IMG/VR virus record: IMGVR_UViG_3300047499_000102
Span: 34,011 to 98,010 of that record
DNA: 64,000 nt
Direction: 5' to 3' (one strand)
From: a virus
Shown here: positions 1-64,000 of the stretch, piece after piece
How positions within the stretch are numbered: the stretch's first letter is position 1
Layout of the letters: each line of letters opens with the position of its first letter
Translations under genes and position numbers: made by a program
Notes under the pieces: model-generated
Seen by the model: the letters and a program-made list of their open reading frames with translations, nothing else
What the model was told of the DNA's origin: nothing
Database searches by the model: none

Positions 1-254
1 GGAGACGGGGCGGGAGTGGGGGCCGGCGACGGGGTGGCGGCGGGCGTGTTCGCCGTGATGGCGGCCGCCAGGTCGGTCGCGCTCTTCGCGAGCTCGGCCT
101 GCAGGTTGGGCAGCGCGGCGGTGTCGCCGGCGGCGTTGGCCGCGATCGCTGCCTGGAGCTGGGTGGCGAGCCCGTTGATGAGGATGACCGCGGACTCCTC
201 CACGGAGGTGTTCTGCGCGACCTGGGCCTGGAGAGCGGTGAGCTGGGTGGACAT
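1..254 (-). CDS. Small Ala-rich helical phage protein (partial, runs off window)
   Basis: MSTQLTALQAQVAQNTSVEESAVILINGLATQLQAA...ANTP, with SD GAAGGAG before ATG 254; a short in-frame upstream extension is possible. Confidence 0.7.
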   Translation of the reverse strand, partial: MSTQLTALQAQVAQNTSVEESAVILINGLATQLQAAIAANAAGDTAALPNLQAELAKSATDLAAAITANTPAATPSPAPTPAPS

Positions 255-595
255 GGACGTGACTCCTTCGAGGGTGAGGCCCTGACGCTCGAGGAGAAGA
301 CGGAGCATCCCTTCGATGCGATCGAGCTGGTGCACGAGGGGCACCCTACCGCATCCGCCGCGTCATGGCACGAGTGACGTCGTCACCTGGATTGTCACGC
401 CGATGCCCATGTCGCCCAGGTCCGCCGCGGGACGCACGCCGATGTGGAGGCGGTCTGGATCGCTGTCGCGAACGCCTGGCACCGTCACCACACGGCCGCC
501 GCTCCACCAACGCGGGAGCGGCGGGTCGAACGGCTAGGCGATGGGCAGCTGCCAGAGCAGGTGGACGACGAGCGCGTGGAGCACCGCGCGCAGCA

Positions 596-1012
596 TCATT
601 CGATGATTGGAGCAGGCGATGGATCTGTCGGTGGCGGTGGCGGGTCCGTGTTCATCACCGCGCTGGCGGGAATGGGCACGCTGGAAGCGGGCCTCAGATG
701 CCAGAATAACTTCCCGAGCGCGTTGAGCCGCTCCGAGGACGGCTCCGTGCCGAGCGCCGTCGCCTGACCTGCAAGCGAGCCGTCGGTCTCCTCGACGAGC
801 GCCACCCGAAAGCCCTTGGCGACCAGGCGGCCGTGATAGGCGCGCAGCTCGGCCTCGTCGGCGACGTGTAGCAGACGCAGGATGGTGCGCTTCGAGATCG
901 GCGCCACGAGGATGCTCTCGCCCGCGGCGTGACCAACGTGAACCATCTGCGCCTCGTGGGTCATGTCGCGCCGCACGAGCACGTACTGGACCGGGTCCTG
1001 AGCGCCTCTCAT
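596..1012 (-). CDS. Peptidyl-tRNA hydrolase 2 (PTH2)-like protein
   Basis: QYVLVRRDM...Q..HVGHAA...L.V.DE.EL......L...G.....V.E.DG...GQ.TALG.EP follows the PTH2 pattern; ATGA overlap with upstream gene. Confidence 0.65.
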   Translation of the reverse strand: MRGAQDPVQYVLVRRDMTHEAQMVHVGHAAGESILVAPISKRTILRLLHVADEAELRAYHGRLVAKGFRVALVEETDGSLAGQATALGTEPSSERLNALGKLFWHLRPASSVPIPASAVMNTDPPPPPTDPSPAPIIE

Positions 1013-1866
1013 GCGGCCACCGAACCGGAAGGATCGACGTGTGGATCCGGCGGATTCGATTCGGGCGACGGCGCGATCTCGGCCACGAGTGCCATGCCGA
1101 ACAGTTGGCGCCCGCGCGCGTCGTGTCCGTAGCAGCGATCGGGATCGACGATGATCCCGGCCACCTTGGTCTGGGCCTGCTGCTTGGCCACGAAGCCGAC
1201 GCCATCGGGGGCCACGCGCGGCCCGTAGTCGCTCCAGAGGACGTCGACGGTCCCTTCGCTCACGAGCTGCGAAAGCTGCGCGAGGAGCAAGCCGTCGCTG
1301 TAGCCGACGTACAAGCAGAGTTTGAAGCCGGCGGCGATCACGGGCGCTGCGCAGTCGCGCACGTAGCTCAGCACCGGGGCGCCCGTGTCGCCGAGCCCCT
1401 CCAGGTCGAGCGCGAGATGGGCACCCTTCGGGTACTCGAGGCGCGTCGCGTCGGAGACCATCCTTGCGCCGTGCTTCGCCCCGAGCGCCCCCGTGGCCTG
1501 CCAACCAGGCCGCAGGACGTGGAAGACCAGCAGCAGAATCCAGCCCACACCGAGCTCGGCATCGCGCTCCGCAATGCTCATGTCCTCGCCGTACCGCCAC
1601 AGAAACACGAGAGGCTTGCCCTCGATGGCCTGACCGTGCAGTTGGCTCGACGTCGCTGGGTTGAACACGAAGATGGTGTCGGCGCCCATGCTGTCGGGCA
1701 CCGGGGTCGCTGCGAAAGACATGGTGGCTCTCCTGGGTCGTCTTCGATGAAATCCTTCGAGGCTGTAGCCGCCCGCGAGCATGTGAGCCATGGCCGCTTC
1801 CAACCACTCCACGCGTTCGCGGAGCTCGTAGTTCTCAAGCTCGATGTCTTCGGCCGACCGTTCCAT
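1009..1866 (-). CDS. DUF1906/GH25-like glycoside hydrolase, candidate endolysin (strong internal start at 1722)
   Basis: GAD..., F.WRY, AE....L..G, G...G...A..L.YP.G..L.LDLE, G....LYVG pattern; SD AGGAG before ATG 1722. Confidence 0.6.
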   Translation of the reverse strand: MERSAEDIELENYELRERVEWLEAAMAHMLAGGYSLEGFHRRRPRRATMSFAATPVPDSMGADTIFVFNPATSSQLHGQAIEGKPLVFLWRYGEDMSIAERDAELGVGWILLLVFHVLRPGWQATGALGAKHGARMVSDATRLEYPKGAHLALDLEGLGDTGAPVLSYVRDCAAPVIAAGFKLCLYVGYSDGLLLAQLSQLVSEGTVDVLWSDYGPRVAPDGVGFVAKQQAQTKVAGIIVDPDRCYGHDARGRQLFGMALVAEIAPSPESNPPDPHVDPSGSVAA

Positions 1867-1875
1867 GGTCCCCGA

Positions 1876-2160
1876 TCAACGTCGTCGGCCCTGGCCCAGC
1901 GCGTGGTGCCTGGCGTACTGCTCTCGGCTCACGTACCCCGTGGGGTTGCCTTCGACCATGCACTCACGGCACTGCTCCGAGATCGCCTTCGCGACGGTGC
2001 CGTCCTCGTTGCGCTCTAGGATGGTGAGCACCGCCTTCTCGCCGAGGCAGACGTAGCAGCGGATGCGCGCGCCCGGTAGCGCCGGCTTCGTCGGGGGCTC
2101 CTCGGGCACCTCCGTGTAGAGCGGCGTCGGCCTCCGATGGATGTCGTCCTCGCCGCTCAT
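1876..2160 (-). CDS. Small zinc-ribbon protein
   Basis: CYVC and CREC pairs; SD AGGAGG. Confidence 0.65.
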   Translation of the reverse strand: MSGEDDIHRRPTPLYTEVPEEPPTKPALPGARIRCYVCLGEKAVLTILERNEDGTVAKAISEQCRECMVEGNPTGYVSREQYARHHALGQGRRR

Positions 2161-2270
2161 GTCGACCTCCTACGGTGAGTCCGGGCTCCCCTTCCTCCAT
2201 CCAGACCCCCGCGGCCGCCGCCAGCACGACGGCGACCAGGCGGCCAGGATGAGGCGCAACGCGCCCGCAA

Positions 2271-2576
2271 CTACGGGGCGCAGACGAAGCCCATGCGCTG
2301 GGCGTCGGCCACGGTCTTCACCGTCGACGACGTGACGTCGGCGCAACTGAAGACCTTGCCCGTGGTCGGGTTGCGATGGTCGTGGTCGACGCTGTAGCCC
2401 ATCAGGAAGGTCGGGCAGTCCGACTCGCCCCCGATGGAGCATGTCGCCGCCTTGAGCGCTTCGCATGCCGTCTTGCACTGCTGCGTCGTGGGCAGCGACC
2501 CGTCAGAGACGCTGCTCGCGCTGGGCGTCTGGCACGCCATCAGCGCGATCACGGTAATGGCAATGGCCGCTCTCAC
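2271..2576 (-). CDS. Cys-rich lipoprotein
   Basis: (V/M)RAAIAITVIALMAC lipobox; GTGA overlap with peptidase stop. Confidence 0.7.
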   Translation of the reverse strand: MRAAIAITVIALMACQTPSASSVSDGSLPTTQQCKTACEALKAATCSIGGESDCPTFLMGYSVDHDHRNPTTGKVFSCADVTSSTVKTVADAQRMGFVCAP

Positions 2577-3511
2577 GTCGTCCCCGTGATCGCCAGCACG
2601 CACGCGTCCTGGATCGAGCTGTCCAGGGCGGTGACGTCGCACTGCCAGAGCCCTCCTCGGATGCCAGGCACGTCGGACGTCCCGAAGCCGTCCTCGCCCC
2701 AGCTGTTGCCGTTCCAGAAGGACAGCTTGTTGTCGAGGCCGGGCGCGCCCTGCAGCCACGAGGTGAGCTCGGCCTGGGTCCCGGACCACTCGTAGTCCAG
2801 CAGGTAATTCGCATGGTCGACGTCGCCGGTCAGGTCGACGGCGCGCAGGATGCCGCCGCGGTACGCCTGGAAGGTCGCCCCCGATGCGGGGATGGCCATG
2901 CTCACGGGGCGGCCCACGGCGAGCGCGGACATGATGTCGATGCGGCGCTGCAGCCCGCTCGACTGGACGAAGAAGGCTCCGTCGACCCTGATGGGCGACT
3001 CGGCCTTGAACTTCTCGGGCGCGGGCTCGATGAGCTCCGCATCGGTCGTGCCAGGCACGTACATGGTGGCCGAGCTGGCGGGGTACTGGCCCCACACGCT
3101 CGCGCCACACCCGCCCCAGCGACCGAGCGCCGAGAGCACCGACGACGGCATCGAGCCGACGTCGAAGAGTGGCACGAGAGTGCCGTCCGGCGCCGGCGGG
3201 GGGCGGTCGATCGTGTACATGCCGTATGCGATGCCCACGGGCGACAGTAGCTCGGGCAGCGGCTTGCCGAGGACCGCGTAGTACAGCGTGATCGCGGCCG
3301 CGTGGGCATGCGCCTCACACGTCTCGGTGTCGTTCTGGTTGAGGATGCCCGGGCCGCCGAGCGACGGCAGCAGCTTTTGCCGGTTGCTCGTCTTCAGGGG
3401 CAGCGACTGCGCCGCGGCGCGCATGGCGCCGATGCCGTGGTGCAGGTGCAGCCCCATGCGCGCGGCGACGACCGCGGGAGCATCGGCGATGTGTCCGGTG
3501 TGGAAGGTCAC
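2573..3511 (-). CDS. Papain-like (C1 family) cysteine peptidase
   Basis: LNQNDTETCEAHA (Q...C), DHANYLLDY (H) and GNSWGEDGFG (N) catalytic motifs; GTG start overlaps upstream stop. Confidence 0.8.
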   Translation of the reverse strand: MTFHTGHIADAPAVVAARMGLHLHHGIGAMRAAAQSLPLKTSNRQKLLPSLGGPGILNQNDTETCEAHAHAAAITLYYAVLGKPLPELLSPVGIAYGMYTIDRPPPAPDGTLVPLFDVGSMPSSVLSALGRWGGCGASVWGQYPASSATMYVPGTTDAELIEPAPEKFKAESPIRVDGAFFVQSSGLQRRIDIMSALAVGRPVSMAIPASGATFQAYRGGILRAVDLTGDVDHANYLLDYEWSGTQAELTSWLQGAPGLDNKLSFWNGNSWGEDGFGTSDVPGIRGGLWQCDVTALDSSIQDACVLAITGTT

Positions 3512-4317
3512 TTCGCGCTCCCGTGCGCCACGCTCGCATGCACCGCGCGCGGCTCCGACTGGTCGAGCGCGTTGACGACGTTGAGGAGACTGCCTCCGCA
3601 GGCTGCCACGCCGTCCTCGAGCACGGTCAGGATGGGCGTTCCCGCAGGCTCCTTCGCGTACGTCGTGGCGACGCAGGCCACGAAGGCCGCGTCCACGGGC
3701 ACGCTGTTGATGGCGGTCTGCCCCTGCTGGGCAGTGCAGCCGGTCTGGGTCGCGACGGTGCCGCCGAGCAGGCCACCGAGGCCGAGCAGCACGAGCGCGG
3801 TCATGCTCGCCTTCACGGCGACGGCCTTGGCGATCTTGCCGGCCGTGGTCGCGTTGGTGTTCCCTCCGCTCAGATCGTCGATGAGGAAGACGGCCGCCTG
3901 CGCCCACTTCGGTGCCGCGCCATGGTTGACGATCGCCGTCAGGATGCCATCGAAGAAACCGCTGCCGCCGGCCAGCACGATGCACGAGAGGATGGCCGAG
4001 CCGATGGGTGTGCCGTTCTGCAGAGCGGAGACCACGCCGTACACCAGGCCGAGGAAGGCGGACACCGACGGCAGCCACTGCGCGGGCAACTTGATTGGGA
4101 AACGACTGTCGGGCCCGCAGAGCTTGCGTGCGTACAGCAGGGCGAAGCCGAACAGGGGCAGCCATCCGTGGGAGCTCACGAGGGCGACGATGTCCTGCAG
4201 AGGCGAGATCGCGACCGGGGTGGTGGTCCCCTGGGCGAAGGCGGTGGTGGTGGCGCAAAGGCTGGCGAACGTCGCCACGACGAGGAACACGGAAGTGAGA
4301 CTACGACGAGGTGACAT
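3508..4317 (-). CDS. Multi-TM holin-like membrane protein with C-terminal lipoprotein-like segment
   Basis: N-terminal signal-like stretch, about 3 hydrophobic helices, then MTALVLLGLGGLLGGTVATQTGC; adjacent to the hydrolases. Confidence 0.55.
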   Translation of the reverse strand: MSPRRSLTSVFLVVATFASLCATTTAFAQGTTTPVAISPLQDIVALVSSHGWLPLFGFALLYARKLCGPDSRFPIKLPAQWLPSVSAFLGLVYGVVSALQNGTPIGSAILSCIVLAGGSGFFDGILTAIVNHGAAPKWAQAAVFLIDDLSGGNTNATTAGKIAKAVAVKASMTALVLLGLGGLLGGTVATQTGCTAQQGQTAINSVPVDAAFVACVATTYAKEPAGTPILTVLEDGVAACGGSLLNVVNALDQSEPRAVHASVAHGSAK

Positions 4318-4383
4318 GATGGGTTCTCCTTGATGACGCTTCGCAGGCAATCGTGGCTGTCGCAGCAGCCGAGGTCAACTGGG

Positions 4384-4641
4384 TCAGGCCAGCGCCTTGA
4401 AGAACTGGAACGCCGATCCCACGCCGGTCGCGTCGCCGGCGATGGTGGCCGCGACGCCGAGGAACGCGAGCATGCTGTCCCATACGGTGGGGCCATCGTC
4501 GCGCTGGAAGATCGCCGTCTTCACCAGCAGCGCCTCGGACTGCTGGAGCTCAATACCCTGGCTGAAGAAGTCGTCCCACTCCTCGGGCGACTTCACCGGC
4601 GCCTTCTCGGCCATCGTCGAGCAAATCTCGTCGTAGGTCAT
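4384..4641 (-). CDS. Hypothetical protein with C-terminal hydrophobic helix
   Basis: ATGA-coupled ORF MTYDEICSTM...FQFFKALA. Confidence 0.6.
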   Translation of the reverse strand: MTYDEICSTMAEKAPVKSPEEWDDFFSQGIELQQSEALLVKTAIFQRDDGPTVWDSMLAFLGVAATIAGDATGVGSAFQFFKALA

Positions 4642-4928
4642 GGGCGACATCCCGCGTCTGCAGGGTACCCGGCCACGTGCCTGTACAGCATGGCGCTCGC
4701 GTTGAGGCACATCGAGCCCTCGATCGATCTCACCGCCCCCCCGGGACAGGGGCCACCGTCGCGCGCGCACACGCTCTCCAGTTGGATGGATGCGTTGCGC
4801 TGGGCCTCGGCCGCAGCGGTGTCCGCATCGGTCCACTTGTCCAGCTGCGAGCCGCCGCACGACAGCGCCGCGACAGCGACAGTGACCGCTCCCAGCATGG
4901 CGAAGAAATAGCGATCGGCGAGACTCAT
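4638..4928 (-). CDS. Lipoprotein (possible o-spanin-like)
   Basis: MSLADRYFFAMLGAVTVAVAALSC lipobox; coupled to upstream TM protein. Confidence 0.65.
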   Translation of the reverse strand: MSLADRYFFAMLGAVTVAVAALSCGGSQLDKWTDADTAAAEAQRNASIQLESVCARDGGPCPGGAVRSIEGSMCLNASAMLYRHVAGYPADAGCRP

Positions 4929-5740
4929 GGCGACGGGTACCTCCCTGGCTTGTGCGGTGATGCTGGCGCCGCCGTGGCGGGCACCGGAGCGGCGGGGATG
5001 GGATCGATGAACGCTGGCGAGGTCGCTGGTGCGGAAGTGGGTGGTGGCTGACGATTGACGCCCTCGAGGAGGCCCTGCTCGTGCGCCTTCGCGACCTCGG
5101 CGGACAACTTCCACATGAAGCCGAGGATGCTGATCACGACGGCGACGGCCACGCCCGCGGCCACGCCCCAGAACCATTTTCTGATCCGCCGCAGGGTCCG
5201 CCCATCGGCCGCAAGATGCTCGTCGGCGATGACCTCGCGGACCCGATCGCTGTCGCTTTTCTGGTCCGGCACCGGGGGCGGTGGCGGGAAGCCGGGGAGG
5301 GTTGTCAGCCGAAGACCCGGATTGGTTTTCTCGATCATGTCGTCGAAGGCCTCGCTGGCGGCGCGCTTCACCCCAGCCTCCATGTCCTCGACGCTCGGAA
5401 GCTCGTCGCGCATGCCCTCGACACGCGCCTTCAACTCATCGCGCAACTGCTCCGCGTGCTGCTCGAGCGCGTCGTTCAGAGCGCCCGCCACGCTCTCCTT
5501 GACCATGTGCTCAAGTCGCGCAGGGATGGTGTTTATGGCAGGACGGATCTCGTCCAACTCCTTGTAGATCGCCTTGAGGTGCTGGTGGTCCTGGGCGACA
5601 ACGTTCGCGTAAACGCGCGCGAGTTCCTCCCACGACGCCCGCGGGAGGTTGCGAGGCACGTCTGTCATCATGGGCCGCTGGGGGGGCAACGGGGCGATGA
5701 GCGGATCGCGGCCGTTGCCGCGGTGCTCGCGGTTACTCAT
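4925..5740 (-). CDS. Coiled-coil membrane protein with one TM helix and Pro-rich tail
   Basis: Helical N-region, WFWGVAAGVAVAVVISILGFMW TM; SD GAGGAG. Confidence 0.7.
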   Translation of the reverse strand: MSNREHRGNGRDPLIAPLPPQRPMMTDVPRNLPRASWEELARVYANVVAQDHQHLKAIYKELDEIRPAINTIPARLEHMVKESVAGALNDALEQHAEQLRDELKARVEGMRDELPSVEDMEAGVKRAASEAFDDMIEKTNPGLRLTTLPGFPPPPPVPDQKSDSDRVREVIADEHLAADGRTLRRIRKWFWGVAAGVAVAVVISILGFMWKLSAEVAKAHEQGLLEGVNRQPPPTSAPATSPAFIDPIPAAPVPATAAPASPHKPGRYPSP

Positions 5741-5776
5741 GGTGTCGTTCTCCTCGGCAGGCGTGTGGAGCGAAAG

Positions 5777-6091
5777 CTACTGCGATACGTCCGGGCGCCG
5801 CTTCGGGGTGTGTCGGCTCGCCCCGATCTCGTTACCGACGTCGCAGCACTCGTTCGGATCCGGGCACCCGACCGTCGGGAACGCTCCGCCGCAGACCTGT
5901 CCCTGCGAACAGCAGCCGTCTGGCTTGCCCGTCCCGTCGGGTGTGCCAGGCGCGTAGCACTCGACCTCGACCTCGCTGCACAGGTGGCCGGGCAGCGGCT
6001 TGATGGTCGGGTCGACCCGGTTGATCCAGTCGCACGCGGGGGCGAGCGTGATGGCGAGGACGGCGACGAAGGCGACGGCGATGGGCTTCAT
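5777..6091 (-). CDS. Cys-rich lipoprotein
   Basis: MKPIAVAFVAVLAITLAPAC; multiple CC motifs; ATGA overlap. Confidence 0.7.
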   Translation of the reverse strand: MKPIAVAFVAVLAITLAPACDWINRVDPTIKPLPGHLCSEVEVECYAPGTPDGTGKPDGCCSQGQVCGGAFPTVGCPDPNECCDVGNEIGASRHTPKRRPDVSQ

Positions 6092-6381
6092 GGGCAGCAG
6101 GCTCCAGGACACGTGCCTGCGGCTCCCCCGCAGAGGGTACCCGCGGCGCAGCATCCGCCGGCGGAGCGATCGGGGTTGGCGCAGGTGTCCTGGCCCGACG
6201 CGCAAGCCGGCAGAGGGCTCGGCTGCGTGGGCAGCCACGGCGCGGCTGCGCCCCCCTCGTGGGCGCTCGCGTCGACGTCGAGCGAGTCGCCCATCCGCTG
6301 CGCGTGGCGCGCGGCTGTCGGACCCGATGCGCACGCGGCAAGGACCGCGGCGGCGGTGAGGATGGCGATGGTGGTCTTCAT
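6088..6381 (-). CDS. Cys-rich lipoprotein
   Basis: MKTTIAILTAAAVLAAC lipobox; ATGA overlap. Confidence 0.75.
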   Translation of the reverse strand: MKTTIAILTAAAVLAACASGPTAARHAQRMGDSLDVDASAHEGGAAAPWLPTQPSPLPACASGQDTCANPDRSAGGCCAAGTLCGGAAGTCPGACCP

Positions 6382-7166
6382 GGTAGGACCTCGAGCAGTT
6401 TGCCGCCCACGTCGATGTGGGCCCCATGCAGCAGCTCGGGCGAGTAGTCGCCCATGTGAGCCTTGCCGACCCACACGCGCATGTTGCCGTCGGGCAGCGC
6501 CTGAAGAACCGCGTGGCGCGCGCCCTTCGTGTCCGCGTTGAGCGGGACCGAGAGGACGACGTTGCCCGGCTTCGCGTTCGCCCAGGCCTTCGGCTGCGAG
6601 GTGATGACGATGCTCCCGTCTCCCGCGGTGACGGTGCCGCTGACCGTGATGCCGCCGCCGTCGTCCAGGGTGATGCCGGTGGGCGGCTTCCAGTCCGGCC
6701 CGTGTGTGATCTCCGGCACGAGCCCGCAGCGCTGGAAGCACTCGATCCCCTCGGTGATGAGGGCTCCCTTGGTGTCCACGTACCCACCAGCGTCATCGCG
6801 AGGCCACGTTGCCCACCGCGCCGCCGAGACGTCTTCGCAAGCCTTCACGCACGGACTGCCCGATGGGTACCGAAACGCCCAGCGCGTGTGGTCGTCGTGG
6901 TCGCGGTCGCTCCATCCCGTCTGGCACGACGTCGTCTCGCCGGTCTGCGCGACGGTCCAGTTCGTCGAGGACGGCACGACGTCCCCGACGTAGATGACGC
7001 CGCCGCCGTCCGGGTACTGCGCCGTTTGCAGGATCGTCGGGCCACCTCGCTGCACGTCGTACTCGACCCGCTCGGTCGGCACCGGCTGCGACTGCTCCAA
7101 TGGAGCCGCAGTCGGGCGCGCGCACGCCGCGAGCGCCAGCAGCGCGGCTGCGAGCGGCGCCCTCAC
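6378..7166 (-). CDS. Lipoprotein
   Basis: (V/M)RAPLAAALLALAAC lipobox; GTGA overlap. Confidence 0.7.
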   Translation of the reverse strand: MRAPLAAALLALAACARPTAAPLEQSQPVPTERVEYDVQRGGPTILQTAQYPDGGGVIYVGDVVPSSTNWTVAQTGETTSCQTGWSDRDHDDHTRWAFRYPSGSPCVKACEDVSAARWATWPRDDAGGYVDTKGALITEGIECFQRCGLVPEITHGPDWKPPTGITLDDGGGITVSGTVTAGDGSIVITSQPKAWANAKPGNVVLSVPLNADTKGARHAVLQALPDGNMRVWVGKAHMGDYSPELLHGAHIDVGGKLLEVLP

Positions 7167-7645
7167 CGCGACCCCGGCCAGTAGACGTGGTCGGCGACCT
7201 TGCAGCTCTTGGTGCAGGCCTCGTAGTCGTGCAGGTAGGCCGCGTAGTCGCCCGGCGAGACCTCCGACAGCGGCTTGCCGAAGCGCTGGTAGACGGTCTG
7301 CCCGACGCTCGCGTAGGCCGCGGTGCAGCCGTAGTCGCACGGCCGCTCGTTGCCATCGACCACCGCGTAGGAGCCTCCATCGATCGTGGGGACGACGGTG
7401 CGGCCCGTCGGCAGCATGAGGCGGTAGTCCCCTACGTGGTAGGCCGGGGGCGCCGCCGCTGCGCTGGGGGCGGTGGTCGCGACGGGCGCGGATGCCTCGA
7501 CAGTGGCCTCGGCCACCCCGGCGTCGACAACGAGCACTGAGGCAGTGGGCGCAGGGGGTGGCAGCGGTGGGACGGGGGGTGGCAGCGTCGCCATGCAAGC
7601 GACCATGGCGAACGTGAAGAGCGACAGCGCGAGCAGGAATCGCAT
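7163..7645 (-). CDS. Lipoprotein with Pro/Ala-rich linker
   Basis: MRFLLALSLFTFAMVAC lipobox; SD GGAGG. Confidence 0.7.
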   Translation of the reverse strand: MRFLLALSLFTFAMVACMATLPPPVPPLPPPAPTASVLVVDAGVAEATVEASAPVATTAPSAAAAPPAYHVGDYRLMLPTGRTVVPTIDGGSYAVVDGNERPCDYGCTAAYASVGQTVYQRFGKPLSEVSPGDYAAYLHDYEACTKSCKVADHVYWPGSR

Positions 7646-7747
7646 CGGAAGTGACCTCCGGGCCGAGGCTAGCACCGCGCATGCGCTGCGTGAACGACCA
7701 TCAGATCGCGTCCCGCAGCGGCACCGCGTCGTTCGCGGGCGCCGCCT

Positions 7748-9649
7748 TCACTGGGTCATCGCCGTCCCAACGAGCCGCGCCACGCCCGCCGAATAGCAGA
7801 CGTGCGGCGTCTGGGTGGACGCCGTCGCCGTGATGGTGGTGCCCCAGTTTTGGCTGTTGGCGATGAGCGTGACGCCGTTGGACAAGCCGGTGACCGCCGT
7901 GAAGTCCAGGTCCCAGCACGCTCCGTCGGTCGCCGGGAAGGTGACCGTGGTGCCAGCTCCCGAAAGCGTCCCGGTGAACTTGATGTGGGGCGAGTTGTAG
8001 ACCGTGTTCGCCAGGACGTTAGAGGCGCCCGAGGTGAGGGCCTGGGAGGTGCTCATCCAAGAGAAAGCATTCGTGCCGCTCACCCCGCCTACAGGTACAC
8101 GGTGCTGTTCGTTGACGTTCGACAAGGCAACATACGTCGAACCACCAAGACTGAACCCAATGTTTTCGTTGGCTGGTCCATTGAGAGTGAGCGACGTGCT
8201 TGAGTACGCGATTGCGTAATTCGTGGAACTTGGAGTAACTCCGTTGAAATAGATAGCGCCCTGCGAAGTGGTCCCCACCTGCGCCCCCATCGCCACGAGA
8301 GTGCTGCCTGCACGCTGCACGTTGACGTACGCCTCCGTGCCACCGCTGTTCGGCGCGTTCACCTGGAGGTTGATCGAGCCTGAAGTGAAAGTAGCGTTAG
8401 AGGCCGCGCCTGCTCCGGCTGCAAGATTGAGTGAGCCACCAGTGACGTTTGTGGTCGCAGTAGCAAAAGCCGATTGAGCGGAGATAGTCGTGCTGTTCGT
8501 CGCCGTGTCCGTGGTCTGGGCCGCCTGATTGAGCGCGGGAGTCAGCGTCTTCGCCCACTGCACCGTCGCCTGCGAGTCGAGGAAGAACGTGTTGCCTGAG
8601 AAATGCGCCAGCGCGCTTCCCAACTGCGTGATGTACACGCTGCCGCCCGTGCCGGCGTTGACGTTCGTCTCCGAGGCGCCGTTCGACATGATCGCGTAGT
8701 TGCCAGTCCCCGGAGTGATCCCACCCGTGCCAGCTAGGTACAGGGCGCCGTAAGCGGTCACCGAGCCGACGAGAGGTTGGACGTTGCCGAACTGCGAGCC
8801 GCCCGACTGGAAGACGATGGACCCGTTCAGGCCCGCCGTAGCCGATCCGCTAGTGCCTCCAGCCCCAGAGCTGAGCACGAGGTTTCCACCCGTGCCGCCG
8901 TTGTTGCTCGCACCTGTTGCAGCCTGTCCCGCCTGCGCGCTGAGCGTCATGGTGACGCCGGCAGCACCAGATCCCGCGGATGTAGAAGACAGAGCTGACT
9001 GGGTGAACGTCGGATTCGCGATGCTAGAGATCCAGGCCCACGTGCTCGCCGTTAGATTAGCTTCCGCAACGTTAGCCACTGCAAATTGCAGAGTGCTGCC
9101 CGGCGCATTGATAATGGTTGTTGAGCCGTTGCAGGCGAGACTGTAGTTCGAGCTAGATGCAGAAAGGTTACTCAGCCAAATAGCTCCGTAGCTGCTTCCG
9201 TTTGACTCTTGCCCCATCTGCACATAGTTCGAGCCACCACTCTGAACTTGGACAGCACCTGGAGATCCAGTACTGTTCGGAGCTGGTGTGTTCAGGATGA
9301 TGTTGCCGGGAGTGTTGGTGCCGGCGTTGAGCGGGGCCTGAGACGCGATGGTGAGGTTGACGCCGTTGCCGGTCGTCGAGGTGGCCTGCGTCAGCGTCGG
9401 ACTCGTGGTCCCCGCGGTCCACTGGAGCGACGCGGGGGTGATCGTGATGGGGCTCGTCCCCGAGATGCTCACGACCGTCTGGGAGGTGCTCGTGGAGCCC
9501 GCGAGATCGCCCGCCCACGTGACGGAGCCGCCCGAACCGCTGCCGCCCACCGGGCCGTAACCGTTGCTCTGCGCGCTCACCGTGCTTGAGGCAAGCATGG
9601 CGAAGACGGTCAGGCAGAGCGCGAGCAGAAGTAGTTTGGACTTCGTCAT
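7748..9649 (-). CDS. Gly/Ser/Thr-rich beta-strand repeat (tail-fibre/adhesin-like) protein with N-terminal signal peptide
   Basis: MTKSKLLLLALCLTVFAMLASSTVSA|Q; GDLAGS...TV fibre-like motif; three internal repeats of about 140 aa. Confidence 0.7.
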   Translation of the reverse strand: MTKSKLLLLALCLTVFAMLASSTVSAQSNGYGPVGGSGSGGSVTWAGDLAGSTSTSQTVVSISGTSPITITPASLQWTAGTTSPTLTQATSTTGNGVNLTIASQAPLNAGTNTPGNIILNTPAPNSTGSPGAVQVQSGGSNYVQMGQESNGSSYGAIWLSNLSASSSNYSLACNGSTTIINAPGSTLQFAVANVAEANLTASTWAWISSIANPTFTQSALSSTSAGSGAAGVTMTLSAQAGQAATGASNNGGTGGNLVLSSGAGGTSGSATAGLNGSIVFQSGGSQFGNVQPLVGSVTAYGALYLAGTGGITPGTGNYAIMSNGASETNVNAGTGGSVYITQLGSALAHFSGNTFFLDSQATVQWAKTLTPALNQAAQTTDTATNSTTISAQSAFATATTNVTGGSLNLAAGAGAASNATFTSGSINLQVNAPNSGGTEAYVNVQRAGSTLVAMGAQVGTTSQGAIYFNGVTPSSTNYAIAYSSTSLTLNGPANENIGFSLGGSTYVALSNVNEQHRVPVGGVSGTNAFSWMSTSQALTSGASNVLANTVYNSPHIKFTGTLSGAGTTVTFPATDGACWDLDFTAVTGLSNGVTLIANSQNWGTTITATASTQTPHVCYSAGVARLVGTAMTQ

Positions 9650-9652
9650 GAC

Positions 9653-10210
9653 TCAGCTCCCCCCGTAGTAGAAGAGCGTGACCGTGTAGTTCGCGATGCC
9701 CGACGAGAAGACGATGGTGGACCCCGCGCCCAACTCGTTCGGGCTGCCCTGCAGCACGGGCCTGCCGAGCGTGAAGGACTGGTTGGCCTGCAGCGTGATG
9801 GGCGGGTTTATCTGCGCGTCGGTGATGCTCGGTCCCGCCGGGGTGATCGTGATCGTCCCCGTGCCGCCCGAGCCAGCCGACCCGGAAAGCATCGTCACGT
9901 AGCTGCCTGCCGGCACCGTGACGGTCGCTGGTGTCGACGTGCCAGCGGTCAGGTAGAAGGTGCCGTTGCCATTCTGGTATCCCGCGTCGTACACGCCGCC
10001 GATGCGAACCCATGGCGCGGGGGGCGGGGGAGGCGACGGAGGACGCGATGTCGGCGACGGGCTCAGCCCCGCCTCCTCGACGTACACGTAGACGGGCATC
10101 GGCTTGGCGCCGATGTACCAGGAGATGCCGCATGCGGAGAGCGAGAACAGGAAGAGCGCGAGCAGCGACACGGCGAGCCAGGTGCCTCGAGCGGCTTGGA
10201 AGCGATTCAT
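9653..10210 (-). CDS. Lipoprotein with beta-sandwich-like C-terminus
   Basis: MNRFQAARGTWLAVSLLALFLFSLSAC; SD AAGGA. Confidence 0.7.
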   Translation of the reverse strand: MNRFQAARGTWLAVSLLALFLFSLSACGISWYIGAKPMPVYVYVEEAGLSPSPTSRPPSPPPPPAPWVRIGGVYDAGYQNGNGTFYLTAGTSTPATVTVPAGSYVTMLSGSAGSGGTGTITITPAGPSITDAQINPPITLQANQSFTLGRPVLQGSPNELGAGSTIVFSSGIANYTVTLFYYGGS

Positions 10211-10242
10211 GGGGTGGCGTCCTTCGGTCATGATGGAGTTGG

Positions 10243-10791
10243 TCAGGCGATCTGGACCCATACGTTCGTCGCGACCTGCACGACGGTCGCCTTGGCGTGG
10301 GCGGCGGCCAGCACGAGTGTCGCGGCGCCGTTGATGGTGGCTCCGGTGGGCGTGATGGTGAGCGTGTTGGCGCCGGACATGCTTCCGTCGCCGTCGACGA
10401 AGGTGATGGGAATGCCGACGGGGAGCCCAGCTGGCAACGTCGCGATGCGCGCGGCGGTCAGCCCCGTCGTCGCGTATGTCGCCCTCGCGCCCGAAGCCGA
10501 GAAGTTCTGGTTGGCCACCTCCACCACGACGGGCGACTGGATGACGAAGTTGCCGCCGCCCGCCGCCGCGGTCGCAGCCACGACGGTGGCGCCTTCGGGA
10601 GTCAGGAGAGAGGACTGTTGGAGTTGCCACGTCTGCATCCCCGCCTGGACGTAGAAGAGGCTCCCATCGGGGTACGCGCTCGTGGGCGACAGCGCCTCAA
10701 GGGCGACAAGGCTCGCAACGCTGCCCGCCAGCGGCCCCGGTGGCCCCTGGACGTACTCGGTGACGACGGTCTCGATGACAGGGTTGGTCAT
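10243..10791 (-). CDS. Tail-fibre/baseplate-associated structural protein
   Basis: QGPPGP collagen-like start; TLPA...G..I...D..G......LTI...G.TING motif typical of fibre accessory domains. Confidence 0.6.
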   Translation of the reverse strand: MTNPVIETVVTEYVQGPPGPLAGSVASLVALEALSPTSAYPDGSLFYVQAGMQTWQLQQSSLLTPEGATVVAATAAAGGGNFVIQSPVVVEVANQNFSASGARATYATTGLTAARIATLPAGLPVGIPITFVDGDGSMSGANTLTITPTGATINGAATLVLAAAHAKATVVQVATNVWVQIA

Positions 10792-10798
10792 GGCTGCC

Positions 10799-11158
10799 TC
10801 AGCTGCCGCTCACGATGAAGGGTCCCGAAAGGAACTCTTGGATGGTGCCGTTGGCCCAGGTGATGAAGAGCTTCGCGAGGTACACTCCCGTCGCGAGCCC
10901 CGCTGTGGTTGCGTTGTCGATGGCGAGCGCGATCGTGCCGGCGCTGCCGCCAAGGACGATCGAGCCTTGCCCGTTGGGCGTCGTCGACACGCTGACCACC
11001 GGCGTTCCGGGGACGGTGGGCGACGTCACCTGAAAAGTCGCCGTGGCGCCCGTAAGATTGACGGGTGAGACCGCGCCGACTGCGCCCGTCTCCCACAGCC
11101 ACGTGCGTGCATAGTCGGCCCCCTGGTCTACGTAGAGGCGACGACGGATGACGGGCAT
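10799..11158 (-). CDS. Virion structural protein (BppU-N-like)
   Basis: L.VDQGADY...W......PVNLTGATA.FQV...G.I.L......TA.L..G.Y pattern. Confidence 0.6.
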   Translation of the reverse strand: MPVIRRRLYVDQGADYARTWLWETGAVGAVSPVNLTGATATFQVTSPTVPGTPVVSVSTTPNGQGSIVLGGSAGTIALAIDNATTAGLATGVYLAKLFITWANGTIQEFLSGPFIVSGS

Positions 11159-11224
11159 GCTCGCTCTTCCTTCCTATGGCTGCGCGGGCTCGCGCGGCAT
11201 CGATGACGTGACTGGAGCGAACGC

Positions 11225-11326
11225 CTACTGGAGCGCGCCGTAGCGCAGCGACCGGAACTCGCGCAGGTGGCCGAGCGCGTTGGTCGTGCCCTGGCACTGC
11301 CTGCGCATGGTGCGGTCCTCACTCAT
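11225..11326 (-). CDS. Very small hypothetical ORF
   Basis: ATGA overlap with stop of 11323-12303; 33 aa. Confidence 0.3.
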   Translation of the reverse strand: MSEDRTMRRQCQGTTNALGHLREFRSLRYGALQ

Positions 11327-12303
11327 GGCTTGTAGTCGACGCGCAGCCTTGCGAACGTCACGACGAGCGACGTGCCGGAGCCGGACCGTTGCGCCCCGAT
11401 GCCAGCCTTCAATGTCTTGCCGTTTGCGAGTTCCCAGTTGTTGGATGAGCTGCTGGAAGTCCAAACCTGCTGAATAGTAAGGCTGGCGAGAGTGGGCCAC
11501 CCGCTAGAGTAGCTGCCCCTGTAAGAGAAGAACTGAGGGTAGGACGACAGCTTCGACACTTCCAAAACCATCACGTTATTGGATGAGCTGATGGAAAATA
11601 AGTCACTGACGAAGCCAGAGTTGTTGCTGTTGTTGTACTCGAAAAAGGTAGCGACGCCGACTCCAGCAGTTCCGTACCCTCTCTTGTACCCGTAGCCGTA
11701 GCTCGTCGCGTTTTCGCCAGTGTCCAGGGACAATACAGCGTTGTCGTAGTTGGCAGAGAAGTTGCCAGCCGAGTTATAGGCCCAAACGCGCACGGAGATC
11801 GAAGGGTCGTAGAGCGGCAGAAGCGACGCTAGGTCGACGTAGAGACCTGGATACGTCTTGCCGGTGTTGTAGTCGCTGGTGGATGCCGGCGTGAACGTGA
11901 TACCGGAGCTGCTCAGCGTGGCGTGCGTGACTTCATTCGCAGAGTTGAACTTAGTAAACGTGTAAGCGCCGATGGTGTAGGTGCCGTCGGAGGTGAACGT
12001 CTGCGACCCCTGCGCCGTCAGGTCCAGGTCCATCAGGGTCGTCCACCCGCCGCTAACGCCACCCGAATCAGAACCAGAACTCGAAGGCGGGTATTGCCAA
12101 CTCCACGTCGAGCCATTGCTGCCGAGAAAGGACCCGTCGGGACCAGGGGACGGGATGAGGGGCGACGCGCCAACCTTCGCCGATGCGTCTGGTCCATCGG
12201 CGTGACCAGCAGGGGCGATGTCTCGCCCGAGGCCGACGAGAACGAGCAGCGCCGCCGACAGGAGGGCGACCGCGAGCGCGACGAGGATGCGAGTCTTGGT
12301 CAT
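11323..12303 (-). CDS. Signal-anchored protein with low-GC beta-rich (lectin/receptor-binding-like) C-terminal domain
   Basis: MTKTRILVALAVALLSAALLVLVGLG; PDGSFL.SNG...SW fibre-type motif; Ser/Tyr/Asn-rich C-terminus. Confidence 0.65.
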   Translation of the reverse strand: MTKTRILVALAVALLSAALLVLVGLGRDIAPAGHADGPDASAKVGASPLIPSPGPDGSFLGSNGSTWSWQYPPSSSGSDSGGVSGGWTTLMDLDLTAQGSQTFTSDGTYTIGAYTFTKFNSANEVTHATLSSSGITFTPASTSDYNTGKTYPGLYVDLASLLPLYDPSISVRVWAYNSAGNFSANYDNAVLSLDTGENATSYGYGYKRGYGTAGVGVATFFEYNNSNNSGFVSDLFSISSSNNVMVLEVSKLSSYPQFFSYRGSYSSGWPTLASLTIQQVWTSSSSSNNWELANGKTLKAGIGAQRSGSGTSLVVTFARLRVDYKP

Positions 12304-12312
12304 GGGTGTCTT

Positions 12313-13206
12313 TCAGCAGAGGTACAGGCCGGCGGCGACCGAGTAGGTGAACCGGAAGCGCCCGCGCGCGGTGGTGAGCGTCACCGGCGAGTTGGTGGCC
12401 CCCGTGCTGCCCACGTAGTTCGGGTCGACGACGGCGATGCCGTTGCCGCTCACGAGCAGCGGGTTGGACTGCCAGCCCGACTTCCCGAGCGGGTGGCCTC
12501 CCGAGGTCGCGAGCGGCACGTCCACGACTTCCCACCAGAGGCCGTTGCCGCCGTTGCTCGCCGCCGCCAGCGAGGCCGCGTTGGGCAGCGTCACGGTGAA
12601 TCCGCCCGCGCTCGTGTCGACCAGGAAGATCGTGCCGGCCTGGGCGACCGTGAACACCGTGGCGGCGTTCACGTACTGCATCGAGCCGCCACCACCCCCG
12701 GAGCTGCCCGCGTCGACGAGGCGAAACATGCGCATCACGCCGCCGGCCCAATTTCGAAGCACGTCCCACTGGTTCGCCTCGGTTGCGCCCAGGCCCTCCA
12801 TGGCGAGGTTCGGGCTACGAATGGACATCACGAGCGACGTGTCCGTGAGCGCCGGGTTGTACGCCGGGTTGGCTGCGCCGTTGGCCAGCAGACGCGCCGG
12901 GTTGTTGTTCACCGTCAGGCGGACGGGGATCTTGCCCCAGTTGTTGGCCCCGGCCGCTGGCGCGTTGAATGCCGGCGGCAGCGTCGTGGGGTTCGCTGGC
13001 TGGAAGTAGTAGTTCCCCATCGCGTCGGTCGACCAGCCAGCCGGGCAGGCCATGCCAGGTGGGTAGTCGACCATCTGCCAAAGCGCGGACGTCCACCCGC
13101 TGGTGTTCGCGGCCGAGAGTTGGACCGAGCTTCCGAAGGGGACCGTGACCGGTCCGGTCACGACGGCGCCGCCGGCAATGGAAACTTGGACGTTGGCGCT
13201 GGTCAC
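12313..13206 (-). CDS. Tail/baseplate-associated structural protein
   Basis: GTG start; VDTSAGGFTVTLP motif; lies in the fibre region. Confidence 0.6.
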   Translation of the reverse strand: MTSANVQVSIAGGAVVTGPVTVPFGSSVQLSAANTSGWTSALWQMVDYPPGMACPAGWSTDAMGNYYFQPANPTTLPPAFNAPAAGANNWGKIPVRLTVNNNPARLLANGAANPAYNPALTDTSLVMSIRSPNLAMEGLGATEANQWDVLRNWAGGVMRMFRLVDAGSSGGGGGSMQYVNAATVFTVAQAGTIFLVDTSAGGFTVTLPNAASLAAASNGGNGLWWEVVDVPLATSGGHPLGKSGWQSNPLLVSGNGIAVVDPNYVGSTGATNSPVTLTTARGRFRFTYSVAAGLYLC

Positions 13207-13251
13207 TTGATCACCTTGTCCCTCACGGCAGGAAGTCGTACCTTCAAAAGC

Positions 13252-13896
13252 ATGCGCAACGCATACACACTGTTCGTGATCGCTTTCATCGGCTGTGGCG
13301 GCGCGTCGTTCTCGGCCGCGCCCCCAGGTCCCCTCGCCATAGAGCAAGACGCCGGCGTCCAGATGCCTATCGAGGCTGGGGCGTCGGACGCGTGGCCCGT
13401 GTGGATTGAGGGTGGCGCCGAGCTCGGCGACGACGGCGGCTCCGACGCAGCGCCCGTCGAGGCGACCGCTCCCATCGCCTTCGCGAACCTCGTCGCCTGC
13501 CTGGTCGATCCGTCGACCATCGTCGTCGGCTGCAACGCCATGCCCCTGCAGCGGTGGGGCGTGCCACCCGTCGTCTACGGTGGCGACGCTGGCCCAGAGA
13601 ACCCGATGGACTGTCCCGATGGCGGGGACACGTGCTCGTCGGCGTGCACATCGGGCGGCGCCACCGTCGCCAACTGCGTGGCGGGAACACCCTGCGGCGC
13701 TGGCTTCATCAACAGCCCCACCGCCGTGTGCGTGTCCTGCGTGGCAGCGGCTGACGTCGTTCGCGATCCGCCTGCGTGCCCCGCGAGTTTGACCGCTGTG
13801 CTGTGCAACGCGCAGCCGACTCAGAGCGGCTGTACGAGTGCGGGAGGGCCCTTCTTCTGCTGCCCAAGCAACGGACCCGCGCCCGCGGTCGAATGA
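13252..13896 (+). CDS. Cys-rich lipoprotein on the opposite strand (moron)
   Basis: MRNAYTLFVIAFIGC lipobox; DAG-rich linker; fills the gap between two minus-strand genes almost exactly. Confidence 0.7.
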   Translation: MRNAYTLFVIAFIGCGGASFSAAPPGPLAIEQDAGVQMPIEAGASDAWPVWIEGGAELGDDGGSDAAPVEATAPIAFANLVACLVDPSTIVVGCNAMPLQRWGVPPVVYGGDAGPENPMDCPDGGDTCSSACTSGGATVANCVAGTPCGAGFINSPTAVCVSCVAAADVVRDPPACPASLTAVLCNAQPTQSGCTSAGGPFFCCPSNGPAPAVE

Positions 13897-13897
13897 C

Positions 13898-14956
13898 CTA
13901 CTCGAAGCCGAGCAGCAAGATCCCGCCGAAGTGGAACTCCACGGAGTGGAGGAGGATGTTCACGAACGGCGCCGTGGACCCGCTCACGTCGACCGCGCCC
14001 GAGACCAGGATCTGGTAGGCGGTCTGCGCGACGTCGACGGTGGGCAGGTTGTTCGGGTCGAAGTCGAGCTCCAACGACTGCGGCTGTCCATCGTTGTAGT
14101 ACGTCGATGCGTTCGAAGAGGGGAGCAGCTGTCCCGACAGCCCGACGCATGTCCACGTGATTTGGTTGGCGCCTGGGTTGTCGATGACCGTCGCGCCCAC
14201 GACGGTCGGCCATGTCGGCTGCGTCGTGCTGCTCGATGTGCCCGTGCCCGCGATGGCCGTCGCCTTGTAGTAGAAGCCGGTGGCGTTGACGGTCTGCGGC
14301 AGTATGTACGTGCCGACCGGGTACACCGTGGAGGGTAGCCAGCTCGTGGCCGCTGGTGCGAGGAGCGAGTAGCTATCGGTCGCCGAGTCCCAGCCGACAA
14401 TGGCGAAGGAGAGCGGGCTCGCCGAGGCGAAGGCCGGTGGTTTCGTGACCACCCGGTAGTGGAGGATTATCTTCACGAGTTGAGCGCTGGCGTGGAGGCT
14501 CCGACCCGGGATGGTCAAGGTCATGTACTGCCCGCCGTAGACCGACTGGGCGCCGACCGTGGAGGGCACCGTGGACACGGCGAGGTAGTCGTCGGGAAGC
14601 CACGAGTAATTGCCCGAGATCGTCGACCCGCCAAGGGGCACCTGCATGTCGGTCATCGACAGCACGATGACGTCGGTGCCAGCGGAAGTGAGCTTTGGAC
14701 TGTTGCCTGCGACCGCATCGACCAGCACGCGGCCGCCGGGCCCAGTGCTCACGTTGCCCGTGAAGAGCGTCCCCGTGGTGATGAATTGCATGCCCGCGCC
14801 GCCGATGATGACTGGCGAGCTCGGGGCGTAGGCGCCTCCCCCGTCGCCGCTCACGGTGCGGCTCATGCGGTCGTCGAGGGTGCGATAGTCCTGGGCACCC
14901 GGCACGAACTCGCCTACCCATCGCCCTGACGGCCTTACGAAATCGAAGTGGCTCAC
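13898..14956 (-). CDS. Tail-fibre-like protein, paralog 3
   Basis: GTGA overlap; GDGGGAYAPSSPVIIGGAG motif; contains Y..G..P...GFYYK...P.WP...G.TV.D...TWTC module. Confidence 0.7.
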   Translation of the reverse strand: MSHFDFVRPSGRWVGEFVPGAQDYRTLDDRMSRTVSGDGGGAYAPSSPVIIGGAGMQFITTGTLFTGNVSTGPGGRVLVDAVAGNSPKLTSAGTDVIVLSMTDMQVPLGGSTISGNYSWLPDDYLAVSTVPSTVGAQSVYGGQYMTLTIPGRSLHASAQLVKIILHYRVVTKPPAFASASPLSFAIVGWDSATDSYSLLAPAATSWLPSTVYPVGTYILPQTVNATGFYYKATAIAGTGTSSSTTQPTWPTVVGATVIDNPGANQITWTCVGLSGQLLPSSNASTYYNDGQPQSLELDFDPNNLPTVDVAQTAYQILVSGAVDVSGSTAPFVNILLHSVEFHFGGILLLGFE

Positions 14957-15825
14957 TGCGGCCTCATGTCGGCGATGCCCGTGAAGGAGGCCACGCACTC
15001 AAGCCAGATGTTGCCGGCCACCGCGTTGTTCCCCGCCTCGTCGATGATCTCGGCGAAATAGAAGAACTGCGAGGTGTCGATGATCACGTTTGGCACACAC
15101 GTGAGGGTGTAGGACTGCGGGTTGCCTCCGTTGTTCCATTGCGCGAGGTTCGGCGTCGGATGGAAGACCTCGAAGCCGTCGCCGACGGTGCCGGATCCCA
15201 AGGCGGTGATGTTGCCGTAGACGTCGATCTGGTGGACGCGGAAGAGGGGGAGGCTCGTCGGCACCCCAGTGTGCGTCGCCGTCGCGAACCAGAAGGTCAC
15301 CGTCGCAAGCGTGGCGCCGTTGTGCACCCGCAGCGGCACGAGTAGGCGCCCACCTAGGCGGTAGGCAAACGCCGAGTTGGTGTTGATGACGCCACCTGTC
15401 AGCACGGGGTTCGGGAGCATCACCGCATAGCCACCGACCGCGTCTCCGGCGGCGTCGACGATCTGGCAGCCCGAGGCGTCCTTGCCCAAGGACATGGGCG
15501 TGTTCAACGTCCGGGTGTTCATCGCCTGCCCGGTCGCCAACTCGATGAAGTCGCTGTCGCCGTGCGTCAGGCTGTTCACGTTCTCGAACGTGAGCAGGTT
15601 GCGCGCGAAGTGGACGCTGGTCTGGGTCGCGGGCGGCTCCAGATACCACGGCCCCGCGCACCACATGCCCGCGCCACCGATACCGAGCGGCGCGGCAGGC
15701 GCCCACGTGCCTCCAGCGTCGCCATCAATCGCGGCGACCTGTCCAGCGTCCAGCGCCGTGAAGTACGAAGCTGGGATGGGCACGCCGTTGACGTAGAAGC
15801 TGTCGGCGAAGATTCGTGCGGGCAT
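14953..15825 (-). CDS. Tail-fibre-like protein, paralog 2
   Basis: IDGDAGGTWAPAAPLGIGGAG motif shared with both neighbours. Confidence 0.7.
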   Translation of the reverse strand: MPARIFADSFYVNGVPIPASYFTALDAGQVAAIDGDAGGTWAPAAPLGIGGAGMWCAGPWYLEPPATQTSVHFARNLLTFENVNSLTHGDSDFIELATGQAMNTRTLNTPMSLGKDASGCQIVDAAGDAVGGYAVMLPNPVLTGGVINTNSAFAYRLGGRLLVPLRVHNGATLATVTFWFATATHTGVPTSLPLFRVHQIDVYGNITALGSGTVGDGFEVFHPTPNLAQWNNGGNPQSYTLTCVPNVIIDTSQFFYFAEIIDEAGNNAVAGNIWLECVASFTGIADMRPQ

Positions 15826-15828
15826 GGG

Positions 15829-17427
15829 CTACTGCCACTCGTTGAAGCGGATGTCGGAGTACGTCATCGTCGCGGTGTGGAAGACCGTGCCGTACGCGTT
15901 GGCAGCCTCGCCACCGGTGTACAGGTCGACTGCGGGGCGCGTCACGAACGGAAGCGGTGTCGCCGCGGGACCGATGCACGTCCAAACAACGGTGCCGTCC
16001 TTCACGGTCTGCCCTGGCTGCGACGGCCACGGCGGCTCATGAGCTCCCGTGGTGCCTGCCGTCGTGCAGAGGTACCAGTAACCGGTCGTCGAGGCCAAGG
16101 GCAGGATCGGCGTGTTCGCCGTGTAGCCCGACGTCGCCAGCCAGGCGCCGCACGGTGGCGTCGTGCCTGGCGACCACGTGTCGATCTCCGAGGCCGCCGC
16201 CCAGTAGGTCCCGCCGAAGCTGTTGCCCTGCTGGATGCCGACGACGAAGCCCTGTCCGAACTGCGAGGCCTGATTCAGATCGGTCGACCGCACCCAGTCG
16301 CCCGCGCTCGCGATGTAGATGCCGGTCTCGCAGCTGCCGCCGTTGAAGGGGCTGTCCACGACGAGCACGCGGTCGCCGGCGGCGGGGGTGTAGCCGTCGA
16401 TGGCCGCCAGCCCCGCGAGGGGGAAGCTCGGGCCGTAGCTGAGGACCCGGCACGGCTGCATCAGCGGCACGGTCCAGGGGAACGCGGTCACGCCCTGCTC
16501 GTCGCGCACCTCAAGGACGTAGGTGTAGAGGCTGCGGATGACGTAGCCGTTGTCCACGGCGAAGGTGAACGACTGCGCGTTGCCTGCGTTGTACCAGGCG
16601 GTGACGTTCGCGGGCGTCGGGACGTAGCACCACCCGTCGACGTCGGCACCAGCGGCGACGCTCGTGCAGGGCGTCGCGTTGCCGTTCTCGTCGACCACGA
16701 GCAGGCGAAAGGAAGGCATCGTCGTCGGCAGCGACGTGTGCAGCGTGACCACGGAGAAGGTCACGGTGACCGAGGTGATGCTCGCATACTGCACCCCGCG
16801 GATGCGCAGCGCGAGCCTCGAGGGCAGCGTTGTCCCGTTCTGCACGTACTGGGGCGCCACGCTCTGCAGCGAGCTGGTGCCGCGCCGTACGACCCACATC
16901 GAGTATGGGATGGGGCGCGCGTCGACGAACGAGTAGACGACCTTGCGCGTGTTCCAAGAGTGCGTCGGGCCGAGCAGAGGGAAGTTGCCGGGGTCGAAGG
17001 CGAGCACCCCGGTGTTCGAGTGGAGCACTCCGCCGCGCGCGACGACCAGGGGGCCGGTCAACTGCAGCCCGGCGCCGCCGATGACGATGGGCGTGGCCGG
17101 CGCCCAGCATCCGCCGTCCACGCCGTTGATGCTGCTCTTCAGGTTGCCATCGAAGGTGGCAAAGTCCGAGGTCAGCACGGACGTGTAGTACATGCACGTC
17201 CACGTCACGCCGCCGTCGACCACGGTCGCGCCACGCACCAAGGGCCACGCGGGCTCCGCGGCACCGCTCTGCCCGGTCGTGATGGCCGTCGCCTTGTAGT
17301 AGAAGCCGGTGGCGTTGACGGTCGTGGGGATGACGTACGCGCCGACCGCGTAGCCCTGCAGCGCCGCCCACGTCGACCACATCGACGGGCCTACCCATTC
17401 GGTGCGCTGTTGCGTGTGATGGGCCAT
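15829..17427 (-). CDS. Tail-fibre-like protein, paralog 1
   Basis: INGVDGGCWAPATPIVIGGAG; IDG.....GDRVLV.....GIY......W.RS.D fibre motif; two CBM-like modules. Confidence 0.75.
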   Translation of the reverse strand: MAHHTQQRTEWVGPSMWSTWAALQGYAVGAYVIPTTVNATGFYYKATAITTGQSGAAEPAWPLVRGATVVDGGVTWTCMYYTSVLTSDFATFDGNLKSSINGVDGGCWAPATPIVIGGAGLQLTGPLVVARGGVLHSNTGVLAFDPGNFPLLGPTHSWNTRKVVYSFVDARPIPYSMWVVRRGTSSLQSVAPQYVQNGTTLPSRLALRIRGVQYASITSVTVTFSVVTLHTSLPTTMPSFRLLVVDENGNATPCTSVAAGADVDGWCYVPTPANVTAWYNAGNAQSFTFAVDNGYVIRSLYTYVLEVRDEQGVTAFPWTVPLMQPCRVLSYGPSFPLAGLAAIDGYTPAAGDRVLVVDSPFNGGSCETGIYIASAGDWVRSTDLNQASQFGQGFVVGIQQGNSFGGTYWAAASEIDTWSPGTTPPCGAWLATSGYTANTPILPLASTTGYWYLCTTAGTTGAHEPPWPSQPGQTVKDGTVVWTCIGPAATPLPFVTRPAVDLYTGGEAANAYGTVFHTATMTYSDIRFNEWQ

Positions 17428-17430
17428 GCG

Positions 17431-18438
17431 TCACATCGACTGGAAGAAGGTGAACGGCGAGATCGGCTGGGTACCCATGGCGCCGCCCACGACGACCGGA
17501 CCCACGGTGAACTTCATGCCAGCGGTCGACGTCGGCGCCACGATGGCCCATGCGTCGCTCGTGCGCATGATCTTTGCCAGTTGCGCGTCGATCGCCGCGC
17601 GCGTCGTCCGCGAGGTCGCCGCCGCTGCTGTTAGGACGATGTAGCTGAGTCGCTGCGAAGACCACCAGTACGGAAAGTTTCCGGTCGTGATTGGCGCGCC
17701 GATGTCGTGCGAGTTCGCGAAGGTCGCCTGGAAGTAGTTGTATCCGGGCGTGCAGCCGGCCGGCGCGGTCGTCGCGGTCCCCGTCACGGTGACGCGCTCC
17801 ATCTGCGCGGTGTTGCCCGCGCCGACGATGATGGTGTCGCCGAGGAGGAGTAGCTCCGGGACGACGATCGTGGTGTCGAGGTTCTGGTAGGCGCACCAGA
17901 CCGCACCCGCGGTGACGACGGGGTCGACCAACTGCACGAACCGCGGCGGGACGCGCACGTCGAGAAACTGGCCCGGGCCGGCGCCCGGCGCTGCCGGGTA
18001 GATGGACGGCGCCGGCGCCGTGGGGCTCGGTACGTAGCCGAGGAAGTTTCCGGCGCCCGCCAATCTCTTGACGGTGTTGACGATGTTGCTCGGGATGGCA
18101 CCGAGCGGTAGCGCCATCGCCGCGGCAAGCGCGTTCTGTCGCGTGCGGATGTTGTCCGTGGGCCCCGGTGTGAGCCCGTAGTCCTGCTCCAGCAGGGGCA
18201 ACAGGTCGTAGACCGCGAGCGGGTTGGCCTGGTTGCCCGCCTTCTCCGACTCGTAGAGAGCGCTGCCCAGCACGACGGCGGTCGCGTACAGTTGCAACTC
18301 GTCGTCGCTGCCCACTTCCGTGAAGTCGATCTCGCTGCCCCACAGCGATGGCAGAAGCTCGTAGAAGACCTGGATGTGGGTCTTGTTGCTGGAGAAGTCG
18401 AAGGCTCCGGGCCAGGTGAAAGCGGACGGCTGCGGCAT
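17431..18438 (-). CDS. Baseplate wedge protein (Mu gp48/YmfQ-like)
   Basis: LLP.LW, ANP.....LLP.LE..YGL.P.......RQ..L pattern; follows the baseplate J gene. Confidence 0.6.
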   Translation of the reverse strand: MPQPSAFTWPGAFDFSSNKTHIQVFYELLPSLWGSEIDFTEVGSDDELQLYATAVVLGSALYESEKAGNQANPLAVYDLLPLLEQDYGLTPGPTDNIRTRQNALAAAMALPLGAIPSNIVNTVKRLAGAGNFLGYVPSPTAPAPSIYPAAPGAGPGQFLDVRVPPRFVQLVDPVVTAGAVWCAYQNLDTTIVVPELLLLGDTIIVGAGNTAQMERVTVTGTATTAPAGCTPGYNYFQATFANSHDIGAPITTGNFPYWWSSQRLSYIVLTAAAATSRTTRAAIDAQLAKIMRTSDAWAIVAPTSTAGMKFTVGPVVVGGAMGTQPISPFTFFQSM

Positions 18439-18447
18439 GCTTTCTAC

Positions 18448-18954
18448 CTAGAAAAAGTCGACGCCAAACGAGATGTCGGCGAGAGCGCCGTCGATGGTCG
18501 TGGTGACCTGCACGCCGTTGGCGATGTTCACGACGCCGATGCTGTAGCTATGGGCGCCAAGGATCGCGGTGATGGTCGCGCGCGGGTTGCCCACCGGCGC
18601 GGGAAAGACACCGGCCGCCGTGGTGATGGAGTAGTTCCCCACCGAGTTGCGGACGACCGTGAAGGGGTTGGCCGTGACGTTGTTCGCCGCCACTCGCCAG
18701 TTGGTGATGGTCGGACCGACGCCCGCGGCGACGTCGCATGCACCCCACGGGATCATCCGCGAGACGGAGATGAGTTGCCAGCCCTCGGTGTTGGTGAGTC
18801 CCGCGCTGGGGATGTAGCGCGGGTTGGGCGGTGCGCTGCCGAGGTCCTCAAACTCTGCGCCGTCGAAGTCGTCCTGCCCAGGGCGGTAGCCCTGGGTCGT
18901 GGGGATCGGCAGGTTCGGGTTGCCGTCAAACGTGGAACATCCGGGCGCCGGCAT
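18448..18954 (-). CDS. Hypothetical tail/baseplate protein
   Basis: Beta-rich ORF between baseplate genes; SD GGAG. Confidence 0.6.
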   Translation of the reverse strand: MPAPGCSTFDGNPNLPIPTTQGYRPGQDDFDGAEFEDLGSAPPNPRYIPSAGLTNTEGWQLISVSRMIPWGACDVAAGVGPTITNWRVAANNVTANPFTVVRNSVGNYSITTAAGVFPAPVGNPRATITAILGAHSYSIGVVNIANGVQVTTTIDGALADISFGVDFF

Positions 18955-19021
18955 GCTGTTACTCTCCGTTCACGTCTCACGCGGTGGTGTGCACGTCATC
19001 GAGAAGGCGGACATGCCGTCG

Positions 19022-20641
19022 TCAGCCACCAGGGAAGACGACGAGGTTGCCCAGCGTGAGCAGGTACACGAAGACCCCGGGAGTGCCCGTGGGAGCGGCG
19101 TACGGCACGGTGGGTTCCTCGAGCAGTACATCCGCGATGCTGTCCGTCGAGAAGAGTGTGGGCACCGGGGGCTGAGTCTGCTGCGCGCCCTGCGGCGGCT
19201 GGTTCGTGATGGTGCCGCCCAGCAGGCGGTTGGTGATCGATGACGGCCAGTATTGCGGGTTGGCGGGACTGCGCTTCTGACGCAGTCCAGGGTCGAAGAA
19301 GGTCGCGAACTGCTCGCCGGGGCCGATGGTGTCGAAGTAGCTCACGACCGGGGCCAGGGCGTCGTTGAGCGACGGGCTCCAAGGACAGCATGCTTGACCA
19401 GCGATCGGCGTGTAGCTCGTGTCGGAGATGCCGTTCGTCGTGTCCACGGTGATGTCGTACGTGGTCGTGGAGATGACCGTGACCGTGAGGATCTTCTTCT
19501 GCCGGAAGGTCAGGTTCGGCAGGTCGAGGAAGGCGATGTTCTGGCCGACCTGCGGCGCCGTGGCAGCGGTGAGCTCGGGGCTCGACAGCCGGAAGGCCAA
19601 GGCGGTAAGGCTGCCCGCGGCGTTCGCACTTGCGACGACACCATTGGTCGCGATGGGGCCCAGATACGGGGGGAAGGTCGTGGTGTCCGCCCAGCTGTCG
19701 GCCGAGTTGTTCCACAAGATCTCGAGGACAACGGTGACCGGAGAGGCCACGATCGTGCACATGAAGATGCCGTCGGTGGCAGGCATCTGCCCGCCGAGCA
19801 GTTGCGCGGCGAGCGCAAGATGCGTCGCGGTAGGGATTCGGCTCGCCCCTGGCTGTCCTGGGCGCAGGGTGAAGAAGACGGCCGTGGTCCCAGGGCCCAT
19901 CGCATCGGGGATAGTGAAGGCCTGCTCGATGGGGATCGTCGTGGCGCTCATCAGGAGCGCCTGGTACTGGGCATCGTTGCCGCTCGCGGGGGGGTTCGCG
20001 GCGAGGTAGTCGAGGCGTCGGCGAACCTGATCGTCGGTCTCGACGGGTGCGCCACCTACGAGTCCCTGCCCGTTCGACTGGATGACGACGTTGCACGTGA
20101 GCGAGCTGCCAGGCCTTGGCGAGGCCCATGTGAGCACCGAGTCGGCCGGCAGGTTCGTCTGCAGGCCCGTGTCGATGCCCGTGATCGGGATGGGCGTGCC
20201 CGAGCCCGCGATGGCGGGATTGGCTGGCAGGTAGAGACCCGTCTGGGTGCACTGGAACTGCAGCCCCGTCGGCAGATGTGTGAGGACGTCGCCGGCGAAG
20301 ATGGTCGCTCCGCTCGAAGAGCCTCCCTGGTTGATCGCGGCGCCGGATCCACCCACGGCGGGCAGCGGTGCCGTGGTGCCAAGGATCGTGGCCCAGTCGT
20401 ACAGGTCCTGACCCGTTGCCGTGGAACGGCGCACGCCCTTGGCGATCGTGATGGAGTTGGCGTCGATGCTGCCAGCGACGTCGGATGTGGCGCGGGCGTC
20501 GAGGTCGACCTTGCTGCCCGGTCGCATGTCGGGCGGGGTATTGCCGATGGGCACGCGCGCCGAGATCGCCCGCTTGTAGAGCGCGATGCGCTGGTCGCGC
20601 GATGGGATGACCAGCTTTCCGGCGAGCTTGTCGAGCGGCAT
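19022..20641 (-). CDS. Baseplate J-like wedge protein (Mu gp47-like)
   Basis: ATG.DL..WA...G, G...N, GG...ETDD..R.R.......P..SGN...Y, GPGT motifs. Confidence 0.85.
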   Translation of the reverse strand: MPLDKLAGKLVIPSRDQRIALYKRAISARVPIGNTPPDMRPGSKVDLDARATSDVAGSIDANSITIAKGVRRSTATGQDLYDWATILGTTAPLPAVGGSGAAINQGGSSSGATIFAGDVLTHLPTGLQFQCTQTGLYLPANPAIAGSGTPIPITGIDTGLQTNLPADSVLTWASPRPGSSLTCNVVIQSNGQGLVGGAPVETDDQVRRRLDYLAANPPASGNDAQYQALLMSATTIPIEQAFTIPDAMGPGTTAVFFTLRPGQPGASRIPTATHLALAAQLLGGQMPATDGIFMCTIVASPVTVVLEILWNNSADSWADTTTFPPYLGPIATNGVVASANAAGSLTALAFRLSSPELTAATAPQVGQNIAFLDLPNLTFRQKKILTVTVISTTTYDITVDTTNGISDTSYTPIAGQACCPWSPSLNDALAPVVSYFDTIGPGEQFATFFDPGLRQKRSPANPQYWPSSITNRLLGGTITNQPPQGAQQTQPPVPTLFSTDSIADVLLEEPTVPYAAPTGTPGVFVYLLTLGNLVVFPGG

Positions 20642-20642
20642 C

Positions 20643-21131
20643 TTAGGTGTTCACTCCGACGACGGAGATTGATCGCTTGTTCGAGGTGGGGAACCGCGGG
20701 TTGGTCGCCGGGTCGCGCAGGTTCACGTAGGCGACGGCGAAGACGTTCTGTCCACGGAGTTGCTTCACGGTCACGCTCAGTAGGAGCACATCGCCGTTCG
20801 TGATGAGGTCCTGCATGACGCTGCGCACTTCGTTGTAAGCGGTCTGCAGGACCTTCGGCGCGGGCAAGCGCGCGCAAACGATTGCCAGGCGCGTTCCGAG
20901 TGACGTCGCGCTCTTGCTCTGCCCCTTTCGTGTCGTGAGTCGAAGGGTCACGATCTGATCGATCGGGTGCATGTCGATCGGGTTGCCGTTCTCGTCCAGC
21001 GTGAGGAACTGGTTGATGGACGGGTCGAAGAACGGCGCGCGCGGCAGGAACGGAGGCGATGGCGTGGCGGGCACGTACACGGGATCGAAGCCCGCGGGAC
21101 CGGCGCCAGCTTGGAAGTCTCCAGCACCCAT
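20643..21131 (-). CDS. Baseplate sheath-initiator-like protein (Mu gp46/gp25-like)
   Basis: V.LRL.T.KG......LGTRL...V...L.DLI..G pattern; sits before baseplate J. Confidence 0.65.
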   Translation of the reverse strand: MGAGDFQAGAGPAGFDPVYVPATPSPPFLPRAPFFDPSINQFLTLDENGNPIDMHPIDQIVTLRLTTRKGQSKSATSLGTRLAIVCARLPAPKVLQTAYNEVRSVMQDLITNGDVLLLSVTVKQLRGQNVFAVAYVNLRDPATNPRFPTSNKRSISVVGVNT

Positions 21132-21388
21132 CAGGACCTCGGGCAGTTGAGCGGCAACTGGTTGATGAGCGCCTCGAGCATGTCGAACGCTTCCTGCACG
21201 GGCTCAAGGAAGGCGAAGTTGATGGTCAGCGGCGGGAGCGGAAGCGAGAGGACGATCGTGATCGCCTCTGGGAGTAGGCAGCACGGGTTCGGGAGGCTCA
21301 GCGAGACGGACGGCAGCTGCGGCGACAGGGAGATCCCCGATGGGAGCGACGGGAACGGCAGCTTGGGAATGGGGATGCAGGTGGACAT
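21131..21388 (-). CDS. Small Pro/Leu-rich Cys-containing protein next to the spike
   Basis: TGATG-coupled ORF between spike and gp46-like genes. Confidence 0.55.
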   Translation of the reverse strand: MSTCIPIPKLPFPSLPSGISLSPQLPSVSLSLPNPCCLLPEAITIVLSLPLPPLTINFAFLEPVQEAFDMLEALINQLPLNCPRS

Positions 21389-21392
21389 GGGC

Positions 21393-22334
21393 TCACCCGA
21401 TGTTCGTGGCGGTCGCGATGGTCTCCAGCGCCGTGCCGATCGCCGACTCTGCGGTCCCGAGCAGCGCTGCCAGCGCTGCGACAGGGCCAGCCGATCCAGA
21501 GCCGCCGCCGAGCTTCACGATCTCGGCCTGCAGCGCAACGATCGCGGCCGACTGCGCCGCAGCGAGCGCGCCCATCGCGCCGAGTACGCCGACCAAGGGC
21601 TCGGCTTGGGCGACGGGGCCGACCACGGATCCCGTCGGTCCGATCGAGATGACCGGGGCGACGACGCGCACCATGTCCGCCTGCAGACTCGCGGTCGACC
21701 CGAGCCCGGGCAGAATGCCACCCATGTATCCGAGGGTGAACCGAGCCCCGCCACCTGCCTGCATCGAGTAACCGGTGAACAGCACGTCGCCGTTGTCGTC
21801 AGCGAACTGCCCGAACATCTCGCGCCCCCAGGGCGACGCGCGCACGAAGCCGTATCGGCTCACCTCCTCGAAGATGGTCTGCCCATCCCCACCGCCGCCC
21901 GTCGACGTCGTCGCGAGGCTGATGCGCCCGTCGGAGTGCGTGCGGACGAAGCTGCAACCGAGGATGTCCGAGCTTGCGCCGGCCGTTGGGTTCACGCCGT
22001 AGAAGACCGCGCAGCCCGGATCGGGGATGGGGATGATGGCCAACACCCGAGGGTCTTCCATCGTCCACGCGTGACCCTGGCTGCCCTCGTACGCGTAGAG
22101 GAGCTGGGCGCCCTTGGTCGGATCTGGCTGGCCGTTGCCTGGCTTACCGGGCGGTGCGGTGTTGAGCGCGGGGTCGAGGGCGCGACCCCATAGGCCGTAG
22201 AAGTGATGACGCTCGATGGGCGATGCGCCGCTCGCGCCCTCGCCCTCGGCATCGTACTGGACGTCCTCGAAGCCCTGGTCGTCCATGACGGATGCGATCT
22301 GGACGCCGATGTCCCATTCGAGAGGTCGGGGCAT
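21393..22334 (-). CDS. Baseplate central spike-like protein (Mu gp45-like)
   Basis: ERHHFYG..., EDPR......DPG...FYG motif; follows the hub gene. Confidence 0.6.
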   Translation of the reverse strand: MPRPLEWDIGVQIASVMDDQGFEDVQYDAEGEGASGASPIERHHFYGLWGRALDPALNTAPPGKPGNGQPDPTKGAQLLYAYEGSQGHAWTMEDPRVLAIIPIPDPGCAVFYGVNPTAGASSDILGCSFVRTHSDGRISLATTSTGGGGDGQTIFEEVSRYGFVRASPWGREMFGQFADDNGDVLFTGYSMQAGGGARFTLGYMGGILPGLGSTASLQADMVRVVAPVISIGPTGSVVGPVAQAEPLVGVLGAMGALAAAQSAAIVALQAEIVKLGGGSGSAGPVAALAALLGTAESAIGTALETIATATNIG

Positions 22335-22344
22335 TCGTCGACTC

Positions 22345-23574
22345 CTACTCTTCGTCCGCCCCGAAAATTAGGTCTGTCAAGCGCATCAATCGGATGGTCG
22401 TTGTCGTCTGCGGTCCGCGCTGGCGGTCGAGGGATTCCAGGTAGAAGTTCTCGTGGAACCCGAGCTCGTCATCGTCGACATGCACGACGGTGTCGGGCAC
22501 GAGCACGGCTCGCTGTCCGCCGCCGGCGGCGTTCGAGGCGCTCGCCAATGGCAACGTGTGACCGTCGACGGTGTACTCCAGCTTCCAACCCGAGCGACGC
22601 TCCTCGGCGAGCTTGCGTCGCGCGAAGAACTCCGCCTCGGCCTGGTTGTGGCAGTTGGCATCGCGGAACACGATCGGCTGGTTGTATCCGCTCGCCTGCA
22701 TCTCGTCGTCGTCGAAGGCGCCCTTGCTCTTCACGCGACCGAATGCCTTGCCTCCGCCCTTGGCGTAGACGATCGCTTCGGAATGGCGGTGCGTGCGGTC
22801 GTCCTGAAAGCTCATGCCCACAACATTCGCGCGCAGACTGTCCTTCGGCTGCCCCGTCTTGCGGCGCAGTAGGTACGTGGGTGCCTGGTTGCCGTTGGGC
22901 GCGGCGAGGACGAAGCTGCCGTCGTTGGCGGCCCAGAAGAAGAGCCCCGCGCGATCGAAGTGACGCCGCAGGAACTGGTGCCACGTCTCATGCAGCCGCG
23001 CCTGCGGGTGAGAGGCGATGGAGCCCGCAGAGATTTCCTGTCCGGCCTGGCTCGCCTTCGTCTCGGCGACGTTCACGCCCGCTTTTGCGCTGCGGTTCGC
23101 GGTGTTGTCCGTCTGCAGGATGTTCGGGTCGATGGGGCCAGAGGGCGCAAGCTTCACCTGCTGCAGCGCGAACCACGCCAGCTGCGCGCAGGTCTTCACG
23201 TTCGCCGCGATGACCCCGGTCACGAAGGTGTCCTGCAGCGGCGCGAGCGAGTCGCGCCCCTTGAGTGTCACCTTCGTCGCCGAGCCAGGGGGCTGCCCGG
23301 CCATCACCGCGTCGAGGTAACCGCTCTGCTGCAGGACGTTGCCGACCAAGAGCTGAAAGATGTAGTTCGGACCTGGCTGGAAGGTCTGGATGAGCGATGC
23401 GGCGAGGTCGCCGCTGCCGATGGTGATCGAGAAGCCCGCGGGCTGCGAGAGGACGCCTTCGTTGACGTTCCAGCTTTCGGCGATGAGCAACTGTTGCCCG
23501 TTGACCAGGAGCTTTACGCTGTCATCGCGTCCGCCCAGTCCCTGGATCAGCGCCTGCGGCGTGGGGTTGCTCAT
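22345..23574 (-). CDS. Baseplate hub protein (Mu gpP/gp44-like)
   Basis: V.L.VNG, GRD....L.D, E..W.FL.R.....G...W...DG, R.S...V, TVDGH, VHV.D..LG motifs. Confidence 0.8.
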   Translation of the reverse strand: MSNPTPQALIQGLGGRDDSVKLLVNGQQLLIAESWNVNEGVLSQPAGFSITIGSGDLAASLIQTFQPGPNYIFQLLVGNVLQQSGYLDAVMAGQPPGSATKVTLKGRDSLAPLQDTFVTGVIAANVKTCAQLAWFALQQVKLAPSGPIDPNILQTDNTANRSAKAGVNVAETKASQAGQEISAGSIASHPQARLHETWHQFLRRHFDRAGLFFWAANDGSFVLAAPNGNQAPTYLLRRKTGQPKDSLRANVVGMSFQDDRTHRHSEAIVYAKGGGKAFGRVKSKGAFDDDEMQASGYNQPIVFRDANCHNQAEAEFFARRKLAEERRSGWKLEYTVDGHTLPLASASNAAGGGQRAVLVPDTVVHVDDDELGFHENFYLESLDRQRGPQTTTTIRLMRLTDLIFGADEE

Positions 23575-24527
23575 CCTGCGGTGTTCGACTGGCCGGCGCC
23601 CGCGTTCGGGCTGTCCGGGTAGTAGTAGATGATGGTGGTCGCAGGCACGTTTAGGACGTCAGCCAGCCCGGGGTTGAGGCCGAGAAGATCACTCACTCGA
23701 GACGCGTCTCCGTAGATCGAGACGGCGCAGTCCACGAGGGTCTGGGTCTGCTCGACGATGTACTGGTTCAGCGGTACCTGCTTGGACTGCAGGTCCTGCA
23801 GCGCGAGGGACGCGCCGTTCCATAGGTCGAGGAGCACGTTGACGACCGGCCAAGCCCGGGCGTCTTGCATCGACAGCGCGCCCTCAAGCTGTTGGCAGAG
23901 CCCCGCGAGGTCCTGCAGCTTCGCCGAGTAGTCGTTGCCGTACAGCTGCACGGTGTCGCCGATGGCGAGGATCTGGGTGACCGTGCTCTGGATGACATCG
24001 AACAGGCTCTCGTCCTCGTCGCTCAAGGCGAGGTCGGATTCGACTGCCGCGAGCTCGGCGGCGAGGCGCGCGGCACTCGGACCGATCGATGTGTCGTCGA
24101 GATCCGTCACCACGTTGTTCAGAGCGTACTGCGCGCTTTGGTCCTCCAGGAAGGTGATGTCCACCTTCTCGCCGCTCAGCATCCTGGCGTCCTTGACCTG
24201 CTCCCACCCGATGATGAAGGCGGGGAAGCTGCCGATGGTCGGATGGACGAATGTCAGGGTCTGCATCTGCTCGGCGTAGCCTCGCAGCGTGTTCATCCCG
24301 TTGGGGTATAGGTCGGGGAACGCCGGGAAGGTCGCCTGGAAGTTGCCCCGAACGGTGACCTTGTAGAGCGATCGCCCGAGCTTCTCGACGTTGCCGCCGG
24401 GCGAATGCGGGTACTCGTGCACGTGATGCCGAAGCACGAGCGACACGTGGTGGGTCTCGCCCGGGAACTTGATGTCCCCGAACTGCGTTTGAGGCAGGCC
24501 GGTCTGCGCGGTCACCTTGCTGGGCAT
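23571..24527 (-). CDS. DNA circularization N-terminal (Mu gpN-like) tail protein with LysM-like end
   Basis: F..I.F, R.HVHEYP...GG.VE.LGR, HPTIG, F.ED; C-terminal TL...A..IYGDASR...L..LNP. Confidence 0.85.
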   Translation of the reverse strand: MPSKVTAQTGLPQTQFGDIKFPGETHHVSLVLRHHVHEYPHSPGGNVEKLGRSLYKVTVRGNFQATFPAFPDLYPNGMNTLRGYAEQMQTLTFVHPTIGSFPAFIIGWEQVKDARMLSGEKVDITFLEDQSAQYALNNVVTDLDDTSIGPSAARLAAELAAVESDLALSDEDESLFDVIQSTVTQILAIGDTVQLYGNDYSAKLQDLAGLCQQLEGALSMQDARAWPVVNVLLDLWNGASLALQDLQSKQVPLNQYIVEQTQTLVDCAVSIYGDASRVSDLLGLNPGLADVLNVPATTIIYYYPDSPNAGAGQSNTAG

Positions 24528-24530
24528 CGG

Positions 24531-26741
24531 CTACTCCGGCGGCGCGGCGTTCGCAGGCTCTTTGCCGCCTTGCCCTGGCGGAGGAGTGCCCCCGGTAGAC
24601 TGCGCGATGGCGTTGCCGGTGTTGATCGCACGAAGAATCTCGCCGAGGACGCGCGTCTGGTCGTCGGCTGCGCGCTGCGCGGCCTGGAGCTTGAGGGAGT
24701 CCTCGCCCGTTTGCGCGTTCAGGCGCTCGGCTACGGAGCCGCGCGTTTCCATGCCGAACAGCTTCCGCAAGCCATCCTCGTGCTTGCCTTGCTCGCGCGC
24801 CTCCGCGGCCTCTGCCCCTTCGGTCTTCACCTGGGTACCCAACTCCGCGATGGCGGCGTTGCGCTGCGCCCAGTGCTGCTTGGCGACGTCGATGGCCTCC
24901 TGGCTGTAGATCTTCTTCCCTGTCTTCTTGTCGACCTTCGATGTCGACTCCAGCAGGCGCATGTCCTCGTTGACCTGCTTGTCGTTCACGTTGTCGAGCG
25001 TCGCGAGGGCGCCCTCTCGCTTCGCGCCCGTGACCTGCGCGATCAGATTGGCGAAGCTGCTGATACCCTGCTCGATGCCCGGCGCGATCTTCAGGAATGC
25101 GGGAAGGACGGCGGTCGTGATGGAGTCGGCCATCTCGTCGAGCTTGTTGTTCATGATGGCTGCCGCCGACTGGCTGCTCGTTAGCGTGGTCTTGAACGCG
25201 CGCTGAACCTCCTCGGTGTCGAGCATCGCACTCTTGAGGCGATTGAACTCGTCCTCCACCGCCTTGATGCCCGCGTCGCCACCGCCAGCGCGGTTGTAGA
25301 CGGCCTGCCATCCCGTCGCCGCTCGCGCGGCTTGTGCGCTACCGAAGAGCTGTCCAAACGTCGTCTCGTTGGACTTGCCCTGTCCGTTCGCACCCGAAGA
25401 GGCGCGAAGGGCGTTCTTCACGATGGTCAGCGGGTCCATCAACTCGGACCGACTCGCATCGGTGAAGGCTCCGTTGGCGAAGCCATGCGCCTGCCACTGC
25501 TTGACCGTCTTGGGCGTGGCGAGAGCGCGCGCGAAGCTGGAGACGCTCGTCGCCGCCGTCGTGCTGCTTGAGGCGCCGCCTTCGAGCTTCGCCTCCTGGG
25601 CGAAGACACCAAGAGTCGCGATGTTCGCAGCGGCGCCTCCCTTGAAGAAGTTGCCCGACGCGGCCACCTTCGCCATCTGCCGCGCGAGATCCTTGACCTC
25701 GATCGCGCCGAGCTTGCCCTGCCCGGCTATCTGCCGCATGACCTTGTCGACAACCTCCGCCTTGTTCGGCATGTCGCCGAGGTGGTTCGCTACCTCCGCC
25801 GATGCGTCGGCCATGTCCTCAAGGCTTGAGCCCGTCGCCTTCGACAGGATGGCCATGCCCTTGAGGCTCTCCTGTCCGAGCTTCAGGTCGCCCGTCTTGC
25901 CCACGAAGGCCTTCAGGGCGTCGAGCGCGTCCTGCGTCTCGGTGCCCGTCTCCTCGCCGACCTGGCGCGCCTGCTTGAGGATCTCGCCCGGCGCCACCAG
26001 CGCATTGCGCCCCGGGATGTAGCCCGCGTTGGAGATCTTGCGGGCGGTGTCGTTCTGTTCCTGCGACTTGCGGACGTGCGAGGTGAAGTCGGTTTCGACC
26101 CCGATCCCTCGGAGCATGTCCTCGCCGAAACCCTCGGCGGCGTGGATGGCCGCACCGCCGTAGCCGTAGATGGCTGCGGCGCCACGCCCGACCCGGATGC
26201 CCGCGCGGCGTCCGATACCGATGGCGCCGCCATGGCCGGACAGCTTGCCGATGTCCTTGGCGTACCAGGGTGTGGACTTCGCCGCTTTCGCCCGCTCGGC
26301 TTCGATGGCCTTGGCCGCACGCGCCGCGGCGCGGATCTCGGCCGCGGCCTGTTTGGCGGCCTCGCGCCCCGCCATCTCCGACGAGCGGCGGCGGATCGCC
26401 TCGCGGCGTTTCTCCTCCTTCTCGACCTCCGAAGTCTTCTTCTTTTCGGTCGCGATGACCTCGCCGGCGCTCTTCTTGGCGACCGCTGCCGCCTGCTTCT
26501 CGGCCTTCTCGCGGGCCCGCAGGATGCGAGTCGCCTCGCGCTCGAGTTCCTTCTCGACCTTCTCCCACTCGGAGAGCACCGGACGTGCTGAGCGGGCGCC
26601 GGTCTGTCCCGCAGCGTTGAGGTTGCGCTCGATGATCGTTCGCGCTCGCGCGCTTGATCTCTCAAGCGGCTCGAACGCCTTCAGCGCGGCCTGGTCGAGG
26701 TAAGCCCCGACCTTGATCCTCAGCGAGCCGGAGCTGGGCAT
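24531..26741 (-). CDS. Tape measure protein (736 aa)
   Basis: Long Ala/Lys-rich helical protein; QGKLGAIEVKDLA motif; between chaperones and gpN-like gene. Confidence 0.85.
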   Translation of the reverse strand: MPSSGSLRIKVGAYLDQAALKAFEPLERSSARARTIIERNLNAAGQTGARSARPVLSEWEKVEKELEREATRILRAREKAEKQAAAVAKKSAGEVIATEKKKTSEVEKEEKRREAIRRRSSEMAGREAAKQAAAEIRAAARAAKAIEAERAKAAKSTPWYAKDIGKLSGHGGAIGIGRRAGIRVGRGAAAIYGYGGAAIHAAEGFGEDMLRGIGVETDFTSHVRKSQEQNDTARKISNAGYIPGRNALVAPGEILKQARQVGEETGTETQDALDALKAFVGKTGDLKLGQESLKGMAILSKATGSSLEDMADASAEVANHLGDMPNKAEVVDKVMRQIAGQGKLGAIEVKDLARQMAKVAASGNFFKGGAAANIATLGVFAQEAKLEGGASSSTTAATSVSSFARALATPKTVKQWQAHGFANGAFTDASRSELMDPLTIVKNALRASSGANGQGKSNETTFGQLFGSAQAARAATGWQAVYNRAGGGDAGIKAVEDEFNRLKSAMLDTEEVQRAFKTTLTSSQSAAAIMNNKLDEMADSITTAVLPAFLKIAPGIEQGISSFANLIAQVTGAKREGALATLDNVNDKQVNEDMRLLESTSKVDKKTGKKIYSQEAIDVAKQHWAQRNAAIAELGTQVKTEGAEAAEAREQGKHEDGLRKLFGMETRGSVAERLNAQTGEDSLKLQAAQRAADDQTRVLGEILRAINTGNAIAQSTGGTPPPGQGGKEPANAAPPE

Positions 26742-26744
26742 GGG

Positions 26745-27413
26745 CTACCCGGAGCGCGCGACGTGCACGCTTTCAACACCGCTGCCAGCGACGCCCTCGT
26801 CCATCAACTCGAGCAGGATGTTGTCCATCGCAATCTCTTCCTCGTCGGGCGTGTCGGGCATTGCCTCCTGAAGGTTCGAGAGTAGGTAGGCGCATAGGTG
26901 TCGCCCCTCGGTCGTGATGATGCGGCGTCCCAGATCGCTGCGTAGGCAGCGCGCGAGCAGCTTCAACTCCTCGTCAGAGGCCACGACCATCGTGCTGCGG
27001 GCGCCGCGCTGCATGATCGTGTACTCCGACCAGAGCCATCGGAGGCTCTCGCTCGTGAGCGCGTCTCGAATGGTCACCGTGGCGTTGTCGAAGTACGGCT
27101 CGCCGACGTTGTTCGGGTTGCACGCGGCTCGAGCCAAGGCCTCGCATAGCAGGACCTCGTTGTAGGTCTCGATGCCGATCTCCTCGATGAAGGCGTCGGC
27201 GCCGCCATGCTTCGGCTGCTCCTCGTAGAAGCCGGTGGCCTCTCGCTTCGCTTCGACCCGGCAGTCCTTGAGCTCTGCGATCGACAGAGGGCGCAGACCC
27301 ATGGCGACATCGACGGCGGGTCGATCCTTCCAGGTAGGCTCCCACGCGTCGACGGGCACCTTGACCACGCGCGGCGGGGTGAGCTTCTTCTTGACCTGCG
27401 CGAACGCGGTCAC
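26745..27413 (-). CDS. Tail assembly chaperone-like protein 2
   Basis: Precedes tape measure; resembles upstream gene (RPLS..E, Y...E.L..A..NP....P.F). Confidence 0.55.
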   Translation of the reverse strand: MTAFAQVKKKLTPPRVVKVPVDAWEPTWKDRPAVDVAMGLRPLSIAELKDCRVEAKREATGFYEEQPKHGGADAFIEEIGIETYNEVLLCEALARAACNPNNVGEPYFDNATVTIRDALTSESLRWLWSEYTIMQRGARSTMVVASDEELKLLARCLRSDLGRRIITTEGRHLCAYLLSNLQEAMPDTPDEEEIAMDNILLELMDEGVAGSGVESVHVARSG

Positions 27414-28048
27414 GAGACCGCCTCGCTATCCGCCTTCGTCCTCTGCAGCACTTCCTCCAGGGACGTCCGTATCCGCCTCACCAACTCGTCGGCGGGCAAC
27501 GCCGTATCCGAGGAGATGAGCGAACGCCACAGCTTGTAGCCGGGTGAGTTGCACAGCAGGACAGCCGTAAAACGCTGCAGCAGCCATCGCATGCTTGGCG
27601 AGAAACGGGCGAAGGCGAAAGGGTCCCCGCGTTCGCACACCTCCTCGGCATGCTTGAAGAGATCCTTGGTGCTCACCTCGTGGATGCTGGGCGAGCATTC
27701 TTGCTGCCACATCGCTTGCTGTTCGCAGAGGATGGCGACGGTGTCCTGATCCAGTTGCAGGACCTCCTTCGTGTCGGCGAACGTCGGCGTGCGAGCGCCC
27801 TCGGGAGAGTCTGGATCGAGGCATGCGAGGAGCAGCGTCTCGGCCTGTGCGTGGGCCTCGTAGATGGGATCACCGGGCCTGGGCTCGCGCACGCCTTCCT
27901 TCTGCGCGATCTTCACGGCGCGCGCGATGATGCCGATCTCCTCCTCGAAGCTGAGGGGACAGAGCAGCACCGGGATGGACTTGCCGCCGTAGGAGAACGC
28001 CGACGCCTTCTCGGCTTTCGTGCCCTTGGCGACGTCGGAGAACTTCAT
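27410..28048 (-). CDS. Tail assembly chaperone-like protein 1
   Basis: Follows the tube gene; PLS.EEE, Y......ETL..ACLDP...PTF...Q..CSP. Confidence 0.6.
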   Translation of the reverse strand: MKFSDVAKGTKAEKASAFSYGGKSIPVLLCPLSFEEEIGIIARAVKIAQKEGVREPRPGDPIYEAHAQAETLLLACLDPDSPEGARTPTFADTKEVLQLDQDTVAILCEQQAMWQQECSPSIHEVSTKDLFKHAEEVCERGDPFAFARFSPSMRWLLQRFTAVLLCNSPGYKLWRSLISSDTALPADELVRRIRTSLEEVLQRTKADSEAVS

Positions 28049-28200
28049 GCAGCCTCAAGGAAGGTGACGTGGAGACGGGCGCCATTCGGGTCCCGCACGT
28101 CGTTCCACTCGGTGATGTGCGCCTTGATGGAGCCCACGTTCGGGCTCGCCAGCTTGGCTTCGGTCTCGTTGGCGAACGTGAGAGACGTGGCGACCATCAT
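28045..28200 (-). CDS. Small hypothetical protein (51 aa)
   Basis: MMVATSLTFANETEAKLASPNVGSIKAHITEWNDVRDPNGARLHVTFLEAA; ATGA-coupled at both ends; below the ORF-track cutoff. Confidence 0.5.
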   Translation of the reverse strand: MMVATSLTFANETEAKLASPNVGSIKAHITEWNDVRDPNGARLHVTFLEAA

Positions 28201-28571
28201 GTCCTCTTCGTCTCACCGCCGCCGAACTCGAAGTTGCCCTCGAGGCGGCCTGTCTTCTGGTCGGTGTCGTACTCCGCCTTGATGGTGCGGAAGGTGGCGG
28301 TGTAGATGTTCGGGCCGATGGGGATGGCAACGTCGATGTCCTGCTTACCGATGAGCAGGTTCGGCAAATCCACGTCCATCTGGGTCGTCGCGGGCTGGAT
28401 CGCTGTGCAGGTCAGCATCGTCTGCGAGGCTCCGTCGGAGTAGCCAAGTAGCCCCCCGTCGCCGAACTGCGGCTCGTCGCCGCTCTGCAGGGTGAACTTC
28501 GCCTGGTGCATCTGCCCCAGCTTCTTCCCGTTGATGTAGATCGAGAACGGACGGATGCGAACGTTGGCCAT
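28197..28571 (-). CDS. Tail tube protein
   Basis: 124-aa beta-rich protein (IYINGKKLG...G..GYSDG...F.F.GG) downstream of the sheath. Confidence 0.75.
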   Translation of the reverse strand: MANVRIRPFSIYINGKKLGQMHQAKFTLQSGDEPQFGDGGLLGYSDGASQTMLTCTAIQPATTQMDVDLPNLLIGKQDIDVAIPIGPNIYTATFRTIKAEYDTDQKTGRLEGNFEFGGGETKRT

Positions 28572-28753
28572 GGCGGCGGGCTCCGGTGGGTAGGTGGGAC
28601 GCAACGCAGATCACCCCGTTCAGCCGGGAGACCGGCATACGGGGGAGGCCATCGTGCCGATCCTCGAAGCGCAGCGACGGCTCCCAGCGAGCGCCCACCA
28701 TGGGGGGACGCGCGAGAGCCTCGCCTCTTGGCGCGAGGACGGGCAGTGGTTCT

Positions 28754-28957
28754 TCAGTGAGAGCGGCCGCGGCGCACTTCGCGCTGGGCGTCACGGAGCA
28801 ACTGGGCCTCACGCTGGGCGCGCTGGCGTCCGAGCGCCGCCGGGATGGCGTCGCCGGGGCCCGCGATGGCCACGGCCTTTGTCGGCTGCCCATGGGCGTT
28901 GTAGTCGAGGAGCCGCACAAGCATGCGGCTCGGTGGGTGCCATGCGTACAACACCAT
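28754..28957 (-). CDS. Hypothetical protein
   Basis: TGATG-coupled ORF between sheath and tube. Confidence 0.45.
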   Translation of the reverse strand: MVLYAWHPPSRMLVRLLDYNAHGQPTKAVAIAGPGDAIPAALGRQRAQREAQLLRDAQREVRRGRSH

Positions 28958-29283
28958 CAGGACTCCGTGGCGGGAGGGGGAGGCAGCAACTTCGCGAGCC
29001 GCTCGACAGCGTCGGCGTCGGCCGCCTCGTCCTTCTCCCGAAGGCCCATGCGCCGTTCGATGATGGCGAGCCGCCAGCCGAGGGCATCCACGCGTGGGTC
29101 CGAGGTGAGCTTGTTGCTGCCCGGCGAGACCTTGCTCCAGAAGGAACTGGAGCGGTCGATCTCGATGCTCACCTCGGCCGACGCGTGCTCGTGCGCCCCG
29201 TCGACGCTGTCCCGAACAACCATTCGAGTTGCCCGATGCAACTCGAAGGTCATGCGAGGCCCGTGGCAGCGAATGACCGCCAT
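28957..29283 (-). CDS. Hypothetical protein
   Basis: TGATG overlap with sheath stop; MAVIRCHGPRMTFELH... Confidence 0.55.
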   Translation of the reverse strand: MAVIRCHGPRMTFELHRATRMVVRDSVDGAHEHASAEVSIEIDRSSSFWSKVSPGSNKLTSDPRVDALGWRLAIIERRMGLREKDEAADADAVERLAKLLPPPPATES

Positions 29284-31040
29284 CAGGCCGCCTGCCGGAC
29301 GCTGATGCCCAGCTGCGCGTCGTTCGCCTTCACGCGGACGTTGGCGGTGACCATGATGCGCTTGGCGACGTTGTCGTATACCGCCTGGACGTCGCCGACC
29401 TGCGGAGCATCGACGATGGGCGCAACGCTGCCGCCCGTCGAGTTCGGCGTGGCCGAGGATGGGCCGAGGATTCCCCTGGAGTAGTCGACCAGGCGGGAGA
29501 AGAAGATGTTCTGTACGCGCTGCGGGTAGAGGACGCCGGCGGGCGGCTCCTTCTCGCCCGCCGAGATGTTCGGGTTGTCCTGCACGCGCGGGTTGTTCGG
29601 CGCGAGGAACGAGTTGTAGTAGAGGCGCCAGTCGGTGAGGACGAAGTCGGGGACCGATGCCTGACCCGTGTCGAAGGTGGCATAGTTCGGGCTGCCGCCG
29701 GTGAGCGACAGCGTGGTGATCGACCGCACCACGTTCATGAAGTTGTCGCCCCGGTTCGTGCTCATCACGGTCACCGAGTTGTTCAGCGCCGAGATCTTGG
29801 TCGACAAGGTCGGCCAGTCGGGCGACTGCGACTGCGGCGCCACCGTGAGCAGCGGGAAGTTGTTGTAGGCGGCGTCCGGGTCCTGCTGCTCGCTCAGCGC
29901 GCGCTGCGCAGCCATGGCTGCTGCGATGCGCGAGGGGTGCGTTTCGCAGTTGAGCGCCCACAGGTGCTGGAAGCGGGCGTTGTTCAGGTTCGTCTGGGCG
30001 ATGGTCGTGGCCGCGGTCAACGTGCCGTTGCTCGCCGTGACCACGTGCTGGAGCAGATCGAAAGGCGCTGCGGCTTGCTGCGTGATCTGCGTAACCCAGA
30101 GTCCGAGACTCGTGGAGTCGTTCGCCGCCAAGGCGATCCGGTTGTACTGGGTGTTGACGATCGTACCGAGGAGGTTCGTGTACGTCTCCAGTCCAGTGGC
30201 GTTGCCCAGCCCGATGCCGATGACGTTGCTCGTCGAGGTGACAGTGACACCCCAGCACGTCCAAACGGCGCTACCGTCGGTGACGGTGCTGCCGATCGTC
30301 GTGGGCCAGGTGGGAGCGGTCGCGCCCGATGTCCCCGCGGTCGTGCACTTGTAGTAGTACCCGGTCGCCGCGACGGGAACCACGGTCTGGCCGGAGGTGT
30401 ACGCGGTCGACACTGCGGCCGTCGTGTACCACGTGGCCGTGAGCCCAGACGGGATCTGGGTGTTGTCCACGAAGACGATGTGCTGCATGCCACGCACGCC
30501 CGCGGTGCGGCACGTGACCGTGACCACGCCCGCTACCGCCGTCGCAGTGCACGGCAGGCGGCCGCCGTTGTAGCCGGCGATCGCCGCGGCGATGTTCGTC
30601 GCAACGGTCGACACGGAGTCGGTCGCGCCGACGGTGACAGGAACGGACACGCCAGCCACGCGCACGGTGATCTGGCCTGCGTTGGTCCATGTGCCAGCGA
30701 TGGTGAGGTAGCCGGCCGCCGACGTCGCTCCGACCGCGGGCAGCGGCGAGGCGTAGTACAGCGGGACGCCCGCGTTGCCTGCGATGGTCAGCGCGTCGTA
30801 AAGCATGCACGCGCCTTCGCCGCCAGCGCCCGCGTACGTGTCGGCGTCCGCCTGCGAACGGATCGGCTGCACCATGGTGTCGGCCGTGATGGTGCCCGCG
30901 GCGAGCTTCAGCCCGACCACGAGCAGCAGAAGAGGCAGGCTTGCTGCGGTCTGGCCGGCGGTGCCGAAGAGCACCTCACCGAATGCGCCGGGGACGCGGT
31001 TGCTGCTCGGAAAGCCGGCAATGATCGGAACTAGGGCCAT
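29283..31040 (-). CDS. Tail sheath protein (Mu gpL-like) with inserted CBM-like module
   Basis: NRVPG.F.EV, LL.VG.KL, I.S..DA....G.G.E...M, A.AI, LP.TA......VT.T....G..G, VRSITT motifs. Confidence 0.9.
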   Translation of the reverse strand: MALVPIIAGFPSSNRVPGAFGEVLFGTAGQTAASLPLLLLVVGLKLAAGTITADTMVQPIRSQADADTYAGAGGEGACMLYDALTIAGNAGVPLYYASPLPAVGATSAAGYLTIAGTWTNAGQITVRVAGVSVPVTVGATDSVSTVATNIAAAIAGYNGGRLPCTATAVAGVVTVTCRTAGVRGMQHIVFVDNTQIPSGLTATWYTTAAVSTAYTSGQTVVPVAATGYYYKCTTAGTSGATAPTWPTTIGSTVTDGSAVWTCWGVTVTSTSNVIGIGLGNATGLETYTNLLGTIVNTQYNRIALAANDSTSLGLWVTQITQQAAAPFDLLQHVVTASNGTLTAATTIAQTNLNNARFQHLWALNCETHPSRIAAAMAAQRALSEQQDPDAAYNNFPLLTVAPQSQSPDWPTLSTKISALNNSVTVMSTNRGDNFMNVVRSITTLSLTGGSPNYATFDTGQASVPDFVLTDWRLYYNSFLAPNNPRVQDNPNISAGEKEPPAGVLYPQRVQNIFFSRLVDYSRGILGPSSATPNSTGGSVAPIVDAPQVGDVQAVYDNVAKRIMVTANVRVKANDAQLGISVRQAA

Positions 31041-31061
31041 GGGTTGCTGGTCTCCTGCAGG

Positions 31062-31757
31062 CTAGGCGTGGGGGGCGACTTCGTGGGCGGCTTTGGCGAC
31101 GCGAGCGGCTGCCTCTTTGGCGCGCAGCTGCTCGGCCTCTTGCTCGGCCTTGGCGCGTGCCTGGAGGTGCTTCTCCTTGTGCGGCGCGAGCACCGCGGCC
31201 CACTTGGGCTCGGGCGAAACGGGTGGCTCGGGCAGATCGCCCGCGCCAATCTCGACCGGCACCTCGGGCTCCTCGCCCTCCTCGCCAGAGATCACGGGCG
31301 GCGCCGGCGGCGGCTCGAGCTCGCCGAAGTGCGCGGGCAGCAGGTCGCCGTGCTCGATCGACTTCTGGGCGATGTACGCATGAGGATGCACGAAGCCCTT
31401 CTTGGAGCCGAAGGCGTAGGCGTGGGTGTCCTCGTCCGCTGCGAGAAGCTCACGGGAGAGGAGTGCGCGGCGGTAGTATTCGCTGCGGTTGACCGTCTGC
31501 ACCTCGTGCGTGAACTCGAAGGCGCGGATGTGCACGGACGGCATGCGCGATCTGTCATCGCCCTCGGAGACCAAGGCGACGACGCGCTTGGCGCCGACAT
31601 GGCGCACCTGCTCGTCGCCGAAGACGCGATCGGGCTCGTGGGGGAACGCTCCGAGGCAGCGCAGCTCGCCCTCGTCGCCGTCCTCGACCAACTGCACGAC
31701 CGCGAAGGGGTTGCACGTGACCTTCAGCGTCCGAGTCTTCTTCTTCAGAGTCGCCAT
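31062..31757 (-). CDS. Hypothetical protein upstream of sheath (Mu gp38-like position)
   Basis: V..SEYYRRAL...EL..AD motif; SD AGGA. Confidence 0.55.
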   Translation of the reverse strand: MATLKKKTRTLKVTCNPFAVVQLVEDGDEGELRCLGAFPHEPDRVFGDEQVRHVGAKRVVALVSEGDDRSRMPSVHIRAFEFTHEVQTVNRSEYYRRALLSRELLAADEDTHAYAFGSKKGFVHPHAYIAQKSIEHGDLLPAHFGELEPPPAPPVISGEEGEEPEVPVEIGAGDLPEPPVSPEPKWAAVLAPHKEKHLQARAKAEQEAEQLRAKEAAARVAKAAHEVAPHA

Positions 31758-31809
31758 CGCTCGGGGTGCTTTCCTTGAAGGATGAGGGAGAGGGGGGGGT
31801 GGAGAGCCC

Positions 31810-32796
31810 CTACAGGGGCCCGGAGTCGGTGACGTTTCCGTTGGGCGCCATCGTGCCGGTGCACGTCCACACGACGCTTCCGTCCTGCACGGTCTGGCCG
31901 ATCGTGGTGGGCCACAAGGGCTGCACGTTCGCGCTCGTGCCAGCGGTCGTGCACGTGTACACGTAGCCGTTGCCGGCTTGGATCTGATAGCCGACGCCCT
32001 GGGGCGGGAAGACCATCGCGTTGATGGCATAGGCGACGTTGGCCGACCACTCGCTGCTGCCCGAGGCGTCGTACAGCGTGGCGCTACCGCTGGTCATCAC
32101 GAAGAACCGGGTGATGCCGCGGATCTGGTTCTCCTCGAGGTCGAAGCTCATCTCGACCGCCGGGTAAGCGATCGACTCTTGCGGCCCCTTTGGCACGAGC
32201 AACTTGCTTCGCTTGAAGCTTCGAAGCGTGAAAGACTCGAACCCCGCGAACGGGTAGAAGACCGAGCCCTCGTACTGGGCTCGCGCCTCGGTGTCGGTCG
32301 GCTGCAGCCAACTCGGTGTGCGCCCGCGCTCGATGGCGTTCACGATGCCCTCGATGAGGGCGTGCATGAACGGCTCTCGCGTCTTCTGCTGCGACTGCCC
32401 ACCGAGAGGCAACACCCAAAGGCCCGTGACCTTCGATGTGTCTCGGTTCCATTCGTCGGCGGCGTAGGCGAGCGAACCCGTTTCCCGCCAGAGGTAGAGC
32501 GCCGGCAGGTAGCTGACCTGGAAGACGTTCTCGCCAGGGTTGTGAGCGAACACGCGCTTGAGGACCAGATCGCTCGCGAGACTCTGCACGTCCTGCCACG
32601 CCGGCTCGAGGATGCCGTCGACGTTGATGGCGGTCGCTAGGAAGTCGAGGATGACAGCGAGGCACGGGTCAGAAGCTGCGATGCGTGCTGGCTCAACCCA
32701 CATCGCCTGGGCGATCGGCGTGAAGCTGTATCCGGGCTGCGTCGGGATGCTGAGAGCGCCCCATGTGTCTTGAGCGATGGGGACGGGGTTGGTCAT
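31810..32796 (-). CDS. Tail completion/terminator-like protein with C-terminal CBM-like module
   Basis: Precedes the sheath; LPALYLWR; C-terminal GYVYTCTTAGTS...WPTTIGQTVQDGSVVWTC. Confidence 0.6.
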   Translation of the reverse strand: MTNPVPIAQDTWGALSIPTQPGYSFTPIAQAMWVEPARIAASDPCLAVILDFLATAINVDGILEPAWQDVQSLASDLVLKRVFAHNPGENVFQVSYLPALYLWRETGSLAYAADEWNRDTSKVTGLWVLPLGGQSQQKTREPFMHALIEGIVNAIERGRTPSWLQPTDTEARAQYEGSVFYPFAGFESFTLRSFKRSKLLVPKGPQESIAYPAVEMSFDLEENQIRGITRFFVMTSGSATLYDASGSSEWSANVAYAINAMVFPPQGVGYQIQAGNGYVYTCTTAGTSANVQPLWPTTIGQTVQDGSVVWTCTGTMAPNGNVTDSGPL

Positions 32797-33266
32797 CGTT
32801 CGAAGGCCGCTTGCGCGCGTTCAGCGGCGAGCCAGACTTCCCTCTCCAACACCCTCTCGGCTTTGAGGTAGGCGGGGCCCATGAACGGCAATGGCTGGGT
32901 GCCAGGGTGCTGCACGCTGCGCGCGAAGTGCCAGTCGCCCTGGCCACCTTCTCCCTCCCACGCGAGCATTCGCGCTCGTCGCGGCACGATATGGTGCGGC
33001 TTCGTGCCGCCCTCGACGAACTTGGCGTAAGGCGCGGTCGCCTCGATGACACCTTCGGCGCCCAGGGCCCCGATACTCGTGAGGCGATCGCCGATCGACT
33101 TGGTCAGCGTGCCCGTGCGGTCCTTGTAGAGGTGCGTGCGGCGGGCCTCGTCGGCGCCTTCTTCGCATGCCTTGTCGACGGCGCCGCGGATGCCGTAGAC
33201 CAGCAGCTGGCACGCGTGTCCGAAGTCCTCGCGGAGGGTCGATTCGAGGGTGACTTGGTAGGGCAT
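32793..33266 (-). CDS. HK97 gp10-like tail/neck protein
   Basis: DRTG.L..SI, APYA.FVE.GT.PH.I.P, V.HPGT.P.PFM.PA. Confidence 0.85.
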   Translation of the reverse strand: MPYQVTLESTLREDFGHACQLLVYGIRGAVDKACEEGADEARRTHLYKDRTGTLTKSIGDRLTSIGALGAEGVIEATAPYAKFVEGGTKPHHIVPRRARMLAWEGEGGQGDWHFARSVQHPGTQPLPFMGPAYLKAERVLEREVWLAAERAQAAFER

Positions 33267-33272
33267 GAGCTT

Positions 33273-33506
33273 TCAGCGCTCCCGGAATCGCACGATGCTG
33301 CCGTCGCGCCGGAGCACGGTGATGAGCGTCGACGTCTTCGGCTTGCCCATCGCCTTGGTGTGCCAGCTGTTGAGGATGGCCTGACGCTTCGAGCATCCGC
33401 CGCACGGCGCGATACCCAAGGCCTTGGTCCCTTGAGCGACCACGTCGCCAATGGGCATGCCGAAGAAGCCGTGCAGCCAGATGAGCAACCAGCGAACGAA
33501 CCGCAT
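33273..33506 (-). CDS. Small Cys-containing phage protein
   Basis: IGDVVA..TKALGI.PCGGC.KRQ..LN; TGATG coupling. Confidence 0.6.
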   Translation of the reverse strand: MRFVRWLLIWLHGFFGMPIGDVVAQGTKALGIAPCGGCSKRQAILNSWHTKAMGKPKTSTLITVLRRDGSIVRFRER

Positions 33507-33988
33507 CAGTAGTCGCCTGAGTTGGTCGTCCCGTCGGCGTTGTCGACGTAGATGCGCGCTCCGTTGTCGACGGTCGCGCCACCCACGGCGGTCGTTGGCT
33601 GCGTCGTCTGAGCCGGCCGCTGGCGTGCATCGAGGATGCGCTCCATGCGCTCCTCGCACTTCTTTAGGCGATCTTGCTGCGCTGTCGCGCTCGTGCGGAG
33701 GTACTCCGGGTGCCGGTCGAAGACGAAGTACTTGGCGTACTCCAGCGCGGCCGACCGCAAGAAGTAGTCGGCGCCCAGCGCCGCCAGGGTCTGGGCCGAG
33801 AAGGGCGGGGGACCGTAGTCCCCCAGCCACGACATGACCTCGACCTCGGCCTGCTTGATGATCGAGGCCAGCGCGCTCGCCTCGAAATTGCCATTGCCGT
33901 CGTCGAAGCAAGCGAGGAGCGTGGCGCGGTTGATGGCGTCCTCGATGTCCTTCTCCGTGAGCCAGATCGGGGTCCAGGTCGCCGCCAC
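33506..33988 (-). CDS. Head-tail adaptor (Mu gp36/DUF1320-like)
   Basis: T..DI...I....L....DD..G.......L...I..AE.EV..WL...Y..P pattern. Confidence 0.75.
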   Translation of the reverse strand: MAATWTPIWLTEKDIEDAINRATLLACFDDGNGNFEASALASIIKQAEVEVMSWLGDYGPPPFSAQTLAALGADYFLRSAALEYAKYFVFDRHPEYLRTSATAQQDRLKKCEERMERILDARQRPAQTTQPTTAVGGATVDNGARIYVDNADGTTNSGDY

Positions 33989-34000
33989 CGACTGCGCCCC

Positions 34001-34408
34001 TTACTTCCCGTCGCCGGGCTTCACCTCGGCCTTGGCCTCGGTCGTCGACTTCGCGGGCTTGCGGTCCGGCGCGGTTGCCTGGGGCGACGAGGTCATGTCG
34101 GCGTCGGGCGCCTTTGCGAACACGACGCCCTTGCGGCGGTTCCACTCGGCGGCGAGGCGATTGTACTGCGCGTGGATGCGCTGCTCGAACTCCGCGATCT
34201 CCTGAGCGCGGAACTCCGCGAAGCTCGGCAGGCGGTCGGTCGAGAGATCCTCCCGGGAGGCGTCGGCCGGAACGACGGACGCCCCTGCCATCGTCGCCTC
34301 CTCTTCCGTGAGCTCCACTTCGGTCCCGGGGTCGATGCGCTTGAGGGCGCCTTCGCGGGTGATGTGCAGAAGGTGAATGGCTTGGAACTTCTTCATGTCG
34401 ATGCTCAT
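34001..34408 (-). CDS. Hypothetical head-associated protein
   Basis: I.PG.EVELTEEEA motif; ATGA coupling. Confidence 0.55.
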   Translation of the reverse strand: MSIDMKKFQAIHLLHITREGALKRIDPGTEVELTEEEATMAGASVVPADASREDLSTDRLPSFAEFRAQEIAEFEQRIHAQYNRLAAEWNRRKGVVFAKAPDADMTSSPQATAPDRKPAKSTTEAKAEVKPGDGK

Positions 34409-34917
34409 GCTCGGCTCTCCGCGGTCTTCGCCGGGGGGTTGGCGGGCAGGCCGCTGAATTGCTGCACGACCTTGGGCGGGGAGAACACCTTGCCGACCCG
34501 GCTCGGCTTGGCATCCAGCTCCTCGACCAAGCCCTGCTCCAGCGCTCGGAACGCGTCGTCGACGGAGAGGCGCACGATGTCGCCCTCCTTCGCTGTCACG
34601 AACGGCTTCTCGTTCTCCTTGCGAGAGCCGTCCGGGTTGTAGATCTCCTCCAGGGGGCGGGGCACGTGCATCGTGCCGTGGATGATACGAAAGTCGCCAC
34701 CGCCCGCCTCCTTGATCTTCGCGTAGCGCTCCTTGCGCGCCTCCGTCTCGGCCTGGATTTGGTCGGGGTCGGTGGTCCGCAGACCGATCAGGGGGTCGAT
34801 GGTCTCGAGTCCCTCGGGCCGAGGGCGCATCTTGAGGATGGAACTGCGCTCGACGACGGCGGGACGCTCGGGGAACGTTTCGGTGCTCGCTGCGGGTGCC
34901 TTCTTCGTGGATGCCAT
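34405..34917 (-). CDS. Hypothetical head-associated protein
   Basis: EGDIVRL...DA.R.LE.G.VE motif; SD AAGGAG. Confidence 0.6.
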   Translation of the reverse strand: MASTKKAPAASTETFPERPAVVERSSILKMRPRPEGLETIDPLIGLRTTDPDQIQAETEARKERYAKIKEAGGGDFRIIHGTMHVPRPLEEIYNPDGSRKENEKPFVTAKEGDIVRLSVDDAFRALEQGLVEELDAKPSRVGKVFSPPKVVQQFSGLPANPPAKTAESRA

Positions 34918-34958
34918 GTGCGTGTGCTCCTTGTGGACGCAGCGTGACCTCGCTGCAG

Positions 34959-35031
34959 GGGCTCGGGCAGGATTCGAACCTGCGATCTGCTGCTTATGAG
35001 GCAGCCGGGATGACCTCTTCCCCACCGTGCC
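34959..35031 (-). tRNA. tRNA with CAT anticodon (elongator Met or Ile2); no encoded CCA
   Basis: GGCACGG-TG-GGGA/TCCC D arm, GCTGC-CTCATAA-GCAGC anticodon arm, GCAGG-TTCGAAT-CCTGC T arm, CCGAGCC. Confidence 0.85.
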
Positions 35032-35039
35032 GAATCTCA

Positions 35040-35213
35040 GGCCGCGTCGAGCATCGTCCAGATGGGACACAGCGTTCGCCCTGCATCGGGCTCGGTTGCA
35101 CTCGATGCAGGGCATCGCCACGCCGTACGTTCGATCGTCTTCTCCTTGCCGCAGCGCGTGCACACGCGCTTGGTCGGGTCGGAGGGCTGTTGAACGACTC
35201 GCGCGAACGTCAC
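35040..35213 (-). pseudogene. Frameshifted zinc-ribbon remnant resembling an HNH-endonuclease N-terminus
   Basis: KRVCTRCGKEK in one frame and PCIECNRAR in another. Confidence 0.35.
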
Positions 35214-35254
35214 CAGTAGCAGCGTACCGAGCGGTACGCGTCGATGCTACTGGT
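35212..35254. terminator. Stem-loop overlapping the capsid gene stop
   Basis: ACCAGTAGCA/TGCTACTGGT outer stem with GCGTACCG/CGGTACGC inner stem; no U tract. Confidence 0.4.
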
Positions 35255-36560
35255 AGGCATTCAAAATGAGACCACCGACGTAGCCGGAGGTCATCACCTC
35301 GGCGTCGTTGTGCGCGCAGACCACGACCGTCGAGCCGCGCGGACCGCGCTTTTGGTCGAAGTAGGTGCGCACGAGGAAGCCGCCAGTCAGTCCGCCGTCC
35401 GGGGGCACGTCGCCTCCGGTCCACCGAAAGGTCAGCGCGGTCTGGACGTCCATCTGGTTGGTGGGAGGCATGGAGCTCGGTTGCGAGATGAGGACCACGT
35501 GAGCGCCCCAGGCGAAGGCCAGGGTCTGGTTCACCGTGTACTTCATCTCGGCGACGTAGAACGGGGGCAGCTTGAGCTTGTCCGCGAGCGCCTCGGGCGT
35601 CGGGATGCCGTCGACCATGTCCTTGTAGGTGAAGAACTTCTGCACCGCGGCGTTACGGACGAACGCGCGCCACATCTGACCGCTTATCCCGATGCCCGTG
35701 ATGGGCTTGTAGGACGCGTCGATGGCCTGGTGGATGTTCAGGATCGGGTTGCTCGCCGCACCTTCGTCCCACTGGGCACCGGCGAGCAGCGTCTGGACGA
35801 GTGACGTCTGCCAGTTGCCCGAGGCCTCCAGCTGGGCGACGACGCGCACCTCGCGCTCGAGCCGCAGCGCGTCGGTGAGGACCTGCATGAGCTTCGGCAG
35901 GGGCGCGAACGGGGTGTCCGCGTTGGCGAGGACCTCCGTCGGCAAAGCGCCGGCGAGGGCATACGGAAGCGCGTTGTACTGCGAGAAGCTCAGGCCCGGG
36001 TTGACCTCGGCGACCTGTCCGCCCACGGCGTTGAGGTTCGCCATCTTCCGGCTGAAGTCGGAAGAGACGTTCCACGTGCCGTAGTAGTCGGCCTGCTTCC
36101 CGACGGGCACGACGGGCGACATGATGTCCGCGATGCCGTCGGAGATGCGGTAGCCAGCGGCGTACGGCATCACCGCGGGCTGGTGGACGTCGGTCGGCGA
36201 CAGATCCAGGGTGACGATGTCCCCGTTCTCGTCGCGGACCTTGCACTGCACTTTCGTGCCGCGGAGGTTCGCGACCTTCTGGTGGTAGTGGATCGTCGCC
36301 TCCATCACGAGGTCGGCGACATGCGAGGGGCGTCCGCTCGGGTGCCGAAGCACGCGAGCCTTGGCGGCGCCCGGCGAGGAACCGAGACCGCAGAGGATCA
36401 TCCCCTCGTCGGACGGCTCGACCGAGCGCAGATAGTGAGACCCGTCCTTGTCCGAGTAGACCCTGCAGGTCTCCTCGTCCAGATACACGGTTTGCATCGG
36501 ACTGCCGTCCTCGTTCCTTTCGGACTCGTGCGGCTTGATTCGGAGGAGGGTAGCAACCAT
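35247..36560 (-). CDS. Major capsid protein (HK97-fold inferred), paralog A
   Basis: Follows the decoration gene; GY....IAD...PVVPV.K....Y, L.LERE.RV, W.....SNP, G.LI.NA motifs. Confidence 0.8.
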   Translation of the reverse strand: MVATLLRIKPHESERNEDGSPMQTVYLDEETCRVYSDKDGSHYLRSVEPSDEGMILCGLGSSPGAAKARVLRHPSGRPSHVADLVMEATIHYHQKVANLRGTKVQCKVRDENGDIVTLDLSPTDVHQPAVMPYAAGYRISDGIADIMSPVVPVGKQADYYGTWNVSSDFSRKMANLNAVGGQVAEVNPGLSFSQYNALPYALAGALPTEVLANADTPFAPLPKLMQVLTDALRLEREVRVVAQLEASGNWQTSLVQTLLAGAQWDEGAASNPILNIHQAIDASYKPITGIGISGQMWRAFVRNAAVQKFFTYKDMVDGIPTPEALADKLKLPPFYVAEMKYTVNQTLAFAWGAHVVLISQPSSMPPTNQMDVQTALTFRWTGGDVPPDGGLTGGFLVRTYFDQKRGPRGSTVVVCAHNDAEVMTSGYVGGLILNAYQ

Positions 36561-36686
36561 GGCTCGGTGACTCGCTTTCGTGGGGGAAGGGTGATGAGAC
36601 GTTGATGGATGGTGAGCGCGCGCCGCGCACCAAGCGCGGACGTGTGAAGGCAGCGCGCCGACGCTACGCGCGCTCGCCAGCCGGGA

Positions 36687-37130
36687 TCAGTACGTGGTGC
36701 AGGTGATGCGAACGCCGATGGGATCGGCCGTGGCGGTGCCAGCGCTCCACGCCTTGCCAAGCACTCCGTCGCCAGCGGCCGCAGTGGCCGTGGTGACGGC
36801 GCCGGCGACGACTGCCGACGGGCCGACGAGCGCGCCGGCCGCGATGTTTCCGCCCGAGTCCTGGTAGACCGTGGCGAATCCGCCGACCTGGATCGAGCCC
36901 TGCTGGCCGGCAGGGGTGTCCGAGACCACGACGCCATCCGGCACGTCGGTGACGAGCGAAGAGAGCACCATGCCCGCGGTCATGAGGGTCGCCGACATGG
37001 GGTTGGCCGTGTCGAGCTTGACGACCTGGCCGGGGGTCATCTGCGTGCCCGTCGTGTTCTTGAAGGGGAGATCGAGCGAGCCCTGGGCGGGGATTCGCGG
37101 CCAGATGAAGTCCTTGGGGACGGCAGCCAT
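36687..37130 (-). CDS. Capsid decoration/cement protein (DUF2190-like)
   Basis: 147 aa; G....D..AG....I...G......GG.IAAG.LV......G.......G..V.G.A...GT...D.I.V. Confidence 0.7.
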   Translation of the reverse strand: MAAVPKDFIWPRIPAQGSLDLPFKNTTGTQMTPGQVVKLDTANPMSATLMTAGMVLSSLVTDVPDGVVVSDTPAGQQGSIQVGGFATVYQDSGGNIAAGALVGPSAVVAGAVTTATAAAGDGVLGKAWSAGTATADPIGVRITCTTY

Positions 37131-37217
37131 AGCGGTTGCTCCTTACTGATGGTTGTGTGGGAGTGGAGTTACAGAGACGGGCGCCGTTCCGCGCCAGGAC
37201 ATGGACGGTGCCTCGCG

Positions 37218-38441
37218 CTACGCGATGGCGCCGGTGATGATCGCGCCGACCGTTGCGCCAGCTCCCGAGGTGTTGCTGGGCGTGATCTCGATGTCGTTCA
37301 TCGCGACCACGATCCACCTCACGCGCCCGCCGCCTCGAAGGCCAGGCTCCTCGAACTCGCGAACGAGGACGCCTCCGACGCGGGCGCCGTCCTTCGCGCT
37401 GTCGCCTAGCCACCGAAGAGTATGACTCGTGCCGATGTCGGTGATGGAGTCGTTGGGTTCGAAGTCGCGCCCATCGAGCGCCCAGTCCTTCGCCGGCGGC
37501 TTGCGTCCCGACCGCGGGGTGGGCAGGGGGTAGCGCTCGTGCACCGTCGTGCGGACCAGCGGGATGTTGCCGACGCCCGTGGGCATCCACACGTACGCCG
37601 GCCCTCCTCCCGAGAACTGCTTCGCCTTGGCGTACAGGATGCGAGGAAGTTGACCACCGCCTTGGACGAAGTCGCGCACCTGCGGACCGCTGCCACCCAC
37701 GCCACCCGTACCGCTGTAGGCGAAGTACGGCGCAGCGATCTCGGGCATGATCAAGGTGTCTGCAGGCAGGTACGACGCATGCAGTGCCGCAAACAGATCG
37801 GTGACCGGCGCGCCGCTCGCGGCGCCATCCCACTTGCCGCTCGTGACGGCGATCTGATTCGCCGCGAGGAAGGTCGCCGCCGTCGTCAGCTGCTTGGCGA
37901 CTCGAGCCTCACGTCCGCGACGAAGTGCGTCCACGAGGAAGCGCGTGGTGCGCTTGCGCATGTCGAAGTCGGCGTTGGTCCACACGGGCATGGGCACGCG
38001 CGCCGCGAGCGCGTAGCCTTGTGCAACGAACTGCGTCGCGGCGAACCCAGGGTTGACCTCGGTGGGCGCGCTGACGAGGTTTGCCTGAGCCTGCACGATC
38101 TGGATTCCGTCGGCCACGTTCTCGCAAAAGAACGATCCACGATCGTGGGCGATGTAGGTGACCGGGCTCACCTCGTCGGCGATGAACTCTGCCCACCCGC
38201 CGGGAATGCCGAAGTCGGCTCGCATCGCGAGACCCGACACGACGTCGCCCGGTGCGAGGTCGAGCGTGAGAGCGCCGTCCATGCGACGCGCGGCGAACAG
38301 CGACAGATCATGCAACTCCTCGTCCTTGCCTGCGCGCACGGCGACACGCTTGCCAGAGTCATCGCGCAACTCGGCGTCGTCGGCCTCCATGTGGAACAGC
38401 ACGCGCCCGCGTGTGTCCCTGACGGTGAGCGGGGAGGACAT
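37218..38441 (-). CDS. Major capsid protein-like, paralog B
   Basis: Colinear motif similarity with 35247-36560 along the whole core. Confidence 0.7.
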   Translation of the reverse strand: MSSPLTVRDTRGRVLFHMEADDAELRDDSGKRVAVRAGKDEELHDLSLFAARRMDGALTLDLAPGDVVSGLAMRADFGIPGGWAEFIADEVSPVTYIAHDRGSFFCENVADGIQIVQAQANLVSAPTEVNPGFAATQFVAQGYALAARVPMPVWTNADFDMRKRTTRFLVDALRRGREARVAKQLTTAATFLAANQIAVTSGKWDGAASGAPVTDLFAALHASYLPADTLIMPEIAAPYFAYSGTGGVGGSGPQVRDFVQGGGQLPRILYAKAKQFSGGGPAYVWMPTGVGNIPLVRTTVHERYPLPTPRSGRKPPAKDWALDGRDFEPNDSITDIGTSHTLRWLGDSAKDGARVGGVLVREFEEPGLRGGGRVRWIVVAMNDIEITPSNTSGAGATVGAIITGAIA

Positions 38442-38448
38442 GGTCGAC

Positions 38449-40368
38449 CTACTTGGCCGCCCCGTGGACGGCACCGTCTTCCATCGCCTTCAGCTGGCGG
38501 GATGCTTCGTCCTGCGCGTCGCGGTAGCTGAGGCTCTTCTCGGTCATGAGCTTCGCCGTCAGGGCTGCGTGTGACAGGACGACCTTGTCGCTCTTGGGCG
38601 TCGGCATCGCGCGCTTCGGGGGGTTGCCCTGGGGCGAGTTGGTGAGCAGGCGTACCGCGTCGGTCAGCTGCTCGCGGGTCATGATGGGGTAGCTGTCCCT
38701 GAACGACTCGGGCGACTCCCGACGGTGCTTGAGCAGCGCCGGCTTGCGGTCCTCGCCGAAGTGCTTCAGCCCTGCAGGACCGTACTGCTCGATCACGAGC
38801 GCGACGTCCGCGAGGATGTCGGCCTCGTCGCGGTCGGTCTTCGCCTTCAGGAGCACCGCATTCGTCTCGATCAGGTTCTTGACGAGGTCCACCACGGTGC
38901 CTTCGGCCTTGATGCCAGCGGCCTTGCAGAGGGTCATGGCCTCCTCGTGCGCCTTCGTGAGCACCTCGTGGGTCGTCCGCAGCGTGACGAGCTCCTTGTC
39001 CTTCGTGGAGACGTGGCCGCTCAGCGTGGTCACCTCGGACTCCAGGCTCGTGATCTTCGCGGTCAGGTCGGCGGGCTTGGGCTCCATGTGTTCCTCTTCG
39101 GGCGTGATGATCGTGGTGGTGGTGGTCGTGTCGCTCGGCTGCTTTGCGCTCAGGTTCGCGCTGCCGCCCTCGTGGTAGCTGTCGACGTGCTGGTCGATGG
39201 CGACGTCGATCATGTCCTGCACGGTGTCGAGGATGTCCTGCATCGTCGCGCCGCCAGATACACCGGCGCACTCCGCGAGCCCGTTGAGGTATGTCGACCG
39301 GAGGTCCACACCCTCGTGCTTGCCCGTGGCGTCGGCCAGCGCGCACCGCTCGCTCAGGCGGGTCATCTGGGCGCACACCTCGTCATGCGTCGAAAGCTCG
39401 GTCAGCCCCAGGCACGCGCGGATGACGGGCATGTAGTCCGACGGCGCGCGCAACGTCTGGGTGAGGAAAGGCTTCGCGAGCATCACCGCGGACGGCGTCG
39501 CTCCGCCATCGCCTGCGCGCGCTTGCCCACCATCTCGCCGCGCCGCCAAGGGACGCATCCCGTCGAGGAAAGGTTGGTTCGTCAGCCCCGCGCTCGACAC
39601 GTACGCGCCGATCTCCAGCCCGGTCTCCCGATCCTTCATGCGCAGGTGGATGGCCGGCGAGATGTACCTGTAGGCGCCCTCGCGGATGTACTGTCGCGCA
39701 AGAGCGCCCCACTCGACCTTGGCGTACAGGTTGCCGTCGTCGCCGAGCTTCATGTCGACGATCCACCCGCGCGCAGGCGCGCCGCTGACCGGGATGCTGC
39801 CTTCGGCCGCGTCCTGCTCCGAGGCGTGCTCGAAGTCGATGGGGAGTCGCCCGTCCTTGTTGCCGCGGAAGTTCGCGACGATCTGCTCGAAGACGGTGCG
39901 GTTCAGGACGAACGGCTTGCCAGACGGATGACCGCGGAACGAACCTGGCTTCGCCAGCTGAATCCAGACGGGCTTCGGGGCTTCGTCGGTGCCGAGGTCT
40001 TCGGGCTTGATGGACAGGAGCTGGGTTTCACCCCAGCCCGCGAGGGACAGATTGTGCCGCACGTGGATGGCTCCTCCGGGCGCGATGTCGGCTCGGATGT
40101 GGATGGACTGGGGGACACGCGCTCGGCCGTTCTTGCCGCCTTTCGCGGCTCGGCGGGCGTCTCGCGCCTTCTTCTCCTCGAGCTTCTTCGCCGCGCGGGC
40201 CGCCCGTCGTTCCTCGGGGCTTCGGCTCGTCGACTCCTTCGGCGGGCCGTCGGGGAACGCATTACCGAGCGTGGTCGTGCCCGTTCTCTTGTCCTCTTCG
40301 CCGGCCGACGCCGTTGGCACGTGCACGTTGCCGACGCCGAGGTCGAGGGTGGTCGCGTCGCTGGCCAT
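38449..40368 (-). CDS. Mu gpI-like prohead protease with C-terminal scaffold region
   Basis: WIQL...G.F, LPIDFEH, APARGWI, VEW, I..G.YRYISP, AGLTN.PFL.GM; coiled-coil C-terminus. Confidence 0.85.
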   Translation of the reverse strand: MASDATTLDLGVGNVHVPTASAGEEDKRTGTTTLGNAFPDGPPKESTSRSPEERRAARAAKKLEEKKARDARRAAKGGKNGRARVPQSIHIRADIAPGGAIHVRHNLSLAGWGETQLLSIKPEDLGTDEAPKPVWIQLAKPGSFRGHPSGKPFVLNRTVFEQIVANFRGNKDGRLPIDFEHASEQDAAEGSIPVSGAPARGWIVDMKLGDDGNLYAKVEWGALARQYIREGAYRYISPAIHLRMKDRETGLEIGAYVSSAGLTNQPFLDGMRPLAARRDGGQARAGDGGATPSAVMLAKPFLTQTLRAPSDYMPVIRACLGLTELSTHDEVCAQMTRLSERCALADATGKHEGVDLRSTYLNGLAECAGVSGGATMQDILDTVQDMIDVAIDQHVDSYHEGGSANLSAKQPSDTTTTTTIITPEEEHMEPKPADLTAKITSLESEVTTLSGHVSTKDKELVTLRTTHEVLTKAHEEAMTLCKAAGIKAEGTVVDLVKNLIETNAVLLKAKTDRDEADILADVALVIEQYGPAGLKHFGEDRKPALLKHRRESPESFRDSYPIMTREQLTDAVRLLTNSPQGNPPKRAMPTPKSDKVVLSHAALTAKLMTEKSLSYRDAQDEASRQLKAMEDGAVHGAAK

Positions 40369-40374
40369 CGAGGA

Positions 40375-40959
40375 TCAGCGGAGAGTGGTGAAGCACGCCA
40401 GCATGCCGATGGGCACGATCACACCCGATCCAGTCTCGGTCACGGTGAAGGTGATCGAGTCGCCGGGGCTCACGTATTCGATAGCCGCTGCCAGGGGCAG
40501 CGGGATGTTCGTGAAGGCCGCCCAGTTTCCGGTACCTCCTGCGGCAGCGAGCTTCGTGTTTGCGGTGGCAATGGTCGTGGCGCTACTACCGTTCGTGCGC
40601 TTCGCGACGGTCAGCGTTGCGTAGTTCGAGGAGTTGGCGGTGAGGGTGCCTTGGGTGTGGTAGTAGCAGGTGCCGATCGAGATGGACTGCGGTCCAGGGC
40701 CGAACAGCCCGACTGGGGTTTCGGTCAGGCCGCCCGTCGGAATGGCCGCGGTGGCGGGCCACTGGAACAAGTCCGTCTCGACGGCGATGGCGCCCATCTC
40801 GAAGGCATTGTTGATGTCGGAACCGATGCCAGCATGACTCGCCGATGGCGCCGGGCCCGGCGCCGGGGGCGCGCTACCTTGGCACGCGTAGATGCCGAGC
40901 GGCAGCACCGCGATGGCGAACACGGCGACGAGCGGGAGGAGGAACTTCTTCAGCGACAT
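40375..40959 (-). CDS. Beta-sandwich protein with lipoprotein-like signal, within the head module
   Basis: MSLKKFLLPLVAVFAIAVLPLGIYAC; TA....YATLTV.KR...V.PGD.ITF.V...G.G. Confidence 0.65.
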   Translation of the reverse strand: MSLKKFLLPLVAVFAIAVLPLGIYACQGSAPPAPGPAPSASHAGIGSDINNAFEMGAIAVETDLFQWPATAAIPTGGLTETPVGLFGPGPQSISIGTCYYHTQGTLTANSSNYATLTVAKRTNGSSATTIATANTKLAAAGGTGNWAAFTNIPLPLAAAIEYVSPGDSITFTVTETGSGVIVPIGMLACFTTLR

Positions 40960-40988
40960 GGCATCGATCCTTCGAGGTTGGGTGAACG

Positions 40989-43820
40989 TCACTGCGCCGC
41001 TGTTTCGCCAGCGGGTGGGGCGAGAAGACCGCGCGCCATCAACTCGCGGATGGTGTCGCGGAACAGTACGGACCTCGCGAAGAAGTCCGAGACATTCATC
41101 CAGCGCACGACACTCGCGGGCTCGGCGGCGTAGGCCGTGCCCGTGTAGCGCGTGACGCGGAAGACGTAGAGCGGTCGGCCGTCCGTGGGCGAGGCTGTGG
41201 TGAAGAGCGGCTCGACCAGAGGCGTGCCATCGGGTTCGCGCTCGCACACGAGCCCCGTTTCTTCATGCAGTTCCCGCGCGACCGTCTCCTCGATGGTCTC
41301 ACCGGGGTCGTTCATGCCGCCGGGGAAGGCTTGCTCGCTCGGCGGCTCTGGACGTGAGACGGTGAGGATCTCACCCGCCTCGTTGAAGACGACGGCGATG
41401 GCGGCCGCTCGCAGGGTGACATTCGGACGCGCCGTCATCTCGATGGATGCCTCGACCGAGCCCTCCAGCGGATGCGGACCGGGGCCCTGGTACGACGCGG
41501 GCGCCTTTGCCCAGGACGGCATGTTGTCCACGCGCCAGCTGGTCGAGTTCTCGTCCGCCCAGCTGCCCTTCGACGTGCCCTTCTTTTGCATGTCGTGCAC
41601 GGCGTCCCAATCGCCCACCTCCGTGGGAACCTGGGCAACGTAGGCGAGTACGGGCCAGCCGAGCTTGCGGTAGCCGAGCACTCGGTGATGCCCGTCAACG
41701 ATCATGAGCTTGGACTTGCCTGGCCGCTTGACGAGTACGACGGGCTTCCACTGCCCCTTGGCCTTGCGGATCTTCTCGACGTACGGGTCGATGTCGTCGT
41801 GGCTCGCCTGCCACTTGTTCGCGTTCGAGAAATCGATGTCATCGATCGACACCTCGACGGGTCCGCCCCACGGGCCGACGTCGTGGATCCAGCGCAGGGC
41901 CTTGGGCGGGTAGTCCTCGAGGAGGTGCTCGTACACCGCCACGGCGACGTCGCGGTCGCCGATGTCCGCGTCGGCCTTCGCACTGAGCTTCAGGAAGAAG
42001 CTCGTATCGTCGGCGTCGTCCTCCGCTGTCCAGGCCCCCCATGTCATCTTCTTCGGCCTGGATGGCTTGCTCTTCTTCGCGGCACCCTTCTTCGCGGCCG
42101 CCTTGCCAAGACCGGTCTTGCCCGCGGTCTTGCCAGGCCCTGTCTTTTTGCCACCCGAGTCGTTCGTGTTGGCCGACTGATTTGACCCAGGCGGGGCGAC
42201 GATAGGCTGGCTCGCCTTGATCTTCGCGACCTCGTGGTCGTTGTCGACCTGCTGTTGCTCGATGTCCTTCTGCTCCTCGCTCTTCAGGTCGGAGTACACC
42301 ATCGTCGGATCAAGGACGTCGCTCAGGAACGAGCCGACTGGCTTCGCGTCGCCCGTCTCGTCGTCCTCCTCCTGCTCGATGATGGGGATGCCCGTCTGGT
42401 CGCTGACCTTCTTCAGGTCGACGCGTGCGCCGATGGCGGTGAGCCCCTTGGCGTTCTCGATCACCGTCTTGGCGTCGGGCTCGCGATCCACGTTCACGAA
42501 CACGTGCGGAAGCACCCGCAGCGCGTCGGGCATGTTCTGCTTCACCAGCCAGTAAACGACGTCCCTGCGGAAGCTCTCGGCGAAGGACGTCGCGTCGTAC
42601 TGTTGGAGATCGACCTCGCTACGTTCTTGAACCTCGGCGGTGCCCGAGCCTCCCAGTCCGCCAGACCCAGCATGGTCGGTGCTGAGCGTACCGCCCAGGG
42701 CGATCTTGCTCATCTCGGAGTTGCAGAAGGCGCTCCATTCGAGGTACGTGACCTTCGACGTACCCGTGCCGTCGTAGCCGATCGCCTTGATGCTGGTACT
42801 GTCGGGCAGCATCGCATACGAGCCGCTCCCGGGTCCGACCTGCGCGAGGGCCTGCGCAAGCACCGCCTCGTCCTCGGGGCTGGCTTCGCGGGGCTTGCCG
42901 TCGTCCTGCGTCGAGTAGGTGCCGAGCAGAAAGCCCGTGGCGAATCGCTCGAGGTACTTCATGCCGCCACGGACGCCAGCGCGCTTGAACAGCGACCAGA
43001 TCGCCATCTGGCGACCGATGCCCTCGCGCGTCGGATAGTCGCCTCTCAGCTGCGGCGCGTACACGATGAACTTCCCCGGCCAGTCCGCGATCCTCGTGCC
43101 AAAGGTCGAGATGTTCGTGGGCGAAGTCCCGAAGGAATCGTTTCCGAGGACCTGCCCCTGGTCCCAAATGTAGAGCGAGTAACTCTGCATGTCGGGGTAG
43201 GCGATTCGCCGCGAGTGGATGAAGTCGAAGCGATCGATGTGCCAGCCGTCGCTGTCCTTCGTCCAGAAGATCTCGGCCGCCGTCGGGCCGTAGTACACGC
43301 CCCACAACAGCGTCGCGACCGTCTGTGTCAGGTTCGGGATCCGGTCGATCTCGGCCTGCACCATCACCGCCGCCTTCTCGGCGAGCTCGCGGTCTGGATG
43401 CTCCTCTGGCAAACGCAGAGGACGCACGTCGATGCGACCGTTCGCGGTGGCGACGATTCGCTTCTCCATGACGGAGAAGCAGTGCCCGTCCATCTCCAGC
43501 AACTCGTCGAGGAGGTCGACCAGCTGCTGGCGGTAGCCGGTGATGGCCAGCCGCATGCAGGATGCGAGGTAGCCCGTGGTGAGCGATACCCCGATGATGA
43601 AGGGGTAGCGGTCGATCAGCGGCCAGGGCGCAACTGCGCGCTGGTCCCTGCGGGTCTCGATGGGCGGCACCGCGGGCGTAGCGCCGGCGGGCGAGGGGAA
43701 GTCCGTTCCCGTGACCTTGCCGGTGCTTCGACGAGGCGGGGGCACGAGGTTCGCCCGCATCGTTACGGCCTTCGGCTTCTTGGCCGCCGCGCGCGCCCTT
43801 GTCTGATGTCGTGCGGCCAT
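40989..43820 (-). CDS. Portal protein (DUF935/Mu gp29-like) fused to ParB-like and NUDIX domains
   Basis: L.DEL.E.D.H......KR, YYG....EI.W, ERF, CN.EMSK..LG.TL; then IVDGHHR; then PGG...PGET......REL.EETG. Confidence 0.85.
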   Translation of the reverse strand: MAARHQTRARAAAKKPKAVTMRANLVPPPRRSTGKVTGTDFPSPAGATPAVPPIETRRDQRAVAPWPLIDRYPFIIGVSLTTGYLASCMRLAITGYRQQLVDLLDELLEMDGHCFSVMEKRIVATANGRIDVRPLRLPEEHPDRELAEKAAVMVQAEIDRIPNLTQTVATLLWGVYYGPTAAEIFWTKDSDGWHIDRFDFIHSRRIAYPDMQSYSLYIWDQGQVLGNDSFGTSPTNISTFGTRIADWPGKFIVYAPQLRGDYPTREGIGRQMAIWSLFKRAGVRGGMKYLERFATGFLLGTYSTQDDGKPREASPEDEAVLAQALAQVGPGSGSYAMLPDSTSIKAIGYDGTGTSKVTYLEWSAFCNSEMSKIALGGTLSTDHAGSGGLGGSGTAEVQERSEVDLQQYDATSFAESFRRDVVYWLVKQNMPDALRVLPHVFVNVDREPDAKTVIENAKGLTAIGARVDLKKVSDQTGIPIIEQEEDDETGDAKPVGSFLSDVLDPTMVYSDLKSEEQKDIEQQQVDNDHEVAKIKASQPIVAPPGSNQSANTNDSGGKKTGPGKTAGKTGLGKAAAKKGAAKKSKPSRPKKMTWGAWTAEDDADDTSFFLKLSAKADADIGDRDVAVAVYEHLLEDYPPKALRWIHDVGPWGGPVEVSIDDIDFSNANKWQASHDDIDPYVEKIRKAKGQWKPVVLVKRPGKSKLMIVDGHHRVLGYRKLGWPVLAYVAQVPTEVGDWDAVHDMQKKGTSKGSWADENSTSWRVDNMPSWAKAPASYQGPGPHPLEGSVEASIEMTARPNVTLRAAAIAVVFNEAGEILTVSRPEPPSEQAFPGGMNDPGETIEETVARELHEETGLVCEREPDGTPLVEPLFTTASPTDGRPLYVFRVTRYTGTAYAAEPASVVRWMNVSDFFARSVLFRDTIRELMARGLLAPPAGETAAQ

Positions 43821-43880
43821 GGGTGTGGTTCCGGATGCCTTCTGCGGTAGGCTGGGCCTCCCAAGGAGGCTCAGAGGGGT

Positions 43881-44312
43881 ATGAAGATTCGAAGCAACCT
43901 CGCCGGCTACATCGAGAAGGTGTTCGGCGTGCGCATTGGGCTGCGAGGTTCGTTCGGCAGGATGCCGGAGAGGAAGCGGTACGAGTTGCGCCCCGACGAG
44001 ATCGCCCAGGTGCAGGCAGCGGTGCGTCGCGCCTCGATGGCTGCGCCCGTGAAGGTCGAGGACGACCGGATCCTCGTCGACGAGGTGCGCGCGCGCCAGT
44101 TCACCGGCCCGATGGGGCCCGAGATCGGCGCCCGGCACGTGGTCTTCATGGGCGATGCGGCGTGGCGCAACATCGCGCGGGCCAGGGGCATCGACGTCGC
44201 GAGCATCCAGCCCGACGAGGAGAAGGGCTTCCCGTATTTCACCGCTGTGCCGCTGCCGGACGACGAGCGCGGATCTGGCGGCATCCTGATCCGTCCAGTG
44301 GGGCCGAAGTGA
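43881..44312 (+). CDS. Hypothetical protein on opposite strand between terminase and portal
   Basis: SD GAGGGG; GC-rich third codon positions; fills the intergenic gap. Confidence 0.65.
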   Translation: MKIRSNLAGYIEKVFGVRIGLRGSFGRMPERKRYELRPDEIAQVQAAVRRASMAAPVKVEDDRILVDEVRARQFTGPMGPEIGARHVVFMGDAAWRNIARARGIDVASIQPDEEKGFPYFTAVPLPDDERGSGGILIRPVGPK

Positions 44313-44327
44313 TTCCGCTGCCGTCTC

Positions 44328-45773
44328 TCAGCCGTAGCCCATCGGCTGGTCCTCGAGTTGGGTGCCGGGGCGGATGCGGCCACCGCCATGTGGCGGCTTC
44401 GGATTGCGGTCGATCATCAGGTCGGTAAAGAGCCAGACCCGCGCGTCCAGAAGGTCCGGCGAGTCCATCCCGAGGTCCGGCTCCCAGACGCAGAGTTGGT
44501 CTTCCAGTTCCCCGAGGGCGCCCACGTGGTGGATGCGATGCTGCTCGTCGAGCGAGGCGATGGGCTCGGCGCGGGTGACCTTGCCCTTCGACGCGGTGAC
44601 CTCGACGATCTTCACCTCGCGCCGAATGGTGCGCAGGTTGGCCGCGACGAGATCGCCACCCTGGTTGCGCTCGATGACGAAGTAATCGGCCTGGACGGCG
44701 TCGAAGACCTCGAAGGCCTTCTTCGCCCACTGCTCCGGGCTCCACTCGCCCTGGATGGCCTCAAGGACGTAGCCGTGCAGGCGCTTGTCCTTCACGCCGG
44801 CCGGCGGGGGGGCCGTGCAGCCCGCGACGATCGCGGTCTTGTTCGGGCGGCGGTCGCTGAGGTTCGCCGCGCGCGCCTTCGTTGTCTGCTGCGACTGCTG
44901 CGAGGTGCTCGTTGCGTGGTCGACGGCGACCGCGGTGCGCGCGATGTCGATGGGCGCTTCGAGGACGCGGTCTTCGTCCAGCTGCTGGCGCTTCCAGAGC
45001 GCGCTTGGCGCGTCGTCGAGGATGTCCGCTTCGAGCTCTTGGCGGCCGAGGCGTGTGCCCTCGTGCGGCTTGATGACCGTCTCGAACCACTGCTCGTTGA
45101 GGTTCGCCACGTTCTCGTAGCTCGACCCCTTGATGACGCGCACGTGGGTCGGCGCTCGCGAGACGAGCCACCTGATGAGCGGGGTAGGGCGCGGCGTCGT
45201 CGAGATGACCCCGCGCAGGTCGTCGCCCACGCGGAAGCTCATCATCAGCTGGTCCCACGCCGCCTGGGCGTAGCGCCACGCTGCCAGCTCGTCTGCCCAG
45301 AAGGTGTCGCAGTTCGGGCCGCGGAACTTGTCGGGCTTGTCGGCCGAGATGAGGCGCGCCCACGAGCCGTTCTTCCACGTGACGCGCGCCTTGGACGGGT
45401 TGTAGATCGGGCGCTCGCCAGGGGGCGCGCAAACGAGGAGCCCGCTGTCGCCCTCGATCATCGTGTCGCGGATGTCTCCCGCGGTCGCGCCAGCGAGGAT
45501 GATGTGCCGACGCTTCTCCATCGCCCGCTGATGGATGAACTCCGCGCCCGTGCGGGTCTTGCCGAAGCCTCGCCCGGCGAGCAGGAGCCAGATGATCCAG
45601 CGCCCCTCGGGAGGAAGCTGCTTCGGTCGCGCCCAGAAGCGCCACGCGTACTTCAGGTGTCGCAGCTGCGCCGGACTGAGGGCGCCGATGATGCGCGCGC
45701 GCTCCTCGTGTGGCAGTCGCGCGAGATCGTGGACGGTCGGGAAGCCGGCCGGGAACGCGAGGGCCGCGCTCAT
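44328..45773 (-). CDS. terL: Terminase large subunit
   Basis: WARPKQ, Walker A AGRGFGKT, Walker B WADE, STTP, GRQELEA, nuclease AVD...IERNQGG...SPD.LDA. Confidence 0.95.
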   Translation of the reverse strand: MSAALAFPAGFPTVHDLARLPHEERARIIGALSPAQLRHLKYAWRFWARPKQLPPEGRWIIWLLLAGRGFGKTRTGAEFIHQRAMEKRRHIILAGATAGDIRDTMIEGDSGLLVCAPPGERPIYNPSKARVTWKNGSWARLISADKPDKFRGPNCDTFWADELAAWRYAQAAWDQLMMSFRVGDDLRGVISTTPRPTPLIRWLVSRAPTHVRVIKGSSYENVANLNEQWFETVIKPHEGTRLGRQELEADILDDAPSALWKRQQLDEDRVLEAPIDIARTAVAVDHATSTSQQSQQTTKARAANLSDRRPNKTAIVAGCTAPPPAGVKDKRLHGYVLEAIQGEWSPEQWAKKAFEVFDAVQADYFVIERNQGGDLVAANLRTIRREVKIVEVTASKGKVTRAEPIASLDEQHRIHHVGALGELEDQLCVWEPDLGMDSPDLLDARVWLFTDLMIDRNPKPPHGGGRIRPGTQLEDQPMGYG

Positions 45774-46507
45774 GGCGCCGAACTCGGAGGGGGCGCCCCC
45801 TCCTCGTCGAGGTCATCGTGCTCAAGCGGGACGATCGGCTCGTCGTCGAGATCGTCCGATTCGCCCGGGAGGGGGACGGCGCCGTTGGCGCCCTCGGGCG
45901 CTTCCGTGTCCGTGGCTGCCGTGGGCTCGACGGCTGCAGGTACCGCGACGGGCTGACTCTTCTCGCCGGCCACCGCTGCGATGCGCGCGAGCACGTCGTT
46001 CACGGTAACGATCTCGACCTGGATGCCGCCGCCGTCGTCCCCGCCCATGACCTGATGCTTGGTCGGGGCGAAGGTTCCCTGAATCTTCGCCTGCATCTCG
46101 TGCACGCGATCGAGTTCCGCGCGGGCGTCGTGAATGCGCTTTCGCTCGTGCTCGTGCTGCGGGAGGTTCTTGCGGGTGACGTCGCCGAGCCGCTTGCGGG
46201 CCTGCCGCGCCTCGGCGATCTCGACCCGGGCGTCACGCTCGCGCCGCTCGAGCTTGTCGAGCAGCAGGGCGCGCTTCTCTTCGAGGCCCTCGATGGGCCG
46301 GTCTTCCATCTCCGACTTCCAGAGCTTGTGCGCCTGGGCGCGAGAGATGCCGACCTCAAGGCCAACCTGCGCCCACGAGAGCCCACGCACGCGCGCGGCG
46401 ACGACGAGCTTCGTTCGTTCGCGGGACAGCGCGATGCGCGCGTCTGTCTTGGGGTCGGAGTGCTGCCTGGCCTCACCAGGGGGGCGGTACGGGTCTCCGT
46501 GACTCAT
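45770..46507 (-). CDS. Terminase small subunit-like HTH protein
   Basis: R..G.SW..V...VGIS...A HTH, G..AP.K..V.G.DGG.I; ATGA overlap with terL. Confidence 0.7.
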   Translation of the reverse strand: MSHGDPYRPPGEARQHSDPKTDARIALSRERTKLVVAARVRGLSWAQVGLEVGISRAQAHKLWKSEMEDRPIEGLEEKRALLLDKLERRERDARVEIAEARQARKRLGDVTRKNLPQHEHERKRIHDARAELDRVHEMQAKIQGTFAPTKHQVMGGDDGGGIQVEIVTVNDVLARIAAVAGEKSQPVAVPAAVEPTAATDTEAPEGANGAVPLPGESDDLDDEPIVPLEHDDLDEEGAPPPSSAP

Positions 46508-46510
46508 GCA

Positions 46511-46762
46511 TCACCGTCCGTCTGGAGACGGGGTAGGTGGGCGCGTAGAGCCGGTGTCGAGCGGCAGAGCGTAGCCGGCAGCGATGGCGTTCGTCTCGGC
46601 GGCGCGGAGCATGTCGAGCAACTCGGGGAGCGGCACCTCCTCCTCGGCGATCACGTGCCCGTCGACGGCGTCGCGCTGCCGGACGGTGACCGTGAGGACC
46701 GTGCCCGCGCTCGCGGGGCCGGTGAGCAACCTGCTTTGACCCATGCCGCTCATGCTGCTCAT
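46511..46762 (-). CDS. Hypothetical protein
   Basis: ATGA-coupled to upstream gene. Confidence 0.5.
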   Translation of the reverse strand: MSSMSGMGQSRLLTGPASAGTVLTVTVRQRDAVDGHVIAEEEVPLPELLDMLRAAETNAIAAGYALPLDTGSTRPPTPSPDGR

Positions 46763-47892
46763 GCTGCCGTGCCGAGCACCGCGCGTCCAGTGGCTGCGTC
46801 GAGGGCGGGGCCGACGTACTCGAAGGACGCCGTGAGCCGGTCGAACGCCCGCGTGTCGTGCTTCGCGTAGCCCGTGCGCCCGCGCGAGTCCTTCGCGCCC
46901 ATGCTCGGCTGCCGCGTCATCTTCCACCGCGGCGACCTCGCCCGAGCTCGGATGATGGCCGGGTGCCCCGCCGTGGCGAATGCGCGGAAGCCCTGCCCCT
47001 TCCAGAGCGAGGCCGAGAACTCGATGAGGGCGTTGCCGATGCCGGCGCCCTGGTAGTCGGGCAGGCACACCGTGCGGTGACTGCGCTTGCCGCCGCGGCT
47101 GTCCTTCAGCCGCCCGACGAACGGCAGCCACGCGTCGAAGGCGACGGGCACCCCGCGCCAGAAGGCAACGAAGCACACGGCCGCGTGGGAGCACTCGGCG
47201 CTCAAATAGTGATGACGACCGAAGTGCCGCCATGCCGAGTGATGGACGCGCCGGATTTCGAGGTCGATCGCTGGGCGCCGTTGAAGCGACCTCCATGCGA
47301 ACCGCTGCTCGCTTGGGAGGTACACCCAGTCAGGCTGCAGCCACTCCTCGACGTCGGCGTGGCACGTGACCGCGACGAACTTCTGCCCGCGGCGACGAAC
47401 GGTCTTCGCCAGGGCCGAGCTGCCGATCTGCGCCACGGTGCGATCGACCACCGAGGTGAACTCGTCGACGACGGCGAGATCGGGAAGCTCGGCGAGCAGC
47501 CGCGCGAGGGATACTCGAAACTGCTCCCCGTTGGAGAGCACGTGGAAGGGTCGCACCCATGAGGGCGGCGACGAGAAGCCGACGGAGCAGAGAAGCTCGA
47601 CGACGTCCTTCACCCCCATCGCCTTCGGGAAGGCATCGAGCAGGCTGCGGTCGGCGGGCCAGTCGAACGTGCGAGCCATCGGCTCTTTGAAGAAGTGGCG
47701 GGCGACGGTCGACTTGCCGCAGCCGCTCGGCCCGACGATGAGGCCCACGTTCCAGGGCTTGTCCTCGATGGGCAGGTCGGCGCTCCAGCGCAGCTCCGAG
47801 CGCTCCGCCGGCGGCACGTCGAAGAGCCCCTCGACCTGCGCCACGCGCGGGCTGCGCACGACGTCGGACGAGACGGTGATCTCGGCCTTCAC
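46759..47892 (-). CDS. ABC-type ATPase fused to GNAT (Mom-like) acyltransferase
   Basis: GPSGCGKS, LSNGEQFR, VVDEF, VTCH; W..F..HHYL and R.V.LPDYQG.GIG acyl-CoA-binding motif; no TM partner nearby. Confidence 0.85.
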   Translation of the reverse strand: MKAEITVSSDVVRSPRVAQVEGLFDVPPAERSELRWSADLPIEDKPWNVGLIVGPSGCGKSTVARHFFKEPMARTFDWPADRSLLDAFPKAMGVKDVVELLCSVGFSSPPSWVRPFHVLSNGEQFRVSLARLLAELPDLAVVDEFTSVVDRTVAQIGSSALAKTVRRRGQKFVAVTCHADVEEWLQPDWVYLPSEQRFAWRSLQRRPAIDLEIRRVHHSAWRHFGRHHYLSAECSHAAVCFVAFWRGVPVAFDAWLPFVGRLKDSRGGKRSHRTVCLPDYQGAGIGNALIEFSASLWKGQGFRAFATAGHPAIIRARARSPRWKMTRQPSMGAKDSRGRTGYAKHDTRAFDRLTASFEYVGPALDAATGRAVLGTAA

Positions 47893-48068
47893 GATGGCGC
47901 CCCACTGCGCTTCGGCAGCAGACCGAAGAGGCCGCGCGGCAGCGCCAAGAGCGTCAGCTTCGGCGGCGCCAGAGGCGCGATCGACTTCGCGACCTGCACC
48001 TGCCCGGGCTCCCCTTCGGGGCCCTCGCTGTAGCCGACGAACACGTCGCGGGGCACTCGCGCGCTCAT
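47889..48068 (-). CDS. Small hypothetical protein (59 aa)
   Basis: MSARVPRDVFVGYSEGPEG...; coupled at both ends (ATGA and GTGA). Confidence 0.5.
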   Translation of the reverse strand: MSARVPRDVFVGYSEGPEGEPGQVQVAKSIAPLAPPKLTLLALPRGLFGLLPKRSGAPS

Positions 48069-48751
48069 CCGACGAGCGCTCTACACTTCAGACCCTCGGC
48101 CATGAGCCGCTCGATCAACTCGGCCTGCTGCCCCTCGGTCGTGCACTCGATGATGACCTGATAGGTCTCCTCGATGTCGGCCTCCTCGTTGGGCGAGGGG
48201 GTGTCGCCGTCCTCGTCGATGCCCAGCGAGGCGTCGATCTCTTCCTCGTCGAGCCCCGTCGCGGCGAGGTCCTCGTCCGCGGCGTCGAGGTCGCGGACGA
48301 TCGCGTCGCGCTTCTCCTCGACCCACTCGCTGTCCTCGCCCACGCGGTTGTCGGCGATGGCGAGACCGTGAGCCTTCAACTCGTCGAGGCTCATGTACCG
48401 CACGGGCAGCTTGTCGAGCCCATGCATCCCGCGCTTCCGAAGAAGCATCGCGGCCTGGATGCGCGTGTCGCCGGCAATCAACTCGCGATTGTCGATGCGC
48501 GCGAGCAGCGGGGCGCCGAATCCGTACGTGCGGATGGACCGCATCGCCTTGCGGACGCTCGCGGTGTTGTCGCGCGGGTTGCCTGCCCAGCGCACAAGCT
48601 CGTCGATGGGCACGAGCACGGCAGCTGCCTCGTAGCCCTCGGGCTGCGGGTGCTGCGGGATGGTGCGGGGGCGTTGCGTGGCGGGCGTCAGCGTCGGAGC
48701 AGCGTCGGCCAACGTCGTATGCGCCTTCGCGGCGGATTGTCTCGCGCCCAT
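48065..48751 (-). CDS. ParB/Srx-like N-terminal domain protein
   Basis: PIDEL..W..NPR.N, SI..YGF..P, IAGDTR..A, IADNR..E.SEW; C-terminal YQVIIEC..E..Q. Confidence 0.85.
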   Translation of the reverse strand: MGARQSAAKAHTTLADAAPTLTPATQRPRTIPQHPQPEGYEAAAVLVPIDELVRWAGNPRDNTASVRKAMRSIRTYGFGAPLLARIDNRELIAGDTRIQAAMLLRKRGMHGLDKLPVRYMSLDELKAHGLAIADNRVGEDSEWVEEKRDAIVRDLDAADEDLAATGLDEEEIDASLGIDEDGDTPSPNEEADIEETYQVIIECTTEGQQAELIERLMAEGLKCRALVG

Positions 48752-49017
48752 GGAGTCTATCCTTGGCCATCGGGGTACAGGAACGCGTTGAAGACTTCGA
48801 CGACAAGCCCGGCATCGTCCACTACAACGTGCAGGTGGCACCGCCTCAAGGCGGCATCCTCAGAGGGCACGGTAGGACTCCAGGCGTCCGCCGTGGGCGA
48901 GGGCCGAGACGGAAGCCGAGCGGTAGCCGGCCTCGTAGAGATCGGACCGGAGGCCCGAGCGGACCTCCACGCGGTGGGCGCCCGCCCACTCACCGTTCCG
49001 GTCGGTGAGGGCCACGA

Positions 49018-49635
49018 TCAGTGCTCCGCTCGGGCGTTTTGGGTGCGTTGCGAAGCTCGAGCTAGGTCGAGCAGCATGTCGCGGAACGCCACCGGAGTTG
49101 CCATCGCCTCCCGTTTCGAGAGGGTTGGCTTGATGCGGTCGAACCATCCAACCTGCGCGACGCCTGGACGTCGATCCCATCGGAGCTCGGGTGGCCGAAC
49201 GAGCTTCAGGGCGTCGTGCGGTGTTGTGACTGCATAGAGCCACGTCCTCTTGCGGGCCTTGTGCCCATAGGCACTTTGCCACACCTCGGCGACCCACCCG
49301 CCCATCCAAGGCAGCCACATACCCTCTTGCGGAGGGTGCAAGCCGAACCTCTCCCACGCCCTGGAGTGCGCGGGGTGCTCCAGCACGCCTCCCCACTTCC
49401 GCACGGAGGCAAGCGCCGATGCGAAGCAGCCGCCATCGTTCCCCGGCCGGTTGTGCTCCCCACCCCATCGCTTGAAGTTGAGCGCGGCGAAGTTCACCCA
49501 GAGCTGGCACGGCGGATGCGCGACGACCGGCCACGGCCCGGCGTACTTCCGCGCGTCGCGCTTCTCGTCCCACGGGTCCACGTCGGGCAGTCCGAAGTAG
49601 CAGCCGCCGGTCGCGACGAAGAGGGCCGCGATCAT
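49018..49635 (-). CDS. Phage DNA cytosine methyltransferase-like protein
   Basis: AALF, D.WD..RDAR.Y.GP.PVVAHPPCQ (motif IV PC), VLEHP (motif VI-like), Q..YGH.ARK.TW (motif VIII-like). Confidence 0.7.
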   Translation of the reverse strand: MIAALFVATGGCYFGLPDVDPWDEKRDARKYAGPWPVVAHPPCQLWVNFAALNFKRWGGEHNRPGNDGGCFASALASVRKWGGVLEHPAHSRAWERFGLHPPQEGMWLPWMGGWVAEVWQSAYGHKARKRTWLYAVTTPHDALKLVRPPELRWDRRPGVAQVGWFDRIKPTLSKREAMATPVAFRDMLLDLARASQRTQNARAEH

Positions 49636-49784
49636 GTACTCGCCGACTTTCGCACCATCTCGTCCCGCACCGCATCGAGCGCCTTCACGAGGCGACGCCG
49701 GTCAAACTCGTCGCCTTCCGGGCCAAGCGAAAACCACCCGCGAGAGGTCGCGTAGTTACCTCTCCCTCGCGATGTCCCTGCCAT
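49632..49784 (-). CDS. Small hypothetical protein (50 aa)
   Basis: MAGTSRGRG...MVRKSAST; ATGA overlap with the MTase. Confidence 0.4.
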   Translation of the reverse strand: MAGTSRGRGNYATSRGWFSLGPEGDEFDRRRLVKALDAVRDEMVRKSAST

Positions 49785-50220
49785 GCCCAACGGTGATACC
49801 AGCAGGTGCCGGTCGCTGTCGAATCGGCGGGGCCCTGGTCCACCGCCCCCCTGCAGTCCGGGGAGGCGGTCGACCTCAGAGACTCGTCTCTCCCACCCCC
49901 CGTGGTCTCAAGACTGGAAGTGGCGGTCGTCGACTGCCGGCGTCCATCCCGATGTCGTGCTCGGGGGCGAGAGTGAAGAGCCCGAGCGCGCGGCCTGGGC
50001 GGCGTCTCGCGGGTGGAGGGTCAGTTCCACGCCACCGTCACACCACAAGGAGGGCTGTCTGCGCGTCAGCGGCACACCGCGTTCGCTGCCCCGTTCCTGC
50101 GTCTCGTGCCCTTCGTCCTATTGATGCGGCTGCCCCCAACATGCCTTGGTGGCAGAGGCTGGAAGCCGACCGGGCGCCCCCTCCTTGAGAGATCCACGCC
50201 CATGGCGTCGTCGGCCGTTT

Positions 50221-50529
50221 TCAGCGATGGCCCTGCGCGAGCACGTTGAGGCGCCGCTCCATCAGGTCGACGCGTTCTTCCAAGGCTTGGATACGGCTCA
50301 GCAATTTCTCGGTGTGCGTGACCTGCACGAGGCGCGTCACGACCGCAGTGGGCACCGTCCACACGCCGTCGACCTTGAGCATGTGCGCCTTGGCGTTCCG
50401 CAACAGCCATTCGTTCGCGGCCACCTTGGTGGTCCCCCTCATTCGGGCGACCTCCGCGATGGTCATGCGGACCTTGCGGCGAGGGCGCTGACGAACGCCG
50501 AGATCCTGCGTGTCGAGGGCATCAGCCAC
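50221..50529 (-). CDS. Winged-HTH (MerR/excisionase-like) DNA-binding protein with coiled coil (alternative start 50466)
   Basis: MTIAEVARMRG.......WL......G.W.VP; C-terminal heptads. Confidence 0.6.
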   Translation of the reverse strand: MADALDTQDLGVRQRPRRKVRMTIAEVARMRGTTKVAANEWLLRNAKAHMLKVDGVWTVPTAVVTRLVQVTHTEKLLSRIQALEERVDLMERRLNVLAQGHR

Positions 50530-50546
50530 CGCGCGTCGACCTTCGT

Positions 50547-51077
50547 TCAGGCGGCACGGGTTCGTCCCTTCGAGCGGCGCTGGGTCCACGGCTCGGCGAG
50601 CCGCTGCACAACGTCGCCGATGGCGAGCGTGGAGCCCGCGAGGGAGAGCGCGTAGTGGGCGCCGATGGGGCGCACGGCGAGGACCTGTCGCCGGCCGAGA
50701 CGCTCGGCGACGATGGTCAGGATGCCGCCCGGGCTCTCGATGCTCTCGCGCAGGTGGATGCCACGGGCTTCGAGCCGACGTCGCACGGCCTGGGCGAAGG
50801 TCTCGTCGAGGAGCGTCGGTCGCGGGGTTGGGGCGGGCGTGGTCGCGGGCGCCGAGTTCGGAGGGGGTACTGCCTCGCCGCTCGAATCGCACCAGCGCAC
50901 GCCGAAGGCGCCATACCCGCCGCGCCTCTTGAAGACGCCCGCGGTCCAGAGCCAGCAGGGGCCCAACTCGTGGCGGACCACGGGCCCCGCCTTGTCGACC
51001 TTCGTCCAGAACCTACGCGCGATGCGGATGGCGTCGCGCAGCAGGACCAGTGCCGCGTTCGCATTCATGGGAGCCAT
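50547..51077 (-). CDS. Chimeric ORF: HNH homing-endonuclease N-terminal fragment plus unrelated C-terminus
   Basis: RFWTKVDK.G......CWLWT.......GYG.F with no downstream HNH catalytic motif. Confidence 0.5.
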   Translation of the reverse strand: MAPMNANAALVLLRDAIRIARRFWTKVDKAGPVVRHELGPCWLWTAGVFKRRGGYGAFGVRWCDSSGEAVPPPNSAPATTPAPTPRPTLLDETFAQAVRRRLEARGIHLRESIESPGGILTIVAERLGRRQVLAVRPIGAHYALSLAGSTLAIGDVVQRLAEPWTQRRSKGRTRAA

Positions 51078-51085
51078 CCTTGGCT

Positions 51086-52282
51086 TCAGGACGGCGCGAC
51101 TGACCTTCGCGCTTCCTTGTAGGCGAGCGACGACTCGCCGACGACTTCATCGCACGATCGACGCAGCTGGTCCAGCCACGACTCGTCGTGCTCGCGCGAG
51201 CGCAGCAGGGTGACCACGGTGGGGGCACCGACCGCCTTGGTCGCGACCTGCGCCCTCTCCGTAAACTCCGCGACACATAGAAGCTCGTCGGTGGCGTGCA
51301 GCCAGTCTGCCTGCCAGCCTTTCTGGACGCATGCGAGGAAGCTCGGCCCGCGCTCGAAGTAGAAGCGGCGCAGGATGCGCCGGTGGGTCGGCATGATGAG
51401 CGAGAGCGCCGATCCCGCACGCTCCATGCCTGCGCGCTGTCGCGACGAAACGCCATCGTGCCCGTCGCTCGTGGCGTAATGGCCCGCCTGGTTGTCGGAG
51501 CAGTAGCACTGGTGGAGTTCCGCTTCGAGCGCCTCGTCCTGCTTGCGCCACTGATCCATCTTGAGGGCGAGGCGCCGCTCGTGAATGGTCGAGCGCACGC
51601 GAGCGAGCGTGGACATCGTAAGGTCGCCGCGCTCGCGCGCGGGATCTTCCGCCGGCGACAGAGCTTCGTCCTCGGGCCTGCGCACGATCCTCACCTCGTA
51701 GCCCGTCCACTCCCGCTGGGCATCGGTGAGGCGATCTGGCGCGAAGGTCATCGTCATCGACACGATGCCGGTCCCGTCGCCGGGAGGTGTCTTCGAGGAT
51801 CGCTCCATCTTGATCGCGTCCGGCATGGGCGGCACATCGACGGCTACCCGCTCCACCTTGCCGTAGACCTGGAGCATCTTGAGGGCGCGGCGAGCCTCGT
51901 AGACCGTCGCCTTGCCCTTCTGCGCCGCGACGATGCGAAGCAGCGCGCCTTCAGGCATCCGACCACCGGCGCGCAGAAGCTCGTCGAGGATGTCGCTCCG
52001 TACCTCGTCGCGAGGGGGAGCGCGAAGCAGGCGCGCCTCGACGGCGCCGTGCACGCTGCGCTGGCCGATGCTGGAGTCGTACATGCCCCAGAGGTCATTC
52101 AACTCGTCGAGCTCCACGCGATTCAGGCGGTCGAACCGCCGACGCTGCGCGGGCTTCTGCCTCCCCTCGAAGCTCTCCGTCCCCCGTGTCCCTCCGACAG
52201 CGCGGACGACCCGCTGTCGTACCCCCTTGCTGCGAACAGCCGACCCGGCCTCCAGGTCGTTCACGTCGAAGGCAATCGCCAT
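51086..52282 (-). CDS. Hypothetical protein, possible transcriptional regulator
   Basis: SD AAGGAG; wHTH-like central segment and AL.L....HRRIL..FY segment reminiscent of sigma region 4. Confidence 0.5.
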   Translation of the reverse strand: MAIAFDVNDLEAGSAVRSKGVRQRVVRAVGGTRGTESFEGRQKPAQRRRFDRLNRVELDELNDLWGMYDSSIGQRSVHGAVEARLLRAPPRDEVRSDILDELLRAGGRMPEGALLRIVAAQKGKATVYEARRALKMLQVYGKVERVAVDVPPMPDAIKMERSSKTPPGDGTGIVSMTMTFAPDRLTDAQREWTGYEVRIVRRPEDEALSPAEDPARERGDLTMSTLARVRSTIHERRLALKMDQWRKQDEALEAELHQCYCSDNQAGHYATSDGHDGVSSRQRAGMERAGSALSLIMPTHRRILRRFYFERGPSFLACVQKGWQADWLHATDELLCVAEFTERAQVATKAVGAPTVVTLLRSREHDESWLDQLRRSCDEVVGESSLAYKEARRSVAPS

Positions 52283-52531
52283 GTGACCCGCTCCTTGGCG
52301 CCAGCGAGTCCAGCTCGCTACCGCTACTGCATCTTGTACGCCAAGAGGGATCTGTCGTCCACCCAACCTCACGAGATCGTGGCTGGTTCTTCGGGCACCA
52401 ACAGGTGACGGTGACGTCGGCCGCAGGACGGGCAGCACGTGGTTTCGCATCGCTGAGCGTCTTGATCTACCGTGGAAGAGCGTGCGCAATCTCAGCCTTC
52501 GAGAAATCGTCCACCTGCTTCGGAACAAGCG

Positions 52532-52723
52532 ATGAGCCTCGACGACCGACTCGCCATCGCCGAGGACATCATCTCGCCATTCCAGCTCCACGGGCGCATC
52601 GCGATCGCGGCGATCCGGGAGGCGAGGGCGAGGCTGAAGGAGCTGGAGCCGAAGGTGTGCGAGAAGTGTGGGTACGCCGACAGCGCGTACGTGCCTAGCG
52701 GCATTCACGTGTGCGGAGCCTAG
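52532..52723 (+). CDS. Small zinc-ribbon protein
   Basis: MSLDDRL...EARARL...CEKCG...H.C. Confidence 0.55.
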   Translation: MSLDDRLAIAEDIISPFQLHGRIAIAAIREARARLKELEPKVCEKCGYADSAYVPSGIHVCGA

Positions 52724-52725
52724 CC

Positions 52726-52950
52726 GTGACGCTCGACGAACGCCTGCACCACGTCATCAAGATGCTCGACGTGGCCGAACGGGTCACGGGCGGCAGCTTC
52801 TTCGAGGAGCGGCAGGCGGTGGAGGAAGCTCGCGCGCTGCTGCGGGCGAACCTGACGCCGGGGTTCATGTGCGGCGCATGCGGCGTGTTCACCGGGACCG
52901 CGAAAGAAAACCACCAAGCATGCCGCGCGTGCGGAAAGGAGAGACCGTGA
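52726..52950 (+). CDS. Small zinc-ribbon protein
   Basis: TLDERL...EARALL...CGACG...CRACG. Confidence 0.6.
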   Translation: MTLDERLHHVIKMLDVAERVTGGSFFEERQAVEEARALLRANLTPGFMCGACGVFTGTAKENHQACRACGKERP

Positions 52951-53138
52951 GCGCAAAGGAGCAATCGATCTTCGAGGCCCTGCTCATCATGAGCTTACAA
53001 CGCCGGCCGCTCGCACGGCGAGACCAACACGATGCCGGTGGCTGAAGGTCGACAGGTCGTCGTCGAGCAACTGTCGAAGCTCGTAGAGCACGTGGACCCA
53101 GGCGACCTGGTTCTGCCTGTGAAGGGGCTCATCACGCC

Positions 53139-53399
53139 ATGAACCTCGACGACATCTCCGTCACCGCAGGCGTCGGCCGCGACGTCCTTGAATCCAGGAT
53201 CGCGCTACTGGTCGCGCGCGTCCGTCAACTGCAGGCCGACATCGCCCAGACCGACGCCGTGCTTGCGCGAGTGACGGCGAGCAACGCGCAGCTCGTCGAG
53301 AACATGGGCAGCACGCAGCGGCGCTGTACGGAGCTGCTGGAGCAGACCAGGACGCTGCTGGCGTGTGGGTACCCGATCGGCAGCAAGAGCCAGACGTGA
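53139..53399 (+). CDS. Coiled-coil hypothetical protein
   Basis: Heptad pattern; GTGA overlap with next ORF. Confidence 0.55.
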   Translation: MNLDDISVTAGVGRDVLESRIALLVARVRQLQADIAQTDAVLARVTASNAQLVENMGSTQRRCTELLEQTRTLLACGYPIGSKSQT

Positions 53400-53698
53400 A
53401 GACGGTCGCCGCCCTATTCGTCGCCACGGGCGGCTGCTACTTCGGTCTGCCCGGAGTTGACCCGTGGGACGCCATGAGGGACGCGCGGCTGTACGCCGGG
53501 CCTCACCCGGTGGTGGTCGACCCATCGGGCCCGGCTGGAGTCTGACGGCACGACCGAACGAGTGGACCTGCGAGGTCTGGCAGAGCGCCTACGGGCACGC
53601 GGCACGCAAGCGCACGTGGCTGTACTATGTCGGCAACACTCGACCGCCCGAGCTCCGACGGGAGGCATCGGCAACTCCGGTGGCGTTCCGAGACATGG
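53396..53698 (+). pseudogene. Internally deleted paralog of the 49018-49635 methyltransferase
   Basis: [33 protein letters not shown], frameshift, [26 protein letters not shown]; the PPC region is missing. Confidence 0.85.
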
Positions 53699-53704
53699 GG
53701 CGCA

Positions 53705-53832
53705 GGCAAGCGCGCAGCGCGAGGCGAACGGCTCGGGAACGGTCGGGAGCTGGTGCCCCTGGTCGCACCGTTGCCCGAGATCGGTCGAGCCAAGAGCACG
53801 CTCGCTCGCGCGGAGGCACTGAACATAGGAAT
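53705..53832 (+). repeat. 128-bp repeat A, copy 1 (inverted relative to 56746-56873)
   Basis: Manual alignment: 125/128 identical. Confidence 0.95.
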
Positions 53833-53940
53833 CGGCGCGGCCCATGTCATCAGCGAACAGGCTCTTGGCAAGCTTCTCGGCGGTCATCGTCTCATCCTCC
53901 GTCCGGGCTCCGTGCCCGGCATCTGTTGTCGTACACATGC

Positions 53941-54423
53941 TCATCGCCTCCTGATGTGCGGCAGCGGGGCGACCCCTGGCCTCACGAGCGCGCCCTCGAA
54001 GTCGAAGAAGTTCAGGCGCCCCTTGACGGGCACGCGCTCGACGGTGCGCACGCTGCGCAGCTCCCAGACGTACTCACGCGGCAGCTGGCAGCGCAGGCAG
54101 CGCTCCTTGCCCCTGCCGTCCCACTCATGCAGCCCGTCTTGCGCGTCCCCGCGCAGGCACGTCGAGGGTGAGCACCACGCCCCGTCAGCGTCGCTCGCCT
54201 CGAACGGGCGGCAGTCGACGAGATCGACGATGCACATGGTCACCCCGAGCGCGGGCGGGCCCTCGATCTCGATGCGGCTCGCGTCGACGTCGCGCGAGGG
54301 CGAAGCGCTGGAGCAGATGAGCAGCTGCCCGCGCATCTTCGTCCGCCACGTTCGGATCTCGTAGGGCTTGAGCCCCCACGAGATGAGCCCCGACCACGGG
54401 TGCTTGACCATCAGGGCACGCAT
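53941..54423 (-). CDS. ASCH domain protein
   Basis: AL.VK.PW..LI..G.K.YEIR.W.T..RG.LLI; Y.W.L..VR....PVKG.L. Confidence 0.85.
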
Positions 54424-54689
54424 GTGGCGCCTCCCTCCTCGTACTCGAAGCAGGCGAGCATGTAGCCGTCCCGCGCGTAGACTTCGACGCTCTTGCCTAT
54501 CTTGTTGGCGAGCGCCTGAGCCCCGAGCGCGTACGCGCGACGCACCCCGGACCAGATACGGGCGTCCACGTTCTCGGGCCACACGTGGCGCAGCGTGACC
54601 ACGCGCCTTGAGCGCGACACGCGCGCGACGTCGGCGAGCGTCAGCGGCAACCCGCTGAGGCCGCAGTTTTCGATCGTTGTCTTGTTCAT
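54411..54689 (-). CDS. Hypothetical protein
   Basis: SD GGAGG; ATGA coupling. Confidence 0.6.
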   Translation of the reverse strand: MNKTTIENCGLSGLPLTLADVARVSRSRRVVTLRHVWPENVDARIWSGVRRAYALGAQALANKIGKSVEVYARDGYMLACFEYEEGGATCVP

Positions 54690-54892
54690 CGTCCGTCCTC
54701 CCTCGCAGCAGGCGCGAAACTCGCCAACTCGCGCTTCAGCAGATCGGCGGCGGCGGCGAGCTTCTGCTTCGCGCGCCACTCGGCCATCCCCGGCAACTCG
54801 GGCTCCCCAGGGGACGGCGCGAGCACGAGCGGCGCGGCCCCTTCGTTCAGTATCGACTGGCGCATCAGGCGGCTCCTCGGCGGTTCAATCAT
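54686..54892 (-). CDS. Hypothetical protein
   Basis: Small ORF within the operon. Confidence 0.45.
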   Translation of the reverse strand: MIEPPRSRLMRQSILNEGAAPLVLAPSPGEPELPGMAEWRAKQKLAAAADLLKRELASFAPAAREDGR

Positions 54893-54969
54893 GGTAGCGA
54901 TCTTCTCGTCGGCTGCGTCCTGCAGCGCGGCGACGACTTCGTTGGGGTGGCTCTCGGCGTAGTTTGCGG

Positions 54970-55194
54970 TCAGCCCACGGCTCGGCGAGCGCCCGGTGTA
55001 GGCGCTCGACGCGTGCTCGTTCTGGGCTCGCGCGAGCGGCAGTAGCCGCTGCCCCCCGCGCAGCTGCGCCCCGGGCGGTTGTACGGGGCCCCTCGCTCGT
55101 AGTCGGGCGAGACGATCGCGGTGATCGGCTTCGCGCTACGCAGCAGGCGCGGCGGGATCTCGCGGGTGAACTGGCGGGCCATGGCGGCGTTCAT
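54970..55194 (-). CDS. Hypothetical basic protein
   Basis: SD AAGGAG. Confidence 0.45.
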   Translation of the reverse strand: MNAAMARQFTREIPPRLLRSAKPITAIVSPDYERGAPYNRPGRSCAGGSGYCRSREPRTSTRRAPTPGARRAVG

Positions 55195-55220
55195 CGGTGA
55201 CTCCTTGTGGGCGACTCAGT

Positions 55221-55268
55221 GTCGCGACGTCTGCCCCCCTCACGTCGAGAGGGGCAGGGGGTCGCGAC
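55221..55268. terminator. Long intergenic stem-loop after the DUF932 gene
   Basis: GTCGCGAC..CTGCCCC.CTC / GAG.GGGGCAG..GTCGCGAC; no U tract. Confidence 0.4.
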
Positions 55269-55273
55269 GCGAG

Positions 55274-56290
55274 CTACGCGGCAGCGGCCATCGCGCAGGC
55301 GGTCGAGAGAAACTGGCGGTTGTACTGCATGGCGTCGTTGAACTGCGCGGCGAGGCGGTTCTCGTCGGTCTTGCCGCGCTGGTGGGTGAGGTACTCGGTG
55401 GCGGCGTTGTACGCGGCCCACCACGTGCCCTTCACGCCTCGCATCGTGTTGCCCTTGCCGCTCTCGAAGTTCTCGCGGATGGCGTCGACGCAGCGGGAGG
55501 AGAAGTCGTTTTCGCTCGTCGCGGCGGTCGCGTCGTCGAGGATGGCGTTGACAAGCTCGCTCGACGTCTCGGGGGCCTTCGCCTTCTTCCCGACGGGCGC
55601 GGGGCGCTTGAACACCACGTTGACGTACTTCGCGAGATCGTCGCCCGTGCACTTCACGCGGGCGAGGAAGCGATACCGCTCGGCGGTCGCTTCGAACTGG
55701 GCGTTGGCGAGGTTCATCGCGTCGCGCACGGCGACGAGCACGTCCTCGACGTTGCGCGTGTGGCGGACGCGAATGAGCTTGCTGTTGGTGGCCATCGAGA
55801 GCGTGTTGGCGCAGACGACGCGAACAGGCGTGAACCCGACGCGCACGGCGAACTTGCCATCGTGGGCGTTCGACAGGATGACGTACTTCAGCACGTCGTC
55901 CCCCTTGACGATGGTCATGGGGTCTCGGTTCAGCTTCGCAAGCACCCAGATGCGTGAGCCCCCGAAGAGCGATCCCGCGGTCTCGATGCTGGCTTCCTTC
56001 GCCTCGAGGAACGGGTCGAACCAAGAAAACGCCTCGGCGTTCTGCAGGGGCGTCCACGCGGGGCCGACAACGCCGAAGATCTTCCCGTCGCTCTTTCGGT
56101 AGCAGGCCTTGTGGCTGACGGGCTCCCCGTCGCTCGTCTGCAGAGCCTTCAGGCCGACTTCCCAGTCCATCCCCGCGCACTTCATCGCTTCGGCAGTCGT
56201 GGGTGGCGCGTCGAGCTTGATCCCGAGCTTGTGCCACGGGGTCTTGCCAACGTAGATCATCGAGCGAGCGCTTTCGAGCATGTGAGCCAT
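55274..56290 (-). CDS. DUF932 (LGT TIGR03299-like) phage/plasmid protein
   Basis: MAH......Y....PWH.LG, DWEV, LQN.EAF, ETAGSL.GG, N.HDG, TPVRVVC.NTL, RHT, GT.W.AYNA.TEY..H. Confidence 0.9.
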   Translation of the reverse strand: MAHMLESARSMIYVGKTPWHKLGIKLDAPPTTAEAMKCAGMDWEVGLKALQTSDGEPVSHKACYRKSDGKIFGVVGPAWTPLQNAEAFSWFDPFLEAKEASIETAGSLFGGSRIWVLAKLNRDPMTIVKGDDVLKYVILSNAHDGKFAVRVGFTPVRVVCANTLSMATNSKLIRVRHTRNVEDVLVAVRDAMNLANAQFEATAERYRFLARVKCTGDDLAKYVNVVFKRPAPVGKKAKAPETSSELVNAILDDATAATSENDFSSRCVDAIRENFESGKGNTMRGVKGTWWAAYNAATEYLTHQRGKTDENRLAAQFNDAMQYNRQFLSTACAMAAAA

Positions 56291-56311
56291 AATGATTCGG
56301 TCTCCTTGTTG

Positions 56312-56677
56312 TCATGCAGCCGCGAGCATGCGGCCCAGTTGGCGATTGAGGGGGGCGCGCGTCAGACGACGCACGCGCGCGGCGACACCCGTCGTGTCGA
56401 CGTGACGCATGCGCAAGAATGCGAGGAACGCGCGAAGCGACAGCGCGCGCTTCGCGCTGTTGCAGCTGAGACACGCGGTTACGAGGTTCGCGTGGTCGTT
56501 CGTCCCCCCGAGCTCGCACGGCAGAACGTGGTCGATCGTCAGAACGGCCCCGCGCTTCGCGCTCGCGCGACAGTAGACGCAGCAAAAGCCGTCGCGCGCG
56601 TACAGCGCAAGGCGCGTCGAGCGACGCAGCCACTTCGACCCCTGCCCCGGCTTGCGTGCTCGCGCGTTCGTCGTCAT
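56312..56677 (-). CDS. HNH endonuclease (McrA-like)
   Basis: RDG..C.YC, LTIDHV.P...GG.N...NLVTAC..CN..K. Confidence 0.9.
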   Translation of the reverse strand: MTTNARARKPGQGSKWLRRSTRLALYARDGFCCVYCRASAKRGAVLTIDHVLPCELGGTNDHANLVTACLSCNSAKRALSLRAFLAFLRMRHVDTTGVAARVRRLTRAPLNRQLGRMLAAA

Positions 56678-56687
56678 CACGAGATAC

Positions 56688-56763
56688 ACAATAACGCACC
56701 CCACCCGGGGTGCAATATCTTTGCCTGCTGTCGATGGGCTTTTCCATTCATACGTTCAGTGCT
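56688..56763 (-). promoter_or_regulatory. Leftward promoter candidate (repeat B copy, 56697-56763)
   Basis: TTGCAC-16 bp-TATTGT with CACCCC-N4-GGGGTG palindrome; GTG/ATG 7-10 nt downstream. Confidence 0.5.
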
Positions 56764-56873
56764 TCCGCGCGAGCGAGCGTGCTCTTGGCTCGACCGATCT
56801 CGGGCAACGGTGCGACCAGGGGCACCAGCTCCCGACCGTTCCCGAGCCGTTCGCCTCGCGCTGCGCGCTTGCC
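56746..56873 (-). repeat. 128-bp repeat A, copy 2
   Basis: Reverse complement of 53705-53832 with 3 mismatches. Confidence 0.95.
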
Positions 56874-56931
56874 CTGGCTTTTCCGGGGAACCGCCACGAT
56901 CGCGCGGGAGTGCGACATGGACACGCACCCG

Positions 56932-56998
56932 AGCACTGAACATAGGAATGGAAAAGCCCATCGACAGCAGGCAAAGATATTGCGCCCCGGGTGGGGTG
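56932..56998 (+). repeat. 67-bp repeat B, inverted copy of 56697-56763; rightward promoter candidate
   Basis: 64/67 identical; followed by TATGCT and an ATG 7 nt later; -35 spacing is non-canonical. Confidence 0.9.
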
Positions 56999-57174
56999 TA
57001 TGCTCGACACGATGACGCGCGCGAGCGCAAACACTGAGGAGTGCTGACCATGATCTCGCTGTCCCCCTTCGCTGCTCTCGCTCTCGTCGCTCTCACCCCC
57101 GACCGCGTCGAGCGCAGCCTGCATTACTCGTGCGGCGTCTTTTCTCCCGCCGTGCAGTCTGTCGAGGCCGCCTC

Positions 57175-57408
57175 GTGAAGACCGACCGCCTCGACGTCGT
57201 GCGTGCCGCCTGCGCTGCGCTCGGGCTGCGCCCCGCGTACCTCGGAGAGATCGAGACCGCGATCGTCATCGTCGACGGCGTGAAGGTCGCTGCGACCGAC
57301 GCGCCCTCGCCGACCTTTCTCGCGGGGCCCGGGCTCATCGAGCGCGAGTGCCAGCCCGTGAGCCGCATCCACTCCGATCTCTACGCCTACGAGAACGGTC
57401 GCCGATAA
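57175..57408 (+). CDS. Hypothetical protein (possibly frameshifted at 3' end)
   Basis: GTG start, KTDRLDVVRAAC...; GC-rich third codon positions. Confidence 0.4.
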   Translation: MKTDRLDVVRAACAALGLRPAYLGEIETAIVIVDGVKVAATDAPSPTFLAGPGLIERECQPVSRIHSDLYAYENGRR

Positions 57409-57510
57409 GCGCCAGTACGTCGAGGAAGTGCAGGGGCGGATCTACAGGTTCCGGCGGGCTATGCACCCACCGAACATCCACGACTGGCACCAGGGGATCG
57501 ATGCCGTCGA

Positions 57511-57894
57511 GTGCTCGCCGCGGAAAGCGTGCGCGTCGTGCTGACGTGGCAAGCCGTGCACGACGAGCTCGCGCGTCGGCCGCCGCGAACGGTGGTCACG
57601 CTGGCGCGCGACGCTCTCCCCGATCCTCGCGCGCTGGGAGCTCGCGCGAGCATCGGGCTTCCCCGTGGCCAGGGGGCCGATCTGCGATTTGCCCCCGATG
57701 CTTCGTGCCGTGGCCTGCACGTGCAGGCGTTCGGCGATCACTGGGAAGCGCACCTCGACCAGGTGCACCCGGAGTGCGACTTGCTCGGCCACCTGCGGCG
57801 CGATGCGCCGGCCGCGCTCGTCGCGCTCGTGGCGGGTGGAACGTTGGCTTTCATCGCCGCCGCGACGCACTACCGCGCCGCGCGGCTCGCGTAG
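57511..57894 (+). CDS. Hypothetical protein with C-terminal TM helix
   Basis: HLDQVHP...LLGHLRRDAP followed by a hydrophobic tail. Confidence 0.55.
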   Translation: MLAAESVRVVLTWQAVHDELARRPPRTVVTLARDALPDPRALGARASIGLPRGQGADLRFAPDASCRGLHVQAFGDHWEAHLDQVHPECDLLGHLRRDAPAALVALVAGGTLAFIAAATHYRAARLA

Positions 57895-57908
57895 AGACGG
57901 GGTGATCC

Positions 57909-58628
57909 ATGCCGGTAGCCAAGGCGCTCGACAAAAAGTGGCTTCTTCGTGAGCTCGAACGCGATCGGAAGAAGAAGGCGCGCGAGAAGATCGCGAGCCT
58001 CGCCGCGCAGCTCCGCGAGGCACGACAACGCCGAAAGGTCGCGCTCCGCGAGGCGAAGGAACGTTGCCGCGCCGAGCGCATCGCCGCGCGCGAGAGGGCC
58101 CGCGCGATGCGCTTGCGCGTGCTCGAGGAGCTCCGCGAGTCGATGCGCGCCGAGCGCCTGGGCGCGCGCCAGGCGTGCACGGTGCGCCTCGGCGAAGCCC
58201 GTGGGATCAAGGACTCCATTTTGCGAGCTCGCGCCGAGCTCCAGGCGGAGAAGAAATTCGAGGCGGACCTACGGCGCATCGAGCGCTCGAACCGCAAGCG
58301 TCGCCAAGAGGCCCCGCGGGTGACGCGCATCGAGCGCCAGTCGGAGAGCGACGACGAGGTCCGCGCGAACATCCCGCCCGAGCTCGTGGCCCTCTTCGAG
58401 CGTGTGAAGCGTGGGATCAAGGCTTCGCCGCGCATGTCGCGCACCGAAGCGTTTCTCCATTACGCGGAGGAGAACCCGGCCGACGTGCTCGACTCCATGG
58501 ACGACAAGACCGACGCCTTGATCCGCGAGCTCGAAGCCCAGCACAAGGAGGCGCGTCGTTCGCTTCGCCGGCCGGCCCCTCGCCGCCCGCAGTACAGCCC
58601 CGAGCAGCTCGCGGAGGTGCCGTTCTAG
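57909..58628 (+). CDS. Basic coiled-coil protein ending in EVPF
   Basis: Arg/Glu-rich heptads; SD-like GGGGTGA. Confidence 0.7.
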   Translation: MPVAKALDKKWLLRELERDRKKKAREKIASLAAQLREARQRRKVALREAKERCRAERIAARERARAMRLRVLEELRESMRAERLGARQACTVRLGEARGIKDSILRARAELQAEKKFEADLRRIERSNRKRRQEAPRVTRIERQSESDDEVRANIPPELVALFERVKRGIKASPRMSRTEAFLHYAEENPADVLDSMDDKTDALIRELEAQHKEARRSLRRPAPRRPQYSPEQLAEVPF

Positions 58629-58884
58629 GGGGGCGATGGAAAAAGTGCCCTCGTAAACGGCCCGCTGACGCGCGATCGCGAGGCGCCTGGGGGGGTGGGT
58701 GCCTCCCCGACGACGGCCTCTCTAAAGCCCGCGTAGCTCGCGTATCATCCGGCGCCAATCGGGGGCACTTTCACTGCTCCCCCTCGCCCATGCTCTACCC
58801 GAACCTCTCCTCCATCCCCCCCTTCATCCGGTCCGTCATCGCGCGGCGCCTCGCTTCCCCCGGCGAGCCGTGCGAGGCCGCCTC

Positions 58885-61800
58885 GTGAGCGCCCTTCACG
58901 ATCTCCTCGACCGTTTCCGCTCCGCCGCGGCGACCCACCGCGAGTCAGGCACGTATTTCGAGGAGCTGACCGTCGCGTACCTGAAGAACGAGCCCGTGTA
59001 CCGCGAGCTCTATCGGAGCGTCGAGCCCTACGCCGTGTGGGCCGAGCGACAGGGGCTCGACAAGCGCGACGCCGGTATCGACCTCGTCGCCGAGACGTTC
59101 ACCAACGAGGCCCACGCGATCCAGTGCAAGCTGTACGCGGCGGACTACGAGGTCAGGAAATCCGACATCGACAGCTTCTTCACCGCATCCGGCAAGAAGC
59201 CGTTCACGCACCGGATCATCTTCGCGACGACGAGCCACTGGTCCGAGCACGCGGAGGATGCTCTCCGCGGTCAGCACATCCCAGTCACCAAGGTCGACCT
59301 CAACGCGCTCGAGATCAGCGCGATCGATTGGTCCAGTTTCACGCCCCGCGAGCCGGTCGTCCTCAAGGCGAAGAAGACGCCTCGCCTTCACCAGCGCGAC
59401 GCGCTTGCCGCTGTTCGCGCGGGCCTCCAGGACGCCGACCGCGGGAAGCTGATCATGGCGTGCGGCACCGGGAAGACCTTCACGAGCCTGAAGATCGCCG
59501 AGGAGCTCGCGGGGGCAGGAAAGCGCGTGCTCTTCCTCGTCCCGAGCCTCGCGCTGCTCTCGCAGACGCTCACCGAGTGGACGCAGGAGAGTGACACGAA
59601 GCTCCAAAGCTTCGCGGTCTGTTCTGACAGCGACGTCGGGAAGAAGCGCAAGAAAGATGACGACACCGTGCAAACGTTCGTGCACGAGCTCCAGTACCCG
59701 GCGACGACGGACGCGAAGCGCCTCGCCGCCGAGATGAAGGCGCGGCACGACGCGAAGCACATGAGCGTCGTCTACGCGACGTACCACTCTATCGAGGTCG
59801 TGCATCGCGCCCAGCAGGAGCAGGGTCTCCCTGCCTTCGATCTCATCGTCTGCGACGAGGCGCACCGGACCACCGGCGCCACGTTCGACGGCGAGGATGA
59901 GAGCCCGTTCGTGCGCGTGCACGACGCCAAGTACATCCGCGCGAAGAAGCGCCTCTACATGACGGCGACGCCGCGCATCTTCGGCAACCTCGCGAAGGCG
60001 AAGGCGGAGCAGGACAGCGTCGAGCTCTGCTCGATGGACAAGGAGGAGCAGTACGGCAAGAACCTCCACGTCCTCACGTTCAACAAGGCGGTCACCGCGG
60101 GGTTGCTCGTCGATTACAAGGTCATCGTCCTCGCCGTCGACGAGGCGCACGTGAGCCGCCGCATCCAGGAGCTGCTGAAGTCGCCCGACAATACGCTCCG
60201 CGTCGACGACGCGTCGAAGATCATCGGCTGCTGGAAGGCGCTCTCCAAGCAGGGCATCGTCGAGGGATTGCACGGCGACGGTACGCCGATGAAACGCGCC
60301 GTCGCCTTCTGCCAGGTCATCGAGCGCCAGCCCAATGCGAGGGTGCACAAGGTCAGCTCGAAGGAGATCGCGGAGATCTTTGAGGCCGTCGTCAAGGCGT
60401 ACCAGGAGAGCGAGCCCACCGAAGACGGTGACACCGCGAAGCGGCTCCGCTGCGAGGCCGCGCACGTGGACGGCAGCATGAACGCGACGCAGAAGGAGGA
60501 GAAGATCGACTGGCTCAAGGCGGAGACGCCCGAGGACACGTGCCGCATCCTCAGCAACGTCCGCTGCCTCTCCGAAGGCGTAGACGTGCCGGCGCTCGAC
60601 GCGGTCCTCTTCTTGACGCCGCGTAACTCGCAGATTGACGTCGTCCAATCCGTCGGGCGCGTGATGCGCAAGATCGACGGCAAGAAGCGCGGGTACGTCG
60701 TGCTTCCGGTCGTCATCCCCGCCGGGAAGGAGCCGCACGAAGCGCTCAACGACAACGAGACCTATCGCGTCGTGTGGCAGGTGCTGAACGCGCTCCGCGC
60801 ACACGACGATCGCTTCGACGCGATGGTCAATAAGCTCTCCCTCATCGGCCAGGACACGACGAAGATGGAGGTCATCGCGATCTCCGACAAGATCGCACGT
60901 CGGCCGCGCTCGCGAGGCGGTTCCGAGGGCACGCGAATCGCCGCGCGGAAGCGAAGCGCCGTAGGCGGAAACACGATCGGCGTCGCCGGTCCGGGTGGGG
61001 ATGCGGACGCACCTGCTGCGCAAGCGACCTTGGAGTTCAACATCGGCGAGATCGAGCGCGCGATCTACGCGAAGCTCGTCGACAAGGTCGGCAACCGCCG
61101 CCACTGGGAGGAGTGGGCGAAGGACATCGCTGAGATCGCCGCCACGCACATCGATCGGATCAAGGGCATCCTCGAGAACAAGAAGAACAGGCGTGAGATC
61201 GATGCGTTCGAGAGCTTCCGCGACGAGCTCCGCGACGACTTAAACCCCAGCATCAGCGACGACGACGTCATCGAAATGCTGGCGCAGCACATGGTGACGA
61301 AGCCCGTCTTCGACGCGCTCTTCGCCGGCCACAGCTTCGCCACCGAGAACTCGATGTCGCGCGCCATGCAGAGCGTCCTCGACGTGCTGCACGAGCACCA
61401 TCTCGAGAAGGAGTCGAGCACCCTGAAGGCGTTCTACGACTCGGTGAAGCTGCGCGCGGAGGGAATCACGAACGCCGAGGGCAAGCAGAAAATCGTGCTC
61501 GAGCTGTACGACAAGTTCTTCAGCCACGCGTTCAAGAAGATGAGCGACCGGCTCGGCATCGTGTACACGCCGGTCGAGATCGTGGACTTCATTTTGAAGA
61601 GCGTCGATCACCTGCTGCGCACGGAGTTCGGGCAGACGCTTGGCGCCAAGGGCGTGCACATCCTCGACCCGTTCACGGGCACTGGCACGTTCATCACGCG
61701 CCTGATGCAGACTGGGCTCCTCTCGAAAGAGGAGCTCGCGCGTAAATACCGGGACGAGATCCACGCGAACGAGATCGTGTTGCTCGCCTATTACATCGCG

Positions 61801-63897
61801 GCGATCAACATCGAGGCCGCGTACCACGACGTCGTGGGGGGCGAGTACGCGCCGTTCGAGGGGATCTGCCTCACGGACACCTTTCAGCTCCATGAGAAGG
61901 ACGACCTCATCTCGCGTGTGCTCGTGGACAACAGCGCGCGCCGGACGCGGCAGAAGAAGCTCGACATTCGCGTCATCGTGTCGAACCCGCCGTACTCGAT
62001 CGGGCAGGAAAGCGAGAACGACAACAACGCGAACGTCGAGTACGAACACCTCGACGGACGCATCGCAGAGACTTACGCCGCGCGCACCAGCGCGAAGCTC
62101 GCGAAGGGACTCTACGACAGCTACGTGCGCGCCATCCGATGGGCGAGCGACCGTATCGGCGACCGCGGGGTCATCGGCTTCGTCACGAACGCAAACTTCA
62201 TCGAGGCGAACACGACGGACGGCCTCCGCAAGTGCCTCGCCGAAGAGTTCAGCGACCTCTACATGTTTCACCTGCGAGGCAACCAACGCACCGCGGGCGA
62301 GCGATCGAGGAAGGAGGGGGGCAAAATCTTCGGCAGCGGAAGCCGTGCGCCGGTGGCGATCTCGTTGCTGGTTAAGAACCCCAACGCGGCGCGGCGGGGC
62401 CGAATATTTTTCCGCGACGTCGGCGACTACCTTACGCGCGAGCAGAAACTCGCGACGGTGAAGGAGTTCGGGAGCGTGGAGGGGGTCACCAAAGGGAATG
62501 GCTGGACGGCCATCACGCCCGACGCGCATGGCGACTGGTTGAAGCAGCGGGACGAGAGTTTCGGTCGCCACATCGTCCTGGGCGACAGGAGCGGGGCGGA
62601 GCCCGCCGTGTTCGACGTCTTCTCCCTGGGCGTGAACACGAACCGCGACGCCTGGGTGCGCAGCCCCTCAGAGACCGGCCTTTCTGCGAATGTCGCCAAG
62701 ATGATCCGGTTCTACGAGGCTGAACGCGCGCGGTTCAACGCTCAACACCGAGCGCTGGATAAGAAGGCCCGCGCTGCGCGCGTCGATGACTTCGTGGACA
62801 CGGATCCCACGAGGATCAGCTGGACCGTGAACCTGAAGAGCGATCTCGCGCGGGACACGAAGCTTGCGTTCGATGCAACGCGCATCGTGCCGAGCCTCTA
62901 TCGACCGTTTTCGAAGGAATGGTTGTACTTCGATCGAAAGCTGAACGAGCGCGTGCTCCAGATGCCCCGCTTGTTTCCGTCGTCGAAGACGACGAACAGG
63001 GTCATCGGCGTGTCCGCTGGCGAGTCGCGGTCGGGATTTTCGGCCCTAATGGCCGACGTCGTTCCCAGCCTTCACGCCGCGGACATGGTTGGCTCGCAGT
63101 TTTTCCCGCTCTACGTGTACGAGGCGGACGACGATGGATCCGGCGCCGACCTGTTCGCGTCAACGAAGAGCAAGAAGAGTGCTGCTCCCACGCGCCGTGA
63201 CGCGATCACCGACGCTGGCCTGGCGCACTTCCGGGACGCGTACCCCGGCGAGAGGATCACGAAGGAGCACGTCTTCTACTACGTCTACGGCGTCCTCCAC
63301 TCGACCCAGTACCGCGAGCGCTACGCCGACAATCTCGGCAAGGAGCTCCCACGCATCCCGTGCATGAAGACGGCGGTGGATTTCTGGGCGTTCAGCAAGG
63401 CGGGGCGCGCGCTGGCGGATCTGCACGTCGGCTATGAGCGCGTGCCCGAGTATCAGGGCGTCACGATCGAGGGACCGAAGAAGCCGACGGGAGCGCAGTA
63501 CCGCGTCGAGAAAATGGCGTTCGGGAAGGGCAAGGACAAGACGATCATTCACTACAACGAGATCATCACCGTCCGCGAGATCCCGCTCGAGGCCTACGAG
63601 TACGTTGTGAACGGCAAGTCGGCGATCGAATGGGTGCGGGAGCGGCAGTGCGTCTTGACCGAGGACCCGAGCGGCATCGTGAAGGATGCGAACGCTTGGG
63701 CGACGGAGACCGTCGGCGACCCGCGCTACCCGCTCTCGCTGTTACTCCGCGTGATCACCGTGAGCCTCGAGACGATGAAGATCGTGCGCGGCCTTCCGCC
63801 GTTGAGCGAGGCCACGGTGTATCCGAAGACGGAGGGGCGCGAGTACCTCATGGTGGCAGAGCCGGTGGCGCCGCTCGGTAGGACTAAAGGCACATAG
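58885..63897 (+). CDS. Type ISP restriction-modification enzyme (LlaGI/LlaBIII-like): Mrr-like nuclease, SF2 helicase, N6-adenine MTase, target-recognition domain
   Basis: GIDLVA...IQCK; MACGTGKT; DEAHRT; MTATP; LSEGVDVP; Q.VGRVMR; DPFTGTGTF; NPPY; C-terminal Y.RPF.K.W.YF and ELPRIP. Confidence 0.95.
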   Translation: MSALHDLLDRFRSAAATHRESGTYFEELTVAYLKNEPVYRELYRSVEPYAVWAERQGLDKRDAGIDLVAETFTNEAHAIQCKLYAADYEVRKSDIDSFFTASGKKPFTHRIIFATTSHWSEHAEDALRGQHIPVTKVDLNALEISAIDWSSFTPREPVVLKAKKTPRLHQRDALAAVRAGLQDADRGKLIMACGTGKTFTSLKIAEELAGAGKRVLFLVPSLALLSQTLTEWTQESDTKLQSFAVCSDSDVGKKRKKDDDTVQTFVHELQYPATTDAKRLAAEMKARHDAKHMSVVYATYHSIEVVHRAQQEQGLPAFDLIVCDEAHRTTGATFDGEDESPFVRVHDAKYIRAKKRLYMTATPRIFGNLAKAKAEQDSVELCSMDKEEQYGKNLHVLTFNKAVTAGLLVDYKVIVLAVDEAHVSRRIQELLKSPDNTLRVDDASKIIGCWKALSKQGIVEGLHGDGTPMKRAVAFCQVIERQPNARVHKVSSKEIAEIFEAVVKAYQESEPTEDGDTAKRLRCEAAHVDGSMNATQKEEKIDWLKAETPEDTCRILSNVRCLSEGVDVPALDAVLFLTPRNSQIDVVQSVGRVMRKIDGKKRGYVVLPVVIPAGKEPHEALNDNETYRVVWQVLNALRAHDDRFDAMVNKLSLIGQDTTKMEVIAISDKIARRPRSRGGSEGTRIAARKRSAVGGNTIGVAGPGGDADAPAAQATLEFNIGEIERAIYAKLVDKVGNRRHWEEWAKDIAEIAATHIDRIKGILENKKNRREIDAFESFRDELRDDLNPSISDDDVIEMLAQHMVTKPVFDALFAGHSFATENSMSRAMQSVLDVLHEHHLEKESSTLKAFYDSVKLRAEGITNAEGKQKIVLELYDKFFSHAFKKMSDRLGIVYTPVEIVDFILKSVDHLLRTEFGQTLGAKGVHILDPFTGTGTFITRLMQTGLLSKEELARKYRDEIHANEIVLLAYYIAAINIEAAYHDVVGGEYAPFEGICLTDTFQLHEKDDLISRVLVDNSARRTRQKKLDIRVIVSNPPYSIGQESENDNNANVEYEHLDGRIAETYAARTSAKLAKGLYDSYVRAIRWASDRIGDRGVIGFVTNANFIEANTTDGLRKCLAEEFSDLYMFHLRGNQRTAGERSRKEGGKIFGSGSRAPVAISLLVKNPNAARRGRIFFRDVGDYLTREQKLATVKEFGSVEGVTKGNGWTAITPDAHGDWLKQRDESFGRHIVLGDRSGAEPAVFDVFSLGVNTNRDAWVRSPSETGLSANVAKMIRFYEAERARFNAQHRALDKKARAARVDDFVDTDPTRISWTVNLKSDLARDTKLAFDATRIVPSLYRPFSKEWLYFDRKLNERVLQMPRLFPSSKTTNRVIGVSAGESRSGFSALMADVVPSLHAADMVGSQFFPLYVYEADDDGSGADLFASTKSKKSAAPTRRDAITDAGLAHFRDAYPGERITKEHVFYYVYGVLHSTQYRERYADNLGKELPRIPCMKTAVDFWAFSKAGRALADLHVGYERVPEYQGVTIEGPKKPTGAQYRVEKMAFGKGKDKTIIHYNEIITVREIPLEAYEYVVNGKSAIEWVRERQCVLTEDPSGIVKDANAWATETVGDPRYPLSLLLRVITVSLETMKIVRGLPPLSEATVYPKTEGREYLMVAEPVAPLGRTKGT

Positions 63898-64000
63898 CCC
63901 TCTAGGCACCTGGCCACGCCGCCGAAGGCCCTCGAGCTCGACGCCGGCTGATGCTCCGCCACCCCGGCGCTGAGGGCCGCAGGAGGACGCGCGACGCGCT

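Follow-up and report, generated by a model that had tools for sequence, protein, structure and literature searches.

Closest described systems

The final step of phage lysis, at the outer membrane, is expected to be carried out by spanins, such as Rz/Rz1 and T1 gp11; these small lipoproteins with periplasmic Cys residues are encoded by overlapping genes in the lysis cassette (PMC6139136). In a survey of phages of Gram-negative hosts, 91 genomes contain no identifiable spanin compared with 586 that encode one (about one genome in seven is spanin-less); the o-spanins in this survey have at most 4 periplasmic Cys, and unusual lipoboxes, such as AWAC and LNGC, are tolerated (PMC6139136). The region described here bears on how spanin-less phages open the outer membrane. 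Phage lipoproteins of another kind, Llp of T5 (PMC9586334) and Cor of T1/phi80 (PMC13673623), are small, have their genes next to those for receptor-binding proteins or fibres, and target the infected cell's own envelope. Xylellain-type C1A peptidase genes have been recorded in Myoviridae and Siphoviridae, by transfer (PMC10380794).

Here we analyze a 64,000-nucleotide stretch of DNA (the window; positions 34,011 to 98,010 of the IMG/VR record IMGVR_UViG_3300047499_000102) from an uncultivated phage found in moss metagenomes. The genome is a single 98,010-bp contig (98 kb, 67% GC) of a myovirus that encodes sheath, baseplate, tape measure, portal and terminase proteins. The part studied here (positions 2271-10210 of the window), at the tail-fibre-to-lysis end of this genome, resembles spanin-containing cassettes in combining small lipoproteins, periplasmic Cys residues and overlapping genes, and resembles the Llp and Cor loci in that part of its small lipoproteins (those of gA-gF) are encoded beside fibre genes. 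The chances appear about even that the stretch consists of two adjacent envelope-directed gene sets, an unusual lysis cassette and a fibre-linked exported set, rather than of one system.

Gene organization and lipoprotein signals

Frame-specific GC3 and inspection of start codons reveal a continuous minus-strand string of genes, preceded by the fibre-type genes g13, g12, g11 and g10 (10243..13203, also on the minus strand), among which g12 has an N-terminal transmembrane (TM) anchor and g11 is LtfC-like (phrog_1084). The ATGA/GTGA junctions of the original prediction were read directly from the sequence: seven 4-base overlaps (gC/gD, GTGA; gD/gE, ATGA; gE/gF, ATGA; gG/gH, ATGA; gH/gI, ATGA; gJ/gK, GTGA; gK/gL, GTGA) tie the genes into three translationally coupled strings. 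The designation of the stretch as part of a late operon found no backing, the promoter and terminator scans being uninformative.

The seven lipoprotein starts that had been proposed are all confirmed by GC3 and start codons: gA (10210, lipobox LSAC), gC (7645, MVAC), gD (7166, LAAC), gE (6381, LAAC), gF (6091, APAC), gH (4928, ALSC) and gL (2576, LMAC) lie in GC3-supported minus-strand frames. Together with an eighth signal, internal to the holin-like gene gJ, there are eight lipobox signals in 8 kb, three of which belong to the lysis-type set, with the others adjoining exported fibre-type proteins. Lipoproteins were called by rule-based criteria combined with conservation; lipidation and cleavage by signal peptidase II are predicted from the sequence. 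The PROSITE PS51257-type pattern (positive n-region, uncharged hydrophobic h-region and [LVI][ASTVI][GAS]C no further than some 35 residues from the start) is matched by six of the seven proteins (gA, gC, gD, gE, gH and gL), and the same six pass a stricter test that demands K or R in the n-region, an uncharged 10-residue h-region with a mean KD of at least 1.9, and the Cys at residue 14-36. In the whole 98-kb phage, eight proteins pass the strict test, six of them within 2271-10231, compared with a mean of 0.2 per genome expected from 20 Markov-1 random genomes. The exception, gF, has a Pro at -2 and fails PS51257; the aligned Cys of its homologue in the related locus L012 is part of a canonical lipobox, VTAC. 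The lipobox Cys is retained in all members of the gL (9/9), gH (4/4) and gC (2/2) families. The mature parts contain 4, 5, 8, 8, 4 and 6 Cys, mostly even numbers, compared with 0-1 in the neighbouring non-exported proteins. By these sequence criteria, the lipoproteins are real and tightly clustered.

The lysis-type set

The first three genes of this set form one coupled string. The 271-aa gG (4925..5740) is a coiled-coil protein with one C-terminal TM helix (residues 188-206), a Pro-rich tail and no signal peptide; by the positive-inside rule, the coil is predicted to lie on the cytoplasm side. Proteins with a coil and a C-terminal TM helix are encoded beside the cassette in the related loci L002, L011 and L013, where holin-like genes adjoin the lysis-type set as well; these proteins share with gG the architecture only, with no match in phmmer comparisons. 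The 96-aa lipoprotein gH (4638..4928; ALSC followed by GG), with 4 Cys in its mature part, is ATGA-coupled to both gG and gI, and gI (4384..4641; approximately 85 aa) combines an acidic N-terminus with a C-terminal glycine-zipper-like hydrophobic tail. In L004, L007 and L009, gH- and gI-like genes directly follow gL: gH homologues with lipoboxes come immediately after the gL-like genes in L007 (E = 3e-6), L004 (5e-5) and L009 (0.03), and a gI homologue is detected in L007 (E = 1e-5), with similar tails in L004 and L009.

The next protein, gJ (269 aa; 3508..4317), which has more than 150 homologues, encompasses a signal peptide, a 3-TM holin-like domain, a cytoplasmic Lys-rich linker, a fourth TM helix and a 76-aa domain. 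The fourth helix ends in an internal lipobox (TQTG-C194), which the predicted topology places at the periplasmic face. The domain that starts at Cys194 (3508..3738) is found elsewhere as stand-alone lipoproteins: 8 homologues of this kind, 81-137 aa long, begin with a signal and lipobox, and approximately 9 additional proteins carry the domain fused downstream of one or other of two unrelated TM modules, the junction Cys being retained. The same internal lipobox is present in gJ-like proteins of L004, L005, L009, L011 and L013. The N-terminal lipobox of the stand-alone homologues lends indirect support to the predicted lipidation of Cys194. The N-terminal domain also exists on its own, as proteins of 120-150 aa whose three TM helices are followed by a C-terminal tail that is either charged or rich in Pro; these proteins are encoded in phage lysis neighbourhoods. 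Its similarity to class I (3-TM) holins (PHROG 1299, Pfam Phage_holin_5_1) consists in the three TM helices, this neighbourhood and weak profile matches: the holin-like gene of the original prediction does match phrog_1299, albeit weakly (E = 6e-4), the match to PF06946 (E = 0.044) is below the cut-off, and 2 of the 15 stand-alone N-terminal domains match phrog_1299, which is annotated as a holin (best E = 1.3e-6). On these weak matches, the N-terminal domain is a putative holin that may form holes. Unlike class I holins, gJ contains a cleavable-looking N-terminal signal and the C-terminal lipoprotein domain that follows the internal lipobox. We know of no described holin with this layout, that is, a signal, three TM helices, an internal lipobox and a lipoprotein domain.

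Next to gJ, and GTGA-coupled to both gJ and gL, is gK (2573..3511), a 312-aa xylellain-type C1A cysteine peptidase without a signal peptide. Its assignment to C1 peptidases, already made in the original prediction, is borne out by a match to Pfam PF00112 at 26.5 bits, above the gathering cut-off of 20.7. A profile search of the PDB retrieves papain and cathepsins, Q59, C65, H233, N269 and W271 are invariant among 25 sequences, and the AF2 model (pLDDT 94.4) has xylellain (3OIS) as its best fold match (Foldseek E = 1.8e-12). Thus, gK is a member of the papain family C1 with the catalytic set Q/C/H/N intact. It shares with xylellain the papain fold, the Gln/Cys/His/Asn/Trp set, the lack of a signal peptide and a short N-terminal extension in place of a long I29 propeptide; the two proteins are 18% identical, and in the phage lysis region the gK gene is flanked by a holin-like gene on one side and by a lipoprotein gene dedicated to it on the other. 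The latter gene, gL (2271..2576), encodes a 101-aa lipoprotein with a conserved 6-Cys helical domain of about 65 aa and is a constant downstream partner, located directly after the gK homologue in each of the 8 loci whose sequence continues beyond gK, with the gJ C-terminal domain encoded upstream of the pair. The AF2 model of gL consists of three helices (pLDDT 73), with no PDB fold match above Z 3.5 and no likeness to the cystatin, chagasin or staphostatin folds.

Downstream of gL, gM (1876..2160) encodes a 94-aa zinc-ribbon protein (CxxC..CxxC), a counterpart of which adjoins the gN-like gene in L004. The glycoside-hydrolase-like protein gN (1009..1866; start at 1866 or 1722), of the Rv2525c/GH25-like type, contains no export signal. 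It scores just under the cut-off of Pfam PF08924 (25.2 against 27.2 bits; 26.8 bits for the L004 homologue), and a profile of four gN-family sequences matches Rv2525c (4PMQ) from end to end (E = 5e-4), compared with E = 0.56 for a GH25 autolysin. Accordingly annotated as a putative muramidase/endolysin, gN also has homologues in L012 and L013.

No canonical i-spanin/o-spanin pair is recognizable among these proteins, nor does the region encode a protein in which a periplasmic coiled coil follows an N-terminal TM helix. The layout of unimolecular spanins (T1 gp11 type) was not found either, in that no lipoprotein of the window has a C-terminal TM helix; among the relatives, this layout (lipobox, coil, C-terminal TM) is present in L009 only (7357-7971). 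In contrast to spanin cassettes, there are three families of conserved, Cys-rich lipoprotein domains here (gL, gH and the gJ C-terminal domain) rather than one, gL has 6 periplasmic Cys, and the lipoprotein domains look folded and disulfide-rich, unlike the short Pro-rich spanin parts. The position of the gJ lipoprotein domain, behind the holin-like domain, is the reverse of the u-spanin layout.

The fibre-linked exported set

The largest protein of the upstream set, gB (633 aa; 7748..9649), belongs to a phage tail-fibre family and carries a Sec (signal peptidase I) signal peptide with cleavage between VSA and QS. Behind the signal, gB retains the whole fibre-family body, including a conserved N-proximal motif. 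We identified 24 homologues, on contigs of about 1.3-150 kb (half of at least 24 kb), approximately 10 of which (about 40%) have Sec, lipobox or TM N-termini, the others having plain fibre N-termini. One homologue, P0031, keeps the signal and cleavage motif of gB; another, P0028, is signal-less and 40% identical over 70% of gB; and P0034, P0036, P0039 and the members in L012 and L011 are lipid-anchored. Three further fibre genes of the phage, paralogous to one another, encode no signal.

This gene is flanked by lipoprotein genes. Upstream lies gA (9653..10210), a 185-aa lipoprotein (Cys27) with a Pro-rich linker and a C-terminal beta-rich domain weakly similar to a domain of g10 (i-E = 3.6e-4). 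Downstream, gC (7163..7645), a 160-aa lipoprotein with 4 Cys in its mature part, is the first of the coupled string gC-gD-gE-gF; its homologue in L012, with the lipobox FGAC, adjoins the gB-like gene (tblastn E = 7e-18). The 262-aa gD (6378..7166) contains a short gB-like repeat (blastp E = 0.002-0.005). The paralogues gE (97 aa; 6088..6381) and gF (104 aa, exported; 5777..6091) are 8-Cys proteins with the common spacing C..C..CC..C..C..CC (blastp E = 0.006); the gF homologue in L012 is ATGA-coupled to the gC-like gene, and an 8-Cys lipoprotein that resembles gF is encoded in L007 (3422-3787). Thus, gA and gD carry weak fibre-like segments behind their lipoboxes, and gC, gE and gF are small, predicted disulfide-rich lipoproteins. 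No sequence similarity to Llp or Cor was found in this set. It differs from Llp and Cor in that four to five lipoproteins are encoded consecutively, along with a full-length fibre homologue exported through Sec. Receptor binding is a working analogy with these two proteins.

Conservation and separation of the two sets

Searches of isolated phages and of GTDB genomes yielded no relatives of these genes; the related loci compared here are on short metagenomic contigs. The lysis-type set gG-gL (from 5740 down to 2271), with gM and gN, recurs in permuted order in at least 8 such contigs; in L004, the gN- and gM-like genes are located 2.5 kb downstream of the set, next to an integrase. The order gB, gC, gF is repeated in the IMG/VR phage locus L012, where a lipoprotein gene is followed by a gB-like lipoprotein, a gC-like lipoprotein and, across an ATGA overlap, a gF-like lipoprotein, with a gN-like gene further on and no gJ, gK or gL within 10 kb of gB/gC/gF. 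Conversely, L004, L007 and L009 carry the lysis-type set with no gB, gC or gF nearby. In L013 and L011, a lipidated gB-like or fibre-like protein is encoded just upstream of the gJ-like gene. Because the lysis-type and fibre-linked sets occur separately in related loci, the array is not a single module of seven lipoproteins as originally proposed. Multi-component lysis and receptor masking, both of which figured in that proposal, remain the two best readings.

Possible functions and alternative explanations

We infer the functions of both sets from sequence. In the lysis-type set, the holin part of gJ would release gK and gN into the periplasm, where gN would cut glycan and gK, working with or restrained by the lipoprotein gL, would cut envelope proteins or wall peptides; gH and the gJ C-terminal domain, released by Lgt/LspA, would then act at the outer membrane in the last lysis step, replacing spanins. 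The site of gK action could also be the cytoplasm, or gK could be a virion enzyme. The products of gA-gF would be inserted into the envelope of the cell, whether infected or lysogenic, and would occupy or alter the phage's own receptors. Like T5 Llp and T1/phi80 Cor, they would thereby exclude superinfecting phages or keep progeny from being lost on debris. That all of this applies, so that the lineage opens the outer membrane without spanins through a self-released holin lipoprotein domain and a lipoprotein-targeted or lipoprotein-gated xylellain-type protease, and exports lipid- or Sec-anchored fibres as receptor decoys, appears unlikely on balance. Each of these mechanisms, the lipoprotein-releasing holin, the lipoprotein-gated protease and the fibre decoys, would, if true, be undescribed for any phage.

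A comparably unlikely alternative concerns gK and gL. The layout of this pair, a signal-less enzyme followed, in 8 of 8 loci, by a small, coupled, exported Cys-rich partner, is the one known for type VI amidase effectors that act in the periplasm and the immunity proteins that go with them. By analogy, the layout would be that of an effector-immunity pair, and gL would therefore be an inhibitor, not a lysis factor: gK would be an envelope-degrading enzyme, virion-delivered or released at lysis, and gL a periplasmic inhibitor that keeps this enzyme from acting too early on the infected cell or lysogen, or shields the cell against the enzyme brought in by superinfecting relatives. L013 contains gJ-, gG- and gN-like genes without gK and gL, so that the pair can be dispensed with and behaves as a separable unit; however, gL resembles none of the known inhibitor folds compared above, nor any solved fold, and the pair is always found within holin/endolysin-type neighbourhoods. 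Less probable still is that the stretch is a collection of unrelated morons gathered at a recombination-prone fibre-to-lysis junction, with no common function and with export signals typical of host-interaction genes. Gene order does vary between relatives, no equivalent of gA was found among the related contigs and family libraries searched (the lipoprotein in the same position in L012 is unrelated), gD is a near-orphan with one homologue, at 44% identity, among 5.8 billion proteins and no Atlas match, and no Pfam, PHROGs, NCBIfam or PADLOC matches were obtained for gA and gC-gF. Independent acquisition, which had been considered from the outset, is nevertheless at odds with the joint recurrence of gG/gH/gI/gJ/gK/gL-type genes, and of gB/gC/gF in L012, among contigs with only 40-57% protein identity, as well as with the seven overlaps in three strings, the conservation of the lipobox Cys in every family tested and the fusion of the lipoprotein domain behind two different holin-type TM modules.

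The genes follow one another on one strand, separated by small gaps and without predicted terminators, and exported fibre-like proteins are encoded beside lysis-type genes in every related locus that reaches far enough. This could also be taken to mean that the 14 genes together constitute a single, integrated new envelope machine, serving egress or the remodelling of the cell surface, with lipoproteins perhaps spread between myxobacteria by outer-membrane exchange, given weak hints of a Myxococcota host. We consider this very unlikely: the two sets each stand alone in relatives, the lysis-type set in L004, L007 and L009 and gB/gC/gF in L012, and a gammaproteobacterial MAG is the source of one gK homologue, which speaks against the myxobacterial part. 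Similarly remote is an explanation under which gB, g12 and gA remain components of the virion: they would be retained in the periplasm or at the membrane, where disulfides can form, and join the particles at lysis, with the small lipoproteins as assembly helpers. The intact fibre body of gB, the link of the LtfC-like family of g11 to fibre assembly and the interleaving of fibre and lipoprotein genes fit such a role, but the lipid-anchored gB-family members would stay in the membrane, and signal-less fibre paralogues are already available to the phage. To our knowledge, there is no precedent for membrane-held fibre proteins joining particles at lysis.

Under the two-set interpretation, the region points to new possible ways for phages to break or mask the bacterial outer membrane. 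Candidates for the former are a holin-lipoprotein fusion whose halves are also encoded separately, a papain-type protease that is constantly accompanied by a partner lipoprotein, and a second conserved lipoprotein. The export or lipidation of about 40% of the members of one fibre family suggests possible superinfection exclusion or surface display of receptor-binding proteins; if real, exported fibres would change the annotation of fibre genes in metagenomic phages and would help to identify receptor-binding domains as well as the cellular targets of these domains.

Host hints and lipoboxes outside the array

The hints to the host are one gK homologue in a Polyangiaceae MAG and another in an Acidiferrobacteraceae MAG; the Myxococcota look-alikes in the Atlas are sub-threshold. 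Of the two additional lipoboxes originally reported elsewhere in the window, the one at 13252, on the plus strand, is doubtful (GC3 0.66; fails the strict test), and the one at 40959 is confirmed.

Lipoprotein genes at the fibre-to-lysis end

The phage is represented by a single 98,010-bp contig of ~67% G+C, of which the window covers bases 34011-98010. PHROG matches to terminase, prohead protease, major head protein, sheath, tape measure and baseplate wedge proteins, all encoded on the minus strand, identify it as a myovirus; the portal, on the same strand, is of the Mu type and fused to ParB/NUDIX domains. Plain ORF lists are uninformative at this G+C content, and genes were therefore called from frame-specific third-position G+C together with start codons and their upstream sequence. 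Three paralogous fibre genes (13898-17427) are followed on the minus strand by a gene string that extends from g13 (12313-13203), g12, g11 (10799-11158) and g10 (10243-10791) through gA-gM to gN. The tandem fibre paralogues (13898-14998, 14953-15825 and 15829-17427, minus strand) have modules in common at E-values of 1e-20 to 1e-25.

All seven lipoboxes that the original prediction placed within 2271-10210 are present, and its claim that most of the genes are joined by overlaps is borne out by seven 4-base overlaps, which join the genes into three coupled strings, gC-gD-gE-gF, gG-gH-gI and gJ-gK-gL. A scan for promoters and terminators gave numbers of sites not above those in shuffled sequences. 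Six of the lipoboxes (gA, gC, gD, gE, gH and gL) match a PROSITE-type rule. The seventh, APAC of gF (5777-6091), fails this rule. In the gF homologue of the related IMG/VR locus L012, the aligned Cys belongs to a VTAC box, and on this ground gF is taken to be a probable lipoprotein whose own box is atypical. Under a strict test (K/R n-region; 10-residue uncharged h-region with mean hydropathy >=1.9; Cys at residue 14-36), the whole phage contains 8 signals, six of these within 2271-10231, against a mean of 0.2 signals in 20 Markov-1 random genomes. The lipobox Cys is retained in each family with relatives (gL 9/9, gH 4/4, gC 2/2). The mature parts contain 4, 5, 8, 8, 4 and 6 cysteines, and the adjacent proteins g10, g11, g12 and gG, counted as non-exported, contain none; the Cys-rich mature parts are consistent with folding in the oxidising periplasm.

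A further lipoprotein proposed at 13252 is probably not a gene because the third-position G+C of the corresponding plus-strand frame (13207-13896) is poor (0.66) and its lipobox-like start (..FIGCGG), that of a putative antisense lipoprotein, fails the strict test. At 40375-40959 on the minus strand, an ORF of 194 aa carries a strong lipoprotein signal (..LGIYAC); its position, with the prohead protease gene on one side and the portal gene on the other, is unusual for an exported protein.

Two separable gene sets

The original prediction treated the region as a single module. By sequence criteria, the lipoproteins are real, and they are clustered; the array, however, divides into two sets. Homologues of gK (n=25, 40-75% identity) were aligned (alignment A1), and the alignment led to 11 metagenomic loci. 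In all 8 loci that reach beyond gK, a gL homologue directly follows it, and gH-like and gI-like genes come next in L004, L007 and L009. Genes similar to gJ lie 5' of gK in L004, L005, L007, L009 and L011; the architecture of gG (4925-5740), a coiled coil with a single C-terminal transmembrane (TM) helix, adjoins in L002, L011 and L013; and L004 carries gN-like and gM-like genes 2.5 kb downstream, beside an integrase gene. Because the same gene set recurs with permuted order, the genes from 5740 to 2271, together with gM and gN, behave as a single conserved module (the lysis-type set, set 1).

The locus L012, found with the gB alignment, represents the fibre-linked exported set (set 2). It encodes, in order, a lipoprotein (LAAC), a gB-like protein with the lipobox LAGC, a gC-like lipoprotein (FGAC, E 7e-18) and an ATGA-coupled gF-like lipoprotein, with a gN-like gene further along. 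There is no gJ, gK or gL within 10 kb in L012, and L004, L007 and L009 lack gB, gC and gF, so the two sets are separable. Homologues of gK, gB and gJ also occur on contigs of 40-150 kb.

The lysis-type set

The product of gJ (3508-4317) begins with a signal peptide and three TM helices; a Lys-rich linker then leads to a fourth helix, which ends in ..TQTG-C194 and is followed by 76 further residues. Were the N-terminal signal cleaved, the three TM helices would leave the linker in the cytoplasm and the fourth helix would run from inside to outside, and this predicted orientation is the one that Lgt and LspA need to act. An exhaustive HMMER search yielded at least 150 gJ relatives among the matches listed. 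The 3-TM domain occurs alone in 132 of the 150 listed relatives, many of them stand-alone proteins of 120-150 aa; PHROG 1299 ('holin') is matched by 2 of 15 such stand-alone relatives tested and, weakly, by gJ itself. The C-terminal domain is found in 18 listed relatives, gJ's own entry included. In eight of these (81-137 aa), it stands alone and is directly preceded by a lipobox, with a signal peptide at the N-terminus; another stand-alone version (P0146, 85 aa) has no visible lipobox. In the remainder, the domain is fused behind the 3-TM module or behind a 2-TM module unrelated to it. The lipobox Cys is kept at the junction in all fusions, and the internal lipobox of the gJ type is also present in L004, L005, L009, L011 and L013. 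This Rosetta-stone evidence points to the gJ tail being a lipoprotein with a functional link to a protein of the holin type. Alignments of this domain were too variable for scanning loci, and a degenerate DNA pattern gave chance matches only. In L002, the holin-like module has a gene of its own (2009-2230, plus strand; 74 aa, 2 TM helices); a gene for a Gly/Ala-rich membrane protein follows (2253-2720, plus strand), and both are downstream of gK-, gL- and gG-like genes.

The gK product (2573-3511), which has no signal peptide, scores above the Pfam gathering cut-off for the papain family, and Q59, C65, H233, N269 and W271 are invariant in alignment A1. Its AlphaFold2 model (pLDDT 94.4) has xylellain (PDB 3OIS) as the best fold match, and by profile, residues and modelled fold, gK is a genuine member of the papain family. 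A xylellain-type gene in a phage is not new because a survey of the family records such genes in Myoviridae and Siphoviridae (PMC10380794); what appears to be new is that gK, within a lysis neighbourhood, is constantly paired with a lipoprotein. This partner, gL (2271-2576), is modelled as a small three-helix, six-Cys domain (pLDDT 73) with no credible neighbour in a structural search (best Z 3.5). A short protein of L012 (12146-12736) that appeared papain-like by eye was dropped at an hhalign probability of 0.1%.

The likeliest endolysin candidate is gN (1009-1866). Together with its relatives, it matches the Rv2525c glycoside-hydrolase-like family with Pfam scores slightly below the cut-off, and a four-sequence gN profile matches Rv2525c over the full length (E 5e-4). 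A CxxC..CxxC zinc-ribbon protein (gM, 1876-2160, minus strand; L004 9270-9503, plus strand) adjoins the Rv2525c-like hydrolase gene, with the order swapped between the phages; this small protein may regulate the endolysin or act as its partner. NCBIfam and PADLOC returned nothing beyond coiled-coil noise for gG. In L009, a 205-aa protein (7357-7971, plus strand) shows a u-spanin layout: it has the lipobox LACSGC and a long coiled coil, and it ends in a TM helix. Its gene comes after gK-, gL-, gH- and gI-like genes and has no counterpart in the window.

The fibre-linked set

The gB protein (7748-9649) is 40% identical to signal-less fibre proteins over 70% of its length. About 10 of the 24 gB homologues begin with a Sec signal, lipobox or TM anchor, and the rest have plain fibre N-termini. 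The gB signal is not a start-codon artefact because the homologue P0031 has the same signal and cleavage motif. A putatively lipidated fibre-like protein is encoded just upstream of the lysis-type genes in L011, L012 and L013; no sequence similarity to gB was detected for that of L011. Homologues P0030-P0036 share with gB a near-invariant low-complexity block, STSAGSGAAGQ..AQAGQAATGA.NNGG..GAGGTSGSATAG. A second exported fibre-like protein beside gB is g12 (11323-12303, minus strand; 326 aa), which is Ser/Gly/Thr-rich and lacks Cys, with a hydrophobic anchor or signal at residues 1-25.

The C-terminal domain of gA (9653-10210) weakly resembles that of g10, and no gA counterpart was found in the related loci and family libraries searched; a lipoprotein of L012 (9244-9744) was considered as a gA homologue and rejected as not homologous. 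The gD protein (6378-7166) contains a gB-type repeat; a search of 5.8 billion proteins found a single homologue of it, and the ESM Atlas gave no usable match. A common 8-Cys spacing links gE (6088-6381), gF and a lipoprotein of L007. None of the set 2 proteins, which also include gC (7163-7645), matched Pfam, PHROGs, NCBIfam or PADLOC.

Possible roles of the two sets

From the sequences, signals, folds, synteny and fusions, we infer how both sets might work. In set 1, the holin-like part of gJ would first admit gN and gK to the periplasm, where gN would attack glycan and then gK those links in the envelope that consist of protein or peptide; lastly, gH (4638-4928), gL and the gJ tail would act at the outer membrane. 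Set 1, which also includes gI (4384-4641), is proposed to be a lysis-associated module, a reading we consider probable. That it replaces spanins is less likely than not. No recognisable spanin pair is found in set 1: no protein in the region combines an N-terminal TM helix with a periplasmic coil, and none of the region's lipoproteins has a C-terminal TM helix. In a spanin survey (PMC6139136), 91 phages had no identifiable spanin, and the o-spanins had at most 4 periplasmic Cys, unlike the gL domain with its six. A serious if less probable alternative is that gL serves to inhibit gK, in the manner of effector-immunity pairs; the strict adjacency of the two genes is what such a pair would display.

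For set 2, the closest analogy is with Llp (PMC9586334) and Cor (PMC13673623), receptor-blocking lipoproteins encoded beside receptor-binding genes. Set 2 could, tentatively, be an analogue of these proteins; it differs in including exported copies of the fibre itself, to which the analogy would have to be extended. By kind, set 1 would be a variant lysis cassette and set 2 a variant group of fibre-linked exclusion lipoproteins. The original observation stands, and its interpretation as a new envelope module is partly supported. A keyword literature search, which was not exhaustive, found no described precedent for a holin-lipoprotein fusion, a C1 peptidase-lipoprotein pair or signal-bearing tail-fibre homologues.

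Relatives, host and habitat

DNA and protein searches of isolated phages gave no match to the 7.9-kb stretch or gK, and the sole match to the baseplate protein was from Rhizobium phage PPF1 (31% identity, 29% coverage). When the gK and gB alignments were run against GTDB species genomes, they detected no match and no prophage relative and gave no host assignment; queries of IMG/VR with gD, gK, the baseplate protein or the gK alignment were likewise without a match. Little evidence bears on the host, and it is mixed: a Polyangiaceae MAG and an Acidiferrobacteraceae MAG each supplied one gK homologue, a protein-cluster look-up added no host names to these two, and gL has look-alikes in the ESM Atlas below 0.9 only, mostly in Myxococcota. 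Comparison of contigs from four moss-metagenome runs revealed no informative gene-content variants, and no RNA run was listed as carrying the phage. Near-identical contigs covering window positions 1-14000 demonstrate the same phage, almost unchanged, in at least 8 moss-metagenome runs, and one moss run contains a variant with scattered substitutions and the same genes.
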